Origin: a virus
Virus genome (UHGV): UHGV-0057547
DNA length: 64,000 nt
Direction: 5' to 3' (one strand)
In this document: one piece after another, positions 1-64,000 of the stretch
Layout: every line of letters begins with the position of its first letter
How positions within the stretch are numbered: position 1 is the first letter of the stretch
The notes under the pieces: generated by a model
What the model saw: the letters and a program-made list of their open reading frames with translations, nothing else
The model's database searches: none
Told to the model about the DNA's origin: nothing
Made by a program: the position numbers and the translations under genes

Positions 1-462
1 CTTAAGTTTACCTTCAAATTTACTTGCTAACATTACTTGATGTTGTTGTATTAAATTAGGTATAGCTTTATTAACTCCTTTTACATCCATTCCTATTTTC
101 AATGATTTTGTAAATAAACCTATACAGAATTCCTTATTAGTATCAGTTTGTTTATCGCAAAATTCTCTTACAATAGCAATATCTATATCTCTACCACTAT
201 TATGTGCTTTTAAGTATTCCATAACCTCTCTAATTGTATCTAATTTAAGTTTATCATCTTTTAATGGTATATTTTTATTTATTTTTTTCTTACTTAATCC
301 AGTGACTATATCACTATCTAATAAAAACTTCAAACATTCTATAAATAATTCATTATCTTTATTCCATCTAACTATTTTAATTTTGTCATTTTTACCACTA
401 ATTTTAGTTATTAAATTAAATATTTCCACAACTTCTTTTAAATTTTCCATATCTTCTCTCCT
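1..462 (-). CDS. hypothetical protein, N-terminal part only (C-terminus lies beyond window start)
   Basis: Minus-strand open frame from ATG at 462 (RBS GGAGAGAAG) running off the window edge; translation begins MENLKEVVEIFNLITK and ends VMLASKFEGKLK. Faint resemblance to the N-terminal region of ATP-dependent ligases, not secure. Confidence 0.35.
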
Positions 463-522
463 TATCTATCTATTATTGATTATACTAAAATTCTTATCAA
501 AAGTCAATGTTCTTTAAAAAAT

Positions 523-1386
523 TTATATTTTTCTTTTTAAGTTATATACAGAATATACATTTGCTTTTATATTCATATTGTTTAATAAACCTTTAATTTG
601 TTTTTCACTTAATTCAATTCCAGTTTCAAGTTCAAAGTTTTTGATTTTATCTGCAACATAAGAATTATATAAAGAAGTAGTTGATATTCCTTCAACATCT
701 ATTCTTCTTAATATTCTGTTTATTTTATCTCTACCTGCATTTTCTTTAATTCTATCTAATCCATCATTGTTAAATTTATTTTTTCTATTTTTCCATAGGT
801 ATGGATTGCTTTCATTATAGTAGTAGTAATCATAATTACTTTTTTCTTTAACATACATTTTATATCCACGTTCTTTAGATGCTTTATCAATTATTCCCAT
901 AGTATAATCATCTAAAACTATTTTTTTATCTTCTAATTTTATTTCATTTTTTTCAACATTAATATTATCCATTTTTATATTAATGATTTCTTCACCTTTT
1001 AATCCATTTCTTAATAATAGTACTATAGCTTTATCTAAATAGTTTTCAAATACATTAACGCCCATTATAACTTCTTCATAAGGGATATATCTTAATGTTC
1101 CATTTTCTATATCTAATAAGTCATTTTTATTTATATCTCTATATACTTTATTTCCTATAAATATTAAATATTTTTTTAATAAACTCCATTTAACTGCTAA
1201 TGTATTATATTTTCTACAGTCTAAAGAAGATAACATGTTTATACAGTCTTCTTTATTCCAATCTTCTATTGTTCTATTTATTGTTGTTTCATGTGCTTCT
1301 ATATTTTTGAATAATGTAACATATGATTTTCTAGTACTTTCACTCATTTCTTTTTCTTTTAAAAATCTACTTATATTAGTTTCCAT
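523..1386 (-). CDS. integrase-like protein (SAM-like N-terminal domain, degenerate catalytic domain)
   Basis: ORF track; paralogous to the next ORF (shared WSLLKKY..FIGNK motif); LLLRNGLKGEEI resembles the first catalytic Arg box of tyrosine recombinases, but no HxxR..Y motif is found. Confidence 0.45.
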   Translation of the reverse strand: METNISRFLKEKEMSESTRKSYVTLFKNIEAHETTINRTIEDWNKEDCINMLSSLDCRKYNTLAVKWSLLKKYLIFIGNKVYRDINKNDLLDIENGTLRYIPYEEVIMGVNVFENYLDKAIVLLLRNGLKGEEIINIKMDNINVEKNEIKLEDKKIVLDDYTMGIIDKASKERGYKMYVKEKSNYDYYYYNESNPYLWKNRKNKFNNDGLDRIKENAGRDKINRILRRIDVEGISTTSLYNSYVADKIKNFELETGIELSEKQIKGLLNNMNIKANVYSVYNLKRKI

Positions 1387-1406
1387 AACATCTCTTCTCC
1401 TTTTTA

Positions 1407-2288
1407 TTAATTATTTGCCTTTTGTTTGGTCATATTTCTAATATCATAAACATTTTTTGTAATACCAAATTCATATTTTAAATAATCCCTTAGTTCACTT
1501 TGAGTTAAATTTCTTTCTATTTTATGTTGATGTTCAATTACTTTATCAACTACATAACTAAGGGTAAGGTTGCTTAATATGATAGTGTTATCATTTAATT
1601 CCTCTTTTATTTTTTGAAGTCTACCTCTCATGCCACTTATTTTTAAATGTGATAATCCATCATTAGTCCATTTGGTTCTTCTAGTCTTAAATAGATATTC
1701 ACTATCCATATTGTATACTATTATTTTTTCATAGCTCCCTAGTGCCACATATTCTTTTTCTTCTGTTGCTCTTTTAACTAGATACATTGTATAGTCATCT
1801 ATTCTCTTATTATATATCATATTTCTTTTAAAATCAATATCTTTTACTTTTAATTTTACTAAATCTTCTGCTTCAAATTTCATTCCTATACCATTTCTAG
1901 CTAAAAATAATAATGCTTTATCAGAATAGTTTTCCAATTTGCTGACTAGTTTTATTAAATCTTCTTTATAGATATATCTTTTTTCTTCATACTCTTTATT
2001 GATTTCTATGATTTTATTCAAATCTTTTTTTGTAATTAATTTTATATTTTTATTTCCTATGAAGTCATAATACTTTTTTAGTAAACTCCATCTGCTATTA
2101 ATAGAATTGTATGTACCCTTATCTATGCAATGATTAAGTAATAATATAAATTCTTCTTTACTTTTAATATCTTCTATGTTTTTATTCAATACTTTTTCTA
2201 ATTCTATCATTTTTGCAAATAGACTTTCATACATGTTATATGTATTTTCATTATTAATTGTTGCTAAAAATATTTCTCTATACTTCAT
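1407..2288 (-). CDS. integrase-like protein paralog (probably catalytically inactive)
   Basis: ORF track; real start probably ATG at 2288 (MKYREIF) after GGAGTGAT. LFLARNGIGMKFEAEDL Arg box present, HxxR/Y not evident. Confidence 0.45.
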   Translation of the reverse strand: MKYREIFLATINNENTYNMYESLFAKMIELEKVLNKNIEDIKSKEEFILLLNHCIDKGTYNSINSRWSLLKKYYDFIGNKNIKLITKKDLNKIIEINKEYEEKRYIYKEDLIKLVSKLENYSDKALLFLARNGIGMKFEAEDLVKLKVKDIDFKRNMIYNKRIDDYTMYLVKRATEEKEYVALGSYEKIIVYNMDSEYLFKTRRTKWTNDGLSHLKISGMRGRLQKIKEELNDNTIILSNLTLSYVVDKVIEHQHKIERNLTQSELRDYLKYEFGITKNVYDIRNMTKQKANN

Positions 2289-2451
2289 GTATATCACTCC
2301 TTTTATATTTTATCTATATTATAGACAAAATTTAGAAGAATATACAAAATGATAAAGATTTTTTATTTTTTATCTTATTTACTTATATTATACTACTGAT
2401 ATTATTAAAAGTCAATAAAAAAAGAGAGAAAATTTTCTCTCATTTTAAAAT

Positions 2452-3384
2452 CTATAAATCAAATATATTTATTTTTTGCATAGATTCTTGTATATCTTTA
2501 CGTTGTTGTATATAGAATTTTTGTGATGTTGAAATATTCGAATGTCCAAGCGTATCTTTTATTTCTTGTAAAGTAATATTTGGATTTTCTCCCATTTTTG
2601 TACCTATTGTATGTCTTACATTATGAAAATGAACTCTAGGAACTCCAGCTATATCGCAACAGTCATACCAAACATTTCTTATACCTTGCTCAGTTAATTT
2701 TTCGCCATTTCTATTTGTAAATAAATATTCTCTATTTGGATTATATAATACTAATTTTTTTATAAGTTCAGCAACTTCATTATTACAATTTGTACTACGA
2801 CCAATATGACCTTTATTACCTTTAGAACGTACCATTATTTTATTGTTATCTTCTAATTTTAAATCTTCTATTTTTATTCTACTCATTTCTCCAATTCTTA
2901 ATGCAGTTGAAAATACTAATTTTACAATTACTTTATTTCTTAAATTTATATAATTACTATGACAGTTAAATTCTTCTTTATCTGTTGCTTGTAATATTGC
3001 TTTTATAATATCATCACTAAATGCTTTATCTCCTTTATAATCATTTTCCCCTTTTTCATTAACTTTAGGAAATCTATATAGACAATTATCATCTAATAAT
3101 CCTTCATTGACTAAGAAATTATAAAAACTACTCATTTGTTTTATTTTTTTATTTATTGTTGCTATTGATATATCACTTTCATCTTTTTGTTTATCTACCC
3201 ATTTAAACCAAAATTCCTTATCCATATTAACAAATTCATTAACTTCATTTATTTTTTCATCTTTGACAAATTTTTGTAGTGTACTAACATAACTTTTAAT
3301 TGTAGCTTCACTTTTGTTTAATAAATTTAAATATTTCACATATTTAAAAATGCAATTATCCATACTCATATTTTTATCTAACAT
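2452..3384 (-). CDS. tyrosine recombinase / phage integrase
   Basis: ALRIGE Arg box, HFHNVRHT (HxxR) and LGHSNISTSQKFY (H..Y) catalytic motifs; start ATG 3384 after GGAGTGG. Confidence 0.7.
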   Translation of the reverse strand: MLDKNMSMDNCIFKYVKYLNLLNKSEATIKSYVSTLQKFVKDEKINEVNEFVNMDKEFWFKWVDKQKDESDISIATINKKIKQMSSFYNFLVNEGLLDDNCLYRFPKVNEKGENDYKGDKAFSDDIIKAILQATDKEEFNCHSNYINLRNKVIVKLVFSTALRIGEMSRIKIEDLKLEDNNKIMVRSKGNKGHIGRSTNCNNEVAELIKKLVLYNPNREYLFTNRNGEKLTEQGIRNVWYDCCDIAGVPRVHFHNVRHTIGTKMGENPNITLQEIKDTLGHSNISTSQKFYIQQRKDIQESMQKINIFDL

Positions 3385-3447
3385 ATAAACCACTCCTTTA
3401 TTTATTTATATAATAATTGTAACATAAAGTTTATATAATGTCAATCA

Positions 3448-3609
3448 TTATTTGAAAATTCTTTTTACTTTTATATTCCTTTCTTTACAATAAGGGCAAT
3501 ATGATATTTCGATTTTATAAATTTTATCTTCGGTATATAATTTATAATATGTTTTATCTTTTGCTATATAAGTTATTAGACAATCTTTACATCTTCTTAT
3601 ATTAAACAT
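3448..3609 (-). CDS. small zinc-ribbon protein (53 aa)
   Basis: Unlisted short ORF MFNIRRCKDCL...YCPYCKERNIKV with two CxxC pairs, RBS GGAGTGGGTG, own promoter and terminator. Confidence 0.4.
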   Translation of the reverse strand: MFNIRRCKDCLITYIAKDKTYYKLYTEDKIYKIEISYCPYCKERNIKVKRIFK

Positions 3610-3718
3610 TCAATCACCCACTCCTTAATTATTTATTTTATACTTATATTATACTATTGATATTATATAAAGTCAATAGAATTCATAAAAAAACTAGAGA
3701 AAATTTTCTCTAGTCATT

Positions 3719-4093
3719 TTACTTTAACAAATCTTCATTCTCATATATGTTTCCCACAACTTCAACATCACCAAAATACATATAAATATATAAACTATCT
3801 TCCCATTTCCCTTCATTTACAACACGATATTCACCATTGGTATATTTTACATATAAATTGGCTTCTCCATCGTCAAGTTTAACTTTTAATATATCACCTT
3901 CATATATTTCTTTTCCGTTTTTATCTTTTAAATTTGTATATTGCATTAATCTACAAACATATGAATACGTAGCTCTCCAACGTCTACATTCTTCATCTTC
4001 CATACCAACCTCATAATCATTTAATCCTATAAAATTAACAGTTGCCATTTCTTGTTTTTCAGTATCCCATGCTCTAAATTTAAATTCTCTCAT
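3719..4093 (-). CDS. hypothetical protein
   Basis: ORF track; start ATG 4093 (MREFKF) after GGTGATGAAT; flanked by a consensus promoter and a terminator. Confidence 0.5.
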   Translation of the reverse strand: MREFKFRAWDTEKQEMATVNFIGLNDYEVGMEDEECRRWRATYSYVCRLMQYTNLKDKNGKEIYEGDILKVKLDDGEANLYVKYTNGEYRVVNEGKWEDSLYIYMYFGDVEVVGNIYENEDLLK

Positions 4094-4105
4094 ATTCATC
4101 ACCTA

Positions 4106-4660
4106 TTAATAATTTCCTAAATCTTCTTTTAGATTTTTTATTATTTTCTCAAGAAATGCTAATTCTTTTGTTATATTTTCTCTTTCTACTTTTAATTCAC
4201 CCATTCTTTTCTTTTTACAACAAATTTCTAATCCAATTTCAGGATTAAAAATATCAGTTCTATGACATTTGGTTTTAAAAATATTGAAACTATTATCTAT
4301 CACTATTACTTCAGGATTATTTATTATCACCACTTTAGCCCATTCTCTATTCGTAATCCAAAACTTATTTAGAAAATCATAAGGACAATCATCACCTAGT
4401 TTATATATTTCCATTTTATTAATTTTTGTCATAGGTTCTAGCATGCTCTTGCTAAAGCAGTATGGATTATAATAATCATCAGAATCAAGTTTTATTATAT
4501 ATCTAATACGTTCTTCGTTTCTTGATATCCTTACGATTTCTCCTACTTTACCTAAAGTATCCTTCATGTTACTTATGAATTTACACCCATCGTCATAAAA
4601 TGTATCAACTATTAAGTCATTTTTAACTCTCACTTTATCTCCAATTTTGAATTTTTCCAT
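4106..4660 (-). CDS. hypothetical protein
   Basis: ORF track, 184 aa, tightly packed behind the upstream gene. Confidence 0.5.
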   Translation of the reverse strand: MEKFKIGDKVRVKNDLIVDTFYDDGCKFISNMKDTLGKVGEIVRISRNEERIRYIIKLDSDDYYNPYCFSKSMLEPMTKINKMEIYKLGDDCPYDFLNKFWITNREWAKVVIINNPEVIVIDNSFNIFKTKCHRTDIFNPEIGLEICCKKKRMGELKVERENITKELAFLEKIIKNLKEDLGNY

Positions 4661-4681
4661 TTTACCATCTCCTTTATTTTT

Positions 4682-5242
4682 TTAAGATAATTCTAAACAT
4701 TTATGTTTTATTTTTTTAACCGCTCTATTGAAAATTTGATTTACATTTTGTTTTGATAAATGTAATATTTTACCCATTTCCTCAAACGTATAACCAGCTA
4801 AGAACAATCTTATAATTTGTCCACTTCTTTCACTTATTAAATCAGCATATTTTATTATTTCTTTAACTAAATCTTTTTCTATAATTTTATCTTCCAAATT
4901 ATAATCATATTCTATTAATTCTAATAATGTTTTACTTTCTTCTTCATGAACAATTTTTCTATCCAAACTATCAACAGTTGCATCTCCTCTTCTTTTCATT
5001 GTATTTTTATTTTGATAAAATTTTTTACAACTCCATTTAATAGAATTTTCTATAAAAACAGATTTTCCCATTACTTCATCTAATTTATCTAGGTCTTTTA
5101 ATAGATTTAATATTATTTCTGATTTCAAATCTTCAAGACCAAAATAATTATTCTTTGCATTGTTATAATAAAACATTCTTGCATATTTATCTATCAGCAT
5201 TTCATAATCATTTATTATGTTAACCTTTAATTCATTATTCAT
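4682..5242 (-). CDS. sigma-70 family sigma factor (small ECF/TcdR-like)
   Basis: Region-2-like and C-terminal region-4 HTH (ILHLSKQNVNQIFNRAVKKI); start ATG 5242 after GGAGATGGGG; E1 structured element in the 5' leader. Confidence 0.55.
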   Translation of the reverse strand: MNNELKVNIINDYEMLIDKYARMFYYNNAKNNYFGLEDLKSEIILNLLKDLDKLDEVMGKSVFIENSIKWSCKKFYQNKNTMKRRGDATVDSLDRKIVHEEESKTLLELIEYDYNLEDKIIEKDLVKEIIKYADLISERSGQIIRLFLAGYTFEEMGKILHLSKQNVNQIFNRAVKKIKHKCLELS

Positions 5243-5294
5243 ATACCCCATCTCCATTTATAATTTTTATTTTTCTAATATGTATTCTACTATA

Positions 5295-5408
5295 GTTTCA
5301 ATGCTTACATTTAAGCTTCCCTATTCAACATATCCTCTTTCACCTAATGGCTACTTGAGTTTGTGTGATACTCCCAGGGCGTAAATTCGGGTTTGAACAT
5401 CCCTACAT
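5295..5408 (-). ncRNA. E element copy 1 (structured leader RNA, TnpB right-end / omega-RNA-like)
   Basis: ~115-nt element between the promoter (5444-5472) and the sigma gene start. Identical to copy 2 and ~80% to copies 3-6. Compensatory substitutions in two hairpins between copies. Confidence 0.5.
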
Positions 5409-5443
5409 ATTAATTTTTTATTTTTATTATCTTATTTACTTAT

Positions 5444-5472
5444 ATTATACTATTGCTATTATTAAAAGTCAA
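5444..5472 (-). promoter_or_regulatory. consensus sigma-A promoter (-35 TTGACT, 17 nt, -10 TATAAT)
   Basis: Reverse complement reads TTGACTTTTAATAATAGCAATAGTATAAT. Confidence 0.6.
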
Positions 5473-5482
5473 TAATTATTTA

Positions 5483-5509
5483 AAAAAATTAAGGAGAAAA
5501 TCTCTCCTT
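5483..5509 (-). terminator. intrinsic terminator (hairpin AAGGAGAGATTTTCTCCTT plus T-run)
   Basis: Perfect inverted repeat immediately after the stop of 5508..5756, followed by TTTTTTT on the minus strand. Confidence 0.55.
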
Positions 5510-5756
5510 AATCTTCATCAACAGTAAGTTTTGCATTAGGCATGAAAACTAAAACTAAAAACCAAAACAATCCGTTTAATCCATTGCTATCATTTAACAT
5601 AGGTGCTAGCCAATTTAACCAAGGAATACCATTGACATTTACATTAACTATGTCTAGTATCCAAATTACATAAATTGCCATCTTAACTAAACTAACTAAA
5701 GTATTAAATAAAAAACATATAAAAATATTTCTATATTTCATTCTCATCCTCTCCAA
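5508..5756 (-). CDS. small membrane protein
   Basis: ORF track; two hydrophobic segments; overlaps the upstream ORF by 26 nt, so the start is uncertain. Confidence 0.35.
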   Translation of the reverse strand: MERMRMKYRNIFICFLFNTLVSLVKMAIYVIWILDIVNVNVNGIPWLNWLAPMLNDSNGLNGLFWFLVLVFMPNAKLTVDED

Positions 5757-6120
5757 TCTCTTTTAAATAATTTCCAAACTCAATAAAAACTTTCAAATCT
5801 CTTAAAGATTCATCGATATAATTAGAAGTTTTTATACTTACTTTTTCTAAGTTTTCATTTTCACATCTTAATTTATCTATTTCATATTCAATTCTATCAT
5901 TCTTCTCATCAATTGGTTCAGAATAATATACATCAATTATATAGGGAACTTTATAATCAACTCTAATCTTCAATCCTTCTATCTTTCCATTTACAATATG
6001 ATTTTGTAAATGTTTAATAGCTTCTCTACCTATTGTAACCTTATTACAACGTTTACTATGTGTCATATTATATAATTTAATGTTAACTATTAATTCATCA
6101 TAATAACTATATTCCTTCAT
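5731..6120 (-). CDS. hypothetical protein
   Basis: ORF track, 129 aa. Confidence 0.45.
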   Translation of the reverse strand: MKEYSYYDELIVNIKLYNMTHSKRCNKVTIGREAIKHLQNHIVNGKIEGLKIRVDYKVPYIIDVYYSEPIDEKNDRIEYEIDKLRCENENLEKVSIKTSNYIDESLRDLKVFIEFGNYLKEIGEDENEI

Positions 6121-6132
6121 AATATCACCATC

Positions 6133-6918
6133 CTAATCAGCAAATTTAAAAGATACTTTCATATCAGCTTTAGTACAACTAGCTTGAGCATTATATTTTT
6201 TATTTAATAGATTATATTTTATTGTATATTTGTTACAACCTAAAACTTTACAAGCTATTAAATAATTGTCAAATACTTTATGATAACCATCATTATTAAA
6301 TACAATTACTTCTTTATCTTCTATTTTATCACTTTCATCTTCATAATCATATTCATTAATACTTAATTGTTCTTTATTGTTTATTAATTCTTTTCTTAAT
6401 TTCATTATTAATTGTTGCACTCTTTGTTTACTTATTTCCATTTTACAACCTATTTCCTCATAGTTATAACCATTCATAAGCATTATAACTATATCATATA
6501 ATCTTTTATCTTTTAAATTTTTTATATAATTTAATATTTCATTTCTATAAATACCTGTAAAATCATCTAATCTTCCAACAGTTCTATCTCTAACTTTTTC
6601 GGTATCTTCATCCATACCTTCATTTTCATGAACTTTTCTTTCTCCACCTTTTTGAACATATTTATATAAATCATTATTAACAAAACTTAACATTTTATTT
6701 CTAATTGATTTTACAGCCAAAGTACTAAATTTTCCTTTACTTTCATCATAAGTTTTAATGACATTATATAAAGTTATCATTCCAATTTGTTTTAAATCAG
6801 CATATACATCATATTCAGATACAGTTGTATAGAAAAATCTTTGTATTACCCAATCCACTAAACTTTCATTTTCTATTAACATTTTTTCTATTCTTATTTC
6901 ATTTTCAAATTTTTCCAT
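6133..6918 (-). CDS. sigma-70 family sigma factor
   Basis: Region 2 (DLKQIGMITLYNVIKTYDESKGKFSTLAVKSIRNKM) and region 4 (EISKQRVQQLIMKLRKEL) signatures. Confidence 0.65.
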   Translation of the reverse strand: MEKFENEIRIEKMLIENESLVDWVIQRFFYTTVSEYDVYADLKQIGMITLYNVIKTYDESKGKFSTLAVKSIRNKMLSFVNNDLYKYVQKGGERKVHENEGMDEDTEKVRDRTVGRLDDFTGIYRNEILNYIKNLKDKRLYDIVIMLMNGYNYEEIGCKMEISKQRVQQLIMKLRKELINNKEQLSINEYDYEDESDKIEDKEVIVFNNDGYHKVFDNYLIACKVLGCNKYTIKYNLLNKKYNAQASCTKADMKVSFKFAD

Positions 6919-7016
6919 CTTTCATATCCCCCATTCTTTATCATATAATAATTATATTACATTTTTTATCTATTGTCAACAATTATCACCAACTTTATTT
7001 TTTATTTTTTTTTACT

Positions 7017-7763
7017 TTATTCCCTCCATTCAAAATTTATTTTCTTATTTAAAGTTTTACTTTTAGCACTTTTCCTTAATCCTTGACATATTTTCCTAAT
7101 AGAGTTCTTATCAATGCCTAAATCTTCACTAGCCATTTGAAGATTATCATAATTTTTATAAAATTTTCCATCTATAAAAGCTACAACACTTCCTTTACTT
7201 TTCCTAATTTCATGTTTAATATTAAATTTTTCTTTTAAGTTTTCTTTTATAAAAAACATTTTTTTATTTATAATACGATAATTATTATTTAATATTTCAC
7301 TTATTTCTTTTCCGTTGTATCCTCTTAGCATATAGTAAAATATTATATAATAATCTCCACCTAAATTCTTTACATATTGTAAATACATTTCAATGTATAA
7401 AATTGTTTCGTCATCATAATCACCCAACATATCTTCAAGAGTTAACTTTTCATCTTCTTTAGTTTGTATATCTTCATTAAGTGATAAAATATTTTTATTA
7501 TTTATTGTATGTTTTTTATTAATATAGGTTATAATAGAATTGTAAATGCATTTACTACAATAACAAATAAAGGATTTCTCATTGTTTATATTGTCAATAG
7601 GTCTATAAGTCTTATATGCTTTTACAATAGCTATTCTACCTTCTTGTAATAAATCATCATAATCATTGCTATAAATGAAATTTGAAAAATGTCTTTTGAT
7701 ATTTGATTTAATCAGATATTCATATTTGATTACAACTTCATTTATATCAATTGCGTTCTCCAT
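7017..7763 (-). CDS. sigma-factor-like regulator
   Basis: Region-2-like DLLQEGRIAIVKAYKTY and a C-terminal HTH-like segment. Confidence 0.5.
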   Translation of the reverse strand: MENAIDINEVVIKYEYLIKSNIKRHFSNFIYSNDYDDLLQEGRIAIVKAYKTYRPIDNINNEKSFICYCSKCIYNSIITYINKKHTINNKNILSLNEDIQTKEDEKLTLEDMLGDYDDETILYIEMYLQYVKNLGGDYYIIFYYMLRGYNGKEISEILNNNYRIINKKMFFIKENLKEKFNIKHEIRKSKGSVVAFIDGKFYKNYDNLQMASEDLGIDKNSIRKICQGLRKSAKSKTLNKKINFEWRE

Positions 7764-7870
7764 TTTTCAATTCCCCCTTTATTACTTTATTTACTTATAT
7801 TATACTATCATTCTTATTAAAAGTCAATAATAAAAAAAATAAAAAAGGAGAAAATTTTCTCCTTACAAAT

Positions 7871-8185
7871 TTATAAATAAGTTATTTCTAATCCTAAATT
7901 TTTAGCTACTCCTATAATCTGATATACTTCTTCATCCCTTTCAGGAAGTACATAAACTTCATCAGCAAAGGTTAATATTTTTAATGAATAATTTATCAAC
8001 TCATCCTTATCAATGTCCTTAGAAAGCCAACCAACGGCTTTCAATGGACTTATATATAATATATGTTTCCTTCCATTCTTTAAATCATCCCTAATCAATT
8101 CTCTAATTAAGGATTCAATTGCTTTTTCTTGTCCTTCCGTATTACTACCAGTAATAAATATAACCTTATAATCATCTAACTTCAT
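7871..8185 (-). CDS. DUF4406-like (nucleoside 2-deoxyribosyltransferase-fold) protein
   Basis: IFITGS N-terminus and ADEVYVLP..LGLEI C-terminus resemble the DUF4406 pattern (CDAIYMLPGWE..LGLEI). Confidence 0.35.
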   Translation of the reverse strand: MKLDDYKVIFITGSNTEGQEKAIESLIRELIRDDLKNGRKHILYISPLKAVGWLSKDIDKDELINYSLKILTFADEVYVLPERDEEVYQIIGVAKNLGLEITYL

Positions 8186-8197
8186 TATATCATCCCC

Positions 8198-8848
8198 TTA
8201 TAAATTAGTAGTTTTGTATCTAATTAATTTCATTGCCATGTCGTCAAGTTGTTGAAATGATTCTCTTAATGTTTTAGAAAAATATTGTTCTTTACCTAAT
8301 TCCTTTTCTCCTAATTGAACAGTGCTACCACTAAAATCAGTTTCTTCAAGTTCTTCATTTTCATTTAAACAGTTTACCATTTTATTATATGAAACATCAG
8401 TCATAATTAATACTTCTTTATATTGTATTTCAAATACTAATTTCCATTTTCTTTTATCCTCAGTTCCATTTTTATTAATTTTAAGTTTTAGGTAATCACT
8501 TACTTTATCTCTTATTGGTAATATTTCTATTAAACTTCTTTCAACAGATTTTTGTATATTATTGTATGTTCTATATATATTACTATCATTTTCCATATTC
8601 CTTATTAACCATTTTTCATGAGCTTTAACATGACATACGCCAAACATTATATTAAGTGAATGGTATAGCCATTTATTTTCTTTTTTACTTTGGTTTATTA
8701 TTATTCTTATTTTTGTTTTAAAACTATTTTCTTTTGCTATTCTTCTTGTGCCTTGATTACCATGTTGTTTATATTCTTCATAACTATCTAATTTTCTATA
8801 ATCTTTTCTTTCTTTTAAATTTACATTAGTTTCTAATTCTTTTTTCAC
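8198..8848 (-). CDS. hypothetical protein
   Basis: ORF track, 216 aa. Confidence 0.45.
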   Translation of the reverse strand: MKKELETNVNLKERKDYRKLDSYEEYKQHGNQGTRRIAKENSFKTKIRIIINQSKKENKWLYHSLNIMFGVCHVKAHEKWLIRNMENDSNIYRTYNNIQKSVERSLIEILPIRDKVSDYLKLKINKNGTEDKRKWKLVFEIQYKEVLIMTDVSYNKMVNCLNENEELEETDFSGSTVQLGEKELGKEQYFSKTLRESFQQLDDMAMKLIRYKTTNL

Positions 8849-8878
8849 AATATCTTCTCCCCTTTTTATAATTTATTT

Positions 8879-9250
8879 TTATTTTTTACTTTTACCTTTT
8901 CCTTTTAATTCGGATTCTTTTTCTTTTTCAGCTTTTTTTGATTTCTTAAGTTCTTCAAAATAAGTTGGTAATATTTGTTTCATTTTTTTTCTAAATTCTT
9001 TTGCAAAATATTCTTTAATTTCTTTAACTTCTTTTTCTACCTCTTTAGGAATTTCATCACTTACATCAATTTCATTTAATATACTTAAATGCAATTTTCC
9101 AAAGTCATTATTATATCTTGCACTTTCGGCTCTAGTTTCGCTAAATCTAACTAGATATTTGTTTGTGTATTCCTCATTGAAACAATATTTATATGCATCA
9201 ACTTGTCTGTCAACAAAGTTATCTAATTTTTCTTTATCACTTTTTTTCAT
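8879..9250 (-). CDS. hypothetical lysine-rich protein
   Basis: ORF track; start ATG 9250 after GGAGAGATGATT; E2 element in its leader. Confidence 0.45.
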   Translation of the reverse strand: MKKSDKEKLDNFVDRQVDAYKYCFNEEYTNKYLVRFSETRAESARYNNDFGKLHLSILNEIDVSDEIPKEVEKEVKEIKEYFAKEFRKKMKQILPTYFEELKKSKKAEKEKESELKGKGKSKK

Positions 9251-9339
9251 AATCATCTCTCCCTTTTTATAATTTTTTATATTTATTTTAATACTTGATT
9301 GTTATATTTGTATTATTCTTCTTCTTAGCTTATCGGTTT

Positions 9340-9454
9340 GTTTCAATGCTTACATTTAAGCTTCCCTATTCAACATATCCTCTTTCACCTAATGGCTACT
9401 TGAGTTTGTGTGATACTCCCAGGGCGTAAATTCGGGTTTGAACATCCCTACATA
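9340..9454 (-). ncRNA. E element copy 2
   Basis: Identical to copy 1; sits between promoter 9476-9530 and gene 8879..9250. Confidence 0.5.
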
Positions 9455-9672
9455 TTAATTTTTTATTTTTATTATCTTATTTACTTATATTATACTATTG
9501 CTATTATTAAAAGTCAAGTATTATTTTTATCTTATTTATTCGTCTACTTAGTTTCATGTTTGTTTTAGCATATGTTACATTTGTACGTAATCCATTTTTT
9601 AAATATAGAAGACTACTATCATGTTTCAGTGCTTGTTACACTTGTATGGAAAGACTACTAAAAAGACAATGG

Positions 9673-9788
9673 AGTTTCAGTGCTTTGACAAGCTTCCCTG
9701 TTCATCGTGTTCTTTTTCACTTTATATAAGCTACTCAAGTTTTTATAACACTCCAAGGGCGTAAATTCGGAACTGAACTTTCCTACAT
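9673..9788 (-). ncRNA. E element copy 3, directly 3' of tnpB (candidate right-end / omega-RNA scaffold)
   Basis: Begins ~45 nt after the tnpB stop, following a hairpin ACCGAATA..TATTCGGT, in the same orientation as tnpB. Its terminal ACAAGCACTGAAAC is duplicated 37 nt further on. Confidence 0.5.
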
Positions 9789-9832
9789 ACCGAATATATC
9801 TTGTTGGTGATTATTATTCGGTTTTATTATAT

Positions 9833-10999
9833 TTAATATTGTGCTAAGTTTATAGAGGCATTTAAGTCTCTATCCATTGTGTGTCCACATTCAGGACAAG
9901 TAAAAGTTCTATCTTTCAATTTTAATCTTTCTTTTCCTATTCTTATATATCCACATTTACTACAAGTTTGTGAACTAGGATACCATCTGTCAGCTACTAC
10001 TAATTCAATTCCATAGTCATCACATTTATAAGTTAATTGATTTTTGATTTCATTAAATCCTTGTTGCCCTATTGATTTACTTAGATGTTTATTTTTCATC
10101 ATCCCTTTTACGTTTAAATTTTCAATAACTACTCTTTGTGGTTTCTTTTCTACTATTTGATGTGTCATTGTATGTCTATAATTATTTCTTATACCTGCAA
10201 TTCTATGTTGTAATTTAAGTATTTGTTTTTCTAATTTTATTATATTATTAGTCTTATGATATTTCTTTCCTTGTCTATTCATTTCATATTTTCTACTCAC
10301 TTGTCGTTGCATACGTTTTAATTTCTTTTCTAATTTTCTAACATGAGCAGTTTTATTAATGTTTTTATATACTGTGCCATCACTACATATTGCTAAATCT
10401 TTTATTCCTAAGTCTATTCCTAATGATGTTGGATTTAATTCAGGTTTTTCTTTTATTTCTCTTAAGCCTACACTAATGCTCCAATATATCCCATTGTATG
10501 TGACTCTAGGATTTACATATTTAATTTTAGGATACATTTCGCTTTCTTCATAAGGTATATAACCTTTTCTAGCTAATTTGATTGTTCCTATCTTAGATAT
10601 TTTTACTGTATCTTCAGTGATTTTTATACGTTGATAATGTGGTGCAAAAGCTGGAGTTGTTTTATTTCTACTTTTAAATTTAGGATAACCAACATCAGGT
10701 CTTTTGAAAAAATTTTTAAAAGCATTACAACTATCTGTATATGCAATTACTAGTGCCATTGAATCACAATCTTTAAGCCATTCATTACCTTCTTGATTTT
10801 TGTAAGCAGTGAAATATTTGCTTAATCCTTTTGATGGTATAAACTTTTCTTTTTTAGGAATACTTTCATCTTCATATCTACTTTTTTGAAATGCTAAACA
10901 CCAATTATATACATGTCTTGCACATCCTGCTTGAAAGAACATTTGTTTTTCTTGTTGTTTTGTTGGATATAACCTAACTTTGAAAGTTCTAATCTCCAT
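9833..10999 (-). CDS. tnpB: TnpB (IS200/IS605-family RNA-guided RuvC-like nuclease), no adjacent TnpA
   Basis: RuvC-I IGIDLGIKDLAICSDG, RuvC-II VVIENLNVKGMMKN, zinc finger CSKCG..CPECGHTMDRDLNASINL; start ATG 10999 (MEIRTFKV) after GGGGGAATTGAAA. Confidence 0.85.
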   Translation of the reverse strand: MEIRTFKVRLYPTKQQEKQMFFQAGCARHVYNWCLAFQKSRYEDESIPKKEKFIPSKGLSKYFTAYKNQEGNEWLKDCDSMALVIAYTDSCNAFKNFFKRPDVGYPKFKSRNKTTPAFAPHYQRIKITEDTVKISKIGTIKLARKGYIPYEESEMYPKIKYVNPRVTYNGIYWSISVGLREIKEKPELNPTSLGIDLGIKDLAICSDGTVYKNINKTAHVRKLEKKLKRMQRQVSRKYEMNRQGKKYHKTNNIIKLEKQILKLQHRIAGIRNNYRHTMTHQIVEKKPQRVVIENLNVKGMMKNKHLSKSIGQQGFNEIKNQLTYKCDDYGIELVVADRWYPSSQTCSKCGYIRIGKERLKLKDRTFTCPECGHTMDRDLNASINLAQY

Positions 11000-11032
11000 T
11001 TTCAATTCCCCCATTTATCTTTATTTACTTAT

Positions 11033-11061
11033 ATTATACTATCGTCCTTATTAAAAGTCAA
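11033..11061 (-). promoter_or_regulatory. consensus promoter driving tnpB
   Basis: Reverse complement TTGACTTTTAATAAGGACGATAGTATAAT with 17-nt spacing. Confidence 0.6.
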
Positions 11062-11071
11062 TAAATTTTGA

Positions 11072-11100
11072 AAAAAACTGAGAAGAAAAATTTTCTTCTC
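11072..11100 (-). terminator. intrinsic terminator (GAGAAGAAAATTTTTCTTCTC plus T-run)
   Basis: Perfect hairpin followed by CAGTTTTTTT on the minus strand, right after the stop of 11100..11390. Confidence 0.55.
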
Positions 11101-11390
11101 TATATTAAATCATATAGTTCTATACATATTCTAGAAAGTAAATTATCTATTTCTATCAAATTGTCGGTACAAACAACATCCGTGTATTTCATTAAATTGG
11201 TAAGTGCATTTAAAACTCCTTTAATTTCTTCTTTTGATTTAAAATTTATTATTCCATTTTTAACTCTATTGTATAAAAATAATAAATAATATTCATCATC
11301 ACTCTTGAATCCTTTACCATACTTATTTAATGTTTTCTTTATGGCATCCTCTAGCATTTCACTTTCAACTAAGTTTAAATTATATTTCAT
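11100..11390 (-). CDS. hypothetical protein
   Basis: ORF track, 96 aa. Confidence 0.45.
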   Translation of the reverse strand: MKYNLNLVESEMLEDAIKKTLNKYGKGFKSDDEYYLLFLYNRVKNGIINFKSKEEIKGVLNALTNLMKYTDVVCTDNLIEIDNLLSRICIELYDLI

Positions 11391-11514
11391 AATTCCCCAA
11401 CTCCTTTTTATTTTTTTATTTTATTTACTTATATTGTACTATTACTTTTATTAAATGTCAAGTATTTTTGAAAAAAACTGAGAAGAAATTTTTCTTCTCT
11501 AAATTAAGTATTTA

Positions 11515-11799
11515 TTAAAATGTCTTAATTAAGAATACTATCATTATTACTACTCCTATGCCCCCTAAAATTGCTCCCATTTTACTAAATTTAATTTGTT
11601 CTTCCATTGCCATTATTAATCTTTCTTTGTCCTCTTGTACTGTAAATCCATCTTTTCTCATTTCCTCTATAAGCGTATCTATATTGGCTGAGTATTCATT
11701 GTAATATGCTCTATCTCTAATGTAATTTAGAATAGGTAAAAAAGCTAAACAAATACCAAATACTTCTAATGCTCTACTTATTAATAATGATAAATTCAT
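11515..11799 (-). CDS. small membrane protein (two TM segments)
   Basis: ORF track; hydrophobic N- and C-terminal segments. Confidence 0.45.
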   Translation of the reverse strand: MNLSLLISRALEVFGICLAFLPILNYIRDRAYYNEYSANIDTLIEEMRKDGFTVQEDKERLIMAMEEQIKFSKMGAILGGIGVVIMIVFLIKTF

Positions 11800-11940
11800 A
11801 AAATACCTCCAATTTAAAGTCCTTAAGACTATTTATTTTTTTTATTTTGTTTTTTTATATTTATTATACTATTATTATATCATGTAGTTTATGTTATGTC
11901 AAGCATTTTTGAAAAAACTGAGAAGAAAATTTTTCTTCTC

Positions 11941-12537
11941 TTATAAACTTAGATTTAATAAATTAACTTGTTCTATTATTTCTTTATTATCAGATAAAAA
12001 AACTTTTTTTCTTCTATCGTACAATACTACATGACTACCACATTTCTTGCAACTAGCACCTTTGAAGGCTTGCTTTTTGCTTTCTGTCAATTTACTAACA
12101 GTTCCTATTATTCCATCTTTTGGACAGATTACAAAATATTTATCATTTCTTTCTTCATATTTCAATTTTACTTTCAGACTATCAGATATTTCTAAATACT
12201 TACAAACTTCTTTCCATCTATCATCATGATTACAATTATCATCGTGTAATTCATTAGCTATATAATGTGCTAATTCATGTTTTAATACGTATTCAAGTTT
12301 TTCATTTGTTGCATTTCTAAAAAATGATTTAGATATTTGCATGTCACAAGGGACTATTTTTTTAGAGTTTCTTGTAAGATAAAATCTATAACAAGCAACT
12401 TTCTTTTTAAATCTTCCATTAAGATTTATATCTTTTTCAAATAATGGTATTTCATTTCCTGTTTTCTTATTAAACATTTCTATGTTTTCATTTAAAAATA
12501 CTCTTACTTCATTAACATTTTTTATTCTTCTTTCCAT
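11941..12537 (-). CDS. SprT-like zinc metalloprotease with C-terminal zinc ribbon
   Basis: HELAHYIANELH HExxH motif plus CKKCGSHVVL. Confidence 0.55.
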   Translation of the reverse strand: MERRIKNVNEVRVFLNENIEMFNKKTGNEIPLFEKDINLNGRFKKKVACYRFYLTRNSKKIVPCDMQISKSFFRNATNEKLEYVLKHELAHYIANELHDDNCNHDDRWKEVCKYLEISDSLKVKLKYEERNDKYFVICPKDGIIGTVSKLTESKKQAFKGASCKKCGSHVVLYDRRKKVFLSDNKEIIEQVNLLNLSL

Positions 12538-12650
12538 TCTTCATTCCCCCTAAAATATTTTTATTATTTATTTCTTTTATACTTATATTATATACTAGAT
12601 TTTATCTATTGTCAAGTATTTTTGTAAAAACTGAGAAGAAAAAATCTTCT

Positions 12651-13238
12651 CTATTCAACTTCAACTTCTATTTTTTTAAAAAAATCTATCATTTCTTTTT
12701 CGTATTTATTGAAAAGTCTGACTGCTTTTTTATCTGCTATTTTTTCACATTCGATATTCCTATAGTGTTCCATTTGCATCTCACCAATTAACCAAGTATT
12801 TATTTCATATTCCTTTTCACATTCAAAATATAATTTATTATATCCATGTTTATCAAGCGACCTATTTAGTGTTATCATATGCCCTATTTCATGTAATATA
12901 GAAACCATGCAATAAACTTGAAAAAAATTCATTTCATATTTTTTCATTATGTAATTGTAATTAAAACCATAATGCTTTAAATAATCCACAAAATATTCAT
13001 GCTGTCTAATTATACTTTCTCTTTCGGTATAAACATTTTCAGGAACATATAACAAACTATATCTATCAACTTTTTCTTGTCCTCCACATGCAAAAGATTT
13101 TTTTGAATATTTTTGTATGCAATAAGGTATTCCTTTTTTCAATTCTTTTTTCTCTATAAAAAAATCAAATATTGAATTCATAAAATCTTCTGTGATGTCA
13201 ATATATTTTCTTTTTATTAAATCACTTTTAAGTTTCAT
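12651..13238 (-). CDS. HExxH metallopeptidase-like protein
   Basis: ILHEIGHMITL motif. Confidence 0.45.
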   Translation of the reverse strand: MKLKSDLIKRKYIDITEDFMNSIFDFFIEKKELKKGIPYCIQKYSKKSFACGGQEKVDRYSLLYVPENVYTERESIIRQHEYFVDYLKHYGFNYNYIMKKYEMNFFQVYCMVSILHEIGHMITLNRSLDKHGYNKLYFECEKEYEINTWLIGEMQMEHYRNIECEKIADKKAVRLFNKYEKEMIDFFKKIEVEVE

Positions 13239-13384
13239 TTTTTATTTCCCCCTTTATACTATATATTATATATTAAGTTTTATATATTGTCAATCACTTT
13301 TGAAAAAAACTGAGAAGAAAAAATTCTTCTCTTTTAAAAAAAATTTTCTTTAATAAAATCTTTTATTTCAATTAGAATTACTCC

Positions 13385-13498
13385 GTTTCAATACTTGTTA
13401 TCAAGCTTCCCTATTCAACGTATCCTCTTCCCCTCTTATGAGGTACTCAAGTTTATATGATACTCCAAGGGCGTAAATTCGGAACTGAACTTTCCTAT
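13385..13498 (-). ncRNA. E element copy 4 (stand-alone unit: promoter, element, terminator)
   Basis: Preceded by promoter 13500-13560 and followed by a GAGAAGAATTTTTTCTTCTC terminator before the next promoter. Confidence 0.5.
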
Positions 13499-13657
13499 TT
13501 ATTTCTTATTTACTTATATTATACTATTTTTACTGTTGAATGTCAAGTATTATTTTTAAAAACTGGGAAGAAAAATTTTCTTCCCTTGATTGTTTTCGCA
13601 CAAAAGTAGGCTACGTCAGCACAAAAGTGGGCGACCCTATATTTTATTCCAATTTAA

Positions 13658-14236
13658 TTATTCCAATTTTTTAATCATATAGTGCGTAATTTTTCTTTTT
13701 CCTTTTTTCTTTCTTTTTAAATCATATCCATGCTCTTTTAATATTTTTTCTAAAGTGGGTAAACCTATTAATCTATTTCTGTTATCCCTAAGGTTATTTT
13801 TAATAATTATATCATTAAAAATAATATCTCTAGTAATCCATTTATTAAGTAGATTATCTTCAATGGAAAGGTCAATTTTTATATGTTTATGTTTTCTATG
13901 AATAACACTAAGATGACAATGTATACATAATGTTTTATAAGTATAAAACAAGTGTTTTCCTAATACTTTTTCTTCTATGTTTTTCAACTCTAATTTTGTA
14001 TAATTATCTATTGTTTTATATTCTTCTAGTCCTAACTCAATTAAAGTATCTTTTACCATATTAGCAAATGGATAAATGTGATGAACTTGTAAATCTTCAA
14101 TTCCACCGCATTGTTCACATTTATTCTTTTTAACTAACTTTACAAACTTATACCAAACTTTTATCCTTATATAATTGTTTAATGTTTGTTTTCTTTTTTC
14201 ATTATTTAACATTCCTTTTTTAATTATAATATTCAC
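13658..14236 (-). CDS. HNH endonuclease
   Basis: CEQCGG..LQVHHIYPF..CIHCH HNH/zinc motif. Confidence 0.6.
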   Translation of the reverse strand: MNIIIKKGMLNNEKRKQTLNNYIRIKVWYKFVKLVKKNKCEQCGGIEDLQVHHIYPFANMVKDTLIELGLEEYKTIDNYTKLELKNIEEKVLGKHLFYTYKTLCIHCHLSVIHRKHKHIKIDLSIEDNLLNKWITRDIIFNDIIIKNNLRDNRNRLIGLPTLEKILKEHGYDLKRKKKGKRKITHYMIKKLE

Positions 14237-14239
14237 CTT

Positions 14240-15307
14240 TTATTTTTTATTATAAATATACATTTTGTAGAAATTATCCCAAATTTGATAGTATTCTTCA
14301 GAATATTGAAGTTGTCTTAATCTACTTTCTTTCATAAGTATAGCATATTCAACATTAAATCCATTTCTAGATTTTATTTTTTCATCAATAGTTTTTTTAT
14401 TTTTATTTTGTCTTTTTAGTGCCAAAGATTTTCTAATTTCATATATATCATTTTTAATTATATCCACATCAAAACCATTTAAATAGTTCTTCTTAATATA
14501 TTCTATATCTTTAGTTAGAAAAATTTGAAATGCTTCATAAGTATATTTATATCCTAATTCACAAGTCAATTCAAAACTTAATTCTTTATCAAAGTCTTTT
14601 AATTTTTGAATATTACATTTTATATTTTCCTTTCTGTTGCCATATACTAAATCATTTCTACTTGTAATACTATATTTCTCACATATTCTATTTTCAATAT
14701 CTATTACTTTTCTTAATTGTATAGAATTTGTATTAAGATACACTTCATTATTTTCTAAGTCTACTGCAATTTTCACTTTATACCATTTTATTAAATTATC
14801 TTTTTTTTCAAGTTTATTTAAAGCAGATAAAAAATTTGAATATAAGGCAGAATTTTCAACAGAGAAAAAATCTTTTTTAACTATATCTTTATCGTTTAAA
14901 ATAGGATATTGATAATTAATATTCTTTTTTTCATTTGGATAAAATATTTCTACTAGAGCCATACTAGTTAGCCAATTGTCAAATGTTTTTACACAATATG
15001 TTTCATCTTTAAAATTGCAATAACCTATAATAGAATTTAATAAAGCTTGTTTCATTAAAAAACTCATACTCTTTTCATCCTCCTTAATATCATATACTTT
15101 CCTTTTGGAACTATCAAATTCTATCCCATTGCTCCCCATAAGAGTATAATATACTCTACTTCCTATTTTATTTTTTTCCACTGCACATACTTTGGAAAGT
15201 TTATTGATTAAAGTTTTTTCTTTTTTTCTAAAATTACTATAACTGTAGTCACAAAGTTCACAAAGTTCTTTTGATGTATAAGTCCCATCTTGTAATATTA
15301 CTTCCAT
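14240..15307 (-). CDS. hypothetical protein
   Basis: ORF track, 355 aa; start after GGAGTTGATGAT. Confidence 0.5.
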   Translation of the reverse strand: MEVILQDGTYTSKELCELCDYSYSNFRKKEKTLINKLSKVCAVEKNKIGSRVYYTLMGSNGIEFDSSKRKVYDIKEDEKSMSFLMKQALLNSIIGYCNFKDETYCVKTFDNWLTSMALVEIFYPNEKKNINYQYPILNDKDIVKKDFFSVENSALYSNFLSALNKLEKKDNLIKWYKVKIAVDLENNEVYLNTNSIQLRKVIDIENRICEKYSITSRNDLVYGNRKENIKCNIQKLKDFDKELSFELTCELGYKYTYEAFQIFLTKDIEYIKKNYLNGFDVDIIKNDIYEIRKSLALKRQNKNKKTIDEKIKSRNGFNVEYAILMKESRLRQLQYSEEYYQIWDNFYKMYIYNKK

Positions 15308-15489
15308 ATCATCAACTCCTTTTGTCCCCCAAACAGTTCTCTATATATATTATATTATATATTATATTATAGAACTGTTTGGGGGACATTATTTTTATAT
15401 ATTTATATATATTATACTATAAATTTTATTAAAAGTCAATAATAAAAATAAAAAAAAGAAAGGCTATTTAAACCTTTCTTTTATATGAA

Positions 15490-16065
15490 TTAAACATTAA
15501 ACATTAAATCACCTAAGCATAAAAGAAAATCTTTTTCTAATTCCCAGTTATCCCATATTAAAACATCATATTCATTTTTTGTATGTCCTTCATATCCTTT
15601 TTCACAATATAACCAAGTTATTAATTCACCATCGGCTTCTCTGTAAGTTGCTCTATGTGCCACTACTGTTTCTAAATAATTTGTATCATGTAAAAAATCT
15701 TCATTTTTTAAATCTTCTTCTGTTAATTTGTCTTTTGCTATTTTTAAAACAAATATATCATTACAGTTTTCTATATCTTCATCTTTATAACCTAAAGTCA
15801 CTGTTGCTTCATAATTATCATCCAATTCTTCTATATCTACATTAATCTTATCTATATCTTTAGCAGAATCTAAATATAATTTTTTATTATCATTTAATTC
15901 ATTATATTGTGGCTGATATTCTTCAATGTTTCTTTCGATTTCATTTATTATATTTTCTTTTAACAATTTTTCACCTTGTTCTATTTGGTTATTAGAACAT
16001 CCTATCATAGATATGGCCATTAGACCTCCTAAAATCAATCCTAAGCCCTTTCTAAATACTTTCAT
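15490..16065 (-). CDS. lipoprotein
   Basis: Signal peptide with lipobox MISMIGC. Confidence 0.55.
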   Translation of the reverse strand: MKVFRKGLGLILGGLMAISMIGCSNNQIEQGEKLLKENIINEIERNIEEYQPQYNELNDNKKLYLDSAKDIDKINVDIEELDDNYEATVTLGYKDEDIENCNDIFVLKIAKDKLTEEDLKNEDFLHDTNYLETVVAHRATYREADGELITWLYCEKGYEGHTKNEYDVLIWDNWELEKDFLLCLGDLMFNV

Positions 16066-16158
16066 GAATAATTCCTCCTTTAACCTTTAAAATTCATTTA
16101 AATCAATTATATCCCATTATAGGACAGAATATACAACTGAGGATATTAAATATCCTCT

Positions 16159-16314
16159 TTATTTGTTTTTATCAGGTAGACAAACTATAACTAATAGTGC
16201 GAAAAATCCAAAGAAAAATCCTAATAATAACCAAGCTACAGTACTTCTACCTTTTTCAGTAGCAATAAGACAACATCCAATTGCAAATAAAATACTCCAA
16301 ATTAATATAGCCAT
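16159..16314 (-). CDS. small membrane protein (51 aa)
   Basis: Unlisted ORF MAILIWSILFAIGCCLIATEKGRSTVAWLLLGFFFGFFALLVIVCLPDKNK, RBS AAAAGGAG. Confidence 0.4.
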   Translation of the reverse strand: MAILIWSILFAIGCCLIATEKGRSTVAWLLLGFFFGFFALLVIVCLPDKNK

Positions 16315-16380
16315 AATTTCAACTCCTTTTTAAATTTTATATTTTGTTATCAACTGAGGATATTAAATATCCTCTTTAAT

Positions 16381-16971
16381 TTAATATGTTATTAAATCCA
16401 ATTCTTCCATTTCGTTTAATAAGTCATAATCGCATACATCTTTATAATAGCCATTTTCATATTTAAATAAATTTATCTCATCGCTTAAAGCATTTACTTC
16501 TACATAATATATTTCATCATTTAATTCAACTTCTACTGATTTAGAACATTCTAAGAATAATTCTAAAAATTCTTCTTCATAATTAAATTTCAAATACATC
16601 CATTCAGAATATCCAACTCTTACATCTCCACGTCCACAATGAACTCTAAATCCAACTATATATTCATCTTCTTTAGTATCATAATAAGTTCTAAAATCAA
16701 TATGATTAATTAATGGTGCATTCCAGTTATAAGTATTATCGGCAGTTATTTCTTCTATCCAACCTTCATCAAGTCCTATTTCTAAATAATCATCAATATA
16801 ATATTCATAATCAGTTTCTTCTTCTTTATCCCATATAATACCATTAATAACTTCATAAGGTTCTAAAACATTTAATATATCCATTATATCAACTGTCAAT
16901 TCATTTTCTTTTATATTATAAGTTCCTTCTAAGCATTTTTTTACATCTTCTATTTTTGTTCTTCCAAACAT
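16381..16971 (-). CDS. hypothetical acidic protein
   Basis: ORF track; start ATG 16971 after GGAGGTTTAT. Confidence 0.5.
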   Translation of the reverse strand: MFGRTKIEDVKKCLEGTYNIKENELTVDIMDILNVLEPYEVINGIIWDKEEETDYEYYIDDYLEIGLDEGWIEEITADNTYNWNAPLINHIDFRTYYDTKEDEYIVGFRVHCGRGDVRVGYSEWMYLKFNYEEEFLELFLECSKSVEVELNDEIYYVEVNALSDEINLFKYENGYYKDVCDYDLLNEMEELDLITY

Positions 16972-17220
16972 ATAAACCTCCAAGTTTAAAGTCCTAAAGA
17001 CTATTTATTTTTTTATTTATACTTATATTATATAGTATAATTTATATCATGTCAACTATTTTTAAAAAAATATTTTAAATTTTTTATTTTGTTTTTATTG
17101 ATTGTTAATAACTGAGAACATTAAATATCCTCTTTATACTATATATTATATATTAGTTTATATGATATGTCAATATAATATTAAAAAAATATAGAGAAAA
17201 AATCTCTATATTTTTTATAT

Positions 17221-18051
17221 CTATGCCAATTGTTGTAAATCAGTTTTATTTATTTCTATTTTTAAAATTTTACTTAATGCCATTATGCCTTTAGGAGTGA
17301 TTTTAAGATTACTATAATTATGACCTTCTTTCTCTCCAACTATTACCTTAAACCACGTTTTATCAACTTCAGAATACGGTAACCAACTTTTGCCTTGCTT
17401 GAATATAATTCTATTTTCATTTAATGTTTTATTAAATTGTTGTGCTGATTTAAATTTAAATAATTTAGCAACTTGAGTTGATGTATATAATCCATTGCTA
17501 TTCATAAAATCATCAAAATAATTTACTTTAGGTTTATCTTTTTCTATTTTTTCTAATAATGGTTTCTTTTCTAGTTTTGCTAATTCTTTTGATGCTACTA
17601 TTCCCTCTTGTCCACCATTATAGATATCTAGTAATAATTTTGCTTTTAATTGTTCATCAGAATTTATTACTTCTCTCATTGCAAAATATTCTCTTCTTAA
17701 TTGTTTTCTTATTTCTTTTGCTTTTTCAGTTTTCATGAATCCAACCAATAACATATAACCTTGTTCAGATAATAAATAGCAATTTTTTTGTCTATTATTA
17801 GTTATAAATCCTAAAACCTTAGCAAGGTTTAAGGATTTTTCATCAGACATCAAATCCAATAAATCAATTCCTATTTCAAATTCATCTATATGTTCATTTA
17901 TTAATGTATTAACTTTATCCAATCTAGTATCATGTATTTCAGATATTGTTTTAGCTAAGATAGCTTTTTGACCTTCACCAAATCCACTTTCTACAACAGG
18001 TATTTCTTTACCCATAAAATCTTGTGTGCCATTAACTTTCAATTCATTCAT
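17221..18051 (-). CDS. phage antirepressor-like regulatory protein
   Basis: N-terminal NGTQDFMGKEIPVVESGFGEG motif shared with 21650..22747 (paralogs); resembles ORF6N/KilA-N-type phage regulators. Confidence 0.4.
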   Translation of the reverse strand: MNELKVNGTQDFMGKEIPVVESGFGEGQKAILAKTISEIHDTRLDKVNTLINEHIDEFEIGIDLLDLMSDEKSLNLAKVLGFITNNRQKNCYLLSEQGYMLLVGFMKTEKAKEIRKQLRREYFAMREVINSDEQLKAKLLLDIYNGGQEGIVASKELAKLEKKPLLEKIEKDKPKVNYFDDFMNSNGLYTSTQVAKLFKFKSAQQFNKTLNENRIIFKQGKSWLPYSEVDKTWFKVIVGEKEGHNYSNLKITPKGIMALSKILKIEINKTDLQQLA

Positions 18052-18167
18052 ATTACCAGCTCCTTTTATTCTTATTTGATTATATTATACTTATGCCTTT
18101 ATTAAAAGTCAATAAAAACCTAAAAATAAATTTTAGGTTTCATAACTGAGGATTAATTAAAACCCTC

Positions 18168-18602
18168 TTATTTTACTTTATGTCCATTTATGCTATAAGT
18201 ATGAGTTTTGCCTTTATTGTCAATTCCTTTCACTGTCACCTTATAAGTTCTATATTCTTTTAAATCTTTTTCCATATTTGTTCCATGTAATTTGTTAGCT
18301 ACTTGTTTTACTATCTTCTTAGTTTTAGAACTGTTTAAGTTGCTTCTAAATTTAACTACATATTCTTTACTATTCATTTTTAAACTATAACTTGTTATTC
18401 TTAAATATTTTAATACTTCTTTATTTTCTCTTTTTTCTATGCTGTCAAGTGTTATGTAAGTTCTTCCTTTTGCTCCTTGAATTACTTTAGCATTAATTAT
18501 TACTGTATTTCCTAAAACCATTAAACCTATTAAACCTACCATAGTAATTTTTTTTATTAAATTTTTCATAATATCAAATCTCCTTTTTATTTTTTTATTC
18601 AC
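18168..18602 (-). CDS. secreted protein
   Basis: N-terminal signal-peptide-like hydrophobic segment. Confidence 0.45.
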   Translation of the reverse strand: MNKKIKRRFDIMKNLIKKITMVGLIGLMVLGNTVIINAKVIQGAKGRTYITLDSIEKRENKEVLKYLRITSYSLKMNSKEYVVKFRSNLNSSKTKKIVKQVANKLHGTNMEKDLKEYRTYKVTVKGIDNKGKTHTYSINGHKVK

Positions 18603-18623
18603 CTTTTGGGTGATAACTGAGGA

Positions 18624-18839
18624 TTATAAAATCCTCTTAAAATAAAAATTGAAGTTCATTCTATTAATGTCATCATGTATCATGTCATCGTGGACTTTTA
18701 CCCACTCATCGGATACACTGCTTAACAAATCCTCTATGCCTTCATTGAAATAGCTTAAATAAAAATTGTCAAATTTAATTGCGTTCATATCCAACTCTCT
18801 ATCCTCTGAAAACATATTATTTTTTGCTTCTACTGTCAA
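18624..18839 (-). CDS. hypothetical protein
   Basis: ORF track, 71 aa; E5 in its leader. Confidence 0.4.
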   Translation of the reverse strand: MTVEAKNNMFSEDRELDMNAIKFDNFYLSYFNEGIEDLLSSVSDEWVKVHDDMIHDDINRMNFNFYFKRIL

Positions 18840-18842
18840 TAG

Positions 18843-18954
18843 GTTTCAGTGCTCATTAGTAAGCTTCCCTGTTCAACGTGTTCTCTTTCGTTTTAAACTA
18901 CTCAAGTTTTTTACAACACTCCAAGGGCGTAAATTCGGAACTGAACTTTCCTAT
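18843..18954 (-). ncRNA. E element copy 5
   Basis: Starts immediately after promoter TTGACATTATATATAAGCTAGTATATAAT (18958-18995). Confidence 0.5.
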
Positions 18955-19045
18955 TTATATTATATACTAGCTTATATATAATGTCAACTGAAAACTTAAA
19001 AATAAATTTTAAATTTTCTCACTGAGGATATTATTAAATATCCTC

Positions 19046-19303
19046 TTAATACCATTTTCCGTATCTACTTTCATATTCATCTAGTGTTATTATACTAAAA
19101 TCAATCTCTGAATCTACCTCTGATATTTCAACTATATAAGGTTTTCTATTGATAAAAACTTTTGTATCTGAAACATATTTTATATTGTCTAAAACCTTTT
19201 TTAAATTTTGTTTATTAAGTTTATCTAGCATATTATCATATATACCTAATGTATACCCTTCACTTTTTATTTTATTTATTATTATTTCCTTATTTGTTTT
19301 CAT
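19046..19303 (-). CDS. hypothetical protein
   Basis: ORF track, 85 aa. Confidence 0.45.
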   Translation of the reverse strand: MKTNKEIIINKIKSEGYTLGIYDNMLDKLNKQNLKKVLDNIKYVSDTKVFINRKPYIVEISEVDSEIDFSIITLDEYESRYGKWY

Positions 19304-19416
19304 TTTTAAAATCCTCCTAATTCATTTTTATACTATAATTGTATCATAGTATTTATCTATTGTCAAGTAAAAACTTAAAAATAATTTTTATTTTTCTTAA
19401 CTTTCATAACTGAGGA

Positions 19417-19842
19417 TTAATTAAAATCCTCCAAAGATATTAGTATTTGTTTAAATACATTATCATTGCTTAAATCTTTTATTATATTTTTTAAATCATT
19501 ATTTTTATTACTGTCTCTTATTATTAATTCTATGTCTTCTTCTATGTAATCTATGCTGTCATAGACATATTCTTCATAGTCACATCCCATATAGCTTACT
19601 AGTTCTCCATTATCATTATAATGAAATAAATCTTCATTAGAATTAAAATTACCATTTTCAATTTTATCTGCTATTTCTAGTGGCTCTAAACCTTCCATTA
19701 ATTCGTTGAATTCTTCCATATCATGAACTATTAACCAATCTAAATAAAAACTATTATAACTTATAACTTCAACAAGTTCTAATAAATCAGTGTAATTACT
19801 TCTATCCTCTAAATTTTTTCTTAAAGATTCAAATTTATTCAT
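19417..19842 (-). CDS. hypothetical acidic protein
   Basis: ORF track, 141 aa. Confidence 0.45.
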   Translation of the reverse strand: MNKFESLRKNLEDRSNYTDLLELVEVISYNSFYLDWLIVHDMEEFNELMEGLEPLEIADKIENGNFNSNEDLFHYNDNGELVSYMGCDYEEYVYDSIDYIEEDIELIIRDSNKNNDLKNIIKDLSNDNVFKQILISLEDFN

Positions 19843-19979
19843 AATAACAACTCCCTTATTTATTTTTTTTATTTATCTTTATACTATGTATTATATACTA
19901 GTAATTATATATTGTCAAGTGAAAATCTAAATTTTATTTTTAAATTTTCATAACTGAGAATACAGAATTGTATTCTCTT

Positions 19980-20309
19980 TTAGATATTTAAGAATTCATT
20001 ATCTTCTAACATTGTTACTTTATAATCATAATATTTTTTTATAATGTTGATATCGTTTTTATCATATGCTATTATATAAATATTACCTTCTACTTCAGCA
20101 ACTTCTCCAATAATAAAATTATTAAATCGTTCCAATGTTAAATCTTCCAATACAGAATCATCTTCTTCAAATAATTTTTCTTTTTCTTTTTCATCTTTTG
20201 CTAATAAATCAACTAAACATTCAAAATGTAAACTATTTTCTATAAGTTTTCCATCAGCTATAACAAAAGCATTTTTTCTATATAATTCATAATCATATTC
20301 TATTTTCAT
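19980..20309 (-). CDS. hypothetical protein
   Basis: ORF track, 109 aa. Confidence 0.45.
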   Translation of the reverse strand: MKIEYDYELYRKNAFVIADGKLIENSLHFECLVDLLAKDEKEKEKLFEEDDSVLEDLTLERFNNFIIGEVAEVEGNIYIIAYDKNDINIIKKYYDYKVTMLEDNEFLNI

Positions 20310-20437
20310 AATAATAACTCCCTTTAATTTATTTTTTATTTATCTTTATACTATGTATTATATATTAGTGATTATATATTGTCAAGCATTTAAATAAAAA
20401 AATCCATATATTTTTACATATATGGATTTTAGATATT

Positions 20438-20662
20438 TTATTTAAAATAATAATTCATATTATTTACAATTAAGTTAGTAACATATAGTAAACCTTTTTT
20501 AGTCATACAGATACCCTTAGAATTATTATTTATATTTTCATATATAAATAAATTTTTCTTTTTATTTTTATCTGTTAATCTTTCACTTGTTTTGAATTGC
20601 TTTTGTTTTATCATAAATTTATTAAATAATGTTATTCCTATTTTTTTTATGATAGAATTCAT
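20438..20662 (-). CDS. possible small basic protein
   Basis: ORF track; overlaps the upstream gene end by 41 nt and has no own promoter. Confidence 0.25.
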   Translation of the reverse strand: MNSIIKKIGITLFNKFMIKQKQFKTSERLTDKNKKKNLFIYENINNNSKGICMTKKGLLYVTNLIVNNMNYYFK

Positions 20663-21374
20663 ATTTATTAAATAAATCTACGTATTCTTTTTTACCCATA
20701 ATTACATTATCATCTAAACTATTTAAATAAGTTTTAAACTTATCTAAATTAGTTATATTAATTACTGTCATATCATTATTTTTAGTAGTTAAAGTTTTAG
20801 AACTTTTATTTAAATCATCAATCTTATCAGATAAACTTTCTATCATTTTTAATAATTCATTTATTGTTTTATTTTGTTCTTCTATTTTATCAAGTAGTTC
20901 CGTATTGTTTACTGTTAGTGTTTCATTATTAGAATTTCCATTTAAAATTATGTCAAGCATTTTACTTCTTATTTCTTGTGCTACTTTGCTATCTCTTAAT
21001 AACATTGCCATATTTAAAAAACATCTTTTATTTACCAATGTATTACTTCTATTATTAAATTTTCTATTATCTGATATAAAATAACCTTTATAGTTATGAA
21101 GGGAAATATTGTCCCCTCCTAAAAATTCTCTTGTTTCCTTACCTTTTAATATTAATAAACCATTTTTAATTAATTCTCTTTTATTGTTTTGAACTAATTT
21201 TTTAATACATTCATAATCAACTTCAAAATATTTAGCCACTCTGTCAAGTGTTTCATATTCCATATTATTAATTGTAGTTATAGTTTTATATTTATTCATT
21301 ATATCTAAACTTTTATTATTATTTAATATCTCTTGTCTTAATTCCTCTTTTTCTAAAATATCATTTAATACCAT
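20622..21374 (-). CDS. hypothetical protein (possible phage regulatory C-terminal-type domain)
   Basis: ORF track; start probably ATG 21374 after GGAGTTGGTAATA. Confidence 0.45.
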   Translation of the reverse strand: MVLNDILEKEELRQEILNNNKSLDIMNKYKTITTINNMEYETLDRVAKYFEVDYECIKKLVQNNKRELIKNGLLILKGKETREFLGGDNISLHNYKGYFISDNRKFNNRSNTLVNKRCFLNMAMLLRDSKVAQEIRSKMLDIILNGNSNNETLTVNNTELLDKIEEQNKTINELLKMIESLSDKIDDLNKSSKTLTTKNNDMTVINITNLDKFKTYLNSLDDNVIMGKKEYVDLFNKYEFYHKKNRNNII

Positions 21375-21649
21375 TATTACCAACTCCTTTTATATTTTTT
21401 ACTTATATTATACTTATACATTTATTAAAAGTCAATGAATACTCATAAAAATATTTAATTTTCCATAAATATTTTATAGAAATATAAACTCAAATCTAAA
21501 TTTAATTTTTGTCAAATTTTGTCGATTAATACCAAATAAAAAAACCCAAAGCTAAATTTAATTTTAACTTTGGGATAACTGAGGATTAATATAATCCTCT
21601 ATAAATAATACTTGTAATTAATTTTACTGTTTATTATATTACCAACTCC

Positions 21650-22747
21650 CTATTGTAATAATTCTAACAATTTATTTAAACCATCATCTGTTATTTTACT
21701 GTATTTATAATATCTATACATATAATTATTATCTCTAGCATATTGTGTTTCAATTTCATTTTTATCTAACCAATTTATTTTTTTAAGTTTATTCATTAAG
21801 TATTCTAAACTAATGTCATTGTTAAGGTTATTATTTAATATTTTTAATGCTTGTCTATATGTGTATCCTTCATTTGTTTTTCTTCTCTTTTTTTCTTCTG
21901 TCGTTCTATTAATTATTTTAGATATTTGTTGCATTAATTTTAATATGTCATTATCTATGATATAATCTACCATTTTAGGATTCCATGTATAAACGTTTGT
22001 TATGCTTGCTCTACATAAACCGTTTTTAATAAATTCATTTTCAAATTTATCATTATGTATAAATCTAGTTTTTTTATTTATTAATTTATTTTCACCATAT
22101 CCTTTTATTTCTAATGCTTCAAAGAAAATTTTTGTAAACAATTTCTTTGAAGGTAATTGTTTTATTAAATCTATTGTTGATAAATAATTTTCTATTCTTT
22201 CATTTTCTAATTCTATTTTATCAATTTCCTTTTGTTTTTCAGCCCCATATTCTTCTTTTAGTTCACCGAATAATTTTGTATTTAAAACTCTATCTTCTTC
22301 TGTATTTGAAAATATAGATTTATAAAATGTTTCAGCTAATATTTTTTCTTTTGAATTTACAATTTCTCTCATAGTAAAATAATCATCAACTAATTTATCA
22401 TGTATTTCCCAGGCTAAATCTGTATCCATTATTTTTATAAGTTTTGCATAACCTCTTTCTGATAATAAGTAAATATTTTTAGCTTGTGTTATAGATTGTT
22501 TAGCGTAACCCATTTTTGTCAACGTATCGTTGTCGTCGATACGTTTAAGATTTATAAAATCTACACCTTCTTTAAATCTTTTGATGTTTTTATTAAGTGT
22601 TTCTCTAACATGAATCATTTTCATATTATGTATTTCAGATATAACTTTATCAGTTAAACATCTTTTTCCTTCACCAAAACCACCTTCTATCACTGGTATT
22701 TTAACTCCCATAAAATCTTGTGTGCCATTAATTATGATATTATTCAT
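21650..22747 (-). CDS. phage antirepressor-like regulatory protein (paralog of 17221..18051)
   Basis: NGTQDFMGVKIPVIEGGFGEG N-terminal motif; start ATG 22747 after GGAGTTGGTAAAT. Confidence 0.4.
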   Translation of the reverse strand: MNNIIINGTQDFMGVKIPVIEGGFGEGKRCLTDKVISEIHNMKMIHVRETLNKNIKRFKEGVDFINLKRIDDNDTLTKMGYAKQSITQAKNIYLLSERGYAKLIKIMDTDLAWEIHDKLVDDYFTMREIVNSKEKILAETFYKSIFSNTEEDRVLNTKLFGELKEEYGAEKQKEIDKIELENERIENYLSTIDLIKQLPSKKLFTKIFFEALEIKGYGENKLINKKTRFIHNDKFENEFIKNGLCRASITNVYTWNPKMVDYIIDNDILKLMQQISKIINRTTEEKKRRKTNEGYTYRQALKILNNNLNNDISLEYLMNKLKKINWLDKNEIETQYARDNNYMYRYYKYSKITDDGLNKLLELLQ

Positions 22748-23142
22748 ATTTACCAACTCCTTTATATATTTGATTATATTATACTTAACATATTATTAAA
22801 AGTCAATAAATACTCATAAATATATTTAATTTTCCATAAAAATATATATCTCTGAGCCATTTAAATGGATTTTAAGCTTGTTATAACTACTTAATGGATA
22901 AACTATTCATTAAGTTATAAACTCATATTTAAATTTAATTCTTGTCAATTCTGTTTAAAAATAGGCATAAAAAAAATCCTCTACCATAATAGTAGAGGAT
23001 TAATTAGTTTCTAATAATAAAGTCCCTTCTGATTTTATTTTGTTACTTCCATAAGTATCTCTTATAGAACTCATATTTTTTCCTTATTTATTTCTTTAAA
23101 TACTTCTTCATTTTCCTTTCTATCAGGGTGAAACTTCATAGC

Positions 23143-23256
23143 GTTTCAATGCTTGTAACAAGCTTCCCTATTCAACGTGTTCTTTTTCACTTTATAAGCT
23201 ACTCAAGTTTTTGTAACACTCCCAGGGCGTAAATTCGGAACTGAACTTTCCTACAT
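23143..23256 (-). ncRNA. E element copy 6
   Basis: Downstream of promoter TTGACTTTTAATAATAATAGCAGTATAAT; followed by two tiny ORFs and a terminator. Confidence 0.5.
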
Positions 23257-23385
23257 GTTATTTTTAATTTTTTATTTTATTTACCTATATTATACTGCTA
23301 TTATTATTAAAAGTCAATAAATATTTTCATTTTTTTATTTAATTTTCACAAAACTTTTTAACTTTCAGCAATAACTGAGGATTAA

Positions 23386-23736
23386 TTAAAATCCTCTATT
23401 TGGGAAAGATAGACTTCTACAGCCTATTATTCTTCCCTTATCATCTCTTACAGATTCATTTACCAAAGCTAAATCAGTTCTAGTTTTGCAAGCATTAGCA
23501 ACCATAGCAGATACAATAAGGATAGTATCAGCTTGTTGTGGAGGTAATCCTATAACATCACCAAAAGTATTGTCAGTTATAGGAATTTCTATACCATCAG
23601 CAATTATACTTCCTGCATCAGTAGTAGTTTGTGATACTCTTATTAAAGTTCCGGAAGCTGGTATGGTAAGTATAATATTATTATCACTATCCATTATATT
23701 AATATCATGAGGCGTACAATTTATTAATTTTTTCAT
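23386..23736 (-). CDS. hypothetical protein, compositionally atypical (G/A/T/S-rich)
   Basis: ORF track; GC visibly higher than surroundings. Confidence 0.45.
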   Translation of the reverse strand: MKKLINCTPHDINIMDSDNNIILTIPASGTLIRVSQTTTDAGSIIADGIEIPITDNTFGDVIGLPPQQADTILIVSAMVANACKTRTDLALVNESVRDDKGRIIGCRSLSFPNRGF

Positions 23737-23845
23737 GATATAAAACCCTCCTAAATATTCTCATTTTTTTATTTAATTCCTATGAAAGTTTTTAACTTTC
23801 AGTAACTGAAAAAGGAATTTAATTTTCCTTTTTCTCGCACATATT

Positions 23846-24145
23846 TTAGGATACATAAGCTACTTGCTCTACTATAAAATTTCTCTTTTCTAACTCATGA
23901 GTTATTTTTTCGCTTTCATTTTTTAGTTTTTTTCTAGCTAAATCATAGAAGTCCCAAAAATACATTAAATTTATATCTATTCTATAACCACTTATTATTA
24001 TTACTTGGTCTTCATATTCTAACTGTAAATCAGCACTTAAATAATCTTCTTCATTGACATATATTGCAACCCTTATATTATCATTATCTTTTCTATTTAT
24101 CATGTTTATAGCTTTTTCAATGCTATTATATCTTATTTTTTTCAT
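23846..24145 (-). CDS. hypothetical protein
   Basis: ORF track, 99 aa. Confidence 0.45.
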   Translation of the reverse strand: MKKIRYNSIEKAINMINRKDNDNIRVAIYVNEEDYLSADLQLEYEDQVIIISGYRIDINLMYFWDFYDLARKKLKNESEKITHELEKRNFIVEQVAYVS

Positions 24146-24274
24146 AATATAAAACCCTCCTAAAATTTTATTTATTAACTATATTATAGCATTTTAGCTA
24201 TATAAAGTCAATAAAATATTTAATTCTCATGAAAGTTTTTAACTTCCATGTAACAGAGGATTATAATTAATCCT

Positions 24275-24514
24275 CTATAAATAGTATTTGTAATTAATTA
24301 TGCTATTCACATAGCAACTTTCAGCAACTTTATATGCATTTAAGCTTCTGCTTATATGCACTCCAAAAGTTCTATTTGCTATTTTAACTGCTTTTGTTAG
24401 ACTTATTAATTCTTGTTCAACTGCATAGTTTAAACAAGGATATAATGCAATAATTGCACGTCTATTGCTTTCAGCTCTAACTATTTTTCCATTTACAACG
24501 AATTTTTTATTCAT
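24275..24514 (-). CDS. hypothetical protein
   Basis: ORF track, 79 aa. Confidence 0.4.
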   Translation of the reverse strand: MNKKFVVNGKIVRAESNRRAIIALYPCLNYAVEQELISLTKAVKIANRTFGVHISRSLNAYKVAESCYVNSIINYKYYL

Positions 24515-24594
24515 ATAAGACCCTCCTAAATATTTCCATTTTTTTATTTAATTTTCATGAAAGTTTTTAGCTTTCATGTTACAGAGGATTTTAA

Positions 24595-24774
24595 TTAATC
24601 CTCTACAAATATTTCTAAGATATCATCTTTAAAATCCCACGCTTCAAGATGCTTATAGCTTACATTATGTTCTTTTGCTTCTTCTCCAATGTCTAAATCA
24701 GATATTCCTTTTATGGTATATCTATTTACTAAATCTTTAAATCCTTCAGTTACTTTAAATTCATATCTTTTCAT
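24595..24774 (-). CDS. small hypothetical protein (59 aa)
   Basis: Unlisted ORF MKRYEFKVTEGFKDLVNRYTIKGISDLDIGEEAKEHNVSYKHLEAWDFKDDILEIFVED with RBS AGGAGGG. Confidence 0.35.
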   Translation of the reverse strand: MKRYEFKVTEGFKDLVNRYTIKGISDLDIGEEAKEHNVSYKHLEAWDFKDDILEIFVED

Positions 24775-24917
24775 AATACAAAACCCTCCTAAATATTTTC
24801 ATTTTTTTATTTAATTTTCATTTATATTATATACCAGTTTTTATATAAAGTCAATATATAATATAAAAAAATCCAAAGTTAGGTTTAAATTTAACTTTGG
24901 AATAACTGAAAAAGGAA

Positions 24918-25184
24918 CTAATAAGTTAAAATTCCTTTTTCTTTATAACTTGCCATTTTAAAACCTAAGTTTTCATTTAATGTTTCTATATTGTCTAATA
25001 TGAAAATCTTATCGTCATGATTCAAATATGATATATTATATTCTTTTTCATTGTTTACAGTCCATGATAAAATTATATTTTGTTCTTCCATAGCATTTAA
25101 TAGAATATTAATATTGTTATAATTCTTTTCCTCTGCATAGAAAACTTTTAAGTCTATTTTGTTTATTTCAATTTCTTTTTTCAT
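24918..25184 (-). CDS. hypothetical protein
   Basis: ORF track; real start the second ATG (MKKEIEIN), since the listed N-terminus translates the RBS. Confidence 0.45.
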   Translation of the reverse strand: MKKEIEINKIDLKVFYAEEKNYNNINILLNAMEEQNIILSWTVNNEKEYNISYLNHDDKIFILDNIETLNENLGFKMASYKEKGILTY

Positions 25185-25267
25185 ATATAAAACCCTCCTA
25201 AATATTTTCATTTTTTTAATTAATTCTCATGAAAGTATTTAACTTTCACGATTACAGAGGATTATAA

Positions 25268-25630
25268 TTAATCCTCTATTATTTCTTCATATTCTGCAAT
25301 TGTAACTTCATTGTATATTTCATTTACCATATACTCAAAAGCTAACCAACTTAAATTATTTGCATCTACTTCAAAATCAGGACTTAAATTTTCTTTTGTG
25401 CTATTGTATATTTCAAATATTTCTTCCATATGTTTAATGAAGAAACATTTTGTTTCATTAAAGTATATTAATTCTCCTATCATACCACTTGCACACCCAT
25501 ATTGAATTACTTCCTCTAAAAATGTTATTGGATTTTCATAATCATCAATATGATTAAGAATTATATCAATAACATTATCCTTTAATTCGCTTTCTCCATA
25601 CATATTTTCTAAAAAAGTATTTAATTTCAT
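25268..25630 (-). CDS. hypothetical protein, paralog family A
   Basis: LENMYGESELKDNVIDI..NETKCFFIKHMEEIF..NANNLSWLAFEYMV shared with 27621..27986. Confidence 0.5.
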   Translation of the reverse strand: MKLNTFLENMYGESELKDNVIDIILNHIDDYENPITFLEEVIQYGCASGMIGELIYFNETKCFFIKHMEEIFEIYNSTKENLSPDFEVDANNLSWLAFEYMVNEIYNEVTIAEYEEIIED

Positions 25631-25709
25631 AAAAACCCTCCTAAATATTTTCATTTTTTTAATTAATTCTCATGAAAGTATTTAACTTTCACGATTACAG
25701 AGGATTAAT

Positions 25710-26072
25710 TTAATCCTCTAAGCTATACGCCATACACATGTTAAAATCTTTATCCTTATATTGTTCTGAAAAATCAATAACTATGAATTCGCCATTATTG
25801 CTTTTATGTTTATACCATTTTGTACCAGTTAATCCATTTAGCCATGATTTTTTACCTTTGACATCACCTTCTAACATTTCAAATACTACTTCATTATTAT
25901 TATATCTAATACCTTTTCTCTTGCTTATATCTTTTGTTAATTTTACATATTTTTCATTTTCCATATTTAACAATTCATGAGCTTTTTCTAAGCTAACATA
26001 TCCAGTTAAAACTAATTTAGATATACTTTCTCTTAATTCTATCATACCTTGTTTTTTAGTTATTTTTTTCAT
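25710..26072 (-). CDS. hypothetical protein
   Basis: ORF track, 120 aa. Confidence 0.45.
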   Translation of the reverse strand: MKKITKKQGMIELRESISKLVLTGYVSLEKAHELLNMENEKYVKLTKDISKRKGIRYNNNEVVFEMLEGDVKGKKSWLNGLTGTKWYKHKSNNGEFIVIDFSEQYKDKDFNMCMAYSLED

Positions 26073-26190
26073 AATATAAACCCTCCTAAAATTTTATTTA
26101 TTAACTATATTATAGTATAACCACTATATAAAGTCAATAAATATTTTAATTATTACAAAAGTTTTTAACTTTTGTTACTGAAGAAGGATT

Positions 26191-26526
26191 TTATTTTCCT
26201 TCTTCTATGTCTTTATTGAATAAAGATTTTATTTTCTTAGAGAATTTTTTATTACATGTCACGTCATAAAATTTGAATTCATTGTAAAAAGTATATTCTT
26301 TTAATGCTTCAAGGTGTGAATTAATCGCTTGAGTTGTAGAACTTGTATCATAATTGCAATTATCAACAATTATTTTACTTTCAAGCGTATCAATTATCAT
26401 TATTATATTTTCATGATACATTAGATAGTAACTATCATTAATCTTGCTAAATGAATGATTCCCTATTTTCATTTTAATGTTACCTTCCATTATTCCTCTA
26501 AATAATTTTTCACTATATTTTCTCAT
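26191..26526 (-). CDS. hypothetical protein
   Basis: ORF track, 111 aa. Confidence 0.45.
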   Translation of the reverse strand: MRKYSEKLFRGIMEGNIKMKIGNHSFSKINDSYYLMYHENIIMIIDTLESKIIVDNCNYDTSSTTQAINSHLEALKEYTFYNEFKFYDVTCNKKFSKKIKSLFNKDIEEGK

Positions 26527-26644
26527 ATCATACCCTCCTAAAATTCATTTATTAACTATATAATAACATAGTGTTTATATAAAGTCAATAAATATTTTAA
26601 TTATTACCAAAAGTTTTTAACTTTTGGATAACTGAAGAAGGAAT

Positions 26645-26935
26645 TTATTTTCCTTCTTCTTTTCTAAATCTGAACTCAAATATATTTTCTTTTCTATGTC
26701 CTTTGATTAAATCAATCTCACTTTCGCCTTGTTGGTCTGTATTGTGGATTAAATTATATACTAAAAATCCAACTCTTGTATCGCCTTCATATTGAAAATA
26801 AACTAAGTCATTTTTAAAATCAATTCTTATTTTATTTATCCATATATTTTCATTTATTCTTTTTTCTCTTTTAATCATGTCAATTATTTTATCCATATTC
26901 TTTAATATCTCAAGTCTTATTTGTTTTCTATTCAT
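26645..26935 (-). CDS. hypothetical protein
   Basis: ORF track, 96 aa. Confidence 0.45.
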   Translation of the reverse strand: MNRKQIRLEILKNMDKIIDMIKREKRINENIWINKIRIDFKNDLVYFQYEGDTRVGFLVYNLIHNTDQQGESEIDLIKGHRKENIFEFRFRKEEGK

Positions 26936-27062
26936 ATAAAACCCTCCTAAAATTTATTTATTAACTTTATTGTAGTATAACCACTATATAAAGTCAATAA
27001 ATATTTTAATTATTACAAAAGTTTTTAACTTTTGTTACTGAAGAAGGAAAAAATCCTTCTTC

Positions 27063-27305
27063 TTATAAGTTTTCAACTTCTATGCTTGTAATTGTATTTC
27101 CATTGCAAGTTATTAAAAATCCTACTTTACTTTTAAAGGATTTTACAAATAATGCTTGAAAAAAATTACCCTTACAGTATGAACTTTTAGGACTATAGCC
27201 TATACTGTTCATGAAAGGTATAATTCTTTTTTCACCTTTTATAATGTTTATTTCTTTTATTTCCTCTTCACTAAATATTTTTTTCATTGATTCATAATTA
27301 TTCAT
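27063..27305 (-). CDS. hypothetical protein
   Basis: ORF track, 80 aa. Confidence 0.4.
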   Translation of the reverse strand: MNNYESMKKIFSEEEIKEINIIKGEKRIIPFMNSIGYSPKSSYCKGNFFQALFVKSFKSKVGFLITCNGNTITSIEVENL

Positions 27306-27378
27306 AATGTAAACCCTCCTAAATTTTTAATTCAGTAATAAAAATTACTGTTACTGAAGAAGGAAAAAATCCTTCTTC

Positions 27379-27558
27379 TTATAATGTATCTAAAAAGTTA
27401 TTAACAATTGATATTTCTTTATCGTTTAATAATATTTCAGTATGGCAATATTTAGAATTAATGTAACTATTTTCAAAATGTATATTGTTTTCATGAAGAA
27501 AATCTATTAATAACATAGTGTCCTTTCTATTTAGTTCTATATTATAATATTTTTTCAT
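27379..27558 (-). CDS. small hypothetical protein (59 aa)
   Basis: Unlisted ORF MKKYYNIELNRKDTMLLIDFLHENNIHFENSY... with RBS AGGAGGATT. Confidence 0.35.
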   Translation of the reverse strand: MKKYYNIELNRKDTMLLIDFLHENNIHFENSYINSKYCHTEILLNDKEISIVNNFLDTL

Positions 27559-27620
27559 AATAAAAATCCTCCTAAAATTTTATTTCAGTAATTTAAAATT
27601 ACTGTTACTGAAGAAGAGAA

Positions 27621-27986
27621 TTAAATCTCTTCTTCTTCTTCTTCTTCCATTGTTTCAACTTCATTATATATTTCACTTACCATATACTCAAAAGCTAACC
27701 AGCTTAAATTATTTGCGTTTACTTCAAAATCATCACTTAAATTGTCTTTAAGTTGGTTGTAAATGTCGAATATTTCTTCCATATGTTTAATGAAGAAACA
27801 TTTTGTTTCATTATAGTATATTAATTCAGGTACTGTACCACTAATACAACCATAATTCATAATGTCTTCTAAAAATCCTTTTGGTTCTTCATAGTCTTCA
27901 ATATGGTCTAAAAGGATATCAATAACATTATCCTTTAATTCGCTTTCTCCATATAAATTTTCTAACATATTATTTATTTTTTTCAT
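27621..27986 (-). CDS. hypothetical protein, paralog family A, with poly-Glu tail
   Basis: Paralog of 25268..25630; C-terminal EEEEEEEEI. Confidence 0.5.
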   Translation of the reverse strand: MKKINNMLENLYGESELKDNVIDILLDHIEDYEEPKGFLEDIMNYGCISGTVPELIYYNETKCFFIKHMEEIFDIYNQLKDNLSDDFEVNANNLSWLAFEYMVSEIYNEVETMEEEEEEEI

Positions 27987-28103
27987 AATAAAAACCCTCC
28001 TAAAATTTATAAATTTTATTTCAGTAACTCAAAATTTATATTTGAATTACTGTCACTGAAAAAGTATAGATTTTATAAAATCCCTTGTTTTTTCTTATAT
28101 TTT

Positions 28104-28436
28104 TTATTCTTCAATTTTAAAATTTTTAATCTCAAGTCCAAAATTTTCTTGTCCCTTTTTATTTGTGTATTTTCTTATTTTAGCTCTGAAACTTATTTTT
28201 TGTCCTTCTTGAATATTTTCTTTAAACATTTTTTTAGTAACGTTGCTTATCATATCGCATAAGCAGTGACAGCATATAAAATCATTATCTTTATATATAT
28301 TGTTGATAAGTGCTATTTTTCTGCACCCTCTTTTTTCTATTTTGTTGAAAGTTCCTTTGAATTCTACAATTGATTCATTGTATTTTTCAAGTCCTTTTCT
28401 ATATTCATATCTCCCACTTTTACTATTTACATACAT
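28104..28436 (-). CDS. hypothetical Cys-containing protein
   Basis: ORF track; CCHCLC cluster. Confidence 0.45.
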   Translation of the reverse strand: MYVNSKSGRYEYRKGLEKYNESIVEFKGTFNKIEKRGCRKIALINNIYKDNDFICCHCLCDMISNVTKKMFKENIQEGQKISFRAKIRKYTNKKGQENFGLEIKNFKIEE

Positions 28437-28889
28437 TTACAAAACCTCCCTTTTTTAAAACAAGAGATTTTATAAACTCTATACCTTTTCCGATTAACTG
28501 AAAAAGGATAAAATCCTTTTTCCGTTTTTAGGAGGAGGGAACATATTCAATTATATAATAGGATTTTTACCATTGCACTTCATACGCCCTTGTAACTGTT
28601 CAATGGCTGTTGGATAATAAAATCCAACTTTTGATTATTATCTTATAACCTTTTGAGTACTTTTCAGGAGTTCCGACTTAAAAAGTATGTTTTCGTAAGT
28701 ACTTATTAATCGTCGATTAACAGTTTACCTATATAACCTTTGGTAATAGGGTTTTTACCAAAAGCACCTTTTAAGTTTTTCCTCTTGTCAGTTGCTTAAA
28801 AGTTTTAAGATAATGCTTAGCTCTAAAAAATGCTAAGCTTCTATTATATACCTTATGCGTATAGCTTAAGGATTTTTTTTATTACTTTT

Positions 28890-29260
28890 TCTTTAATTGT
28901 ATCATGTCTTTTATTCAATGTCAACTGCTTTTTTAAAAATCTTTTAAAACTTTTTAAGTAGTTCCTAAGTTGCTTTATTAACTTAATTGTAGTAGTTCTT
29001 TTATTCAATGTCAACTATTTTTTAAAAGTTTTTTAAATTTTTTTTAAGTAGCTCTTAAACTGCTTTCCTAAGTTGCTTTTGTTTTATTATCTTAATTGTA
29101 GCAGGTCTTTTATCTAATGTCAAGTACTTTTTTAAAACTTTTTAAAACTTTTTTAACTGCCTTTCCTAAGTTGCTTTTGTTTTATTAACATAATTGTAGC
29201 ATCACTTTATTGATTGTCAACTATTTTTTTATGTTTTTTTATGTTTTTTGTATACATTAA
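28890..29260 (-). repeat. four tandem ~100-bp repeats, each carrying a minus-strand consensus promoter (TTGACA-17-TACAAT)
   Basis: Repeated TAATTGTAG..CTTTTAT..AATGTCAA..TTTTTTAAAA..CCTAAGTTGCTTT units; the promoters point toward the non-coding 28440-28880 region. Confidence 0.55.
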
Positions 29261-29572
29261 ACAATATACAAAATACAATATTCATTATAATGTATACAAT
29301 ATATCTATATTCTTTTTAGTATCAGTTCTAAAATCATTTTTCTATTTTATTTTTTTTCTACTGTTGCCGTATGACGTGATATAAGGCGTTTTAAAGACTT
29401 TTAAGATAGTTAGTGGATAATTAATCAATTAGATAATATATTCTCTTATATTGTCTTCTATTGCCTTATATTGATATATGAAAAAAAATAGAAAAACTTT
29501 TGAATAATTGTTGACATTAGATAATATTATGCTAACATTAAGATAATAAATAAATAAAGGAGATTGATAAGC

Positions 29573-29773
29573 ATGAAAAAATATAGTATAGAAATAAAGG
29601 GCAATATATGGACAAAGGAATTAATTGTTAATATATGCAAGGAAAAGAGACTATTTAAATATAATGTAACAGAATTATTAAGTGGATTAAAATACTGTAT
29701 ACAATTGAATGATTTAAGCTTTTGGAACTATCATTATTTTAAAAAACTTAAAAGAATAGAAGAAAAAAAATAG
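29573..29773 (+). CDS. small hypothetical protein
   Basis: ATG after AAAGGAGATTGATAAGC; this leader is duplicated at 31100-31140. Confidence 0.35.
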   Translation: MKKYSIEIKGNIWTKELIVNICKEKRLFKYNVTELLSGLKYCIQLNDLSFWNYHYFKKLKRIEEKK

Positions 29774-29799
29774 TAGACTTTTCTACTATTTTTTTATTG

Positions 29800-30900
29800 T
29801 ATATATGAATAACTGTTCATATGTTTAATTGTATACAACATGTAATATATAGTATAATGTATCATGTATTAAATATCTTGTATGTAATATTATGCATAAT
29901 GTATTTTGTATGCAATATATAATATACTGTATACATTATTATGTATATTGTATTATATTAGTTTACATGTTAACTATTCTCATATTGATAATAAATAATA
30001 GTTGACAAATAAACAAGTGTTCTGCAATCGAACGTAGCATACTTTATGGTGTTTGTCAACAGTTAATTTTGTCCGAAAAGTTTAGTATAAGTAAACATTG
30101 CAAACGTGAAACCATTGAAAATACTATATTATCATTTTGATAAATTTACAAATACTAAGAAAAATTCATGACCTATTTAAATCGATTCTAAGAGGGCGAA
30201 CAAAATCCCTCTTTATAGTTAATTCTTTATATAAAGTCACCCTATACACTGCTTTAAAATCGACAGTAAAAGGTCGGTATGTATTTTTAAAAAGGTGACT
30301 ATAGTTTTTATTGTATGCATTTTATTGTATACAATTTATTATCATAATGATAATATATGAATAGGTATTCAAGTATTCATATATAGAATTGTATATTATA
30401 TGAATACTTATTCATATGTTTAATTATCAATATGTAAATAGTAAACATGTTAACTATTATCAATATGATAATATATGAGTGACTGTTCATATATTATGAT
30501 TAATGTATACAATATAATATATGGTGTATACGTATGAATAAATGTTCATATATTACTATGCATAATGCATAGTGTATAATGTTTAATGTATACAGTATTA
30601 TATATTATGTATGTTATACTATGTTTAATGTATACAATATATTATATAATGTATAGTGTATGATATACTAAGTACTATGTATGCTGTATAGTGTGCATTG
30701 CATACAATATGATATACTATGTATAGTGTACTATGTACTATGTATACAATATATAGTTAACATGTTAACTACTATCAATATGATAACATATGAGTGACTG
30801 TTCATACAATCAACTGTTATTAATATAACATATGAGTGACTGTTCATAGGTTCATATGATAGTATGATAGAACAACTGTTCCTATGATGTTCTATGTTAG
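29800..30900. repeat. iteron-like non-coding repeat region (candidate origin / partition site)
   Basis: Multiple copies of ATGAGTGACTGTTCATA, AACATGTTAACTANTATCAATATGATAA and TGTATACAATAT motifs; no ORFs. Confidence 0.5.
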
Positions 30901-31137
30901 AAGAACATATGATACAAAGAACGAACTGCTTAGGATTGATTGTAAGGCGTTGGCGTTGTGTCCTTCTTATGTTATATCGTTGAGAGTGTATCTCTTCTTA
31001 TATTGCCTTGTATTGTCTTATAATAGTATATGTAAAAAATAGTGTATAGAGAAAAAAATTTTCTTAAAAATTGTTGCTAAATAAGAGAGGAACTGCTATA
31101 CTTAAGATAATAAATAAATAAAGGGGATTGATAAATA

Positions 31138-31299
31138 TGAAAAAATTATTATTAGTTTTAGGATTGGTTATTATTGCTGTATTTTTTAAAGACTGTATAT
31201 TAATAGGATTAATGGATTTTGTTGATTTTGTGGGAAACTTATTTAACTTGAATGTAATTGTTCCGATTGACTTTTTAAATACTTTATATTATCTATAAG
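31138..31299 (+). CDS. small membrane peptide (53 aa)
   Basis: MKKLLLVLGLVIIAVFF...; leader AAAGGGGATTGATAAAT duplicates that of 29573. Confidence 0.3.
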
Positions 31300-32283
31300 C
31301 AGAGAATAAGTGGGACAAAATATGTCCTACTTATTTTTTATGGTGTATTGTATACAGTATTTTTTATGTTGTATATTGTATGGTGAATTGTTTATGGTGA
31401 ATTGTTTATATTGTATACATTATTATATATTATGTATGGTGAATTGATTATAATGTATTGATTGTTGTGTATTGTATGGTATAATATAATATGAAAGAGT
31501 TTTGTACATTTTTGTCAAATATTGTAATATATAAAGCCTTGTTACACGTGGAACACGGTGAAAAAACTAAGGGGATTTTGTGGGGAATTGTAGGGAATTT
31601 TAAGGAACTTATAAGGGGGGACTCTGAAAATTTTGTGGGACATATAATAGGGGGGTGGGTCGAAAAAAGTCCCACTATAAATTCTTTGTATACAGTGTTT
31701 TAAAAAAGAGTTCTTAGAGAACTATTTACCTTTTCGACATAAAGGGGGTAGTTTTCGTAACTTTTCGTGTTTTTTCGACAATATATGAGTATAGTCCCTT
31801 TATCTACACACTATCAAATTTTATCAAAGTATAACCAAATACTATCAAATTTCATAATATTTTACTATCAAAACACCATCAAAACATAATCAATATTTCT
31901 ACATCATATACCACGTAAAATTAATATCATAAAAATACACTACGTTGTATACACTATATTGTATACACTACCCACATAACACAGTATACTTTACATTGTA
32001 TACACTGTCCATACACCACCTATTCCCTATAAATAAGTAAAAGAGGGGGTACTTTATGATAATATCAATTACTGAATCAATAATATTACCTACATCCATA
32101 TACACCATACCAATAAAATAACCACACTCTAATAAAACAACTATAAAAAAACGTGTTATTTTTGACCAATTTCAGTCTATTTTTAGCCAAAAACATACCA
32201 TTTTTGACCAATTTTGGTACATTTTTGTACTATTTTTAATCAAAAATAACCATAAAATATACGATATATCATATAAAAAGTAA

Positions 32284-32326
32284 TTATATAAAGTTATCCA
32301 CAATTTCAACAAAGTTATCCACAGAA
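32284..32326. promoter_or_regulatory. DnaA-box cluster (TTATCCACA x2 plus inverted TGTGGAT)
   Basis: Exact consensus DnaA boxes at 32284-32292 and 32305-32313, inverted box at 32320-32326. Confidence 0.55.
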
Positions 32327-32570
32327 TAATGTGGATTAAAAATAACGATAAATCACGAAAATATTAATATGACTATTTTTATATCCCATTAAGTCTCGTT
32401 TTTATAGGGTAAATAAAAAAAATGTACGGTTAACCGAATAGGAAAAAATCCTACAAAAAATACATGGTTAACCGTACTCAAGAAATTGAAGTAAATAAAA
32501 TACATGATTAATGATATATAAAAGTGATAGAATGTAAAAAGGTTAAAGAAGTAATGAAAATAGACTACTA

Positions 32571-33332
32571 TTACTGTCTTAATTTGTCTTTTAAGTCAGC
32601 ATTGAAATAAAAAAATTCATCCATCTTTCTTTCAAAATCATCTACACATGAACCTCTATTTAATTTTTCAATCCATTCTTCATATGATTTAGTTATGTAA
32701 TGGTCTAAAGTTATTTTATCCATAGGCGTTAATCCATATGACATAGGACTATAAACTCTTTTGCAATTTGAATCAACAATAGTATTATAATTATTAGACA
32801 TCATAGGAAAATGAGGTGACATTGCTACAATTCTATGAGCTTTAACTATACATTTTCCTCTAATATCATTATAATAAGGTACAACTTTTGTAAATCTTTC
32901 TCTTACTAATCCATCTTCTTTTTTTATTTTGCCATTAGCATTATAAGTTAACCAATCTATATATAATCCATCATATTTTTCATATTGTTGCATAAAGTCA
33001 TTTATATTAGAATTATCCTTTATATTTATAAATTCATCAGTATCTATAAAAGCTATCCATTTTGATTCCCTACTATAATTATATAAACAATTGTTATAAC
33101 ATTTTATTTGAATATTACCATGTTCTTTTACATTTAATTTCCAATCTCTTATAGTACACTTATTTAAATATTCCTTGTTTATACTTTCTTTAATTGGTAC
33201 TGTTGACATATTATCATATATATAAAAATGATTAATACCTATACCAATATGATATTCTAACCATTCATTAATATAAGGATTTTCATCTTTGCATATAAGG
33301 CATATAGAAGTATTATATTTAAAATCCATCAT
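32571..33332 (-). CDS. GT-A glycosyltransferase (GT92/DUF23-like)
   Basis: ICKDENPYINEWLEYHIGIGINHFYIYDN and DxD-type FIDTDEF. Confidence 0.5.
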   Translation of the reverse strand: MMDFKYNTSICLICKDENPYINEWLEYHIGIGINHFYIYDNMSTVPIKESINKEYLNKCTIRDWKLNVKEHGNIQIKCYNNCLYNYSRESKWIAFIDTDEFINIKDNSNINDFMQQYEKYDGLYIDWLTYNANGKIKKEDGLVRERFTKVVPYYNDIRGKCIVKAHRIVAMSPHFPMMSNNYNTIVDSNCKRVYSPMSYGLTPMDKITLDHYITKSYEEWIEKLNRGSCVDDFERKMDEFFYFNADLKDKLRQ

Positions 33333-33637
33333 TATTTTTCTTCTTTTCTATTTGCATTTGGAATAGTTTTTGGTTCAAAATAAACATTAGTTATATTTGT
33401 TGTTATATCTTCATTATCATTCAAATCTGTTGCGTTTAAACTATATACATCTGTATAAATATATAAGTTTTTATCTTTATCATTTATTTCTTTCAATCTT
33501 ATATCACTTGTTTCAACATATAAAATTTTAAAAGAAAGGCTATGTTAGCTAACTTTGTGATTAATTATATCTAAAATAGGCTATAATATAGGTATAGACT
33601 ATATTTCAACTAATTTACAGAAAGGATACCTAATATT

Positions 33638-34684
33638 ATGTCAAAAATAGATATAAAAGCTATGATAAAAGATTTAAAAAAGAATGAACTTACAGAGTTA
33701 ATTTCAGTAGCACAAGAAGTATTAAGTACTTTATTTAATTCTTCTGAAATTAGAGATAATGTTAAAGAAAGTAGATTTTCTAAAGGATACGAGTGCCCAA
33801 AATGTCAATGTAAAGATGTAAATAAAAATGGGAAATCTAATGGAAGACAAAGATATATATGTAAACGTTGTCGTACAAGTTTTGATGAGTTTACTATGTC
33901 CCCATTCTCTAATACAAAATTAGGGTTAGATAAATGGCTAAAATACTGCGAATTAATGATATTAGGACTTTCTATAAGAAAATGTGCTGAAGAAGTAGGA
34001 GTAGGTGTTAAAACGTCTTTTTACATGCGTCATAGGATACTTGATGTAATCAATTTATCATTAAAAAATGATAAAGTTGAAGGTATAGTTGAAGTAGATG
34101 AATGCTTTATTAAGGAGTCTTTTAAAGGGAATCATTCTAAAAGTACTACATTTGTAATGCCTAGAAATCCTAGAAAAAGAGGTAAAGGTAAAAATGATAA
34201 GAAGAAAAGAGGAATATCAAAAGAGCAGATTTGTATAGAGACAGCAATTGATAGAAAAGGAAATATCCTTATGGGTGCTGTTTGTAATGGTAGAATTACA
34301 ACAAATCAAATAGTTAACTTCTTTGACAATAAAATATGTGAAGATGCTACTTTTTGTGTAGATTCACATAAATCATATATGGGAATAAAGGATAAGTTGA
34401 ACATAGAGTTAAAGCAAGTTCCTAGAGGAAAATCAATGATAGATAGTGTTTATCATTTACAGCATATAAATGCTCTTCACAGTAGCTTTAAGAGATGGTT
34501 AATGACTTTTAATGGTGTATCCACAAAATATATCAATAATTATTTGGCTTGGTTTAAATTTCTACAACTAAGTAAGAAGAATAAAAAGAATGACCGAATT
34601 AAAGATATGCTAGTGAATGTAGCTACTAAGGATACATATGTAACTAGAGCCACTATTAGAAATAGATTCATTGAATTAACATAA
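33638..34684 (+). CDS. IS1595-family transposase
   Basis: N-terminal zinc ribbon CPKCQC..CKRC, VEVDECFI first DDE Asp region, C-terminal NNYLAWFKF. Confidence 0.6.
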   Translation: MSKIDIKAMIKDLKKNELTELISVAQEVLSTLFNSSEIRDNVKESRFSKGYECPKCQCKDVNKNGKSNGRQRYICKRCRTSFDEFTMSPFSNTKLGLDKWLKYCELMILGLSIRKCAEEVGVGVKTSFYMRHRILDVINLSLKNDKVEGIVEVDECFIKESFKGNHSKSTTFVMPRNPRKRGKGKNDKKKRGISKEQICIETAIDRKGNILMGAVCNGRITTNQIVNFFDNKICEDATFCVDSHKSYMGIKDKLNIELKQVPRGKSMIDSVYHLQHINALHSSFKRWLMTFNGVSTKYINNYLAWFKFLQLSKKNKKNDRIKDMLVNVATKDTYVTRATIRNRFIELT

Positions 34685-34817
34685 AGTAAGGAACTTTACT
34701 TCAAATTAATGAAACCATTTTATAATTGGAAAACAATTGAATACTTTATATAATATAATTAAGTTCGTAATTATTATATATTGAGAATTAATTATAAATA
34801 AAAAGGGGAAATTTTAT

Positions 34818-35525
34818 ATGGTAAAAGTAATTAGGTTAAGTTTATTTTTAATTGCTATATCATTATTTTTAACAGGGTGCAGTAATTCAAAAGAAGATAT
34901 AACTTTGGATATTAATAAAAATGAGAATTTAATTGATACTAATAATATTAATCAAATTATTTCTAATGATATTTATTCAAAAGAAACCGAAGAACAAGAA
35001 TTGATAAATATAATAGAATCAGTAGAAAAAAATAAACCTACTATGTCAGATGAAGAACGATATGATTTAAGAACTGATATATTCTTTAACTTAAATCAAG
35101 AGCAAGTTCTTAAATTTGGAGACTGTTATACTGCATTGAACCAAGTTATTTTTGATGATAGATATAAAGAATTATTCGATAAGGCAAATAATCGATGGGA
35201 TGCTTATGATAATAATGATTTATATGGAATTGTAAATACTATAAGATACATATCTAATTCAGTAAAAAATCAAGCGTTTAAAAATGATTTAAATAGAATT
35301 GAAGAATTGTGTTCATATGGATTAGAATATAGAGATATAATCGCACTTATTGATGCAAGAAGAATAATGAGAGATATTCAATATCACATATTTGAAGTTC
35401 CATATTTTAAAGAGGGAGATGCTATAGTTGAAATAAATGAAGAAGATTATAGCATATATTATGGAGCTAGTGAAGTATTAGAAGGAGATAGATATAAAAC
35501 TATAGGTATATATAGATATAAATAG
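34818..35525 (+). CDS. lipoprotein
   Basis: Signal peptide with lipobox LTGC; hairpin terminator AACATAGCC..GGCTATGTT downstream. Confidence 0.55.
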   Translation: MVKVIRLSLFLIAISLFLTGCSNSKEDITLDINKNENLIDTNNINQIISNDIYSKETEEQELINIIESVEKNKPTMSDEERYDLRTDIFFNLNQEQVLKFGDCYTALNQVIFDDRYKELFDKANNRWDAYDNNDLYGIVNTIRYISNSVKNQAFKNDLNRIEELCSYGLEYRDIIALIDARRIMRDIQYHIFEVPYFKEGDAIVEINEEDYSIYYGASEVLEGDRYKTIGIYRYK

Positions 35526-35641
35526 TTTAACATAGCCTTTTATAAAATTAGGCTATGTTTTAAATAAGTGTTGAAAATGATATAATATAAACTAAATCGC
35601 AATTGTCATATATTGTGACTTATAAGTAAAACACTATAATA

Positions 35642-35998
35642 GTGTTGATTATGAAGAAAGGTGATGCGATGAAACAAGAAAAAAGGATATATATACGAAA
35701 GTATGTTTCAGCAATTATATTTTCTAACATAATAGTATGGTTTAGCTGGGCATTGCCATTAATACTACTAGATGGTATAAAACTTAATGATGAATATCTT
35801 TTACAATTGGGATTTCTGTTAAGAATAGTGCTAAGTACAATACCTTTCATAGTGCTATTTGATTATACTAAGAGGAAGTATAAAGAAAATAAATTTACGA
35901 AAATGTGCTATATTTGTAGTATTATAAGTATGTTGTTATTACCAACTTTGTTTTTCATATTACATCTTGAAATAGGATATGGAGGTTGGTTTTGGTAA
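35642..35998 (+). CDS. membrane protein (3-4 TM)
   Basis: ORF track; probable start ATG at 35651 (MKKGDAMKQEK). Confidence 0.4.
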   Translation: MLIMKKGDAMKQEKRIYIRKYVSAIIFSNIIVWFSWALPLILLDGIKLNDEYLLQLGFLLRIVLSTIPFIVLFDYTKRKYKENKFTKMCYICSIISMLLLPTLFFILHLEIGYGGWFW

Positions 35999-36106
35999 AA
36001 GTTATAATTTATAGAAGTAGCTTAATAGACAATATTAATATATTACGAACAATTTATAGTAAGTTATATAATCAACCACATATTAGAATTCAATATATTG
36101 AAAATT

Positions 36107-36505
36107 CTAAGGTGTGGTTGTTTTTATGTCATATTTATCACGAAGATAGCTAACATAGCCAAAAGAAATATCAGTACCATATTGACTAGCTTTATAACAT
36201 ATTAATTCATTTTTTTTAACAATATAAACTGGCATGTCTTCATATGAATCATAAGAAAGTAAATTCTTTTTATCGAATAAAAGTGGAATATCTATGCTTG
36301 ATGTACCAACATCAACTATAACATGTATATATCCACCCATATCTAATAATTTTTCAATATTTACATCTTCCTGTGAAATGGTAGCATTACCATATGTATC
36401 TGAAGTAAATGTTATAGGAATCATTTTTGAATCATTAGTATTTACTCCACCTGTTTCATTATTGTTATTAACAATAAAACCAAATTTATTATTTTTATCA
36501 AACAT
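36107..36505 (-). CDS. hypothetical protein with MFDKNNKFGFI N-terminus
   Basis: N-terminal 12 aa and 5' leader are duplicated in the next gene. Confidence 0.45.
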   Translation of the reverse strand: MFDKNNKFGFIVNNNNETGGVNTNDSKMIPITFTSDTYGNATISQEDVNIEKLLDMGGYIHVIVDVGTSSIDIPLLFDKKNLLSYDSYEDMPVYIVKKNELICYKASQYGTDISFGYVSYLRDKYDIKTTTP

Positions 36506-36531
36506 ATTATTTCTCCTTTCTATTCTTTTAT

Positions 36532-37689
36532 TTATTCACTTTTAGGTACAAATATTTTACTAACTCCATTTATTGTTACAACTAGTTCACCATTTTCATT
36601 AAAAGATAACATATTATTTAGACTATCATCTACATATTTTTTAGTAGCTATTTCATCAATTTCTAATATTTTTTTACTCTTTATAATTAAATCATTAGTA
36701 AACACATAATTTTTAACAGATGCTAATGCAGTACTACAAGTAACCAAGTTATTATTAGAAAATGTCATACATAACTCAATGACATGTCCATCTTCCAATT
36801 CGCAAAGAGTGCCAGTATATCCAACTGTTTTATTTGAAACATATGTTAATTCATTAATAATATCTCCATAACAAGCATAATAAATATGTTTTCCATCATT
36901 AGGATTTATAACATTTAAATTTTGACTTGGTGAAATTCCAGCTCCACTATCATTACATTTGTCCAACTCAGACTGTGGTACAGTTAAAACAGTTTCTAAT
37001 TCATCAATTAAAAATTTATTATCTACATATCTTTTAGTTACTGGTTGATATGTATCTGTAGGTGTAAATTCATTAGAATTATCTAATGTTAAATAATTTC
37101 TTCTTCTCACATATACAGATACAACACTATTTTTAATTGAATTAATATCTTCTTCTGATATATATCCTGATGAGATTCTTACTTGCAATACACAATAAGA
37201 ATTATCATCTATTGTTGTTGTAGCGTTTGTACATCTCTTATTAGGTAATACTTTTACTGCTATATAACCATATTTTATTTTAACGCCGGAATAATTGATT
37301 GCATCTGATAATTCCATTTGAAAAGATTTTCCATATTTAATATCACCTGATATAGCACCAGTTTTTATTTCGTTTCCAATTTTATATTTTACACTAAAGA
37401 ATAATTCATCTAAATCATTTAAACCATCTAAAGATTTATTTATATTACAAACGAATAAAGGTGCTTTATAATTATTGTTGACAGTTGAGTTTCTCATTTG
37501 TTCAAATGAAATTATATCAGATAATTTTGATTCTACAATTAAAAAATTTTTTGAATATAAATTTTCACTAATAGTTTGGATATTTTTAAGTTCTAAAACA
37601 TCAGCTTTATCATCTATATATTTTTTTATATCTGAACTATTTGATTCATTGTTATTAATGAATCCAAATTTATTATCTTTATCAAACAT
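36532..37689 (-). CDS. hypothetical protein (possible virion / receptor-binding protein) with MFDKDNKFGFI N-terminus
   Basis: 385 aa, S/T/N-rich. Confidence 0.45.
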   Translation of the reverse strand: MFDKDNKFGFINNNESNSSDIKKYIDDKADVLELKNIQTISENLYSKNFLIVESKLSDIISFEQMRNSTVNNNYKAPLFVCNINKSLDGLNDLDELFFSVKYKIGNEIKTGAISGDIKYGKSFQMELSDAINYSGVKIKYGYIAVKVLPNKRCTNATTTIDDNSYCVLQVRISSGYISEEDINSIKNSVVSVYVRRRNYLTLDNSNEFTPTDTYQPVTKRYVDNKFLIDELETVLTVPQSELDKCNDSGAGISPSQNLNVINPNDGKHIYYACYGDIINELTYVSNKTVGYTGTLCELEDGHVIELCMTFSNNNLVTCSTALASVKNYVFTNDLIIKSKKILEIDEIATKKYVDDSLNNMLSFNENGELVVTINGVSKIFVPKSE

Positions 37690-37769
37690 TTTATTTCTCC
37701 TTTCTATTTATTATAAAAAAATAAAGGGAAATATATAGAATCATATCTATTATTTCCCTTTATACAAAA

Positions 37770-38063
37770 TTAATTTAACCCTATATATCTAACTTTTGAA
37801 CCACTTTCAACAACAACTATTGATTCTATTATTACATTTCCTAAACTTAAAGTTTCATTAGCACGCATTAATATTTTGTCTCCGTCATTGAATATAACAT
37901 TTATTTCTCCTTCACCCATGTTTTGAACTTGAACGTTAGTTATTGATTCTATAGTTCCTTCATTACCATCAGATAATATTTCTTGATTTTCTTTTTCAGT
38001 TGTAACTACTTTACCTCTAACTTTAACTGCCATTGTCTTCACCTCCTTAATTACATTATACAT
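37770..38063 (-). CDS. hypothetical protein
   Basis: ORF track, 97 aa. Confidence 0.45.
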   Translation of the reverse strand: MYNVIKEVKTMAVKVRGKVVTTEKENQEILSDGNEGTIESITNVQVQNMGEGEINVIFNDGDKILMRANETLSLGNVIIESIVVVESGSKVRYIGLN

Positions 38064-38127
38064 ATATAATATAATACTTGATTTTTAAAAAAAACATTAG
38101 TATAATAAAATTAAAAGGAGAGATTTA

Positions 38128-38295
38128 ATGGAAGAAAAGAAAGTAAGTTGTGGATTTTGCAAATATTTTAGGGTAAAAGATTTAGGAAATGGATTTTGTG
38201 AAATCCTATGTGATAAAAATGAAGTAAATTTACCTTATCAACCTTGCGAGGTTTATGAAGAAAAACTAAAATCTAATGAACAGAATGGAGAATAA
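38128..38295 (+). CDS. small Cys-rich protein (55 aa)
   Basis: Unlisted ORF MEEKKVSCGFCKYF..CEILCDK..PCEVYEE with RBS AAAAGGAGAG. Confidence 0.4.
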   Translation: MEEKKVSCGFCKYFRVKDLGNGFCEILCDKNEVNLPYQPCEVYEEKLKSNEQNGE

Positions 38296-38297
38296 AT

Positions 38298-38540
38298 ATG
38301 GATAAAAAATACAACAAAATGGATATGGAAATGTTAAATGTACCTTGTGGTAGTGTTATTATGGAATTTGAAAAAGATGGAGAAGAATATAAGGCTGAAA
38401 TAATAAAAATACCTATTAAATATTTTTTAATAACTGATATGCTAGATGGATTTATGAAAAGAATTATAGAAGATTTATATAAGCAAGGTTGGGATTTTTC
38501 TAAAGCAATAGATTTTACTGAAATAGTTAATGAAGATTAG
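38298..38540 (+). CDS. hypothetical protein
   Basis: ORF track, 80 aa. Confidence 0.45.
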   Translation: MDKKYNKMDMEMLNVPCGSVIMEFEKDGEEYKAEIIKIPIKYFLITDMLDGFMKRIIEDLYKQGWDFSKAIDFTEIVNED

Positions 38541-38566
38541 AGAGGATACTATCCTCTCTTTTTATA

Positions 38567-39517
38567 TTATTTATAATCTCTAAATACCATAATAATACCA
38601 TTATTTCTTAAGACTATATAACCTGTTTTTACAGTAAAAGAATATTCATATCTACTTCTAAATAATTTCATATTTTTTACATTTGCTCTAAGACCTAAAT
38701 TGTTCATCTTTAAAAGATGGTCTTCATATTTATGGCAAGGAATACCATATAATGTATATGCCATTTGAATAAAATCTAAACTATCTTTATCTTTAGGTAT
38801 TATCTTATTGTTCATATCATTTAATCTATCTAATTTATCAACTATAAATCTTATTTCATCATAAGAATAATTAAGTATACTCTTAAGAAATACATCTTTA
38901 TCTCTAGGTAAACTAAAACTTAATGTTCTCCAACGAACATCTTTTTTATATCTTACTTTACATTTATTTAATAAAACTTCCCAAGGTTTCATGGTTTTTT
39001 CAAACTTTTCAATAGATTCATCTCTCATATCCAAAGTGCATACATTAGATTTGTCTATATTTCCATACATTATACTTCTTAACATTAGTTCCATTTTATT
39101 TTCTGTTAATTGACTGCTAGTATTAGAAATATAAGTAAAAGTATTTATAAATAAAAAATGAGAAAATATTGATTTTTTAAGTGGAATATCTTTAGTCATA
39201 ATATCTACATATCTATTATCATGTCTAAATATTACATCTCCATATTCATTTATACTAGTATCTCTATATTTACCAAAGAATATTCCTTCATCATTTATTA
39301 ATATATCTAATTTTCTTTGAAAAGTAATCCTATTTAATCCTTTAGATTTTCTTTTAATATAATTGAGTGGTAATAATAATTCAACATGTTTATCTTTAGG
39401 AAAATATGTTAATACCTTTTCTCCTTTTTTATAATCTTTTATATATTTCCATTCTTGTCCATTAAAATACTCCATATTTTCTCCAAAGAAAGTATTTCTT
39501 GTTTCTAATCTTGGCAT
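38567..39517 (-). CDS. hypothetical protein
   Basis: ORF track; start ATG 39517 (MPRLETRN) after AGGATTGATATTA. Confidence 0.5.
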   Translation of the reverse strand: MPRLETRNTFFGENMEYFNGQEWKYIKDYKKGEKVLTYFPKDKHVELLLPLNYIKRKSKGLNRITFQRKLDILINDEGIFFGKYRDTSINEYGDVIFRHDNRYVDIMTKDIPLKKSIFSHFLFINTFTYISNTSSQLTENKMELMLRSIMYGNIDKSNVCTLDMRDESIEKFEKTMKPWEVLLNKCKVRYKKDVRWRTLSFSLPRDKDVFLKSILNYSYDEIRFIVDKLDRLNDMNNKIIPKDKDSLDFIQMAYTLYGIPCHKYEDHLLKMNNLGLRANVKNMKLFRSRYEYSFTVKTGYIVLRNNGIIMVFRDYK

Positions 39518-39743
39518 TAATATCAATCCTTTCTATTTTATTTACATATATTAAATAAGACAATAAAATTTTATACGATATTTCGAGTAATTTATTTTAC
39601 TTTTAATAAAATTATGAGTATAATATATATAAAATAAATAAAAACAAAGGGGAGATAACAGTTAAAGATAAGTTATAAAATTTTATAAAATACTATTGAT
39701 TTTTATCACTTATCTTAGTATTTTATAATAAAGAGGTGATAAA

Positions 39744-40874
39744 ATGATAAAATCATTCACTATTAAATTATATCCAAATAAACAACAAGAATTATTATTT
39801 TATAAACATATTAATTGCCAAAGATATATTTATAATTGGGCATTAAATTTAAATAATGAATTGTATAAAAAAGATAAAAAGAAATATTCTTCAACAGAAT
39901 TAGGTAAAATACTAACGCAATATAAAAAGCAAGAAATTTGGTTGAATGAAGTTTCTAATGCAACATTAAAAGAATCAATTAGAAATTTAGACAAAGCATA
40001 TACTAATTTTTATAAGAAAAAAGCAAATTTACCTAGATTTAAAAGTAAAAAGAAATCTAAATTAAGTTTCTATAGTAGATATGAGAAAATTAAATTTTAT
40101 GAAAATAATAGAGTTAATTTAGAAAAAATAGGTAAAGTTAAATATAAATCTAGTTACAATATTGATTTTAGTAAAGAAACTTCATTCAAGAATCCACATG
40201 TTAGTTATAATGGTAGATGTTGGATTTTAACTTTTGCATTAGATATTGAAGATAAAATTGAGTTTTTGACAAATGAAGTAATAGGAATAGATTTAGGAAT
40301 TAAATATTTAGCAATTTGTAGTGATGGTGTTGTTTACAAAAATATCAATAAAGAAATGAAAGTTAAAAAATTAGAAAAAAGATTAAAGAGATTACAAAAA
40401 CAAGTAAGTAGAAAATATGAAATGAATAAGAAAGGAGGTCGTTACTTTAAGACTAATAATATTAAAAAGTTAGAAAAAGACATTAAACGTATTCATCGAA
40501 GACTTAAAAATATAAGATTGAACTATTTACATCAAACAACTGCTGATATTGTGAAAACCAAACCATACAGAGTTGTAATGGAAGATTTGAGTATAACTAA
40601 TATGATGAAGAACAAATCAATAGCTAAGCAAGTATCTAAATTAGGCTTGTATGAGTTTATAAGACAAATGAAATATAAATGCGAGTGGAATGGTATTGAA
40701 TTTATACAAGTAAATAGATATTATCCTTCAAGTAAAAAATGTAGCAATTGTGGAAATATTAAAAAAGATTTGAAGTTATCAGATAGAGTTTATAAATGTG
40801 ATAAATGTGGATTAGATATTGATAGAGACTTTAATGCTAGTTTAAATCTTATGAATTATGGATTATCACATTAA
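39744..40874 (+). CDS. tnpB: TnpB (IS200/IS605-family RNA-guided nuclease), no adjacent TnpA
   Basis: IGIDLGIKYLAICSDG, VVMEDLSITNMMKN, CSNCG..CDKCGLDIDRDFNASLNL. About 55% identical to the first TnpB over the C-terminal half. Consensus promoter TTTACTTTTAATAAAATTATGAGTATAAT upstream. Confidence 0.85.
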   Translation: MIKSFTIKLYPNKQQELLFYKHINCQRYIYNWALNLNNELYKKDKKKYSSTELGKILTQYKKQEIWLNEVSNATLKESIRNLDKAYTNFYKKKANLPRFKSKKKSKLSFYSRYEKIKFYENNRVNLEKIGKVKYKSSYNIDFSKETSFKNPHVSYNGRCWILTFALDIEDKIEFLTNEVIGIDLGIKYLAICSDGVVYKNINKEMKVKKLEKRLKRLQKQVSRKYEMNKKGGRYFKTNNIKKLEKDIKRIHRRLKNIRLNYLHQTTADIVKTKPYRVVMEDLSITNMMKNKSIAKQVSKLGLYEFIRQMKYKCEWNGIEFIQVNRYYPSSKKCSNCGNIKKDLKLSDRVYKCDKCGLDIDRDFNASLNLMNYGLSH

Positions 40875-40888
40875 AAGATAACCATAAT

Positions 40889-40958
40889 ATGTACCTATTC
40901 GTTAGTGGGGAATTTAAGTCCTTCAAATATTATTACTAGAGTAGGTTTGCTGAAATAG
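40889..40958 (+). ncRNA. reduced E-like element 3' of the second tnpB (candidate omega-RNA / right end)
   Basis: ATGTACC..GGAATTTAAGTCC..GCTGAAATAG parallels the start (ATGTAGG..CGAATTTACGCCC) and end (CACTGAAAC) of the E elements in RNA sense. Confidence 0.35.
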
Positions 40959-41012
40959 AATAATAAAAGGAAATTATAACTTTTTTATAAGTTTTAAGTA
41001 ACGGAGATAGAT

Positions 41013-42155
41013 ATGAACGAATTTGAAAAATTCATGATAATAAATGAAAATAAAAGTTTAAAGAAAGAAATTGAAAATTTAGAAAAAATAATAAAAGGTT
41101 ATGAAAACAATAAATGTGATGAAAGTAATGAAGAAGTTGAAGGAATAGAATGTGCATATGACTATGATACTTCTAAAGAATTTGAAAATCAACTTAAAGA
41201 AATAAGAAGAAAACAAAAAGTGTTAATTAAAAATAAAGAAGCTATAATACATGACATGGAATGGACAGTTCAAGGAAGTGAAGCTAAAGGTAATAAGCTT
41301 ATGAAAGATATATCTAACTTAGCACTTATGAGTTTCAATGATTATTGCGATACATTAATAATTAAATTAAAATATAGTGGAATTGACAAAGTAAAAGACA
41401 ATATTACAAATAAATATAATAAAATAAATAAATTACTTAAATCTTTCTGTACAAGAATATCTGTTGATTTACTTAAATTAAAATATATAGAAGCTGATTT
41501 ACGATGTGGCTGGTTAAGAAAAAAAGAAGAAGAAAAAGAAGAAATTAGAAGAAAAGAAGCTGAAATAAGAGAACAATTAAAATTAGAAGAAGAAATAAAC
41601 AAAGCTAAAGAAAAAATACAATATGAACAAGCACAGTATAATTCTGAGATAGTAAGATTACAAGAACAATTAATTAATGAACAAGGTAATAATAAAGTTA
41701 TAAAGAAACAATTAGCTAAATTAGAAGACAAAATAGCTAAATTAGAAGAAAAGAAAAAAGATGTATTAAATAGACAAATAAATAAAAAGGCTGGTTGGGT
41801 ATATGTAATAAGTAATGATTCATTTGAAGGTAAAGAAGTATACAAAGTGGGAACAACAAGAAGATTAGAACCTTTAACTAGAGTTGCAGAATTATCTAGT
41901 GCTTCTGTTCCATTTAAATTTAAAGTACATTCAATAATATTTAGCGAAGATTGTTATGATTTAGAGTCTACTTTACATAAGGCTTTAGATGACAAACGTT
42001 GGAATTTAGCAAACAAACATAAAGAGTTTTTTGTTTGTAGTCTTGATGAAATAAAAGAAGAAGTATTAAAATATAATCCTACTGCAACATTCATAGATAA
42101 TCCAACTGATGATGAATATGAAATAACTCAACAATTAAGTAAGAAGGTGATTTAA
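41013..42155 (+). CDS. DUF4041-type coiled-coil protein with C-terminal T5orf172 (GIY-YIG-like) domain
   Basis: C-terminus GWVYVISN..YKVGTTRRLEPLTRVAELSSASVPFKFKVHSIIFSED..LHKAL; long K/E-rich coiled-coil middle. Confidence 0.55.
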   Translation: MNEFEKFMIINENKSLKKEIENLEKIIKGYENNKCDESNEEVEGIECAYDYDTSKEFENQLKEIRRKQKVLIKNKEAIIHDMEWTVQGSEAKGNKLMKDISNLALMSFNDYCDTLIIKLKYSGIDKVKDNITNKYNKINKLLKSFCTRISVDLLKLKYIEADLRCGWLRKKEEEKEEIRRKEAEIREQLKLEEEINKAKEKIQYEQAQYNSEIVRLQEQLINEQGNNKVIKKQLAKLEDKIAKLEEKKKDVLNRQINKKAGWVYVISNDSFEGKEVYKVGTTRRLEPLTRVAELSSASVPFKFKVHSIIFSEDCYDLESTLHKALDDKRWNLANKHKEFFVCSLDEIKEEVLKYNPTATFIDNPTDDEYEITQQLSKKVI

Positions 42156-42159
42156 TTAT

Positions 42160-42621
42160 ATGGGGTTTTTTAAGGAAAGAAAAGATAGAAAAAATGAAGA
42201 AAAAAGAATGAAAGAATATATTAGAGAATATATAAAAGTATGTGATACAATATGCTATGAAGATATTTATATGAAAGAAATTATTATACAATATGATGAA
42301 TTAATACCTGATATGTTTATTAGTATACATGTTGATAATAAAGATATAGATGAAGTTTTATATGATATATACAATAGAAGATTACATGAAGTTTTATTAA
42401 AGTTTCCAAATGGACTTGAAGAAAAATGTAAAGTTAATGGAAAAATAGAGAAACGTATTGTTGATGAATTAAATGATGTAATATGGGAAGAACCTTTAGT
42501 AAAACTAAAACATTATAAAATAGATGTATCATTATTTGATTTAATAGCTCAAGATGTTAAAGTCTATATATTAGATTATGATTTGAAAGGAATTGATATT
42601 GATGAAAACACAAGAAGATAA
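42160..42621 (+). CDS. hypothetical protein
   Basis: ORF track, 153 aa. Confidence 0.45.
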   Translation: MGFFKERKDRKNEEKRMKEYIREYIKVCDTICYEDIYMKEIIIQYDELIPDMFISIHVDNKDIDEVLYDIYNRRLHEVLLKFPNGLEEKCKVNGKIEKRIVDELNDVIWEEPLVKLKHYKIDVSLFDLIAQDVKVYILDYDLKGIDIDENTRR

Positions 42622-43111
42622 GAGTATATGTTCAACTTGTAAACATTTGAAAGGTATATTTACTTACACCGAAGATGGTATTAAACCTAGTTATATATGT
42701 ATGGCTAATGATAACTGTTGGATAACAATAACAGAATTGTGTACTAATAAAGATTTTGCTGAATGTGAAGATTATGAAAGTTTTGATAGGTTATTAACAG
42801 AAGATGTGTCAATATGTCCAATTAAATATGATAATAATGGTGAAATTAACCCAACTGATTGTACTAACTGTGCATATTTTTTAACTACACCGATTCAATT
42901 TCCTTGTGGGCATTGTATGATAAAGACTGACTTGAATGTTGGCTGTTTTAGATTTTGTGAACACTTTACAACAGAAAGACCAAAAATGCAATTACGAATT
43001 GAAGCAAATGATATGGACTTACAAAAACTTTATATACAAAGAAATCAATTATTATTAAAGAAAGCAACTAAAAATAAAAGAAAGGATAACGAAAATGATG
43101 GAAGTAACTAA
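42602..43111 (+). CDS. hypothetical Cys-rich protein (18 Cys)
   Basis: ORF track; start probably ATG 42602. Confidence 0.45.
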   Translation: MKTQEDKSICSTCKHLKGIFTYTEDGIKPSYICMANDNCWITITELCTNKDFAECEDYESFDRLLTEDVSICPIKYDNNGEINPTDCTNCAYFLTTPIQFPCGHCMIKTDLNVGCFRFCEHFTTERPKMQLRIEANDMDLQKLYIQRNQLLLKKATKNKRKDNENDGSN

Positions 43112-43574
43112 TGTAGATAAATATTATTCATTGTTAGGCATAAGACCCTCAATGATAAATGATTCAATATTTGGAAATGTATATGTATTAATTAATTTAG
43201 ATAAGTCAAATTATCCTAAAGTATTCATAGGATATTCAACTAAGAAAGAAAAGTTTTATTTATTTAACTGTATATATCTTGAAGATGCTATTTATCCTTT
43301 TGGGAAATTAGTAGAATATATAGTAGTTGATTTAACATCAGCAGATTTATTTAAGATTGTAAATAAAGGAACAAAAATAAAAGACATATATGATAATAAA
43401 ACAATATTTTCATATGTAATAGATGATACAGATGGTGACTTAGAACAAGTACAAAAAAGTTATTTATCCAAAGAAGAAGATATATCAAATGTAAATTTTT
43501 ATGATACTTTAGAAATGGAACTTAAATTAACAAATGAACAATTTAATGAAATTATTTTATTATCTGCTCTTTAG
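43095..43574 (+). CDS. hypothetical protein
   Basis: ORF track, 159 aa. Confidence 0.45.
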   Translation: MMEVTNVDKYYSLLGIRPSMINDSIFGNVYVLINLDKSNYPKVFIGYSTKKEKFYLFNCIYLEDAIYPFGKLVEYIVVDLTSADLFKIVNKGTKIKDIYDNKTIFSYVIDDTDGDLEQVQKSYLSKEEDISNVNFYDTLEMELKLTNEQFNEIILLSAL

Positions 43575-43594
43575 AAAAAATAAAAAAGAAGAGA

Positions 43595-43783
43595 TTAATT
43601 CTCTTCTTTATCTTCTAAACATTCTCCAAAAACCAATAATGGATAAATAAAAATCATGATAATGCCACTAAGTAAATCTAATAAACTTAAACATATATTA
43701 TATATAATTTTTATAATATCTTTTATTAAATTTATAATAATTTCAAAATGAAAATTTTTAATATATCTTTTTATAAATTTCAT
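43595..43783 (-). CDS. possible small membrane protein
   Basis: ORF track; hydrophobic C-terminal half. Confidence 0.3.
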   Translation of the reverse strand: MKFIKRYIKNFHFEIIINLIKDIIKIIYNICLSLLDLLSGIIMIFIYPLLVFGECLEDKEEN

Positions 43784-43865
43784 TCTATCAACTCCTTTGG
43801 GTTTTATATAAATTATACTAAAAATTTTATTAGAAGTAAATAATAAATAAAGAAAGGTGAAAAAT

Positions 43866-44081
43866 ATGAAAAAATTTTTAGAAAAAATAGGAAAGAAATT
43901 ATGTAAGGATTATTTACAAACTGTCAATGCAGAATCAGAAAACTTAAAACTTATGTTAGAAAAAAGTAGTAAAGATTTTGAAATGTTACATAAAGAAATC
44001 GAAGAATTAAGAAGTGAATTAAACATAGAAGAACCTAAAGAAATAATTGAAGAATTAGATGAAGAAGAAAAAGAAGAATAA
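43866..44081 (+). CDS. small coiled-coil acidic protein
   Basis: ATG after AGGTGAAAAAT. Confidence 0.4.
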   Translation: MKKFLEKIGKKLCKDYLQTVNAESENLKLMLEKSSKDFEMLHKEIEELRSELNIEEPKEIIEELDEEEKEE

Positions 44082-44200
44082 AAAAATAGCCTACTTAATA
44101 GTAGGCTATTTTAATTTTTCTTTTAAACTTATACTAAGATTCACTATATTTATTATATCTATTTTTTTAATATTTTAAGATATTATTCATTAATAATTTA

Positions 44201-46543
44201 TTATCCATAGACAATTACTACACCTAACCATTCTGTGGTATAAGTGAAAATAAACTCATATGTTTTATTAGCTGAAATTGTTGGAATATTTCCATTTTGC
44301 CACTTACAAGTTGGTAATGTTAAAGTTAAATCTGCTGTTGTACTAAAGAATAAATGAATTTTTGTAAAAGAAGTAACTGCTGGTAATGTAATTTCAGTAC
44401 CATTTACGATAGTAGCAGTTTGATATTTGTCTGTTGTTAATGATAAAGTAGTACCTGATATATTAGTAGTTACTAGAGTATTATTAATTTTATCGTCTAA
44501 GTATTTCTTAGTAACTACATCCATATCATCAGTAGGATTTTTACCTACAGTTAATTTACCTGCATACCAAGCATTACCTTGCCAATCTAAAGTGTGTGCA
44601 TTTGACCTTTTAGCATCACCAGCACCATTACCTACTATATGAGCATATTTATTAGCAGTATCTTCTATATTATATTTACCTTGTACATGTTGATATTTAG
44701 AAGAAGCTTTAGTATTATTACCTTCTGCATGTGAAGATTCACCTGAAGCTGTTGTCGTAGAGCCTTCTGCATGTGAACCATAATTACCTGAAGCTGTTGT
44801 ATTATTACCTTCTGCATGTGAACCATAACTACCTGAAGCTGTTGTATTATTACCTTCTGCATGCGGACCATAATCACCTGAAGCCTTTGAAGACCATCCT
44901 TCTGCATGTGAAGAATAACCTGAAGCCTTTGAAGACCATCCTTCTGCATGTGAACAATCACCTGAAGCTTCTACATCTTCTCCCGTAGTAAAACTATTTT
45001 CTCCTACTGTAGTCCCTTCTTTTCTTCCTAAACTTACACTTCCTGTAAATACTGGATTATTTGTAGTAGCATATCCATTCAAACTTTGATGTTCTGTTAA
45101 ATATTGACTATGTGTATGTGAAGTTACATCACCAGTTAATTTAGCTTCTATTTCTGCTTTAGTTATATCACTATTTTTCTGTGCTGTACTTGGTGCATGA
45201 GCTGCTTGACTATGTGTATAAGCAGCATCATAATTAGATTTTAAAGCATTAGTTAAGTCATTAGTAGATAAACCTTTACCTGTTTCTTTTTTAACGAAAT
45301 TTGAGGTATCAACAGTTGTTCCTCCTGAACCTTTATTTGCATCGAAGTATTTCTTAGTAACTACATCCATATCATCAGTAGGTTCTTTACCTACAGTTAA
45401 TTTACCTGCATACCAAGCATTACCTTGCCAATCTAAGGTATGGGCATTGGAATTTTTACCATCCTCACCATTACCAACTATATGTGCATAAGTACCATTT
45501 AAGTCTTCTATATTATACTTACCTTGCACGTGTTGATTTTGAGAAGAAGCAATAGTACTAGCGCCTTCTGCGTGAGAATTTTCTCCCGAAGCTGTTGTAC
45601 AATTACCTTCGGCATGAGAACAATATGCTGAAGCAGTCGTACTATCACCTTCGGCATGCGAAGATTCACCTGAAGCTGTTGTATATTTACCTTCTGAGTG
45701 AGAATTTTCTCCTGAAGCAGTCGTACTATCGCCTTCTGCATGTGAATAATAATTTGAAGCAGTTGTAGAACTGCCTTCAGCATGAGAAGCAACACCACTA
45801 GCTATTGTATTACTACCTTCAGCATGTGAACCATAATCACCTGAGGCAGTTGTACCTTCACCTTCTGTATGTGAACCATTACCTGAAGCAGTTGTATCAC
45901 TACCTTCTGCATGTGAATAATCGCCTGAAGCTATTGTCATAGAGCCTTCAGCATGTGAATAATCGCCTGAAGCTGTTGTCATAGAGCCTTCAGCATGTGA
46001 ATTCATACCTGAGGCAGTTGTACCTTCACCTTCTGCATGTGAACAATCACCTGAAGCTTCTACATGCATACCTATAGCACTACTTCCTGCTCCTATATCT
46101 CCTACTCTTCCTAAACTTATACTATTTTGTAATACTAAATCAGTTTCTAAATATTTACTATCTAAATATTTAACTTCTTCTTCGTAAATAACTAAATCAG
46201 TAAAAGTATTAGTAGTAATATCATTTTTACCTAGTTCAATAAGTAACATTATATTTGTTAAATCCTCAAATGCTTGTATACTATAATTGCCAATACTACA
46301 TACAATACAATTACCAATTTCTTCACTTACTAATAAAGTACATAATTTTTTACTACCTAAGAATTCTATATAATATCTTCTATCTTTATTAATAGAAACA
46401 TTATTTACAGTAATATTATCATTTAATTTTATATCACTAGCAGGTACAGTAACTAATACTTTACTAGAAATAGTTTTTATTACATTATTATCATTGTTAT
46501 TTCCATTGGTTTTATCTTCTCTAATAAACCCCATTAAATTCAT
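44201..46543 (-). CDS. tail-fibre / adhesin-like protein with Hep_Hag-type heptad repeats and an internal module duplication
   Basis: Tens of SHAEG..TTASG 7-residue repeats; two copies of HTLDWQGNAWYAGKLTVGK-PTDDMDVVTKKY; ~130-bp near-identical DNA direct repeats at 44520-44650 and 45350-45480. Confidence 0.55.
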   Translation of the reverse strand: MNLMGFIREDKTNGNNNDNNVIKTISSKVLVTVPASDIKLNDNITVNNVSINKDRRYYIEFLGSKKLCTLLVSEEIGNCIVCSIGNYSIQAFEDLTNIMLLIELGKNDITTNTFTDLVIYEEEVKYLDSKYLETDLVLQNSISLGRVGDIGAGSSAIGMHVEASGDCSHAEGEGTTASGMNSHAEGSMTTASGDYSHAEGSMTIASGDYSHAEGSDTTASGNGSHTEGEGTTASGDYGSHAEGSNTIASGVASHAEGSSTTASNYYSHAEGDSTTASGENSHSEGKYTTASGESSHAEGDSTTASAYCSHAEGNCTTASGENSHAEGASTIASSQNQHVQGKYNIEDLNGTYAHIVGNGEDGKNSNAHTLDWQGNAWYAGKLTVGKEPTDDMDVVTKKYFDANKGSGGTTVDTSNFVKKETGKGLSTNDLTNALKSNYDAAYTHSQAAHAPSTAQKNSDITKAEIEAKLTGDVTSHTHSQYLTEHQSLNGYATTNNPVFTGSVSLGRKEGTTVGENSFTTGEDVEASGDCSHAEGWSSKASGYSSHAEGWSSKASGDYGPHAEGNNTTASGSYGSHAEGNNTTASGNYGSHAEGSTTTASGESSHAEGNNTKASSKYQHVQGKYNIEDTANKYAHIVGNGAGDAKRSNAHTLDWQGNAWYAGKLTVGKNPTDDMDVVTKKYLDDKINNTLVTTNISGTTLSLTTDKYQTATIVNGTEITLPAVTSFTKIHLFFSTTADLTLTLPTCKWQNGNIPTISANKTYEFIFTYTTEWLGVVIVYG
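44520..44650. repeat. intragenic direct repeat copy 1
   Basis: CTTAGTAACTACATCCATATCATCAGTAGG..TTTACCTACAGTTAATTTACCTGCATACCAAGCATTACCTTGCCAATCTAA matches 45350-45480. Confidence 0.6.
45350..45480. repeat. intragenic direct repeat copy 2
   Basis: See copy 1. Confidence 0.6.
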
Positions 46544-46645
46544 CTCCTTTAAAGATATTTTTACATATCTTAATTTTTTAATAATCTACATTACGATAAT
46601 AAGACCAGCCTATTATATTTAATTATGATTTATCATACATTTTAT

Positions 46646-46674
46646 TTGACTTTTAATAACTATATTAGTATAAT
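46646..46674 (+). promoter_or_regulatory. consensus promoter for the helicase gene
   Basis: TTGACTTTTAATAACTATATTAGTATAAT. Confidence 0.55.
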
Positions 46675-46705
46675 TTATGTAAAATATAATTTGGTGGGTG
46701 ATGAA

Positions 46706-49018
46706 ATGAGCAAACTTATAAAATTAGATAATCCTATTGAAATAGAATTTACTTTGGATAAAAAGGTATATAAAAGTCCTAATAGCAACTTTATGATATT
46801 AAGAATATTCAGTGACACAATGGAAATTAAACCTTATTTAAATCCTGTATACAACAATGTTAGTATGAAAGTAAATACAGTAGGAGATATAAAATATAAT
46901 GTAAAATATAAAGCTAAAATAATGGAATTAGAATACGATAAAAAATGGGGGTATTCAATCAAAGGACAAGAGATAATACCTTCTGACTTTTCAGCAGATT
47001 CCATTAATGATGATGATACAATGTTAAATTTTATAGAATTATTTATAGGTGAAAGTGTAGCAGATAAATTAAAAAATGTAATCGGTATATGTGATATAAT
47101 AAAAAATAAAAATACTGAAGAATTATTAAAGGTACATGGGATAGGAGAAAAGACAGTAAATAAAATATATAATTCTTATCAAGAGAATGTTGAAAATGCA
47201 CATTATCTTATGACATTAAAACAATTAGGATTTACAGATAATGCTATAAATAAATTAAACACAGTATATAATAAAAATTTATATGAAGCATGTCAACAAA
47301 TAAAGAGTAATATATTTGATTTAGTATTTAAAGGATTTAGATTAGATATTATAGATAATATATTCTTAAGCAAAATGGAAGGAAATAAAAGAGACGAAAG
47401 AAGATTAGAATGTTATACTTATAAAGCTATTAATGATGTATTATATGAAGATTTTGAAAGTTTTATAAGTATTAGTAGATTTATGAGATTACCAGTAATA
47501 GAAAATACAATAGATAATGTTGGAGATAAAATATTTAATAAATGTATAGATAAATTAATAAAAGATAGAAAGATTTATATCATAGAAGATAAGTATATAA
47601 CAACTTATGGTATTTATAATTGCGATGTTAATTTATATAGAAATTTAAGAAGATTAATAAATGGAGATAACAAAAGTAATGTAAACATAGATATAGATAA
47701 AGAAATAAATTATGAAGAAGAAAGATTAGGAGTAAAATTAAACAAAGGACAAAGAAATTGCGTTAAATCTGTATTAACTCATAATATATCTCTATTAACA
47801 GGTGGTGGAGGTGTTGGTAAGACTTTCACTTTAAACATAATATTAAATATAATGGATAGATTATATGAACCATTCTTACCTACTTTAGTAGCCTTAAGTG
47901 GTAAAGCTAGTGGAGTATTAGCTGAATCAACTCATAGAGAAGCAAGTACAATCCATAGAGCTTTAGGTTTCTCAGGTGGATTTTTTATGTATGATAAAAC
48001 TAACCCATTAAAAACTGATATACTAGTTATAGATGAAGTTTCTATGGTATCAAATGAATTAATGCTAGATTTATTAAGTGCTATTGAGACTGGAACTAAA
48101 ATATTATTTATAGGAGATGAAAAACAATTAACTAGTATTGGACATTCTAATACTATAAATGATTTAAATAAATTACCAATAAATAAATGTCAATTAACTG
48201 AACCTATGAGACAAGCGATGAAAAGTGGTATATTAAATGTATGTACAGACATAAGAAATGATAAGAATCCATTTGTAAATAAAAAATCTGCATTATATGG
48301 TGAATTAAAAGATATGTCAGTTACTATAGGTGATGATAAATATTGGGAAATGATTAATGATTATGTAGAAAACTTTGATGTTAATAATAAATTAGATTAT
48401 GTAGTTTTAGCTTGTACTAAAAAAGAAACAAGTAAAATAAATATAGATATTCAAAATGAATTAATTAAAAAAGGTAAACTTAATAAAAACAGTAATTATA
48501 TAGAAATTAGTACTGACCTTAAGGAAAATGATAAAAAAGTTAAAATGAAAATATACCCAGGAAGTGTATTACTTATAACAAAAAATAAATATAACGTATT
48601 ATCAGAAGAAGATTATTATAACAATAGAAAAGATGGAAATAAAAGTTTATTCAATGGTAATACAGTAATAGTAGAAGAAATATATTCTGATGCAATTAAA
48701 GTTAGTTTCAATAATGAAAACTTTATAATTCTTAGTGCATTTTATGATATATTAAGTGGTGGCTATAGCTATTCAATACATCGTTCTCAAGGAAGTACTA
48801 TAAAGTATTTATATATCTACTTAAGCAACACATATGTTGTAAAAGAAATGTTATTAGTAAATGAAGCATTATACACTGCTATATCAAGAGGAAAAATAAG
48901 ATGTAAGCTATATGTAGAAAAATACATTGTATTGACAAAAGCAATAAATAATAGAGAGATAAACAAAAGACAAACAATATTAGAATTATTAATAGATGGT
49001 AAAATATCTCTTAGATAA
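46706..49018 (+). CDS. RecD-like SF1 helicase (HhH N-terminus, AAA_30 and UvrD_C-like)
   Basis: GIGEKTVNKIY HhH, Walker A LLTGGGGVGKTF, Walker B VIDEVSMV, motif VI SIHRSQGST; start ATG 46706 after GGTGGGTG. Confidence 0.7.
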   Translation: MSKLIKLDNPIEIEFTLDKKVYKSPNSNFMILRIFSDTMEIKPYLNPVYNNVSMKVNTVGDIKYNVKYKAKIMELEYDKKWGYSIKGQEIIPSDFSADSINDDDTMLNFIELFIGESVADKLKNVIGICDIIKNKNTEELLKVHGIGEKTVNKIYNSYQENVENAHYLMTLKQLGFTDNAINKLNTVYNKNLYEACQQIKSNIFDLVFKGFRLDIIDNIFLSKMEGNKRDERRLECYTYKAINDVLYEDFESFISISRFMRLPVIENTIDNVGDKIFNKCIDKLIKDRKIYIIEDKYITTYGIYNCDVNLYRNLRRLINGDNKSNVNIDIDKEINYEEERLGVKLNKGQRNCVKSVLTHNISLLTGGGGVGKTFTLNIILNIMDRLYEPFLPTLVALSGKASGVLAESTHREASTIHRALGFSGGFFMYDKTNPLKTDILVIDEVSMVSNELMLDLLSAIETGTKILFIGDEKQLTSIGHSNTINDLNKLPINKCQLTEPMRQAMKSGILNVCTDIRNDKNPFVNKKSALYGELKDMSVTIGDDKYWEMINDYVENFDVNNKLDYVVLACTKKETSKINIDIQNELIKKGKLNKNSNYIEISTDLKENDKKVKMKIYPGSVLLITKNKYNVLSEEDYYNNRKDGNKSLFNGNTVIVEEIYSDAIKVSFNNENFIILSAFYDILSGGYSYSIHRSQGSTIKYLYIYLSNTYVVKEMLLVNEALYTAISRGKIRCKLYVEKYIVLTKAINNREINKRQTILELLIDGKISLR

Positions 49019-49332
49019 TTTATAAGTTGTATTTGCTTTAGGAATGTTTATAAAAGGAGAGTAAAAATACTCTTCTTTTTTTAAAAGAATTAAATAATTT
49101 CATGAGCTTAAGCAATGAAAAAAATGTAAAACTGTCAATATAAATTGTACATAATTTAAAGAAACTCGTACATCTTTTAAAAATGTAAAAAAATTAATTA
49201 CTAATGTCTTATAGTATATATGAAAAACAAATAAAGGTAGGTGAAAAATTTTGTACAGAATATAATTATTATTATATATTATATATTATATATATATTAT
49301 AATAAGATTCTAATTCTGTGCAAAAAATAAAT

Positions 49333-50730
49333 ATGAATATAGAAAATCTAGAGTTAAATAAAGAGTATACATGGAAACAAATTTGTGAATTAACCGATAT
49401 ACCATATAAAACGGGTAATACTAAAGTAAAACAAATGAAACAATTTGAAAGTCTATGTAGATTTACTAAAGAAAAAACTAAATTTACAATACATGAAATA
49501 TATAATAAACCTAAAGAAATAGAAGATGGTAGGAAAAATAATGGAAGTTTTGATAGAAAAAGTAAATATGAACCTTTAGACGACCAACTGTTTGCAATGT
49601 TTGATGATATACTTGAGAATAATTCCAATTTACCTATTATAGAAGATAAAACAAATGAGTTATATAAAGTGTATCTTTGGACAAGTGAAATAAAGAAAGT
49701 AACTGGAATGGTCAATAGTGAATTTAAAGGAAATAGAAACGATACGACAAAAACACATATTAAAGAAAGTGTAAAAAATATTACCCCTTATGAAAAATAT
49801 AAAAAAAATATTAAAGAGGATATAAAAAACGAGGAGGAGATACTTATAAAAGAATATGAAAAATATGTTGATGAGAGTGTTAATTTAATATTTAATGATA
49901 TATTCCCAACTTGTAAACAAAGAACAGATGAAATGTTACATGGAGCTTTAGGAAGGTTAGAAAAACAACATGTGATATTTGTAAATAGAGCCTATATGTT
50001 GCAATTTAAATATGAGACTGGAGAATATGATGAAGATGGGAATGAAATAATTTTATATTGTCAACAATATACAAATGGAGTAGAAGAAACAGCTGTAATA
50101 GATAATATAAAGTTATCAGTAATTGAAGATTGGAATAAAATACTTGATAGAAAAAAATTTATTAAAGGAATTGAATTAAAAATATATAAATATTTTAAAA
50201 ATAGAAAAGATGAAAATGGTAATATAAGAAAAATATCTAATATGAATGATATACCTAATGATTTATTGAATATATTTAATAAATGTTTTAAAGAAAAAAT
50301 GATAAAAAAATTTGGAGATTCTGCAATGTATTTTGATGGTGCTTTTGCTTGTAATGAAGTATTAATTAATAAAAAAATGATGAATTTTAAATATGATGAT
50401 AATAAAAGAAAACAAATAATAACTTGTAAAAAGGATTTAACTAATAAAAAGAAAATTAATCAATTAGTTACAACTAGTTTAGTTAATACTTTTAAAAAGA
50501 AAATAGAAAATTCTAAAAACAATACTTCATCTTTTAGTAATAAAAAATATGATAAGGTAAGAAATGATTTTGAGGAAATATATCTAACAACAGTTGAGGA
50601 TAAAGTAAGAATAGATTTCAAGAAAGATAATTCAGAAATACTTAGATTATCATCACCAAAAATAAAAAATGAAAGTGATACAATAATTAATTTGCTTAAA
50701 GATGATGATGATAGTAAGAATATTAAATAG
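49333..50730 (+). CDS. hypothetical protein (possible Rep-like protein flanked by direct repeats)
   Basis: ORF track; ATG MNIENLE; TGTGCAAAAA motif just upstream and two 23-bp copies downstream. Confidence 0.45.
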   Translation: MNIENLELNKEYTWKQICELTDIPYKTGNTKVKQMKQFESLCRFTKEKTKFTIHEIYNKPKEIEDGRKNNGSFDRKSKYEPLDDQLFAMFDDILENNSNLPIIEDKTNELYKVYLWTSEIKKVTGMVNSEFKGNRNDTTKTHIKESVKNITPYEKYKKNIKEDIKNEEEILIKEYEKYVDESVNLIFNDIFPTCKQRTDEMLHGALGRLEKQHVIFVNRAYMLQFKYETGEYDEDGNEIILYCQQYTNGVEETAVIDNIKLSVIEDWNKILDRKKFIKGIELKIYKYFKNRKDENGNIRKISNMNDIPNDLLNIFNKCFKEKMIKKFGDSAMYFDGAFACNEVLINKKMMNFKYDDNKRKQIITCKKDLTNKKKINQLVTTSLVNTFKKKIENSKNNTSSFSNKKYDKVRNDFEEIYLTTVEDKVRIDFKKDNSEILRLSSPKIKNESDTIINLLKDDDDSKNIK

Positions 50731-50739
50731 TAATTATAT

Positions 50740-50796
50740 TGTGCAAAAATGTGGAGTAAGCTTAAATAGAGCTTGTGCAAAAATGTGGAGTAAGCT
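50740..50796. repeat. two direct repeats TGTGCAAAAATGTGGAGTAAGCT (iteron-like)
   Basis: Copies at 50740-50762 and 50775-50796; a related TGTGCAAAAAAT sits at 49316. Confidence 0.55.
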
Positions 50797-50883
50797 CATA
50801 TGAAAACAGTATATTTTGTACATAAACTAAAATCTTTCTATAGGATAAGAAGTTTGTGTGAAAATAAAAAAAGGAACAGAAAA

Positions 50884-51618
50884 TTAATCTGTTCCTTTTT
50901 TGCTATCTAAAACCTTATTAATTATATTCATTCCATTTTTCTCTTTATGTTTATTAAATGATAAGAGATAATCTTTGGCACTTTGTTTTTTAGGTTTTTT
51001 TAATAACTTATCAATTATTTTCTTATTTGTTTTGGTGTTTGTTCTTCTAACAGTGACACCCTCATGTTTTTCTTTTTTAGATTTTTTAGGAGTTTTATCT
51101 TCTATTGATTTAATTCCATGCATTTGTTTTAATAACATATGATAATATCCATTATCACATCCATTTTCTACCCAATACATATCTCCTAAATCTTGTATAT
51201 AATGACATGAATTAAAATAGTAAGTGTTGGATTTTCTAACTCCTGACATTACAGCAAGTTTATCAATCATTGCTTTATAACCATCTTTGATATTTTTAAA
51301 TCTCATCCAACCATGAGTAGCTTTTAAACCTCCAGGGTTATTATAGCTTCTAAAAAGATGACTTTTACCATAGCCTGTTTCTATGCTTGTCATTGCTATA
51401 ACTAATGTTGCATCTATTCCTACTTTATCACAGTATTCATAGATATAATCAACACAACCCATTAATTTTTTACTAGTGTTTCTATTGTATAAAAATACTT
51501 TAGCTTGATAAGGTGTTGATGTATTATCAGTTGCTATTATTGGTTTACTCGCATAACTAGAGCAAGGAAGTAAAACCATTAATGCACATAAAAATAAAGT
51601 AAATATTTTCTTTTTCAT
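50884..51618 (-). CDS. secreted N-acetylglucosaminidase-domain peptidoglycan hydrolase
   Basis: Signal peptide; AMTSIETGYGKSHLFRSYNNPGGLKA matches the mannosyl-glycoprotein endo-beta-N-acetylglucosaminidase motif. Confidence 0.55.
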   Translation of the reverse strand: MKKKIFTLFLCALMVLLPCSSYASKPIIATDNTSTPYQAKVFLYNRNTSKKLMGCVDYIYEYCDKVGIDATLVIAMTSIETGYGKSHLFRSYNNPGGLKATHGWMRFKNIKDGYKAMIDKLAVMSGVRKSNTYYFNSCHYIQDLGDMYWVENGCDNGYYHMLLKQMHGIKSIEDKTPKKSKKEKHEGVTVRRTNTKTNKKIIDKLLKKPKKQSAKDYLLSFNKHKEKNGMNIINKVLDSKKGTD

Positions 51619-52508
51619 TATTTATCATCTCGACGATAATAAATATTCATATCAACTTTACCTATGCCATCAACATAACCCTTATCTGTATATTGCCACA
51701 TTTTAAACTTACCTACTTTTATACATTTTCCATTCCATGAAGCAATCCATGTATAGTGATTATTTAATAAATCTTTTGTAAAATAATTATCGCTAAAATC
51801 TAAATTTGTATATATACCACTATCGTATCCATCTTTTTCTACTATTCTACAGAATTCGTCACCAAGAGATGTAACTAATTTCTTAGTAGGTATAACTCCA
51901 AATTGAGTAGAATATCGTACTGAATCATATTCATAGTCAAACCATACTCCTAATGTTATATGTTTTCTGTATGGTTCAATTAATTTTAAACAGAGGCTTG
52001 TCTCTTTCTTGACATCATTTAAATTCATAGCATAACTGAAATGATACACACCTATTTCCATATCATTTTTTATCGCTTGTTCTATATTGTATTTAAATTT
52101 ATAATCTTCTGTTTTAGCATATCCAGTTCTTATTATACAAAAGTCTATCCCTGCCTTTTTAACTCTCTTCCAATCTATAGTCCCATTCCATTTAGAAACA
52201 TCTATTCCTTTAAGTTGTTTCTTATCTGATTTTATATTACCCTTCTTTTTAGATTCTTTATTTATCTCTTTTTCTAATTCTCTACTGTTGCTTATTACTT
52301 TAGTTTTCTCTTCTTTGTTTTTCTTACTTTCTTCAACTTTAGAATTCTTTCCGATAAGAGAATTTATCAAATCTAAACCATTACTTTTTGGTCTTTGATT
52401 GCTATTGTCTAAAATATTGTAAATAATGTCAGCTGGTTGGGCATTAATTGTTTGTATTGGGAAAGTTAATACACATAAAGTAATTAAAAAAGACAGTATC
52501 TTTTTCAA
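51618..52508 (-). CDS. GH25 muramidase (endolysin-like) with signal peptide
   Basis: GIDVSKWNGTIDWKRVKKAGIDFCIIRTGYA..GVYHFSYA GH25 signature. Confidence 0.7.
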   Translation of the reverse strand: MKKILSFLITLCVLTFPIQTINAQPADIIYNILDNSNQRPKSNGLDLINSLIGKNSKVEESKKNKEEKTKVISNSRELEKEINKESKKKGNIKSDKKQLKGIDVSKWNGTIDWKRVKKAGIDFCIIRTGYAKTEDYKFKYNIEQAIKNDMEIGVYHFSYAMNLNDVKKETSLCLKLIEPYRKHITLGVWFDYEYDSVRYSTQFGVIPTKKLVTSLGDEFCRIVEKDGYDSGIYTNLDFSDNYFTKDLLNNHYTWIASWNGKCIKVGKFKMWQYTDKGYVDGIGKVDMNIYYRRDDK

Positions 52509-52509
52509 T

Positions 52510-53124
52510 CTAGTCGTCTTCTTTATCTTTTGGTATTATTACTTTAAAAGTTAATATACCAGCGACAACAAATAATCCCATTTTAAACAAATCAACCAAA
52601 ATATTAACAAAACTTTCTTGTAGAGTTGTAAACCATGCTCCTTGTGGTGATATGCCTAAAGCTAAAACGAACATGATTGCCCACATTATCCCAATTGCTA
52701 GTTTCTTTTTATTTCTTTGAAACCAAGTTTTTTTAGGATGAGGACAACATTTTTCACAATGACATCCTGTTGGATGTTGTTCAGTTTTAGGAGATTCAAC
52801 GACTACTTTCTTTTCCACAATACAGGATTCAACGCCTTTACAAGTAAGAGGTTCGTATTGTTCTCGTTGTTGAATTTCACCATTAATAGGACAACCTATT
52901 CCATTTTTACTTGTGCTGTTTAAGATGTTATTTATTTCATCTAGTTTCTTCATTTCAGCACATAACTCATCTTTTTTCAATCTTATGTCTAAGTTTTGAG
53001 TTTCTCTTATTCTTTTTTCCTCTAAAGCTTCTTTAATTTCACGAATGTTCTCATTTCTATCTTTTTCATTCATAGTGATTTTTTCAGCTCCTTCTAACAT
53101 ATTTTTGATTTTTAGAGATTTCAT
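52510..53124 (-). CDS. holin-like membrane protein with central Cys-rich segment
   Basis: Two C-terminal TM helices (LAIGIMWAIMFVLALGI, LFVVAGILTFKVII); sits immediately upstream of the hydrolases. Confidence 0.4.
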   Translation of the reverse strand: MKSLKIKNMLEGAEKITMNEKDRNENIREIKEALEEKRIRETQNLDIRLKKDELCAEMKKLDEINNILNSTSKNGIGCPINGEIQQREQYEPLTCKGVESCIVEKKVVVESPKTEQHPTGCHCEKCCPHPKKTWFQRNKKKLAIGIMWAIMFVLALGISPQGAWFTTLQESFVNILVDLFKMGLFVVAGILTFKVIIPKDKEDD

Positions 53125-53267
53125 GCTTCCACCTCACAATCTCTTATTATTTTGGTGATAATTATTTTACATATATTTAATAATACATTTTTATTAATTT
53201 TATATTAAAACTATTTACTTTTAATAAAAACATTAGTATATTATATATATAAAATTTTTTAAACATA

Positions 53268-53296
53268 TTTACTTTTAATGAGAATCATAGTATAAT
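53268..53296 (+). promoter_or_regulatory. consensus-type promoter (TTTACT-17-TATAAT)
   Basis: TTTACTTTTAATGAGAATCATAGTATAAT, then RBS GGAAGGAG. Confidence 0.5.
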
Positions 53297-53321
53297 ATAA
53301 ATAAAGGAAGGAGATGAAGGT

Positions 53322-53645
53322 ATGAAAAATCCAGCTAATCAAATTCATAAGAAGATGTTAGAAGAATTTGAGAATAAAAGAAAATACAACAAAAGAATGA
53401 TAGAAGAAGATATATCTTGGAGAAAAGTACCATTTGAAGTAAAGGAAATGTTTTATAATGCATATGATTTAACAAATGAATTATCAGATAAATTATTAGT
53501 AAAAATAGAGAATAGTAAAGAAGAATTTGATTATGAGGTAGATGAATACTTTAATTATATTACATTAGAAGAAGAATGGTATAATTTAATATTTTTCTCA
53601 TTATGTAAGAAATATGGAATAAAGAAAAGTGTTTTATCAATTTAG
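53322..53645 (+). CDS. hypothetical protein
   Basis: ORF track, 107 aa. Confidence 0.45.
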   Translation: MKNPANQIHKKMLEEFENKRKYNKRMIEEDISWRKVPFEVKEMFYNAYDLTNELSDKLLVKIENSKEEFDYEVDEYFNYITLEEEWYNLIFFSLCKKYGIKKSVLSI

Positions 53646-53699
53646 TAAAATATAAAATAAAAATAAAGTAAATATAGTTAGAAAATGGAGAGATAATAA

Positions 53700-54725
53700 A
53701 TGGAAGAAAAGGAAAAAAGAGCAATAGATATAGAAGATATGTTTGAAATCTGTGTTATAAAAGATGAACATGGAGAAGATGGTTATAGTCTAGGAACATA
53801 TAAGGATAGACAAGCTTTAAGTGGTTTTTATATAAAAGCAAAAAAAGATAGTTTATTGGAAAAAGTAGAAGGTTTCTTTTGTGGTAAATTTAAGTTAGAA
53901 AATGACCCTGAAAATTATAGACAAGAAGCAAGGATAGAGCTTTGGTTGTCAATAGATAAATACTATAATAAGCTTGGTTATGATGATACTGTTAAAGGAG
54001 ATGGGTTAATATTTACCAATTGCAAATATAAGGCAATGGATATGGCTAAATTAGCTAAAGGAAACGTATCTGTTTGTGATAGAACAACTGGTAAATATTA
54101 TATAAATAAAATAGAATCATTTGAGCAGAAATTTATTGAAGAAAATGATAAAATGAGAAATCAAAAAGATGAAAAATACTTAAGTGAAAAATATAATATT
54201 GAAGATTTTAATAAAGTATTTACAGGAGAATATGAGACAACAAATGAATTTATTCGATGGTTTGAAAAAAATAAAAGTTACATATTAACAAAAAAACAAA
54301 TAGATTATTTAAATGGAGATGCAATAATAAAAAACGCAAGTGGTGTTTGGATAATAAATAAAAATATAAGAAAAAGAGTAGAAAGTTGTTATGCAAACGA
54401 TAAATTAAAAAAAGAAAGAATTAAGAAATTAAATAAAAAATTAAAAAATGTAAATTATTTATTGGATTTCAGTGATGAAGAAGATTTGATTAATAGACTT
54501 AAGAAAATGTCTAAGAGAAAAGATGATAGAATCTTAATGAAATTATTTGAATATCTAACTAAAGACGAATGTATTCTATTAACTAGAATATTAAATGATA
54601 AAGATTATGAAGTTGAAAATAAAAAATTTTATTATAACATAATAGAAATATTGATAAATGAAGAAGCATACATTAATAATTTAATTGAAAATATGAAGAA
54701 GGAAGGTGAAATCCCTTGGGATTAA
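53700..54725 (+). CDS. hypothetical protein (weak sigma-region-2-like segment)
   Basis: ORF track, 341 aa; ENYRQEARIELWLSIDKY is faintly sigma-like. Confidence 0.45.
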   Translation: MEEKEKRAIDIEDMFEICVIKDEHGEDGYSLGTYKDRQALSGFYIKAKKDSLLEKVEGFFCGKFKLENDPENYRQEARIELWLSIDKYYNKLGYDDTVKGDGLIFTNCKYKAMDMAKLAKGNVSVCDRTTGKYYINKIESFEQKFIEENDKMRNQKDEKYLSEKYNIEDFNKVFTGEYETTNEFIRWFEKNKSYILTKKQIDYLNGDAIIKNASGVWIINKNIRKRVESCYANDKLKKERIKKLNKKLKNVNYLLDFSDEEDLINRLKKMSKRKDDRILMKLFEYLTKDECILLTRILNDKDYEVENKKFYYNIIEILINEEAYINNLIENMKKEGEIPWD

Positions 54726-55321
54726 AAAGAAGAAATGTTAGAAGTGTTAATAAAAAAGATAAAGATATTGGTGGAATAAGTTTAAGTGATTATCAAAAAG
54801 AAGCAATAAAAATAGCAATAGCTAATAAAAAAGAAAATAATAAAATAGAGATATGTACTTCAGAGGAAAATAAAGAAGATATAAAGGAAGTTGCTACTGA
54901 AAAGGTAGAATTAGCTAATGACATGGTTAAAACTCCAACAGAGCCAATTAATGAGCTTACAGATACAACTGAAGAAGATACTAATGTTGCAGAAGTAGCT
55001 GAAGAAAAGGTAATTGAAGTTCAAGAAGAAAAAGTAGTAGTCGAAGATGTTGATGCCGAAGAAAAAGAAGAAAAAGAAGTAGAAGATTTAAATACAGAAA
55101 AAGATGATGTAGCAAAAATAATAGAAGAAGAAAACAATAAATCTGAAGAAGATAAAAGGGTTATATGTTTAGATACTGGAATAGTATATGAAAACAGTAA
55201 AGATGCAGAAAGTAAAACTGTTGCCAAAGCCAATGCTATCACTAGGTGTTGTAGAGGAAATTGTAAAAAAGCTGGTAAATTGAGATGGCAATACTATAGT
55301 GATTATTTACTTGAAAAATAA
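54716..55321 (+). CDS. acidic protein with C-terminal Cys cluster
   Basis: ORF track; E/D/V-rich middle; start uncertain (TTG, overlaps previous gene). Confidence 0.4.
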   Translation: MGLKRRNVRSVNKKDKDIGGISLSDYQKEAIKIAIANKKENNKIEICTSEENKEDIKEVATEKVELANDMVKTPTEPINELTDTTEEDTNVAEVAEEKVIEVQEEKVVVEDVDAEEKEEKEVEDLNTEKDDVAKIIEEENNKSEEDKRVICLDTGIVYENSKDAESKTVAKANAITRCCRGNCKKAGKLRWQYYSDYLLEK

Positions 55322-55332
55322 AATAAAAACAT

Positions 55333-55361
55333 TTGACTTTTAATGAAAGTCTTAGTATTAT
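55333..55361 (+). promoter_or_regulatory. consensus promoter
   Basis: TTGACTTTTAATGAAAGTCTTAGTATTAT. Confidence 0.5.
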
Positions 55362-55482
55362 ATAAGTAAAGCTACGATAAATCAATAAAAAATATATATA
55401 GTTGTCTTACATAAAAAATGTAATATTTCGATTAATGCACCATAAATGGTATATTAATTAATATGTAAGGAGAGATGCGACA

Positions 55483-56268
55483 ATGACTGAAAAAGAATTT
55501 GTAAGGGCATTGGTAGCAGAATGTAAAAGGAATGGTTATAGAATATCGCAACCCAATGTTAAAAAAGTAATAAAATCTTTAAGAAATTTGACATTTAAAA
55601 CTTGCTTAGAAGGAGAAGAAGTTAGATTGTTAGGATTTTGCACATTTACACCTGAAGAAACAAGAGATGTAATCCTACCAAATGGAGAACATAATAAAAA
55701 GAGAACAGTCATAAGAGTAAAATTAACAGAAGTGTTTAAAAGAAGATTTAGAGATACAGCAGTATTAGTAAGAGATGGAGCTATGGATTTATCAGATATT
55801 CATTATAATATGTTTTTTGAAGATGATGAAGAATATGATGATTTGTTTGATGACTTAGACGAAGAAATAGAGGAAATAGAAGAACAGATAGCAGAATTAG
55901 AAGATGAGGACGACGAAGATGAATCAGAGGATGAGGATGATACTGACACAGGTGATGAAGAAGATACAGATAGTGAAGATGTTGAAGATGATGTAAGTGA
56001 AGAAGATAGTGACACAGATGACGATGAAATTGGTACAGAAGATGAAGAAATCATTGAAGAAGAAGACGATACAGAAGAAATGGAAGAAGACGAAGATGAT
56101 GAAAATACAGATGACGATACTGATTCTGATGATGAATTAGAAGATGAAGACGACGAAGAAGATACTAATAGTGATGAAGAAGATGAAAATTCTGAAACAG
56201 AAGAATTATTAGAAAAATTAAATAGTTTATATGAAGAATTTAAAAATAATTTAAGAGGTGAAAAATAG
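55483..56268 (+). CDS. HU/IHF-like DNA-binding domain fused to a ~160-aa polyacidic tail
   Basis: N-terminus aligns with the HU fold (LLGFCTFTPEETRDVILPNGEH..KLTEVFKRRF); the C-terminus is almost pure D/E. Confidence 0.55.
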   Translation: MTEKEFVRALVAECKRNGYRISQPNVKKVIKSLRNLTFKTCLEGEEVRLLGFCTFTPEETRDVILPNGEHNKKRTVIRVKLTEVFKRRFRDTAVLVRDGAMDLSDIHYNMFFEDDEEYDDLFDDLDEEIEEIEEQIAELEDEDDEDESEDEDDTDTGDEEDTDSEDVEDDVSEEDSDTDDDEIGTEDEEIIEEEDDTEEMEEDEDDENTDDDTDSDDELEDEDDEEDTNSDEEDENSETEELLEKLNSLYEEFKNNLRGEK

Positions 56269-56660
56269 TGGAATTAAAAGCTATAAACAATATTAGTGAT
56301 GTAATCATAAGTACAGAAAATTGTAATAAATATTTATTAAAAACAATTAATTCTATAAAATTAATTTATTACAATAATGAAATCTATATTAAACTATCTA
56401 TTGAAGTATTTTCAGAAAAAGAAATAGAATTATATAAGAAGTTCATACAAAAAACAATAGAAAAAGAAAAAAGTAAAGTATTTGTAGATTTTCATATAAA
56501 TGAAGTAAATACAAATGGTAAAAAACATAATAAATATAATCATTTAAGTTGTTCTTATGGTATACCAAATAATATATGTTTATTAGAATTAAATTACACT
56601 GAAATCACATCAATAGATTATTATTTTAAAATTAATGATATTAATGAATTAAATTTATAA
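56268..56660 (+). CDS. hypothetical protein
   Basis: ORF track, 130 aa; GTG start overlapping the previous stop. Confidence 0.45.
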   Translation: MELKAINNISDVIISTENCNKYLLKTINSIKLIYYNNEIYIKLSIEVFSEKEIELYKKFIQKTIEKEKSKVFVDFHINEVNTNGKKHNKYNHLSCSYGIPNNICLLELNYTEITSIDYYFKINDINELNL

Positions 56661-56681
56661 TTAAAAAGGAGAGATGTTATT

Positions 56682-56891
56682 ATGGCAAAAATTTCAAAAA
56701 GTATGAGTTTTAAAAATTTTAGTTTTCGCATTAATAAAGATGAAGTGTTAAATAAAGATGTTATATATTTAGTTGAAGAAACTAAAGATGACCAATTATT
56801 CCATTCATTAGATGAAATATTAGAATATTTTGCTGGTGAAGATGGATTATCAATGACTATAAAAATAGAAAAGAACCTTGGCGAAGAATAG
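56682..56891 (+). CDS. hypothetical protein
   Basis: ORF track, 69 aa, RBS AAAAGGAGAG. Confidence 0.4.
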   Translation: MAKISKSMSFKNFSFRINKDEVLNKDVIYLVEETKDDQLFHSLDEILEYFAGEDGLSMTIKIEKNLGEE

Positions 56892-56929
56892 TAATTAAAA
56901 AGAAAAAAAATAATAGAGGTGAAATAACA

Positions 56930-57199
56930 GTGATAACAAGTCCAAAAAGATTAAGAAGTAAACATGGGGTATTTGATAAAGAATATGATATGATAGAATA
57001 TCCTGAAGGCGTTGATATACAATTAGCTTATGAATTTAATGTTTATAACTTAGGTGAAGAAAATGTAGAAATACAATTTAACAAAGAAGGAGATTTCTTA
57101 ACTTTAGAACCTGGTGAAGGATTTGAAGTTTTCTTACCTATAACTCATGCAGTAGTTAAAACTGCTAATTCGAGATTGAAATATTCTTATTGGTGTTAA
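56930..57199 (+). CDS. hypothetical protein
   Basis: ORF track; GTG start after AGAGGTGAAATAACA. Confidence 0.4.
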   Translation: MITSPKRLRSKHGVFDKEYDMIEYPEGVDIQLAYEFNVYNLGEENVEIQFNKEGDFLTLEPGEGFEVFLPITHAVVKTANSRLKYSYWC

Positions 57200-57529
57200 T
57201 AATATTTTTTTCAAAAAGTGTTTACAAAATTAAATAAAAATGTTATATTATATATATAAGATAAAATAAGGCTACGATAATTATTCCTTCTAATTATATA
57301 AAATAAAAGATTAGGAAATATAAATATAATTATACCGTCTATCGGTATAATGAAAGTATAATTATCAATTTCCTTATTAATAAATAAAATTATGTTTGGC
57401 TATATTAATTATTCCTTCTAATTGGTGCAGATTACATATATATAATTAATGCTTTCCAAACAACAATATAATTTTATAATAAATATTTCATATACATCAC
57501 CCCCTTTTATATATAATATCCACTCGGTT

Positions 57530-57560
57530 CGTTCGAGTGGATATTTTTCAAAGGTTAAAT
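57530..57560 (+). terminator. intrinsic terminator (CCACTCGGTTCGTTCGAGTGG plus T-run)
   Basis: GC-rich 7-bp stem followed by ATATTTTTC. Confidence 0.5.
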
Positions 57561-57585
57561 TAATGAATTTTCCTTTTGATAGTAT

Positions 57586-57644
57586 GTCGCATTATATATG
57601 GCTATGTGTTTAGAATAAACAATTTCCATTAAATATAATGCGAC
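57586..57644 (+). promoter_or_regulatory. perfect 12-bp inverted repeat (GTCGCATTATAT / ATATAATGCGAC) with 35-nt loop in the leader of the TerD-fusion gene
   Basis: Seen directly; no consensus promoter of the local type precedes this gene. Confidence 0.4.
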
Positions 57645-57734
57645 TTTTATTGTTTATGTGTTGAACAGATGGAGATAATAATTTTTATCTCTATGTATTG
57701 AATATATAAATAAAAATTAAGGAGTTGGTATTTA

Positions 57735-59840
57735 ATGAAAGAAATGAACACTATGTATTTAAGAAGAAGAAATAAAATGATAGTTAGCTTTAATGACAAA
57801 GATAGCGAAAAAGTTAGTGAACAAATAATAGCAACTTCATTAGTAAATTTAGAAAGTTATGGATATACATTTTCAGAAAAACTTATAGAAGAATTAAAAT
57901 TATTATCTGTTGAACAATATATAGATTTTTATAATATGACAGTATCAATAATTAAAGAATTAGTAGGAGCAGATAAAGTTACCGAACCTATGTATCCTAA
58001 TTTCCCACAACAAGTAATGGAAATGGATGAAGTTGAATTATATCTTAATGCAATAATTCATTATGCTACTGATGGTCAATTAGTTCCTGAATATGAAAAG
58101 AAAGAAAGATTCCCTTTAATAGGAAATTATGACTTAACTGTTATAGACTTAGGAAATGTTGAAGATTTCAATACAATATTTACTAATTTAGTATCTTCTA
58201 AAGTAAGTATATCTGCTTCAGATAAATCAGATATATCATGGTTTTTAAAAAAATTCAATAAAGAATATCTAAAGAAAATTATGCCTGAAGAAATTCCATT
58301 TAAAGAAATATTGAGTTATGTGACTTCTGAATTATGGTTTGGTGAATACAATGATGACATTAAAGAAATATTGATACCTTATTATAAAACAGCCACTGAT
58401 GTCTTAAGATTAGCAACAGTTTTAAGTGATGGAGATGAAAGTTTATCAAAAGATTATTATTATAATTCATTTAAAAGAAAAGACAGAAGAATACTATTAA
58501 CAATGTTAGAAAATGCAAATAACATAGAAGAGGATATGCTTAGATATAAAAATAGATGGATAAGATTAGGAGAGGTATTACACCCAGGTGAATATAAGAA
58601 ATTTAAAAAAGTTAATAGAGCATTTGATAAAATAAGAAATGATAAAAAAATAGATACATTTAATAGTAATATAGAAAAAGCATTTGAAGAAAAAGACTTA
58701 GATAAAATTCTTGAATTATTAACTAGTAGACCTGGTGAATTCGCTAGAAGATTAGATAGAACTCTTAGATTAGCAACTGATAAAAATGAAAGCAATAAAA
58801 TAGTATTAGCATTTAGTCAAATAGCTGAAAAAATTCCTACTCCTCTTTTACTACAAATTAGAAGTTATTTCATAAAAAGAAAAGAAAACAACAACTTAAG
58901 AGTTTTCTCAATAAAAGGTTCAGGAAAATTATATGGTAAAGAAAATGATTTAAAAGAACTAGATAAAATAACTTGTACTAGAATAGAAAACATTTGTAAT
59001 CTTAGATTAATGAATGAATATTCTAAAAGAGATTATTTAGGGAAAGTTTATATAGACGAAGAATTAAAAGATTATATAGCACCAACATCTCAAAGAAACT
59101 CTAGTAAAGCATTAAAATCAATGGCAAAAGGTAGTAAAATGAAAATAAAAGATGGAACAAATTTTTTAAGAAATTTCGTATATTGGAAACAAAAAAATGG
59201 TTGTAGAACAGATTTAGACTTGAATGCATTATGTTTTACTAATGAGTTAGAAGTTATTGATGAAATATGGTATGGTAATTTAAGAGGTCGTAAAACAAAT
59301 ATTTGTCATAGTGGAGATTTTATATCAGCTAAAGATGGTGCAAGTGAATTTATTGACATTGATATTGAAAAATGTAAAGAAAGTGGCGTTAGATATATCT
59401 TAGTTTCAATTAATAGTTTTTCAGAAGAATATTTCAGTGAATTAGAAGATTGTTTTATAGGTTACATGGAATTAGATAATAATACAACTGGCGAAGTATT
59501 TGAGCCAAAAGCAGTAGCCAATAAATCTGACTTAAGTTCTGATTGTGAACAAGTAATCGCTAACATAATAGATTTAGAGGAAATGTGTATTTATTGGGCT
59601 GATATGCCAGTATCAAAAAGCTATGGATATAATAATATAAAATTTAATAAAAAGAATTTGACATATACCCTAGAATCAATAATGAATATATGCAAACCTA
59701 ATTTATACGATGTAATATTCATGAATGCAATTGCTAGAGGAGAAGTAGTAGATAATAAAGAAGAAGCAGAAATAGTTTATTCAACAGATGGAGATATTAC
59801 ACCATTTGATGTAGATATAATTGTCGGAGAATATATATAA
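57735..59840 (+). CDS. large protein with C-terminal TerD-family domain and ~480-aa unrecognised N-terminal region
   Basis: C-terminus TDLDLNALCF..IWYGNL..CHSGDFISAKDGASEFIDIDIEKC..VRYILVSINSFSEE..TGEVFE..IIDLEEMCIYW follows the TerD pattern (DLDxSAL, FYNNL, HSGDNLTGEG..IDVDLSK, RIAFAVTIH). Confidence 0.6.
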   Translation: MKEMNTMYLRRRNKMIVSFNDKDSEKVSEQIIATSLVNLESYGYTFSEKLIEELKLLSVEQYIDFYNMTVSIIKELVGADKVTEPMYPNFPQQVMEMDEVELYLNAIIHYATDGQLVPEYEKKERFPLIGNYDLTVIDLGNVEDFNTIFTNLVSSKVSISASDKSDISWFLKKFNKEYLKKIMPEEIPFKEILSYVTSELWFGEYNDDIKEILIPYYKTATDVLRLATVLSDGDESLSKDYYYNSFKRKDRRILLTMLENANNIEEDMLRYKNRWIRLGEVLHPGEYKKFKKVNRAFDKIRNDKKIDTFNSNIEKAFEEKDLDKILELLTSRPGEFARRLDRTLRLATDKNESNKIVLAFSQIAEKIPTPLLLQIRSYFIKRKENNNLRVFSIKGSGKLYGKENDLKELDKITCTRIENICNLRLMNEYSKRDYLGKVYIDEELKDYIAPTSQRNSSKALKSMAKGSKMKIKDGTNFLRNFVYWKQKNGCRTDLDLNALCFTNELEVIDEIWYGNLRGRKTNICHSGDFISAKDGASEFIDIDIEKCKESGVRYILVSINSFSEEYFSELEDCFIGYMELDNNTTGEVFEPKAVANKSDLSSDCEQVIANIIDLEEMCIYWADMPVSKSYGYNNIKFNKKNLTYTLESIMNICKPNLYDVIFMNAIARGEVVDNKEEAEIVYSTDGDITPFDVDIIVGEYI

Positions 59841-59881
59841 TAATAATTTATGGTAGAAAAGTAATTTTCTACCTTTTTTTA

Positions 59882-59910
59882 TTTACTTTTAATAAGAATC
59901 TTAGTATAAT
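59882..59910 (+). promoter_or_regulatory. consensus-type promoter
   Basis: TTTACTTTTAATAAGAATCTTAGTATAAT. Confidence 0.5.
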
Positions 59911-59948
59911 ATAAGTAAAAAGGATAATAACAGATATAGAAGGAGAGA

Positions 59949-61208
59949 TTGTATATGTTAGATGAAAAGTTCTTAAGAAAAGAAAATGAAACATTAGAAG
60001 AATATCAACTGAGATTATCTGTGATGAAATTAAAAGATGGAGAAGATATAGAATGGCAAGACATTAAAGAGTTATTAGATAGTGACGAACATAGAGATAC
60101 TCTTAGAAGAAAAGGAAAAGGTCTTGTTATGGCTTATGATATATACGAAGAAAAAATAGCAAAATTAGAAGATGAATATTACTACAAACTTAAGAAAATG
60201 AGAGAAAAAGTTGATGAAGACATAGAAGATAAAAGATTAAGAGAAATCAATAACAAAGTGTTACAGCTTGAAAAAGAAAAAATTAAATTAAAAGACCAAA
60301 GAAATGATTTAAATGCAACAAAAAGAACAATAGCTAGAGTAGAACATTTAGTTGAATGCATGGAAGATAAAATAGAAGAATTAAGTAAAGCTAAACCATT
60401 ACTTGAAAAAGAAGTTATTAAACCAATTAATAATACAATTGGGATAGCAATGATATCAGATATTCACTTAGGAGTTGGAGTTGATAATGAATTATCACAA
60501 TATAATCCTGAGATATGTAAGAAAAAAATGAATCATTATATCAATGAAGTTATTAGATATGGAGAATTTAATAATATAAGTGAATTGTATGTATTAGGCT
60601 TAGGCGATTATGTTACTGGAATTATAAGAAATACAAATAGATTAGAATCAAGATTAAATATAGTTCAACAAGTTTTAGTAGTAAGTGAATTGTTATCTGA
60701 AGCCATTGGAAGACTATCAGAACATTTTATATGTAAAGTTGGTTTAGTTCAAGGTAATCATGATGAGATTAGATTGGGTGATAAGGATAATACATTGATA
60801 GAAGAATCATTTACATTTTTTATAGATGAATATATAAAACAAAGATTAAAAGAAAATAAAAATGTTGAATTCTTACCAACTGAAGATAAAGAAAAAGAAT
60901 ACATAACTTTTAAAATAAATGGATTAAATTTCTTTGCATCTCATGGACAACGAGATAAAGATAGACAACTTGATAGAACTATTGAAATGTTTGATGAAAG
61001 AATAGATGTTGTATTAAGAGGACATTTTCATCAACCGTCAAAACATTATAAGAATAAAACATTGGTAATAACCAATGGTTGCTATTCCGGTGAACCTTAT
61101 TCAAAAAGAGCTAGATTGTATACACCTAGTATTCAAAAATTCTTAATATTTGATGAATATGGATTAGTATGTGATTACGACATCAATATAGATAGATATG
61201 AAAATTAA
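59949..61208 (+). CDS. coiled-coil protein with C-terminal calcineurin-like metallophosphoesterase domain
   Basis: MPP motifs DIHLG, GDYVTG, GNHDE, GHFH in order; N-terminal ~150-aa K/E-rich coiled coil. Confidence 0.7.
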   Translation: MYMLDEKFLRKENETLEEYQLRLSVMKLKDGEDIEWQDIKELLDSDEHRDTLRRKGKGLVMAYDIYEEKIAKLEDEYYYKLKKMREKVDEDIEDKRLREINNKVLQLEKEKIKLKDQRNDLNATKRTIARVEHLVECMEDKIEELSKAKPLLEKEVIKPINNTIGIAMISDIHLGVGVDNELSQYNPEICKKKMNHYINEVIRYGEFNNISELYVLGLGDYVTGIIRNTNRLESRLNIVQQVLVVSELLSEAIGRLSEHFICKVGLVQGNHDEIRLGDKDNTLIEESFTFFIDEYIKQRLKENKNVEFLPTEDKEKEYITFKINGLNFFASHGQRDKDRQLDRTIEMFDERIDVVLRGHFHQPSKHYKNKTLVITNGCYSGEPYSKRARLYTPSIQKFLIFDEYGLVCDYDINIDRYEN

Positions 61209-61452
61209 CACATATAAATTTTATTATACGGTGAGAAATTAATTAAAGATATTAAAAATGTAAAAAGTAGTCTTATAAAAATAGTGTAAGTCAATGTGGA
61301 AGGACGGTTTCACAGCTTACAATTTCCTTCTTTTTTACTATACTATTCTTATAATAATCTATATTTACTTTAATATCTCTCCGATTTGGGTATCATAGTC
61401 CTTTCAACTATGATACCCTTTTTTTATTATATAAAACAGAAAGGAGAAAAAT

Positions 61453-62023
61453 ATGGCAAAAGCAAAAAAAGAAATAAAGAAAATAATATGTACTACATGT
61501 GGAAGAGAATTGCCTGAAAAAGACTTTGGTAAATCTTATTCATTTAGAGATAAGTTAAATGGAAGATTACCGATTTGCAAAGACTGTTGTGCTAGTTTAT
61601 ATGATAAGTTAATGGTAGATTATCAAGATGAAATGAAGGCGTTATATAGATTTTGTATGATATTAGATTTATATTTTTCTAAAGATACAGTTATGGGATT
61701 AATAAGTAAGAATAGAAATTCTGAAAGTAATCTTGGATATCTATATGTATTAAAATATAATTTGGTACAATATAAAAATAAAACATTTCAAGATACAACA
61801 GCATTTGTAAATATATTTGGTATGACAGAAGAAGAGATGGAAGAAGCATTATATTTAAATACTGAAAAAACAAAAGAAGAAATAGAAAGAAAAACTAAGA
61901 AAATAGTTACTCCGGAAGTAATCAAACGTTGGGGCTCGGATTTAGAGCTAGACGATTATATTTTTCTTGAAGATAGATATAACCAAATGCTTCTTGCTTA
62001 TGATGTAATTATGCGTCCTATGT
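61453..62023 (+). CDS. exon 1 of an intron-interrupted gene (zinc-ribbon N-terminus, product unknown)
   Basis: ORF ends in TAA exactly where the intron-like repeat starts; CTATGT at the exon end is complementary (with U-G) to GCATAG 13 nt into the repeat. Confidence 0.45.
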
Positions 62024-62234
62024 AAAGAAATTTGCATAGAAAATCTCCTTAATTGCAGGTAATTCCTAAAGCCTTACACCAAAACGGAAGGTGAAAACCT
62101 AAACGGCAACGGTACGAAAGTAGAAAAAACGTAAGGATGGATATAAGGTTAAATCCTAAGTATCCAAACATATTTATATATGTTAAAATGGATGTTCATG
62201 CAGGTAAGATTCTAAATTAAATTATTTTAAATAC

Positions 62235-62263
62235 TTAACTTTTAATAAGATAAATTGTATAAT
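62235..62263 (+). promoter_or_regulatory. consensus-type promoter inside the intron driving the HNH gene
   Basis: TTAACTTTTAATAAGATAAATTGTATAAT. Confidence 0.45.
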
Positions 62264-62285
62264 ATAAATAAAGAGAGGTGATAAA

Positions 62286-63203
62286 ATGGCAAAAAAGAAA
62301 TCTCATGAGGAGTTTGTTAATGAATTAAATATAAAAAATCCTAATATAAAAGTATTGAATAAATATGTAAATGTGTCTACGAAAATAATGGTTAAATGTA
62401 TAATTTGTGGAAATGAATGGATGGCAATACCTGGTAGTTTATTAAATGGAACTGGGTGTCCAAAATGTGCAAATAAAAATAAATCAAATAAACAAAGAAA
62501 GACAAAAGAACAATTTATAGAAGAGATGAAAATTATTAATCCTAATGTTAAAATAATCGGTGATTATATTAATAATCATACGAAGATAAAATGTGAATGT
62601 TTAATATGTGGGAATATATATTTTATGATACCTAAAAATTTAAGGAAAGGGCAAAATTGTCCTGAATGTGCTATGAAACAAAGAGTATCTAAAAAATCTA
62701 AAATTCATGAACAATTTATAATTGAATTAAATGATATAAATAAAAATATTAAAGTATCAAATAAATATATAAATGCAAAAACAATCATGGAATGTTCTTG
62801 TGATATTTGTGGTCATAAATGGAAATCTAATGCTGATAATTTATTAAGAGGTCATGGGTGTCCAAAGTGTGCAATAGAAAATAGTAGAGGTGAAAATAAC
62901 CATAATTGGAATCCTAATCTTACACAAGAAGATAGAGAAAATAAAAGAAATTATATGGAATATAAAGAATGGAGAAAAAATTGTTATGAACGAGATGATT
63001 ATACTTGTCAAGTTACAGGGAAAAGAGGAGTAGAATTATGCGTACATCATTTATATTCTTATAATAAATATTATTGTTTAAGAACTGCATTAGATAATGG
63101 TATAACAGTATCTAAAGAAATACATGAATTGTTTCATAAAATATATGGACGAGGAGATAACACATTAGAACAATGGGAAGAATTTATTAAAAGTTTAGAA
63201 TAA
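62286..63203 (+). CDS. HNH homing endonuclease with three N-terminal zinc-ribbon repeats
   Basis: Three ~50-aa repeats each with CxxCG..W and GxGCPxCA; C-terminal CQVTG..VHHLYSY..HELFH HNH motif. Confidence 0.65.
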   Translation: MAKKKSHEEFVNELNIKNPNIKVLNKYVNVSTKIMVKCIICGNEWMAIPGSLLNGTGCPKCANKNKSNKQRKTKEQFIEEMKIINPNVKIIGDYINNHTKIKCECLICGNIYFMIPKNLRKGQNCPECAMKQRVSKKSKIHEQFIIELNDINKNIKVSNKYINAKTIMECSCDICGHKWKSNADNLLRGHGCPKCAIENSRGENNHNWNPNLTQEDRENKRNYMEYKEWRKNCYERDDYTCQVTGKRGVELCVHHLYSYNKYYCLRTALDNGITVSKEIHELFHKIYGRGDNTLEQWEEFIKSLE

Positions 63204-63395
63204 TTTAATATGAATCAAAGCTCAACGACTATTCCGTAAGGAAGTAAAACCACAAGCTATTGGTGGAAGAAAAGGGAGATACCTTAACAGATAATGCTGA
63301 AGGTGAAGAAATAGTCTACTCTCATATGAAAGTATGAGCAGTTTTGTATATATACAAAACGGATTAAGTGTAGCGAACTTAATTGAATATAAAGG

Positions 63396-63696
63396 ATAAG
63401 AATCCCTCATCCCTTTGGTCATATCAAGAAATATGTATGAATTATTTACTCCTTAGAAAAGATAGAGGAAATGTTCAACTTCAAAAAAGTATTCAAGAAA
63501 TTAATAGTAAATTACAAGCTGACTGTAAAATGAAATTATCACAAATAGATAATGATGATGATGACAATGCTTGTTTTGGGAAATTTATAGATAGAATAGA
63601 ATTATATGAACCATGTAATAAAAAGTTACCATTTTTTGAAGATATAGATGGAATAAGACAATACTTAAAACGATGGAAACAAAAAGCCACGACTGT
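63396..63696 (+). CDS. putative exon 2 of the intron-interrupted gene
   Basis: Frame of ORF 63383..63700. It ends GACTGT then TAG, exactly where intron-like copy B begins (pairs with GCAGTG in copy B). Boundaries tentative. Confidence 0.35.
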
Positions 63697-64000
63697 ATAG
63701 AAATATGCAGTGGACACAGATTTAATTGCAGGTAATTCCTAAAGCCTTACACCAAAACGGAAGGTGAAAACCTAAACGGCAACGGTACGAAAGTAGAAAA
63801 AACGTAAGGATGGATATAAGGTTAAATCCTAAGTATCCAAACATATTTATATATGTTAAAATGGGTGTTCATGCAGGTAAGATTCTAAGTGATAATTTTA
63901 TATCATATGAATAAACTTCAACGACTAGAATGCAAATTCGTAGGGTGTAAGCGATTGACACTCGAAAAGGTCTGCCCTTAACAGGTAATGCTGAAGGTGA
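63697..64000 (+). mobile_element. putative group I intron copy B (ORF-less; 3' end beyond window)
   Basis: Near-identical to copy A over its first ~190 nt; contains TCAACGACTAGA (R-like) and ends in the window at the segment equal to A 63283-63304. Confidence 0.45.

Follow-up and report, generated by a model that had tools for sequence, protein, structure and literature searches.

The question raised by this locus is what an ORF-poor gap, better conserved than the genes on either side of it in a comparison among relatives, does for the phage that carries it. The window, by which is meant the whole 64,000-nt stretch of DNA that was analysed, corresponds to nt 64086–128085 of a metagenomic phage contig of 204,438 bp, and all positions given below are those of the window. 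The source is an SPbeta-like gut phage of about 204 kb with a G+C content of 23%, and its host probably belongs to the family Peptostreptococcaceae. Pfam and PHROG matches include MrpR, YopX, YorF, YonK, YonG, an HU-like protein, an endolysin and antirepressors, the gene order agrees with that of the C. difficile phage LIBA2945, and the close relatives are contigs of 147–206 kb, five of which are catalogued as viral in IMG/VR. A sequence-only reading had described the gap as a 5-kb non-coding region with a candidate replication origin and a non-coding transcript. It measures 4.1 kb (nt 28437–32570) and is not non-coding throughout, as two ORFs within it (29573–29773 and 31137–31298) are conserved as proteins. 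The gap is best explained as a conserved control hub heading the leftward early-gene cluster, in which stacked promoters, a folded leader RNA and a field of protein-binding repeats lie side by side; taken as a whole, this explanation is judged probable, by a modest measure. The two small genes and a terminator on the right-hand side of the gap are as follows.

29511–29796, plus strand: small gene cassette 1, with a promoter (29511–29538), an ORF of 66 aa (29573–29773) and a terminator (29770–29796)
31074–31340, plus strand: small gene cassette 2, with a promoter-like site (31074–31102), an ORF of 53 aa (31137–31298) and a terminator (31308–31340)
32420–32476, minus strand: intrinsic terminator of the GT92 glycosyltransferase operon, a 12-bp perfect inverted repeat followed by a U-run

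On the evidence of their reading frames, which are kept among the relatives despite many substitutions and one in-frame indel, both ORFs are conserved protein genes. The upstream regions of the two cassettes are paralogous, and the 53-aa product has a hydrophobic N-terminus. The structure model of the 66-aa protein did not give a ribbon-helix-helix fold. The hairpin at 32420–32476 is the terminator of the GT92 gene.

At the left end, transcription of the early cluster is headed by four tandem sigma-A-type promoters, each with A/T-tract sequence upstream.

28896–28924, minus strand: promoter proximal to the first early gene, TTGACA-17-TACAAT
28986–29014, minus strand: promoter, TTGACA-17-TACAAT
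29095–29123, minus strand: promoter, TTGACA-17-TACAAT
29193–29220, minus strand: most distal promoter, TTGACA-16-TACAAT

All four of the minus-strand promoters that had been seen in ~100-bp repeats are present, but the spacer of the fourth is 16 and not 17 nt. Each matches the consensus at 11 of 12 positions, three have an extended −10 TG, and each lies within a tandem repeat of ~90–109 bp bearing GCAACTTAGGAA. Among 15 relatives, the strict pattern mostly finds four copies, and one to three in the most divergent. The pattern TTGACW-N16-18-TAYAAT was found 34 times in the 64-kb window (0.94 ± 1.0 expected), and 33 of these sites are on the minus strand between nt 479 and 29220. The tandem four are the first of these 33 near-consensus promoters in the leftward early cluster, which have a common spacer motif, TTGACW-N3-RATAA.

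Downstream of the proximal promoter lies the ORF-free segment (28440–28880) that had been proposed to specify a non-coding transcript. Its features and those around the first gene are listed below.

28437–28889, minus strand: structured 5' leader of the first early gene, defined by folding, covariation and the inferred start of the proximal promoter at ~28889
28552–28850, minus strand: ornate core domain of 299 nt, with a covariation-supported consensus fold
28500–28541, minus strand: CU-rich strand, with conserved single-stranded CCCUCCUCC at 28531–28539, followed by a hairpin
28431–28483, minus strand: ribosome-binding-site (RBS) sequestering helix, which hides the Shine-Dalgarno sequence GGGAGG (28445–28450) and extends to the AUG (28434–28436)
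28104–28436, minus strand: first early gene (gene 1), 110 aa, start codon at 28436
28055–28095, minus strand: segment just past gene 1, with ~40 nt of complement to leader positions 28457–28497

Considered as RNA, the segment is structured, covaries among relatives and is on the strand read by the tandem promoters. The leader, of ~450 nt, has a folding z-score of −8.5, and its consensus fold comprises 120 pairs, 20 of them with double (compensatory) changes; pairing is retained in 99.3% of cells (120 pairs, 15 variants). Shuffles gave 8.7 ± 1.6 double-change pairs, with none of 500 reaching 20, and slid-control alignments gave 0–5. The strand is indicated by 151 G-U cells vs 10 A-C cells and by five invariant G-U pairs, and if the leader were read on the opposite strand pairing would drop to 91.4%. 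Leader identity among all relatives is 83–100%, so that the compensatory changes go back to a limited number of events. Conservation of the leader is 93–97%, compared with 79–86% for gene 1. The core domain is a four-way junction closed by an invariant 10-bp helix (28841–28850 with 28552–28561), and its branches are hairpin P2, the long arm P3–P9 and hairpins P10 and P11. Both hairpins noticed earlier, TTGGTAA/TTACCAA (28736–28765) and GAAAAAGGA/TCCTTTTTC (28500–28522), are present and covary among relatives; at 28500–28522, the hairpin GAAAAAGGA/UCCUUUUUC has a folding energy of −10.4 kcal/mol. No Rfam 15 covariance model matched the leader at gathering score, and the sole leader-overlapping match at E up to 5 was PyrR-site, on the opposite strand and with 24 bits vs a cutoff of 54 bits. 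The RNA family is restricted to one phage clade. The leader is a real, conserved and elaborately folded RNA, previously undescribed and outside Rfam.

Between the core domain and gene 1 no convincing intrinsic terminator was found, and no U-tract follows the 28500–28522 hairpin on the RNA strand. Since a convincing terminator is lacking there and the last helix hides the Shine-Dalgarno sequence and AUG of gene 1, the segment is best read as a structured 5' leader; the proposed transcript is thus upheld as a covariation-supported RNA, but it runs into gene 1 and is better not taken as a free-standing RNA. The RBS helix folds in seven of seven sequence variants, at −13 to −20 kcal/mol. With promoters ending at 28896, an AUG at 28436 and an RBS-occluding platform, the arrangement is that of a riboswitch-like leader, although a terminator-type expression platform is absent from it. 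Homologues of gene 1 were found only within this phage clade, and the model of its product gives a weak hint of an OB-fold (best Foldseek E 0.004, TM 0.3–0.45). Segment 28055–28095, paired with 28457–28497, is a candidate long-range stem enclosing gene 1: the complement is worth −41 to −49 kcal/mol in every variant, and in L004 and L020 the two sides have changed in matching ways. These matched changes on either side of the gene could alternatively arise if a single kind of DNA site, bound by a protein, were present there twice.

We propose that the leader acts in cis and sets how the first early message is translated and/or processed. Translation of gene 1 would require the opening of the site-hiding helix, and one route would be pairing of the 5' half of the helix with the sequence just past gene 1 (~40 bp), which would enclose the gene in a long stem of the type that is a substrate for RNase III, and free the RBS. 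The ornate 299-nt domain would then be the sensing or protein-binding part. Because four stacked promoters imply a very high early RNA output, a second, trans-acting role of the leader RNA is possible. A stronger version, in which the folded RNA is mainly free and trans-acting, whether it serves as a ColE1-like primer or engages a host protein or a defence system as a decoy or sponge, appears quite improbable. The four strong promoters upstream would in that case serve bulk production, the closed 299-nt domain far exceeds what RBS occlusion needs, loops and the CCCUCCUCC strand are invariant, and processing at the long-range stem could set the RNA free; however, no intrinsic terminator lies between the domain and gene 1, the 28500–28522 hairpin has no U-tract on this strand, the RNA is tied both physically and in its structure to the RBS of that gene, and, as regards a primer, transcription from the four promoters heads away from the DnaA-box and repeat field.

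The remainder of the gap, to the right of the promoters, is occupied by short repeats and palindromes (strand is given where assigned).

29249–29305: period-7 array 1 with TGTATACA, directly upstream of the distal promoter and inverted relative to arrays 2–4
29804–29955: palindrome TATGAATAACTGTTCATA (29804–29821) and period-7 array 2
29960–30300: ultra-conserved ORF-free segment, with inverted GTTGACAAA...TTTGTCAAC and a plus-strand terminator-like hairpin (30259–30278)
30326–30860: palindrome cluster and period-7 array 3 (30490–30760)
30870–30881: SOS-box-like GAACAACTGTTC, the only perfect GAAC-N4-GTTC of the window, inside a 100% conserved block
31332–31485, plus strand: period-7/14 array 4, with TATGGTGAATTG units
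31458–31485, plus strand: promoter-like site TTGATT-16-TATAAT with TG, in the array 4 stretch
31490–32250: oriented-repeat block, in which the GC skew switches sharply from +0.5 to −0.67 (crossing at ~31750)
31571–31655: G-runs, in the oriented-repeat block
31731–31778: TTTTCG(A/T) repeats, with four copies of TTTTCG, in the same block
31812–31883: five YATCAAA repeats at ~10–11 bp spacing, in the same block
31935–32020: inverted period-7 array 5, in the same block
32158–32250: two phased ATTTTTGACCAA repeats, in the same block
32294–32338: DnaA-box trio, with TTATCCACA at 32294 and 32315 (plus strand) and TAATCCACA at 32330–32338 (minus strand)

In the cluster at 30326–30860, TATGA-N8-TCATA palindromes stand at 30399, 30474, 30533, 30789 and 30831, and the cluster also holds GTTAACATGTTAAC and TTATCA-N3-TGATAA. 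Five period-7 TGTATACA arrays occur in the gap, and arrays 4 and 5 are inverted relative to each other. The iteron-like repeats of the sequence-only reading belong largely to the gap, which contains six of the seven TATGA-N8-TCATA copies of the window, all three of AACATGTTAAC and 16 of the 19 of TGTATACA. The repeats are conserved in 15 relatives, and the repeat and palindrome arrays are better conserved than neighbouring genes. No binding protein was identified for any of the repeats. The repeats and palindromes are putative binding sites for phage and host proteins, and a cis-acting DNA function, whether an origin, a pac site or both, would most likely reside in the right-hand 1.2 kb, with the oriented repeats and the DnaA trio.

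The three consensus DnaA boxes that had been placed at 32284–32326 form a real cluster within 45 bp, but the sites lie ~10 nt further right, at 32294–32302, 32315–32323 and 32330–32338, and the third, TAATCCACA, matches at only eight of nine positions. The two copies of TTATCCACA, 21 bp apart, are the only perfect boxes in the 64-kb window. All three are invariant in 15 relatives and fall within the most conserved 350 bp (95–98% identical). As had been stated, dnaA and rep are missing from the neighbourhood: searches of Pfam, PHROG and PDB with the larger flanking ORFs in 23–56 kb found neither, and among these ORFs no initiator, helicase-loader or partition gene stands next to the boxes. By nearest-neighbour stability, the boxes are not flanked by an unwinding stretch of low stability (z ≤ +0.86 in 80-bp windows, 32200–32560), a test that is weak in a genome of 23% G+C; the least stable 80-bp windows lie elsewhere. 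The phased short repeats, of 7–12 bp, have no adjacent Rep gene such as an iteron origin would lead one to expect. The GC-skew analysis suggested earlier does place the cumulative G-C minimum in the gap, at ~29.0–29.5 kb, for the 81.5 of 204 kb of the contig that were read, but this is 40% of the replicon and the result is confounded by gene orientation because skew follows gene strand.

The local skew minimum and the DnaA trio fit the proposed replication origin, but neither an initiator gene among the ORFs searched nor an unwinding element was found. That the repeat field and boxes form a phage or plasmid-prophage origin, opened by host DnaA with or without a repeat-bound phage factor, is possible, though short of likely. 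No protein-coding gene has a promoter next to the boxes, several repeat families show a phasing of ~10–11 bp, and the complete LIBA2945 genome has its global skew minimum in the syntenic non-coding stretch, yet no perfect TTATCCACA box occurs anywhere in that genome. A minimum is expected at any divergence point, and the one seen here is a shallow basin 3 kb from the boxes. C. difficile relatives of the LIBA2945 type live as plasmids (PMC5786514), and the SPbeta-family origin is still to be located (PMC8270828), so that a placement here is uncontradicted. It is doubtful whether the field is instead purely transcriptional, with MrpR/SroF-like and LexA operators serving a lysis–lysogeny switch, or a plasmid-partition centromere. 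Two MrpR-like genes are present in the window (523–2297), the long operators that MrpR/SroF binds in SPbeta are dispersed among early promoters (PMC10516654; 10.1101/2025.11.27.690993), and palindromes lie between divergent promoters here; nevertheless, no repeat family is common to the 29240–32520 field and the 29 other early promoters, and ~0.7 kb (31490–32250) has no gene to regulate. The perfect SOS-box-like site is within an invariant block, but at least one such site occurs in 21% of shuffles, so that a single copy is not beyond chance. For a centromere, the syntenic region of LIBA2945 offers genes of the ribbon-helix-helix and ParM-like types together with upstream repeats, whereas no ParM, ParA, TubZ or other partition ATPase of a ParMRC-type locus was detectable in the window.

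It seems unlikely that the right-hand block (~31300–32500) is the pac site, where the genome would be opened for headful packaging by terminase subunits bound to oppositely oriented repeat arrays flanking the cut. The mutual inversion of arrays 4 and 5 and the extreme conservation of the block, as expected of a terminase recognition site, agree with this, and the SPbeta-like opening point is in a positionally comparable place, the large intergenic stretch that separates yonR from the divergent yonP, followed by a conserved block of ~250 bp (10.1101/2021.11.22.469490; PMC8270828). However, the block and the SPbeta region share no sequence similarity, and the late (yonN to yonG-like) cluster begins ~20 kb from the gap and not directly opposite. 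The skew flips from values of +0.7 to +0.9 down to −0.6 in the Goe11 region and from values of +0.4 to +0.7 down to −0.67 in the window (31025–32225), a noticed resemblance and not an established pac signature, of which LIBA2945 has only a weak version; the DnaA boxes are also left unexplained. A more far-reaching combination, that the four-way-junction RNA represents a new class of large structured phage RNA with its own function and that the adjacent block is an SPbeta-group origin recruiting host DnaA, is in our view unlikely. If it were true, the RNA would be made in bulk at the very onset of infection or induction and could sense a metabolite or the state of the host, or capture a protein of the host or of a defence system; the repeat and DnaA-box block would supply the replication origin that has long been sought for the SPbeta group.

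The preferred reading, a control hub of promoters, cis-acting leader and protein-binding repeats, can be compared with several known systems. In the yonR-yonP region of SPbeta, phi3T and Goe11, as here, a large non-coding stretch heads a leftward cluster of small early genes (PMC8270828). Both the SPbeta family and this phage carry MrpR-like repressors and YonG/YonK/YonN/YorF/YopX-type proteins, and the Goe11 region has the same sharp plus-to-minus GC-skew flip in non-coding DNA. The late operon lies directly opposite the SPbeta region, which is ~1 kb long, whereas the present gap is 4.1 kb with two small genes and lies ~20 kb from the late cluster; the Goe11 region is also without a tandem array of near-consensus promoters, and on reading its sequence no perfect DnaA box was seen. 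As for the MrpR/SroF operator set (SPBRE), MrpR-like genes are present here but the 29240–32520 repeats do not recur at other early promoters. In LIBA2945 (phiCD5763/LIBA2945, MF547663), one of the 'big plasmidial' phages of C. difficile, gene order is alike on both sides and the syntenic region likewise heads the leftward early cluster. There too a consensus promoter precedes a long leader (~575 nt), but the promoter is single and not one of four; the region lacks perfect DnaA boxes and TGTATACA arrays, and carries adjacent Xre-like, ribbon-helix-helix and ParM-like genes that are absent here. Its leader is neither homologous to the present one nor unusually structured, and the leader RNA is therefore not general in the phage group.

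In iteron-plus-DnaA-box origins (plasmids, P1 oriR), a Rep gene adjoins the iterons and there is a defined AT-rich unwinding element. The present locus resembles P1 oriR in its DnaA-box cluster beside short phased repeats, on a large mobile replicon with plasmid relatives, and differs in that neither an adjacent Rep gene nor such an element was found. The leader shares with GOLLD and ROOL RNAs a length of several hundred nt and a multi-branched, covariation-supported, phage-encoded structure, but it matches no family of Rfam 15 even at E up to 5 and is confined to one phage clade; to our knowledge, GOLLD and ROOL are not 5' leaders. Its place in a 5' leader, followed by an RBS-occluding element, is instead riboswitch-like. 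In virulent phages, strong early promoters can stand in tandem before a processed leader (T7 A1–A3, with RNase III site R0.3), and the early promoters of SPO1 and SP82 carry upstream A-tracts. We know of no counterpart in T7, SPO1 or SP82 to a multi-branched leader domain of 299 nt. As in those phages, several consensus host-type promoters with upstream A/T tracts are stacked before the first early gene, stem-loops lie between early genes and a candidate double-stranded processing site flanks gene 1.

The genes of the window (about 23% G+C) all lie on the minus strand from nt 1 to 28436; an ORF-poor gap (28437–32570) follows, and beyond it genes occur on both strands. By overlapping sequence, the window corresponds to positions 64086–128085 of ENA contig ERZ1310023 NODE_1_length_204438. 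The gap region as a whole is most aptly called the early-control hub of an SPbeta-like gut phage, and the sequence-only reading of it was largely right. The 5-kb non-coding region of that reading proved to be a gap of 4.1 kb that contains two small genes. Predicted protein families place the phage among the SPbeta-like phages: MrpR-type recombinase-fold repressors, YopX, YorF, YonK, YonG_N and an HU-like protein are specified, together with sigma-like proteins, endolysins, antirepressors and a RecD2-like helicase. Relatives of gene 1 (28104–28436, minus strand), the first early gene at the left edge of the gap, were found on contigs of 147–206 kb (five in IMG/VR) and on smaller fragments from many metagenomes, and nowhere else; there were none in GTDB species genomes. 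Neither the gene 1 protein family nor that of a 66-aa protein encoded in the gap has members outside the phage clade, and a megablast search of the region against phage and plasmid collections returned no match. The best clue to the host is an IS1595-family insertion (33500–35600; transposase 33638–34684 plus a 235-aa passenger ORF) that is present in the window copy and missing from relatives such as L006. Copies 100% identical to its transposase occur in Intestinibacter bartlettii DSM 16795 and in further Peptostreptococcaceae genomes, and this identity points to that family as the host group.

Four minus-strand promoters (28896–29220), within tandem repeats of about 90–109 bp, are exactly as first described, each matching 11 of 12 consensus positions and three having an extended −10. 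As promoters they are nothing special, being the first of a family of 33. The window has 34 sites of the pattern TTGACW-N16-18-TAYAAT where 0.94 ± 1.0 would be expected (a density about 35 times chance), and 33 of these sites are on the minus strand (479–29220), share the spacer motif TTGACW-N3-RATAA, and place a near-consensus promoter upstream of almost every small early gene. Where the intergenic regions were read (25.6–28.1 kb), every small early gene is preceded by a separate cassette made up of a hairpin, a promoter and a ribosome-binding site. The cassettes recur at about 90–150 nt in length (26053–26206, 26518–26661, 26917–27064, 27294–27380 and 27547–27637); each has a hairpin GAAGAAGGA...TCCTTCTTC that lacks a U-tract, then a second hairpin (CAGTAAC...ATTACTG or ACAAAAGTT...AACTTTTGT), the promoter and the ribosome-binding site. 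The cassettes may serve in RNA processing or RNA stability. Near the left end of the window are three consecutive tyrosine-recombinase-fold genes on the minus strand (523–1386, 1407–2297 and 2452–3393). Two resemble the N-terminal domain of the SPbeta master repressor MrpR, whereas the third belongs to a regular integrase family; all three are candidate lysogeny regulators.

The proposed non-coding transcript downstream of the four promoters is the more valuable half of the earlier observation, and comparative evidence argues that it is real: a new, elaborately folded RNA, which we read as the leader of gene 1. The 440-nt minus-strand segment is predicted to fold to −122 kcal/mol, compared with −79.6 ± 5.0 in shuffled sequences (z = −8.5). 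Eighteen aligned sequences (15 distinct, 83–100% identical) give a consensus of 120 pairs; 99.3% of cells are paired on it, and 20 pairs show compensatory double changes. Column shuffles gave 8.7 ± 1.6 such pairs, with none of 500 reaching 20, and sliding the partners by 1–3 columns left 0–5. With relatives this close, the number of events behind the compensatory changes is limited, although the changes are spread over different sequence subsets and nine different helices. Wobble cells comprise 151 G-U against 10 A-C, and five pairs are G-U in every sequence; read on the opposite strand, the share of paired cells would drop to 91.4%. The excess of G-U over A-C settles the strand, giving an RNA in the sense of the four promoters. 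Its predicted elements, in RNA order, are:

28851–28871, minus strand: small 5′ hairpin
28552–28850, minus strand: 299-nt domain with an invariant 10-bp closing helix
28531–28539, minus strand: conserved single-stranded CCCUCCUCC
28500–28522, minus strand: hairpin GAAAAAGGA/UCCUUUUUC
28445–28450, minus strand: Shine–Dalgarno GGGAGG, buried by a final helix extending to the AUG (28434–28436)

The branches of the 299-nt domain are hairpins P2, P10 and P11 and a long arm (P3–P9), which includes the TTGGTAA/TTACCAA hairpin noticed earlier. Hairpin GAAAAAGGA/UCCUUUUUC has no U-tract on the RNA strand, the T-run in the scan being on the opposite strand. The final helix is predicted in all seven sequence variants of this part (−13 to −20 kcal/mol). 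Its 5′ half (28457–28497) is also complementary over about 40 nt to 28055–28095, directly downstream of gene 1. The duplex energy is −41 to −49 kcal/mol in every variant, and in those that diverge most the two segments change in step. This long-range pairing could provide an alternative fold that releases the ribosome-binding site after transcription of gene 1, and/or form a long double-stranded stem of the kind cut by RNase III; matched segments around gene 1 could alternatively be two copies of a DNA site bound by a protein. On the RNA reading, the leader probably acts in cis to control how the first early message is translated and/or processed, and the large domain would be the part that senses or binds some partner. 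Modelling of the gene 1 protein gave a weak OB-fold hint (pLDDT 73, best Foldseek E 0.004), so that autoregulation by this protein through the leader is only a guess. With four stacked promoters the RNA would be present in large amounts, leaving room for a trans-acting role.

The leader has no match among Rfam 15 families at E values up to 5, and when IMG/VR was scanned for the RNA by pattern, the same five contigs were recovered and no others. Covariation-supported RNAs that are both large and multi-branched are rare, and new ones have tended to uncover new biology. In this widespread gut phage of about 200 kb, the RNA stands at the head of the first transcription unit and is coupled to translation of gene 1, so that leader and gene form a compact, directly testable system.

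Across five relatives, which are 79–90% identical overall, the gap is better conserved than its flanking genes; judged by this comparison, it is under selection. Identities among the relatives are:

32150–32500: 95–98%
Leader core: 93–97%
29950–30200: 92–98%
Gene 1: 79–86%
GT92 gene (glycosyltransferase operon right of the gap): 76–77%

The tandem promoters, a pair of DnaA boxes and 13–19 copies of TGTATACA are kept in 15 of 15 relatives examined, and the hairpins, palindromes and TGTATACA repeats named by the sequence-only reading were all recovered, strongly clustered in the gap. Its small genes and repeat arrays (period 7, and 14/21/42; Tandem Repeats Finder) are:

29251–29303: array 1
29573–29773: 66-aa ORF, a real small gene
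29852–29953: array 2
30501–30757: array 3
31137–31298: 53-aa ORF with a hydrophobic N-terminus, a real small gene
31332–31474: array 4
31935–31971: array 5

Substitutions in the dozens and a 3-nt indel in frame leave both small frames intact, the exception being one relative (L010) with a 1-nt deletion in the 53-aa gene. The two genes have paralogous upstream regions and each has its own terminator. These upstream regions (29350–29499, plus strand, and 30890–31100) have 10-bp TATATTGTCT repeats in common, and the first has a folding z of −5.1. A 70-aa ORF (31491–31703) is not a gene, as relatives show a lost start codon and frame-shifting indels. The 66-aa protein was considered as an omega/ParR-like ribbon-helix-helix binder of the period-7 arrays; its best model is beta-alpha-beta-beta-alpha instead (one of five models was confident), and Foldseek found no significant match in the PDB. 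Nor does its position match that of the SPbeta antirepressor Sar/YopT. Arrays 1 and 5 run in the opposite orientation to arrays 2–4, and between the arrays lie the palindromes TATGA-N8-TCATA (six of the seven in the window), GTTAACATGTTAAC and TTATCA-N3-TGATAA. A perfect, SOS-box-like GAAC-N4-GTTC occurs once in the window, inside a 100%-conserved block, and alone is not beyond chance. The 340 nt at 29960–30300 lack an ORF and are almost invariant even among the most divergent relatives; they include a 9-bp inverted repeat (GTTGACAAA/TTTGTCAAC) around 44 nt and a terminator-like plus-strand hairpin (30259–30278), and could encode a second small RNA.

The region had been put forward as a candidate replication origin with three consensus DnaA boxes. 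The trio is present in its right-hand 1.2 kb, about 10 nt further right than stated (32294–32338), with the third box matching at only 8 of 9 positions and inverted; the two perfect boxes are the only ones in the 64 kb. To their left the non-coding plus strand is G-rich at about 31025–31700 (skew +0.4 to +0.7, with G-runs) and C-rich at about 31775–32225 (skew −0.67), flipping near 31750 among TTTTCG(A/T) repeats, YATCAAA repeats spaced about 10–11 bp and phased ATTTTTGACCAA repeats; to the right of the repeats come the DnaA boxes and then the GT92 operon terminator. SPbeta replication is unstudied, and neither the origin nor the pac sequence (the genome opening point for headful packaging) of SPbeta-like phages is known (PMC8270828). 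The conserved 1.2-kb block is a concrete candidate for either or both.

An origin here is a reasonable hypothesis with a serious rival, and we hold it tentatively, as somewhat unlikely. In its favour, the trio is invariant, lies inside the most conserved block and adjoins no protein-gene promoter, and several of the repeat families show helical phasing. The cumulative G−C minimum falls at about 29.0–29.5 kb within the 81.5 of 204 kb that were read, and in the complete genome of LIBA2945 (MF547663), a 'big plasmidial' C. difficile phage of a type that replicates as plasmids (PMC5786514), the global minimum (123 kb; maximum at 57 kb) falls in the syntenic 1.57-kb non-coding stretch. Skew follows gene orientation in these genomes, however, so that a minimum is expected at any divergence point, and the present one is shallow and broad, lying 3 kb away from the DnaA boxes. 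The boxes have no low-stability (unwinding) stretch beside them, and LIBA2945 lacks any perfect TTATCCACA box. As had been remarked of dnaA and rep, no initiator or loader gene was found nearby in searches of the larger flanking ORFs, nor was a partition gene, which also counts against an origin. The yonR–yonP intergenic region of the SPbeta-like Bacillus phage Goe11 has the same skew flip (+0.7 to +0.9, then −0.6), and this is where the SPbeta opening point maps (10.1101/2021.11.22.469490; PMC8270828); that correspondence favours a pac site, which we nevertheless consider quite improbable. Purely regulatory or partition roles are unlikely too. No ParM, ParA or TubZ was detectable in the window, and ORFs of 319 and 470 aa gave no informative PDB sequence match. 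The three readings are not mutually exclusive. In LIBA2945 the syntenic stretch (L066 21686–23410; 121686–123410 of the record) ends in AT-rich repeats, followed by an unannotated-looking, ribbon-helix-helix-like ORF of about 80 aa directly before an 'hsp70' (ParM-like) gene; together these look like a ParR/ParM/parC partition cassette.

Elsewhere in the window, six RAGATH-18 motifs were found on the minus strand (5317–5379, 9362–9424, 9694–9759, 13407–13471, 18865–18927 and 23164–23227; 57–68 bits, cutoff 44.9). IS607-type TnpB nucleases use RAGATH-18 as their guide-RNA scaffold (PMC11061315). Here, only the 9694–9759 copy directly follows a TnpB gene (9833–11014), the other five being solo and early intergenic, and a second TnpB (39744–40874, plus strand) has no RAGATH-18 at the gathering score. 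A 780-aa ORF (44201–46543, minus strand) with a G+C of 30–38%, compared with 23% for the genome, has YadA/trimeric-autotransporter-like head repeats (PDB 7o23, E 1e-15) and by composition and similarity is probably an adhesin or fibre gene from elsewhere. Its coding repeats account for five near-DnaA-box matches, the extra TTATNCACA sites at 45.2–46.0 kb. The start of the late cluster, which is terminase-proximal, is interrupted by genes for an HNH endonuclease (62286–63203) and, just outside the window, a LAGLIDADG endonuclease (L062 17644–18504).

The nearest sequenced relatives of this phage are the 'big plasmidial' C. difficile phages of about 132 kb, with about 30% protein identity and a common gene order (PMC5786514). 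The equivalent leader of LIBA2945, behind a 12/12 consensus promoter, is about 575 nt long with a folding z of −1.5; unlike the leader described here it is not unusually structured, and nhmmer detected no homology between the two or to SPbeta-like DNA, which argues that the RNA is an invention of the present clade. The 33-promoter early cluster is reminiscent of the modules with which virulent Bacillus phages take over their hosts and, together with the host assignment, could make this phage a useful model of host takeover in Peptostreptococcaceae.

Follow-up and report, generated by a model that had tools for sequence, protein, structure and literature searches.

The open reading frame (ORF) at 55483-56268 on the + strand of the viral DNA analysed here (a stretch of 64,000 nt, hereafter the window) encodes a 261-aa divergent DNABII (HU/IHF-type) protein, which probably dimerises and binds and bends DNA and which continues into a long polyacidic tail. 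On the best reading, this HU-tail protein is an extreme form of the self-inhibiting acidic tails known from a few DNA-binding proteins. The reading builds on the predicted fold of the protein, its composition, synteny and pattern of evolution, and the co-variation of core and tail charge, all of which are documented below. The ORF boundaries agree with those of a preliminary description of the same DNA. The features of the locus are listed in Table 1.

Table 1. Coordinates of the features around the HU-tail gene, as positions in the window
Feature	Coordinates	Strand	Evidence
Upstream ORF, 201 aa: basic N-terminus, variable E/V/K-rich acidic linker, NUMOD-like C-terminal module	54716..55321	+	tblastn, BLASTP, phrog_4538
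Conserved structured 5' UTR	55405..55482	+	RNAalifold, 7 sequences from 3 lineages
DNABII (HU/IHF-type) core, residues 1-97, predicted	55483..55773	+	Pfam, AF2, Foldseek, profile; net charge +10
Linker, aromatic/acidic motif (HYNMFFEDDEEYDDLF) and predicted amphipathic acidic helix, residues 98-142	55774..55908	+	AF2, alignment
Hypervariable polyanionic tract, predicted disordered, residues 143-236	55909..56190	+	AF2, variant alignment
Predicted C-terminal amphipathic helix (SETEELLEKLNSLYEEFKNNLRGEK, residues 237-261) and stop codon	56191..56268	+	AF2, variant identity
130-aa protein	56268..56660	+	ORF call; translationally coupled to HU-tail gene
YonK-family protein, synteny anchor	56682..56891	+	PF09642 E 8e-7; BLASTP to SPbeta YonK E 3e-6
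YonJ-like metallophosphoesterase exonuclease, synteny anchor	59949..61208	+	Pfam Metallophos; phrog_284 exonuclease

The HU-type core and its genomic setting

The preliminary description had read an HU/IHF-like fold at the N-terminus and named structure prediction as the check. The N-terminal region does model as an HU fold, and the Pfam family, a subfamily profile, AlphaFold2 (AF2) and Foldseek all bear this out. The match to PF00216 was marginal for this ORF (22.7 bits vs a cut-off of 22.4) and limited to residues 1-61 (model positions 1-56); PF00216 was matched by 42 of the 43 subfamily members, and the subfamily profile searched against the PDB gave HU (1b8z, E 1.6e-4) and TF1 as its best matches. 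AF2 modelled residues 1-100 with a pLDDT of ~90, placing helices at 3-16, 23-42 and 83-97 and the two arm strands at 47-59 and 75-81. The best 50 Foldseek matches in the PDB were all HU/IHF/Hbb/TF1/pA104R-type or putative bacterial DNA-binding proteins, with a TMt of ~0.54-0.83 for HU/IHF chains of ~90-100 residues, and the BFVD matches were phage HU-like proteins. These results indicate that residues 1-100 carry a well-supported predicted HU/IHF (DNABII) fold.

The core was 19-24% identical to bacterial HU. F52 and P66 were invariant in all 43 subfamily members; P66 lies in the beta-arm and aligned 1-2 columns off the canonical R-N-P arm proline. Compared with canonical HU, the arm is less basic, its rising strand being acidic (E58, E59, D62) and its falling strand basic (K72, K73, R74, R78, K80). 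Taken over residues 1-100, the net charge was +9 and the pI 9.95.

The ORF is a genuine gene of an uncultured SPbeta-like phage of ~175-198 kb, probably of gut origin. SPbeta has the gene order yonN-yonK-yonJ...yonG-yonF, and the HU-tail gene occupies the yonN slot, where it heads a block of yonK, yonJ (exonuclease), yonG and terminase. BLASTP matched the YonJ-like protein to SPbeta YonJ (E 1e-23) and to the corresponding neighbour in the relative L019 (E 1e-58). Tail-less family members lie on contigs of 110-137 kb in the order HU-like, 68 aa, YonJ-like, YonG_N, terminase. A search for sequence orthology to YonN or HBsu gave 19% identity to YonN and an hhalign probability of 52% over 37 columns, and because of this weak similarity we treated the window protein as a positional analogue of YonN, not as a demonstrated orthologue.

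Downstream, the HU-tail stop codon overlaps the GTG start of the 130-aa ORF by 1 nt, and the last codons of the HU-tail gene hold the ribosome-binding site of this next gene (junction AGGTGAAAAATAGTGG). The 130-aa ORF was syntenic in four relatives (L001, L003, L009, L010), absent in L017-L020, and found only in the clade with acidic-tailed HU-like proteins. Its product has a net charge of -1 and is therefore no obvious electrostatic partner for the tail.

The upstream ORF and the structured 5' UTR

The preliminary description had joined the HU-tail protein and the product of the upstream ORF 54716-55321 as two adjacent acidic proteins that might form a DNA-mimic or nucleoid-targeting pair, in which the upstream ORF with its Cys cluster would be an acidic mimic. 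Homology searches of the upstream ORF pointed elsewhere. Its tblastn matches included the C-terminus of a GIY-YIG endonuclease (E 3e-7) and the C-termini of many HNH endonucleases; BLASTP aligned it with the C-terminus of a Synechococcus phage GIY-YIG endonuclease (E 8e-14, 46% identity), and phrog_4538 matched its C-terminus as well. A matched Lactococcus HNH protein has NUMOD1 and I-HmuI_NUMOD-like domains at the matched region. The NUMOD-like module of the upstream ORF comprises residues 146-193 (nt 55151-55294); Pfam assigned the ORF itself to no family at E <= 0.1, the NUMOD link being transitive via homologues. Residues 1-145 gave no nuclease domain (GIY-YIG, HNH) by Pfam, NCBIfam or PHROG, and the length of the ORF in relatives ranged from 133 to 201 aa. 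Judged by its homologues, the upstream ORF appears to be a NUMOD-type DNA-binding module that descends from homing endonucleases, lacks a nuclease domain and is separate from the HU gene. Because of the NUMOD-like module, we read its product as a DNA binder and not as a mimic.

The upstream ORF, previously called strongly acidic, is indeed acidic and is the runner-up in the window (35 D/E per best 100 aa), but only to a moderate degree, with a net charge of -16 and 38% D/E in residues 46-145. The proposed Cys cluster (C178, C179, C183, plus C151) turned out to be the CCxG motif inside the NUMOD-like module and not a conserved metal-type cluster: relatives keep the CC of this motif and C151 but not C183, and the upstream ORF contains no His.

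A 161-nt spacer lies between the two genes and contains the HU-tail gene's 5' UTR, which is conserved and structured. In the RNAalifold model, an outer helix pairs 55405-55413 with 55462-55470 (9 pairs, of which 8 are invariant and one changes on a single side, from U-A to U-G) and overlaps the Shine-Dalgarno sequence AAGGAG (55467-55472); the inner hairpin (55432-55457) has 5 pairs with compensatory double changes, and the 5' arm has an alternative pairing at 55418-55423. The single-sequence fold gave a z of -1.96, the palindrome occurs once in the window, and an Rfam search with the UTR returned no match.

The upstream ORF adjoins the HU-like gene in all close relatives, and both ORFs contain variable acidic regions, as a functional pair would have it. 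The C-terminal NUMOD-type module, the uneven conservation of the cysteines, the spacer with its own conserved UTR and the absence of the upstream ORF from the synteny of the wider family nevertheless make such a pair very improbable. For annotation, this means that neighbouring acidic ORFs need not be a mimic pair, and that a CCxG motif can look like a metal cluster when it is part of a NUMOD-type module.

Composition and evolution of the acidic tail

The HU-tail ORF is the most acidic in the window, with 71 D/E in its best 100-aa stretch. Its tail (residues 101-261) has a net charge of -92 to -93 with ~96 D/E, giving -83 for the whole protein; D/E account for 70% of residues 113-237 and for ~72% of residues 141-236, and K/R are zero in both intervals. 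The polyacidic tail of ~160 residues that had been described earlier stands as to its extreme acidity and its fusion to HU, but it is not uniform, being composed of a conserved motif and helix, a D/E tract and a C-terminal helix. AF2 predicted helices at 119-142 (pLDDT 71-86, with heptad-spaced hydrophobic residues) and 235-259 (pLDDT ~86), and gave residues ~143-236 a pLDDT of ~50-60 without secondary structure. Residues 98-142 were near-identical in all long-tail variants, the exceptions being L/I at residue 103 and the stop in L003, and the aromatic/acidic motif was common to the short-tailed orthologues P0004, P0008 and P0002. Predicted to be disordered and found to be hypervariable, the tract shows neither the stable fold nor the DNA-like carboxylate array of a folded mimic.

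A search of 1.84 billion representative proteins gave only 13 matches, mostly of 85-109 aa. Most relatives have 85-133 aa, with the tail absent or an acidic tail of ~20 residues; the syntenic orthologues with such a ~20-residue tail have 128-133 aa. The long tail is confined to a single clade, 96-100% identical, in which the HU core is under strong purifying selection, as judged from 14 synonymous vs 1 non-synonymous difference between the core codons of the window and L005.

At nucleotide level the variants were 72-96% identical in the tract, where alignments held 6-27 gap codons without any break of frame, and 85-100% identical in the C-terminal helix. Across near-identical phages the tract measured 88-104 residues, D and E swapped freely, and short tandem GAW-type repeats were present in its DNA. 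The tracts of 6 variants together held 235 D, 196 E, 34 N, 1 K, 0 R and no stop codon, with N in 14 alignment columns and K in 1. Since D-to-N and E-to-K are the same G-to-A change, yet K is rare, charge reversal has apparently been selected against; GAA-to-AAA and GAA-to-TAA are single-step changes, and the genome has 24% GC. Because every indel is in frame, the conserved C-terminal helix is always read. In-frame nonsense alleles that lose the tail also occurred: in L003 codon 131 is TAA, and in L010 codon 107 is TGA. This suggests that the tail is dispensable or at times disadvantageous. Other large phages also have polyacidic tracts, in hypothetical proteins unrelated to this one.

Such a pattern could have arisen by near-neutral runaway expansion, in which slippage in GAW-rich DNA lengthened a tract that is tolerated and has no function beyond that of a short tail. 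The length polymorphism among near-identical phages, the free D/E interchange, the tandem repeats, the existence of tail-less and short-tail relatives and of nonsense alleles, and the recurrence of polyacidic tracts in unrelated proteins all agree with this explanation. We nevertheless consider it improbable, given that the frame is kept in every indel, that the C-terminal helix is always translated, and that a lone K and neither R nor stop codons appear in the six tracts despite single-step access, while D-to-N is common.

Possible roles of the tail and comparison with known systems

The protein has the architecture of HMGB1, p6 and PfHU, that is, a basic DNA-binding domain followed by a D/E-rich tail with predicted disorder. 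Core charge averaged +2.9 in tail-less members (n=37), and the core/tail charges of tailed members were +10/-93 (window protein), +12/-17 and +16/-14; this co-variation is not statistically independent, because it comes from essentially one clade plus one minor case. The short tails nearly match the charge of their cores, and the window protein overshoots. Core-tail charge co-variation points first to a cis (autoinhibitory) role.

In the mechanism that we propose, the tail would be a tethered, intrinsically disordered polyanion that folds back on the HU core, which is unusually basic, and there competes with DNA as an electrostatic shield or a DNA mimic within the same molecule. Non-specific DNA binding would be lowered in this way, so that only preferred sites (bent, structured or phage-specific) are engaged; alternatively, DNA would be engaged once a basic partner captures the tail. 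The ancestral tail may have had ~20-30 residues, aromatic/acidic in character, which almost exactly neutralised the core. In the long-tail clade, a GAW-codon tract would then have expanded to about 90-105 residues between the two conserved amphipathic helices, and it would keep changing through in-frame slippage-type indels while selection removes basic residues and stop codons. We give this account, a cis-acting DNA mimic or shield that would contact the HU core and was expanded in this lineage, a little less than an even chance of being correct. A tail of -93 on a core of +10 goes far beyond what autoinhibition needs. Such an excess of charge might leave the protein with scarcely any DNA binding, a hint that it has a further role or another one.

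One such role would be exerted in trans, with the disordered tract serving as a polyanionic decoy that soaks up host HU, nucleoid proteins or restriction and defence nucleases, and with the HU domain serving as a dimeric scaffold, a DNA tether or a poison subunit heterodimerising with host HU. Each chain contributes ~70 negative charges through its tract, whose net charge lies between -65 and -78 depending on the variant; this is similar to ~35 bp of DNA. The charge of the tail is far above the amount that would neutralise the +10 core. The tract is also lineage-specific, hypervariable and constrained in composition, which is compatible with an arms race, and the conserved flanking amphipathic helices could be an interaction module. 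Precedents exist in the acidic mimic Gp46 of phage SPO1, which occupies the DNA-binding surface of HU (PMC8892312), and in Neisseria DMP12, which binds HU (PMC3643605). However, Ocr, Gp46 and DMP12 are folded with a fixed charge geometry, and the tract is predicted to be disordered and unconserved in sequence; syntenic phages are short-tailed or tail-less, and nonsense alleles delete the tail. Moreover, the gene adjoins an exonuclease/terminase block and not obvious early host-takeover genes, the low identity of the core to bacterial HU makes heterodimerisation with host HU doubtful, and a PADLOC and anti-defence family search gave no signal. A trans-acting decoy is accordingly unlikely in our judgement, though it is the foremost of the alternatives. 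We rate its full form somewhat lower still, namely that a fast-evolving disordered polyanion on a dimeric HU scaffold strips, sequesters or poisons host HU, nucleoid and defence proteins, a Gp46/Ocr-like function performed by a disordered region fused to the phage's own replacement HU. Should the tail indeed act in trans, no phage DNA mimic of the disordered kind would have been described before it. The DNA-mimic tail of the preliminary description thus keeps a plausible electrostatic side, but its link to anti-restriction or host takeover found no support in a tract that is predicted disordered and hypervariable and whose relatives are short-tailed or tail-less.

The tract might instead work sterically and electrostatically as an entropic bristle or spacer after the HU domain has bound DNA, keeping coated DNA segments apart, preventing HU bridging or aggregation, or preventing co-packaging by the neighbouring terminase machinery. 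Selection on composition only, and not on sequence, would suit this role, as would the conserved helices, which anchor the tract at both ends and could close a loop, and the packaging genes that adjoin the HU-like gene in the family; in Plasmodium falciparum, the apicoplast HU (PfHU) without its acidic extension causes abrupt DNA condensation (PMC2528193). We think this quite improbable: with -93 on each chain, DNA binding itself would be strongly disfavoured from the outset, and the mechanism overlaps with that of autoinhibition.

How disordered acidic tails adjust DNA binding has been studied in depth for eukaryotic architectural proteins, HMGB1 among them, but there is little documentation of such tails in the bacterial and phage HU/IHF family. 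In phages that are otherwise syntenic, the locus supplies a natural series of alleles: tail-less, with a ~20-residue tail, with a tract of varying length (90-105 residues), and truncated by nonsense codons. With this series, how much polyanion the HU domain needs, and for what purpose, becomes directly testable.

Among phage DNABII proteins, the closest parallel in position is SPbeta YonN, an HU homologue of a B. subtilis prophage that, like the window protein, is encoded upstream of yonK and the yonJ exonuclease and that binds and untwists supercoiled DNA (PMC3258159). YonN has 92 aa, is tail-less and is 68.5% identical to the host HBsu, and the window core is only ~19% identical to it. The window protein differs from YonN in its 160-residue acidic tail and in its membership of a distinct small phage subfamily whose arm tip reads 'LPNG'. 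SPO1 TF1, a phage HU-family protein among the best PDB sequence matches, exemplifies phage DNABII proteins as specialised regulators of phage DNA. It has 99 aa, and its C-terminal extension is short and non-acidic. TF1 prefers DNA with modified bases, for which there is no support in the window phage.

Closer in architecture is phi29 p6, a genome-organising phage DNA binder with a disordered acidic tail, which closely resembles the short-tailed orthologues P0004, P0002 and P0008; its tail of 10-21 residues varies in length between phages, shields a basic patch and lowers DNA affinity (PMC10899789). The fold of p6 is unrelated to HU, and its tail has ~10 acidic residues vs the ~96 D/E of the window protein. 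In HMGB1, too, a pure D/E tail, disordered and ~30 residues long, follows a basic architectural domain that bends DNA. The D/E repeats of HMGB1 bind its domain in cis, which autoinhibits DNA binding and speeds up target search (PMC10250230). Unlike the window protein, HMGB1 is eukaryotic, has an HMG-box fold and shows no hypervariable expansion. A literature search for HUs with an acidic extension found PfHU as the sole one, whose disordered, predominantly acidic C-terminal extension of 42 aa modulates DNA condensation (PMC2528193). The extension of PfHU is shorter and mildly acidic, so that the whole protein is basic (pI 8.8), in contrast to the net -83 of the window protein.

T7 Ocr, SPO1 Gp46 and Neisseria DMP12 share with the window tail a highly negative surface, with Gp46 and DMP12 binding HU specifically at its DNA-binding surface. 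These three proteins are compact, folded, defined in their charge geometry and without a DNA-binding domain of their own, whereas disorder is predicted for the hypervariable window tract, which is joined to an HU-type core.

HU fold of the N-terminal domain and anatomy of the acidic tail

The HU-like gene and the ORF upstream of it are both present in the window (positions are listed in the table). A Pfam search matched PF00216 to residues 1-61 of the HU-like protein with a score of 22.7 bits (cut-off 22.4), which is marginal alone, and the sequence matches in the PDB were weak (TF1, E 0.085). When 1.84 billion representative proteins were searched exhaustively, 13 matches came back, which form a small subfamily; a profile search enlarged it to 46 proteins. 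PF00216 was matched by 42 of the 43 aligned members, and the best solved structures for the subfamily profile were HU and TF1. In the AlphaFold2 model, residues 1-100 had a pLDDT of about 90, and the order of helices, strands and arm was canonical for HU. The top 50 Foldseek matches in the PDB were all HU, IHF, Hbb, TF1, ASFV pA104R or putative bacterial DNA-binding proteins (TMt about 0.54-0.83 for chains of HU/IHF size), and the structural matches in BFVD were phage HU-like proteins. F52 and P66 were invariant across the subfamily; P66 lies at the arm tip in the motif LPNG, near the canonical RNP proline in an alignment that is not exact. Taken together, the sequence and model results make the predicted HU/IHF (DNABII) fold of the N-terminal domain a solid assignment. 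The evidence extends beyond the marginal Pfam score, and the N-terminal region models as the HU fold that the preliminary description had proposed.

Residues 1-100 of the protein were basic (net +9, pI 9.95), and residues 101-261 contained 96 D/E and 4 K/R, with 70% D/E and no K/R at residues 113-237. The richest 100-residue stretch held 71 D/E, compared to 35 in the runner-up among the window ORFs, the upstream ORF. These counts confirm the near-pure D/E tail described earlier and make this the most acidic ORF of the window. The AlphaFold2 model and comparisons among relatives divided the tail into three parts (table), and the modelled helix at residues 119-142 (pLDDT 71-86) carried hydrophobic residues at heptad spacing. 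An entropic-bristle role of the tract is, in our estimate, very doubtful. The ribosome-binding site of the next gene lies inside the last codons of the C-terminal helix, and that gene's GTG start shares one base with the stop codon of the HU-like gene. An antisense poly-Ser ORF was rejected as a gene, being the mirror image of the GAW (Asp/Glu codon) tract.

Positions of features of the HU-tail locus and of other genes in the window and relatives
Feature	Position	Length	Observations
Sigma-factor-like ORF	6133-6918 (-)		Adjacent to the next; the two match phrog_351 and phrog_1740
Sigma-factor-like ORF	7017-7763 (-)
TnpB/Cas12f-like OrfB_IS605 gene	39744-40874 (+)
Transposase-like gene	9833-11014 (-)
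Transposase-like gene	33638-34684 (+)
DUF4041 + T5orf172/MUG113 gene	41013-42155 (+)		PADLOC PD-Lambda-1, full-length, E 4e-97
ORF in GC-rich island	44201-46543 (-)	780 aa	34% GC vs about 24% elsewhere
Upstream ORF	54716-55321 (+)	201 aa
Sigma-70-like promoter, rejected	55333-55361
5' UTR of HU-like gene	55405-55482		Structure conserved
Outer helix	55405-55413 / 55462-55470	9 bp	Sequesters part of the Shine-Dalgarno
Alternative partner of 5' arm of outer helix	55418-55423
Inner hairpin	55432-55457		5 compensatory pair changes over three lineages
Shine-Dalgarno AAGGAG	55467-55472		Strong, 10 nt upstream of ATG
HU-like gene	55483-56268 (+)	261 aa	HU core, then acidic tail
Conserved aromatic/acidic segment + amphipathic helix	residues 101-142 (HYNMFFEDDEEYDDLF...EEIEEIEEQIAELE)		From comparisons and model
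Disordered tract	about residues 143-236		pLDDT about 50-60
Conserved C-terminal amphipathic helix	residues 237-261		pLDDT about 86
Antisense poly-Ser ORF, rejected	55803-56054 (-)	83 aa
Downstream gene	56268-56660 (+)	130 aa
TerD-domain gene	57735-59840 (+)	701 aa	phrog_33734 also matched
CapR/DUF4379/DUF723 HNH-type homing-endonuclease-like gene	62286-63203 (+)
Similar gene in contig L001	L001:7070-8008	312 aa	Also in L002
Nonsense codon in contig L003	L003:4900-4902		TAA at codon 131 (window: GAA)
Nonsense codon in contig L010	L010:587-589		TGA at codon 107 (L009: TGT)

Relatives and evolution of the tail

Close relatives were found in metagenomes only; they include three contigs from IMG/VR (174-198 kb) and others from ENA/Logan, among which one carries the label pig gut. 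No relative at the DNA level was found in INPHARED, where the only matches were GAW repeats in polyacidic genes from unrelated large phages; the HU core gave no tblastn match in INPHARED either, and no relative was found in GTDB (185,579 genomes). Polyacidic hypothetical proteins occur in other large phages, and the two examined, with translations read by eye, had no recognisable HU-like region. Both carry long D/E(S) tracts (L015:1258-1884, Staphylococcus phage AH12; L016:1370-1861, Alishewanella phage Slickus01); one is 208 aa and acidic over most of its length, and the other is 163 aa with a ~50-residue D/E run, its gene lying between an annotated DNA polymerase I and a DNA polymerase. Polyacidic tracts are recurrent in large phages.

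The syntenic orthologues (contigs L001/L002 and L009, protein P0008) were about 57-82% identical and 128-133 aa long with an acidic tail of ~20 residues, and more distant subfamily members (85-109 aa) had no tail. The long tail was confined to one clade (the window, contigs L003-L006 and protein P0007; 253-269 aa), in which the first 142 codons were 96-100% identical. Between variants, nucleotide identity was 96-99.8% in codons 1-142, where nearly all changes were synonymous (e.g. 14 vs 1 non-synonymous), 72-96% in the D/E tract, with 6-27 gap codons per pair and all indels in frame, and 85-100% in the conserved C-terminal helix. Near-neutral expansion of the tract by slippage is a reading of this variability that we regard as improbable. 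Over six variants, the tract totalled 235 D, 196 E, 34 N, 1 K and 0 R. The same G-to-A change is needed for D-to-N and for E-to-K, and N occurred in 14 alignment columns compared to 1 for K, with no stop codons, which argues from the codon pattern that the tract is translated and under selection for polyanionic composition, not sequence. A derivation of the C-terminal helix coding region from intergenic DNA of the short-tailed L001 was rejected, the local alignment score being reached by 273 of 500 shuffles.

Contigs L003 and L010 each carried an in-frame nonsense codon with the tail intact downstream. The two codons are independent and cut the protein short immediately before the tail or within it, so tail-less alleles arise and persist at least briefly. 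The assembled contigs L011 and L012 also break off at this position, which points to heterogeneity of the population at the site. We consider stop-codon recoding an unlikely explanation of the nonsense alleles because one of the two codons is TAA.

Genomic setting and neighbouring genes

The window had a GC content of 22-28% almost throughout, and its content was phage-like, including a GH25 endolysin + glucosaminidase, a YonK-family protein, integrases, sigma-like factors, anti-repressors, a RecD-like helicase and an SbcD/YonJ-like exonuclease; tRNA genes were absent from the window. In SPbeta the order is yonO - yonN (HU-like) - yonK - yonJ (exonuclease) ... yonG - yonF (terminase). In the window, YonK and YonJ homologues lie downstream of the HU-like gene, and 110-137 kb contigs with tail-less family members carry, in this order, the HU-like gene, a 67-68 aa gene, a YonJ-like exonuclease, YonG_N, terminase and an S8 peptidase. 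This common gene order thus marks the HU-like protein as the positional counterpart of YonN across a broad group of SPbeta-like phages. With 19% identity and an hhalign probability of 52%, it is not, as judged by alignment, a sequence orthologue of YonN. YonN (92 aa) shares 68.5% identity with HBsu; it binds supercoiled DNA and untwists it (PMC3258159).

On either side of the HU gene in the window lie clade-specific insertions, the NUMOD-type upstream ORF and the 130-aa gene. The C-terminal ~50 residues of the upstream ORF matched the DNA-binding module at the C-terminus of homing endonucleases of the GIY-YIG and HNH types (tblastn E 3e-7; BLASTP E 8e-14, 46% identity), and the matched proteins carry NUMOD1 or I-HmuI NUMOD-like domains. 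A homologue search with the 64-aa NUMOD-like segment gave no match, the number of shared words being too small. Family searches including Pfam and NCBIfam detected no nuclease domain in this ORF. Its linker is acidic, E/V/K-rich and length-variable, and the ORF spans 133-201 aa among relatives. The upstream ORF is a predicted DNA binder and not a mimic; it may be what is left of a homing endonuclease after decay or domestication. Its C-terminus being a homing-endonuclease DNA-binding module, the earlier suggestion that it forms a DNA-mimic pair with the HU-like protein did not hold; the supposed Cys cluster proved to be the CCxG motif of the NUMOD-type module, in an ORF without His whose C183 is not conserved. 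The 130-aa protein, whose net charge is -1, was rejected as a candidate basic partner for the tail. NCBIfam and PADLOC gave no match for the locus proteins. The idea that a 341-aa upstream protein is a sigma factor was dropped as unsupported: it had no similarity to the window sigma-like ORF or the phi6255 sigma factor, and the AF2 model built from its sequence alone was too poor to use (pLDDT 36.6).

The structure of the 5' UTR (table), for which Rfam gave no match, may serve to switch translation or as a site of autoregulation. The sigma-70-like promoter was rejected: shuffled sequence gave such matches at least as often, and L001 lacks conservation of the site.

Elsewhere in the window, the PD-Lambda-1-matching ORF appears to be an anti-phage defence gene carried by the phage, and contigs L017 and L019 carry SNIPE/T5orf172 genes near the HU-like gene. 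The TerD-domain protein, conserved in syntenic relatives and scattered large phages, matched the MXAN_6230/SCO0854 RING-domain family NF041916 strongly (E 1e-109), with a score of 368 bits that stays below the cut-off of 600. The 312-aa gene of L001 lies between YonK and an 89-aa gene and is absent there in the window; homing elements around the HU-tail locus show presence/absence polymorphism. The 780-aa ORF, with a weak YadA-head repeat match below threshold (E 0.005, 17.6 bits, cut-off 25) and five stretches matching phrog_25468, may be a fibre or adhesin of different compositional history. The two sigma-factor-like ORFs suggest a phage with its own transcription programme.

Proposed role of the tail

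HU-like proteins are common in phages, and autoinhibition by acidic tails is already known; literature searches yielded no precedent for an acidic tail on a phage HU or DNABII protein, and no report of a long polyacidic one. The mean core net charge of tail-less members was +2.9 (n=37). Core/tail charges in the tailed clade were +10/-93, +12/-17 and +16/-14, and in the short-tailed orthologues the core charge was nearly exactly neutralised by the tail. In the clade of the window, the excess of roughly 90 charges goes far beyond the needs of cis-inhibition. An added trans-acting role as decoy or chaperone of basic proteins of the host, similar in spirit to SPO1 Gp46 (PMC8892312), would fit this excess and is, in our estimate, rather unlikely. 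From the co-variation of charge and the precedents below, we tentatively favour an ancestral and core function as an electrostatic shield or a tethered intramolecular DNA mimic, in which the acidic tail would shield, or mimic DNA toward, the protein's own basic HU core. In Plasmodium HU, an acidic 42-aa extension modulates DNA condensation (PMC2528193). The acidic tail of phi29 p6 (10-21 residues, length-variable) shields a basic patch and lowers DNA affinity (PMC10899789), and the D/E repeats of HMGB1 are a matching precedent (PMC10250230). The core/tail layout of the HU-like protein resembles that of phi29 p6, where the arrangement has been shown experimentally, and also that of the HMGB1 D/E repeats.

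What the first reader, a model, noticed from the sequence alone, without database searches (positions are those of the whole stretch)
57200..61208. Insulated two-gene module: TerD-domain fusion protein plus coiled-coil calcineurin-like phosphoesterase (candidate stress or defence/anti-defence system)
Gene 57735..59840 encodes 701 aa. Its last ~220 residues match the TerD (tellurite-resistance / Ca-binding) fold motif by motif. The first ~480 residues match nothing I recognise. It is followed 108 bp later by 59949..61208, which has an N-terminal coiled coil and a complete metallophosphoesterase motif set (DxH, GD, GNHD, GHxH). Unlike its neighbours, the TerD gene has no local consensus promoter. 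It is preceded by a GC-rich terminator, a perfect 12-bp inverted repeat with a 35-nt loop, duplicated ATTATTCCTTCTAATT boxes (57281, 57407) and a palindrome TACCGTCTATCGGTA. Ter-family domains are known partners of phosphatase / kinase / vWA modules in predicted phage-related stress systems, but I do not know a described TerD-fusion plus MPP pair.
Basis: partly seen in the sequence, partly recalled or inferred. Interest (0 to 1): 0.75.

Follow-up and report, generated by a model that had tools for sequence, protein, structure and literature searches.

The report
TerD-fusion gene with partner RNA hairpins
The two genes are not a functional pair, but the short repeated "boxes" upstream of the TerD-fusion gene are the cores of a strongly conserved folded RNA, apparently undescribed, that accompanies this widespread protein family in bacteria of many phyla and in large phages.

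Summary
The two-gene module is not. Gene B (59955-61208) is the YonJ-type metallophosphoesterase of an SPbeta-like phage backbone (yonK - yonJ - yonG - terminase). Related phages have that backbone without gene A. None of 80 bacterial loci carrying gene A has gene B within 8 kb. A terminator and a promoter-like site separate A from B.

Gene A (57735-59840) has an alpha-solenoid followed by a TerD fold. It belongs to a large uncharacterised family (more than 3,500 homologs), and no neighbouring protein gene is conserved with it. With its 535-bp leader and its own terminator it forms a 2.75-kb insert, a "moron".

The duplicated boxes and the 12-bp inverted repeat are two intact units and one degenerate unit of a ~70-nt RNA hairpin: P1 - GGCUAU - P2 - UUCCUUCUA loop - P2' - GCUUUCC - P1'. 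Thirteen of its 17 base pairs covary. My covariance model finds it on gene A's strand in 89 of 93 loci that encode A, either just upstream or directly after the stop codon, in one to six copies. Motif-first scans of viral and metagenomic contigs lead back to gene A. Rfam 15 and the papers searched do not contain it. Most likely it is protein A's cognate RNA; that step is inferred, not shown.

The parts
57221..57249 (+). Sigma-70-like promoter of the gene A cassette (TTTACA - 17 nt - TG-TATATT)
   Evidence: 10/12 match, TG extension. Invariant in five close relatives. In the more distant L106/L107 the -35 element is TTGACA. Function is inferred.
57264..57379 (+). RNA unit 1 of the UUCCUUCUA hairpin motif. 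It contains the first 16-mer box (57280-57295) and a 51-nt insertion in the variable loop.
   Evidence: Covariance model R1: 31.7 bits, E 1.5e-6. Compensatory changes in P1 and P2 among the phage relatives.
57331..57349 (+). Small hairpin (TATACCG-TCTAT-CGGTATA) inside the variable loop of unit 1.
   Evidence: Compensatory substitutions in L007/L001 (TTCACCG...CGGTGAA).
57392..57463 (+). RNA unit 2 of the motif, containing the second 16-mer box (57408-57423)
   Evidence: R1: 59.6 bits, E 1.9e-14. This unit was part of the seed alignment A6.
57516..57550 (+). Intrinsic-terminator-like hairpin (12-bp stem, 7-nt loop, U run) inside the leader
   Evidence: I18. One G-C to A-U compensatory change in L007.
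57586..57644 (+). P1, GGCUAU and AAUUUCC are kept; the UUCCUUCU core has been lost to a deletion of about 25-31 nt.
   Evidence: I16. R1 with filters off: 17.2 bits, E 7.7e-4, with 40 interior model positions deleted. The same unit is intact in L007 (54.6 bits) and in L005/L006 (31.6 bits).
57735..59840 (+). Gene A, 701 aa: N-terminal alpha/beta module, alpha-solenoid (about aa 135-460), TerD beta-sandwich (about aa 462-640, nt 59118-59654), C-terminal alpha/beta tail
   Evidence: Under purifying selection within the phage lineage (dN/dS 0.11-0.17).
59852..59880 (+). Intrinsic terminator that closes the gene A cassette
   Evidence: 9-bp stem followed by a T7 run; sequence.
59955..61208 (+). 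Gene B, a YonJ-type coiled-coil metallophosphoesterase. It is NOT part of the gene A unit. It is a phage backbone gene with its own promoter-like site (59882-59910) and terminator (61388-61418).

Best explanation
The locus contains two independent things.

(1) Gene B is the yonJ-type metallophosphoesterase of an SPbeta-like phage backbone.

(2) Gene A, its 535-bp leader and its terminator (57200-59880) form a self-contained accessory cassette, a moron, inserted between the 89-aa gene and yonJ.

The cassette is a protein-RNA pair. Gene A encodes an alpha-solenoid + TerD-fold protein of a large uncharacterised family. The leader carries two intact copies and one decayed copy of a ~70-nt hairpin RNA. 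The hairpin presents an invariant (C)UUCCUUCUA loop segment above an internal loop made of GGCUAU and GCUUUCC. This hairpin travels with gene A's family across bacterial phyla and phages.

Proposed mechanism (inferred, not shown): the hairpins are protein A's cognate RNA. Protein A binds them in its own transcript, which gives feedback control of its synthesis. In the phage and other leader-type loci this would act through the terminators or the ribosome-binding site that follow the units. Alternatively, or in addition, the protein and RNA form a stable ribonucleoprotein in which the TerD domain supplies a divalent-cation-dependent switch.

The phage acquired the whole unit from a low-GC Firmicute-like source and keeps it under purifying selection as a host-modulating accessory function.
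For: Shown: A and B are independent.
- Loci with B but no A. In L099 the gap between the 88-aa gene and yonJ is 63 bp; in the window it is 2,749 bp.
- Loci with A but no B.
- A terminator and a promoter-like site lie between them.
- The recombination breakpoint lies inside B.
- No protein neighbour of A is conserved. Among 142 neighbours at positions +/-1 and +/-2 in 36 loci, the commonest Pfam family is MFS_1, in 5.

Shown: the RNA motif is a real structure.
- In 54 diverse units, 13 of 17 pairs covary. 95% of cells are paired against 68.8% in shuffles. The covariation score is 0.718 against 0.200 in shuffles (0 of 500 shuffles reach it) and 0.12-0.15 in the slid controls.
- Frequent G-U pairs fix the transcribed strand as gene A's strand.

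Shown: the motif is linked to gene A.
- TTCCTTCT is 61 times denser upstream of A than elsewhere in the same loci: 3.02 against 0.049 per kb.
- Model R1 finds 165 units in 1.5 Mb, all on A's strand, in 89 of 93 loci that carry A and in none of the 6 loci that lack A.
- The only two hits at E <= 1 in the 64-kb window are in A's leader.
- Motif-first scans: 23 of 29 model-confirmed viral loci and 13 of 15 metagenomic loci have an A homolog next to the motif. Both metagenomic exceptions lie at contig ends.

Evidence favouring a protein partner over a ligand sensor.
- Units start 4-14 nt after A's stop codon in Niallia, Lachnospiraceae, Bacteroidales, Sphingobacteriales and Entomomonas loci.
- Three units flank A on each side in several phages, and one contig has six upstream.
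- The extra copies in viral contigs that were checked (L115, L125, L134) lie on contigs that also encode A.
- A has about 20 invariant or nearly invariant Arg/Lys residues.

Against: Most units lie in 5' leaders, which is also what a riboswitch would look like. In Paenibacillus the 3' strand of the last unit's P1 overlaps a GGAG just upstream of the start codon.

Four loci that carry A have no detectable unit: L040, L041, and the phages Weasels2 and LpeD.

A few units sit next to other genes: L010 (a MORN-repeat protein), L115, L125, L134, L150.

The 80 genome loci are dominated by Paenibacillus, so counts of loci overstate the number of independent events.

The promoter is only a consensus match. 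How transcription passes the leader terminators to reach gene A is unknown.
Confidence: 0.55

Rival explanations
1. The hairpin is a ligand-sensing riboswitch, or another trans-factor-independent cis-regulator, that controls gene A. It might sense a cation or a small molecule related to TerD function. Tandem copies would give cooperative control.
For: Most units lie within 600 nt upstream of A on the coding strand. They have highly conserved unpaired nucleotides framed by covarying helices. Terminator-like hairpins or U runs follow units in the phage and in several bacteria, and P1 overlaps GGAG before the start codon in Paenibacillus. Tandem riboswitches are known.
Against: Units directly follow the stop codon in at least 8 lineages, one of them facing a convergent gene (L083). 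They flank A on both sides in several phages, and up to six copies occur. The motif is tied almost entirely to one protein family rather than to a pathway of different genes. The aptamer would be a simple hairpin with a variable loop. No Rfam family matches.
Confidence: 0.2
2. The cassette is a type III toxin-antitoxin-like or abortive-infection module. The tandem RNA units would be an antitoxin that neutralises protein A, and the leader terminator would set the RNA-to-protein ratio.
For: The phage architecture (promoter, 2-4 tandem RNA units, intrinsic terminator, gene) has the same layout as ToxIN-type loci (comparison from my own knowledge of ToxIN). The cassette occurs on phages, a conjugative element and an island next to smpB. 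A few neighbours match defence models.
Against: A matches no PADLOC model, and its fold search returned TerD and helical-repeat proteins but no nuclease. The units are structural repeats with divergent stems, not near-identical direct repeats. Many loci have a single unit, or have units after the gene. The family is highly conserved (mean column identity 52% across phyla) and partly syntenic in Paenibacillus chromosomes, unlike fast-evolving toxin-antitoxin loci.
Confidence: 0.1
3. The units are merely gene-specific structural elements, such as terminators, mRNA stabilisers or RNase processing sites, with no dedicated partner.
For: In several loci P1 is followed directly by a U run and so doubles as the terminator of the A mRNA (L016, L049, L083, L055, L074).
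Against: Generic stabilisers or terminators do not keep 16 invariant nucleotides, including a 9-nt loop segment, across at least 8 phyla. They also do not follow one protein family to either side of the gene.
Confidence: 0.1
4. One reading: A and B act together as a TerD-phosphoesterase stress, defence or anti-defence pair.
For: A and B are adjacent and on the same strand in the window and in its closest relatives L001, L002 and L005-L007.
Against: See: the pair does not co-occur outside this lineage. The two genes are separate transcription units. B's catalytic domain has been swapped (about 60% identity) while A stays 97% identical. B is a backbone gene found in 527 phage records; A is found in 11.
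Confidence: 0.03

Closest known systems
Ro60 (TROVE) proteins and their adjacent Y RNA genes (bacterial Rsr with YrlA/YrlB; phage Ro60)
   Different: There is no sequence-level TROVE signal. The C-terminal domain is TerD, not vWA. The RNA has no Rfam Y-RNA match and is a simple two-helix hairpin, usually inside A's own UTR. RNA binding by A is untested.
Type III toxin-antitoxin systems (ToxIN, CptIN, TenpIN)
   Same: In the phage cassette, the layout is promoter, tandem RNA repeats, terminator, protein gene. Both kinds of system occur on mobile elements and phages.
   Different: The protein matches no PADLOC model and its fold search returned no nuclease. The repeats are 65-120 nt and diverge in their stems. 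Units can follow the gene or occur singly. The family is conserved and often chromosomal.
Autoregulatory mRNA leaders bound by their own gene product (ribosomal-protein leaders, ThrRS, and similar)
   Same: A conserved structured element is restricted to the mRNA of one protein family. P1 can occlude the ribosome-binding site.
   Different: The element also occurs in 3' UTRs and in arrays of up to six. The protein is not known to bind RNA.
TerD / Ter stress-response proteins (Klebsiella TerD 2kxt, Streptomyces SCO6318 2qz7) and Ter genes in jumbo phages (PMC7824862)
   Same: The C-terminal domain has the TerD beta-sandwich, and it keeps the DxD and HxGD parts of the cation-binding region. Stand-alone Ter genes in large phages have been proposed to act in superinfection exclusion or stress tolerance.
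   Different: Classical TerD proteins are about 190 aa, have a single domain and sit in ter operons with TerB, TerC, TerY and others. Here TerD is the tail of a 700-aa protein with no Ter neighbours, and the GDGDDE acidic cluster is replaced by (P/D)GA(S/C)EF.
NCBIfam NF041916, MXAN_6230/SCO0854 family RING domain-containing protein
   Same: It is collinear with gene A over most of its length (1.1e-109; aa 305-672 align to model positions 385-757 of 842).
   Different: The score of 367.8 bits is below the 600-bit equivalog cut-off. The phage/Firmicute form is about 140 aa shorter and has no Cys-rich N-terminus (the first 110 residues contain no cysteine).
SPbeta YonJ and the SPbeta late operon; phage morons
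   Same: B's homologs carry Pfam YonJ_N + Metallophos_2 and lie between yonK and yonG, upstream of the terminase gene. In SPbeta the YonO RNA polymerase transcribes this operon from a start site upstream of yonK (PMC5467207). Gene A's cassette, with its own promoter-like site and terminator and absent from sister genomes, fits the definition of a moron (PMC3594210).

Membership tests
TerD domain (Pfam PF02342) | Sequence match above Pfam's gathering score | tested here: met
   30.7 bits against 25.3, E 2.6e-7, aa 462-584. Only 4 of 24 family members pass individually.
TerD domain (Pfam PF02342) | TerD beta-sandwich fold | tested here: met
TerD domain (Pfam PF02342) | Complete Ca2+-binding acidic motif GDN(R/L)TG(E/A)GDGDDE | tested here: inconclusive
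   D493, D495, H525-D528, E538 and D541 are invariant, but the GDGDDE cluster is replaced by xGA(S/C)EF. Cation binding is untested.
NCBIfam NF041916 (MXAN_6230/SCO0854 RING-domain family, equivalog) | Score at or above the curated cut-off of 600 bits | tested here: not met
   367.8 bits. A is a related family, not an equivalog.
NCBIfam NF041916 (MXAN_6230/SCO0854 RING-domain family, equivalog) | RING (Cys/His zinc-binding) domain | tested here: not met
   No cysteine in the first 110 residues and no RING-type Pfam hit.
Ter operon / TerY-P type systems | Neighbouring TerB/TerC/TerY(vWA)/PP2C/kinase genes, or a PADLOC model match | tested here: not met
   No PADLOC hit for A or B. No Ter partner appears among the 25 commonest Pfam families of the 142 neighbours.
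Calcineurin-like metallophosphoesterase (PF00149 / PF12850), gene B | HMM above cut-off and the five metal-ligand motifs | tested here: met
YonJ family (SPbeta-like phages), gene B | YonJ_N + phosphoesterase architecture, and a position between yonK and yonG | tested here: met
   Homologs at 46-53% identity carry PF27386 YonJ_N. YonK (PF09642, E 8.3e-7) lies upstream and a YonG_N-type gene downstream. PF27386 itself was not reported for the window protein by the local Pfam copy.
Mre11/SbcD nuclease, gene B (the PHROG 'exonuclease' label) | SbcD/Mre11 HMM above cut-off | tested here: not met
   TIGR00619 scores 13.2 bits against a cut-off of 77.65. The structural similarity is no better than to generic phosphodiesterases. 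Presence of a capping domain or a Rad50/SbcC partner was not examined.
Any Rfam 15 RNA family, for the hairpin units | Covariance-model match | tested here: not met
   No match at E <= 1 in window 57150-57780. No gathering-level match upstream of A in 8 bacterial loci. At E <= 10, nothing overlaps the units in L011.
Riboswitch / cis-regulatory leader | Consistent 5'-UTR position with an expression platform | tested here: inconclusive
   About 149 of 165 units lie within 600 nt upstream of A, but 13 units directly follow the stop codon and several phages have units on both sides. No ligand was tested.
Type III toxin-antitoxin | Near-identical tandem RNA repeats upstream of an endoribonuclease toxin | tested here: not met
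   The stems differ between units of one locus. A matches no PADLOC model, and its fold search returned no nuclease. Only the layout is similar.
Ro60 / TROVE ribonucleoprotein | TROVE domain (Pfam) and vWA domain; adjacent Y RNA | tested here: inconclusive
Phage moron | Self-contained transcription unit that is absent at the same site in related genomes | tested here: met
   Promoter-like site at 57221-57249 and terminator at 59852-59880. L099, L101 and L102 lack the 2.75-kb insert at the same site, and L098 also lacks gene A. Transcription was not measured.

The most novel reading that the evidence does not exclude
The UUCCUUCUA hairpin is a previously undescribed, phylogenetically broad RNA family. 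It is the dedicated RNA subunit or ligand of the alpha-solenoid + TerD protein family. Together they would form a new ribonucleoprotein system, analogous to Ro60-Y RNA or possibly related to it, perhaps switched by a cation through the TerD domain. Large phages of several host groups have repeatedly captured it as a complete protein-plus-RNA cassette.
Probability: 0.4. Interest if true: 0.85.

Novelty: new variant of a known kind. Interest (0 to 1): 0.68.

Why it matters
The protein family is large: more than 3,500 homologs, in at least 8 bacterial phyla and in phages of at least 8 host genera. It is highly conserved and has no known function, being annotated only as "TerD family protein" or "cytoplasmic protein".

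A strongly covarying RNA element that follows this family to either end of the gene gives the first concrete, testable handle on what the protein does. The tests are RNA binding, autoregulation and ribonucleoprotein formation.

It also adds a candidate RNA class that is absent from Rfam 15.

For phage biology, it shows that an accessory gene can be transferred together with its cognate RNA as a single cassette. It also shows that gene adjacency in mosaic phage genomes is a poor guide to functional pairing.

Tried and rejected
- A+B as a module: rejected.
- A conserved protein partner for A in bacteria: none found. All-against-all clustering of neighbours and Pfam/PADLOC tallies of 142 neighbours show nothing recurrent. 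The double-AAA ATPase next to A in Niallia is not general.
- A as a known defence protein: no PADLOC hit.
- The C-rich CACCCCC segment (57498-57504) as a specific anti-RBS element for gene A: rejected. Duplex energy is -9.4 kcal/mol against a shuffle mean of -11.2, and other genes' ribosome-binding sites pair better. The long-range pairing that RNAalifold proposed has no covariation.
- The 54-aa ORF at 57449-57613 as a gene: rejected. It spans the terminator, and a 1-nt indel in relatives breaks its frame.
- Sequence-level search for the N-terminal domain in the PDB and Pfam: nothing beyond TerD.
- The afdb50 fold library was unavailable.
- The Ter-systems paper (Mol Biosyst 2012) is not held.
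- The T-arm-like insert in the L048 unit: ARAGORN finds no tRNA there.
- Genes next to stray units (MORN-repeat protein, GIY-YIG-like protein, small ORFs): uninformative.
- Literature searches for the motif sequence, for TerD-associated RNA motifs, and for SCO0854 / MXAN_6230: nothing relevant.

Full report
CONTEXT. The window is about 23% GC and looks like part of a large SPbeta-like phage. It holds two endolysins, a RecD/Dda-like helicase and an HNH endonuclease, an HU-like protein (yonN-type) and a YonK-family protein. Close relatives at 90-97% identity are IMG/VR contigs of 174-198 kb and a 208-kb metagenomic contig. No annotated phage is similar at the DNA level.

OBSERVATION.
- Gene B has a complete, invariant metallophosphoesterase motif set. 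Its model shows a roughly 100-residue single helix before the catalytic domain.
- The 16-mer boxes are at 57280 and 57408, against 0.01 occurrences expected by chance.
- The 12-bp inverted repeat with 35 nt between the arms, the terminator-like hairpin and the palindrome are all present.
- Corrections: B probably starts at ATG 59955. The N-terminal part of A is not orphan sequence, because PHROG 33734 and NCBIfam NF041916 cover it.

THE TWO GENES ARE NOT A MODULE.
- B's homologs carry Pfam YonJ_N + Metallophos_2. In related phages, in Bacillus phage SPbetaL4 and in Clostridioides phage AR1086-1, B is followed by yonG and the packaging genes; in the related metagenomic phages, whose neighbours carry Pfam labels, it lies between yonK and yonG. 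None of these loci has gene A. In L099 the 88-aa gene and yonJ are 63 bp apart. In the window the same two genes are 2,749 bp apart.
- B-type proteins occur in 527 phage records, and A-type proteins in 11.
- None of 80 bacterial loci encoding an A homolog (39-45% identity, full length) has a B homolog within 8 kb. The other A-bearing contexts examined also lack B: Rhodococcus phage Weasels2, Lactobacillus phage LpeD, a conjugative element, an island next to smpB, and chromosomal Firmicute contexts.
- An intrinsic terminator (59852-59873 plus a T run) and a TTTACT-17-TATAAT site (59882-59910) separate A from B.
- Comparing the window with L006, DNA identity is 94-100% through A and the first ~250 nt of B. 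It falls to about 60% across B's catalytic domain (60400-61200) and returns to 92-98% afterwards. B is therefore exchanged independently of A.

GENE A'S FAMILY.
- Members come from Bacillota, Bacteroidota, Acidobacteriota, Armatimonadota, Cyanobacteriota, Chloroflexota, Verrucomicrobiota and other phyla.
- Phage members infect Rhodococcus, Xanthomonas, Lactobacillus, Ruegeria, Rhodobacter, Salicola and Campylobacter.
- The alignment is collinear from end to end, with 52% mean column identity and many invariant Arg, Lys, Asp and Glu residues.
- No protein neighbour is conserved with A. A handful of neighbours match defence models.
- Within the phage lineage A is under purifying selection, with dN/dS of 0.11-0.17 in both halves of the protein.

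THE LEADER.
- The 535-bp region upstream of A is conserved in the five close relatives at 76-91% identity. Blocks of it are also conserved in a phage whose A protein is only 59% identical (L106/L107).
- A promoter-like site (TTTACA or TTGACA, 17 nt, TATATT) is conserved in all of these sequences.
- RNAalifold finds 22 of 125 predicted pairs with compensatory changes in the six phage leaders.

THE RNA MOTIF.
Its density there is 3.02 per kb, against 0.049 per kb elsewhere on the same strand of the same loci.
- Reading the sequences shows one unit: P1 (7 bp), GGCUAU, P2 (9-10 bp), (C)UUCCUUCUA, a variable loop, UAG, P2', (G/A)(C/A)UUUCC, P1'.
- An alignment of 54 diverse units has 16 invariant positions, and 13 of 17 base pairs show compensatory changes. 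95% of cells are paired, against 68.8% in shuffles. The covariation score is 0.718, against 0.200 in shuffles (0 of 500 reach it) and 0.12-0.15 when the pairing partners are slid. Many pairs are G-U, which fits only the strand of gene A.
- Covariance model R1 finds exactly two hits at E <= 1 in the 64-kb window. Unit 2 is at 57392-57463 (59.6 bits). Unit 1 is at 57264-57379 (31.7 bits); a 51-nt insertion in its loop contains the palindrome.
- The "12-bp inverted repeat with 35-nt loop" is a third unit that has lost its core by deletion. It scores 17.2 bits with filters off. The same unit is intact in L005, L006 and L007.

LINKAGE BETWEEN THE MOTIF AND GENE A.
- Across 99 loci (1.5 Mb), R1 finds 165 units, all on A's strand. 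They occur in 89 of 93 loci that carry A and in none of the six loci that lack it.
- About 149 units lie within 600 nt upstream of A.
- Thirteen units start 4-14 nt after A's stop codon. These are in two Niallia species, Lachnospiraceae, Bacteroidales, Sphingobacteriales and Entomomonas. In some of them P1 followed by a U run acts as the terminator, and in L083 the unit faces a convergent gene.
- Motif-first test in viral contigs: a 16-base pattern matched 48 stretches, of which R1 confirmed 29, and 23 of those have an A homolog (27-44% identity) beside the units. Several phages carry three units on each side of A. Three of the exceptions checked (L115, L125, L134) lie on jumbo-phage contigs that also encode A elsewhere.
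- Motif-first test in metagenomes: of the first 80 stretches, R1 confirmed 15. Thirteen of these have A beside the units, and the other two are cut off by contig ends. One contig has six units upstream of A.
- Rfam 15 has no matching family. Searches of the paper library, including the three large motif-discovery papers, found no description. I cannot exclude a description outside these sources.

INTERPRETATION.
- Shown: A and B are unrelated neighbours. Gene A, its leader and its terminator form an inserted cassette. The leader consists of units of a conserved structured RNA, and that RNA is genetically tied to A's family in both search directions.
- Inferred: the RNA is protein A's partner, either as an autoregulatory binding site or as a ribonucleoprotein subunit. 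The reasons are that it follows one protein family to either end of the gene, that it comes in arrays, and that its recognition features are unpaired and invariant. The basic, Ro60-like solenoid is compatible with this idea but does not prove it.
- A riboswitch remains possible, because most units lie in 5' UTRs. A type III toxin-antitoxin-like arrangement shares the layout, but the protein and the repeat properties do not fit.
- In SPbeta the YonO polymerase transcribes the late operon from a start site upstream of yonK (PMC5467207). If this phage does the same, the cassette sits inside that operon, and its own terminators may insulate it from host-polymerase transcription. This was not tested.
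- Ter genes in large phages have been proposed to serve in superinfection exclusion or stress tolerance (PMC7824862). Whether that applies here is unknown.

VERDICT. The sequence observation is confirmed. The two-gene interpretation is not supported. What is really there is a protein-plus-RNA cassette whose RNA component appears to be a new family.

Noticed in passing
window 5317-5379, 9362-9424, 9694-9759, 13407-13471, 18865-18927, 23164-23227 (all minus strand): Six RAGATH-18 RNAs (Rfam RF03064) at 57-68 bits against a gathering score of 44.9, spread among minus-strand genes of this phage.
   Followed up: no
window 61453-63700: The yonG-like gene is split. 61453-62025 (190 aa) and 63383-63700 (105 aa) are contiguous in L001 and L006. 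The ~1.4-kb insert carries an HNH endonuclease gene (62286-63203) and a sub-threshold group I intron match at 63179-63338 (25 bits, E 8e-4). A 53-bp stretch matches Staphylococcus Twort-like phages. L005 has a different HNH gene (57% identity) at the same site.
   Followed up: partly
window 60400-61200 (gene B catalytic domain): Two alleles of the YonJ phosphoesterase domain, about 60% identical, occur in otherwise 92-100% identical phages. The N-terminal helix region is shared. L005 has the window's allele; L001, L006 and L007 have the other. This could be domain-level mosaicism or diversifying selection.
   Followed up: partly
L001 6138-7397: A relative carries an extra 419-aa gene with weak HTH and DUF559-like hits. 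It is inserted exactly between the 89-aa gene and the conserved leader of gene A. L106 has a 312-aa insert one gene earlier. This junction looks like an insertion hot spot.
   Followed up: partly
L048 3530-3680: One Lachnospiraceae unit, downstream of A, has a long loop insertion that contains tRNA-like strings (GGTTCGAGTCC and GCAGTTGGCAGC). ARAGORN calls no tRNA there. The insertion recalls the tRNA-like modules of bacterial Y RNAs.
   Followed up: partly
L113, L119, L121, L135, L141, L151, L164; L203: Some phage and metagenomic contigs have three RNA units on each side of the A homolog. One contig has six units in tandem upstream.
   Followed up: partly
L011, L013, L026, L044 leaders (about -100 to -60 from the A start codon): Paenibacillus-type leaders, and the one Priestia leader L044, keep a purine-rich GAGAGGAGG-like segment between or after the units. 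It is largely complementary to the UUCCUUCU loop and could form an alternative pairing. This was seen by eye only.
   Followed up: no
L004 4833-7181 (Niallia circulans): A 780-aa protein with two AAA+ modules lies upstream of the A homolog. It is not a general neighbour.
   Followed up: partly
window 57498-57504: CACCCCC is one of only 8 plus-strand CCCCC runs in the window. It is invariant in the close relatives, lies just before the leader terminator, and is unexplained. The idea that it pairs specifically with A's ribosome-binding site was rejected.
   Followed up: yes
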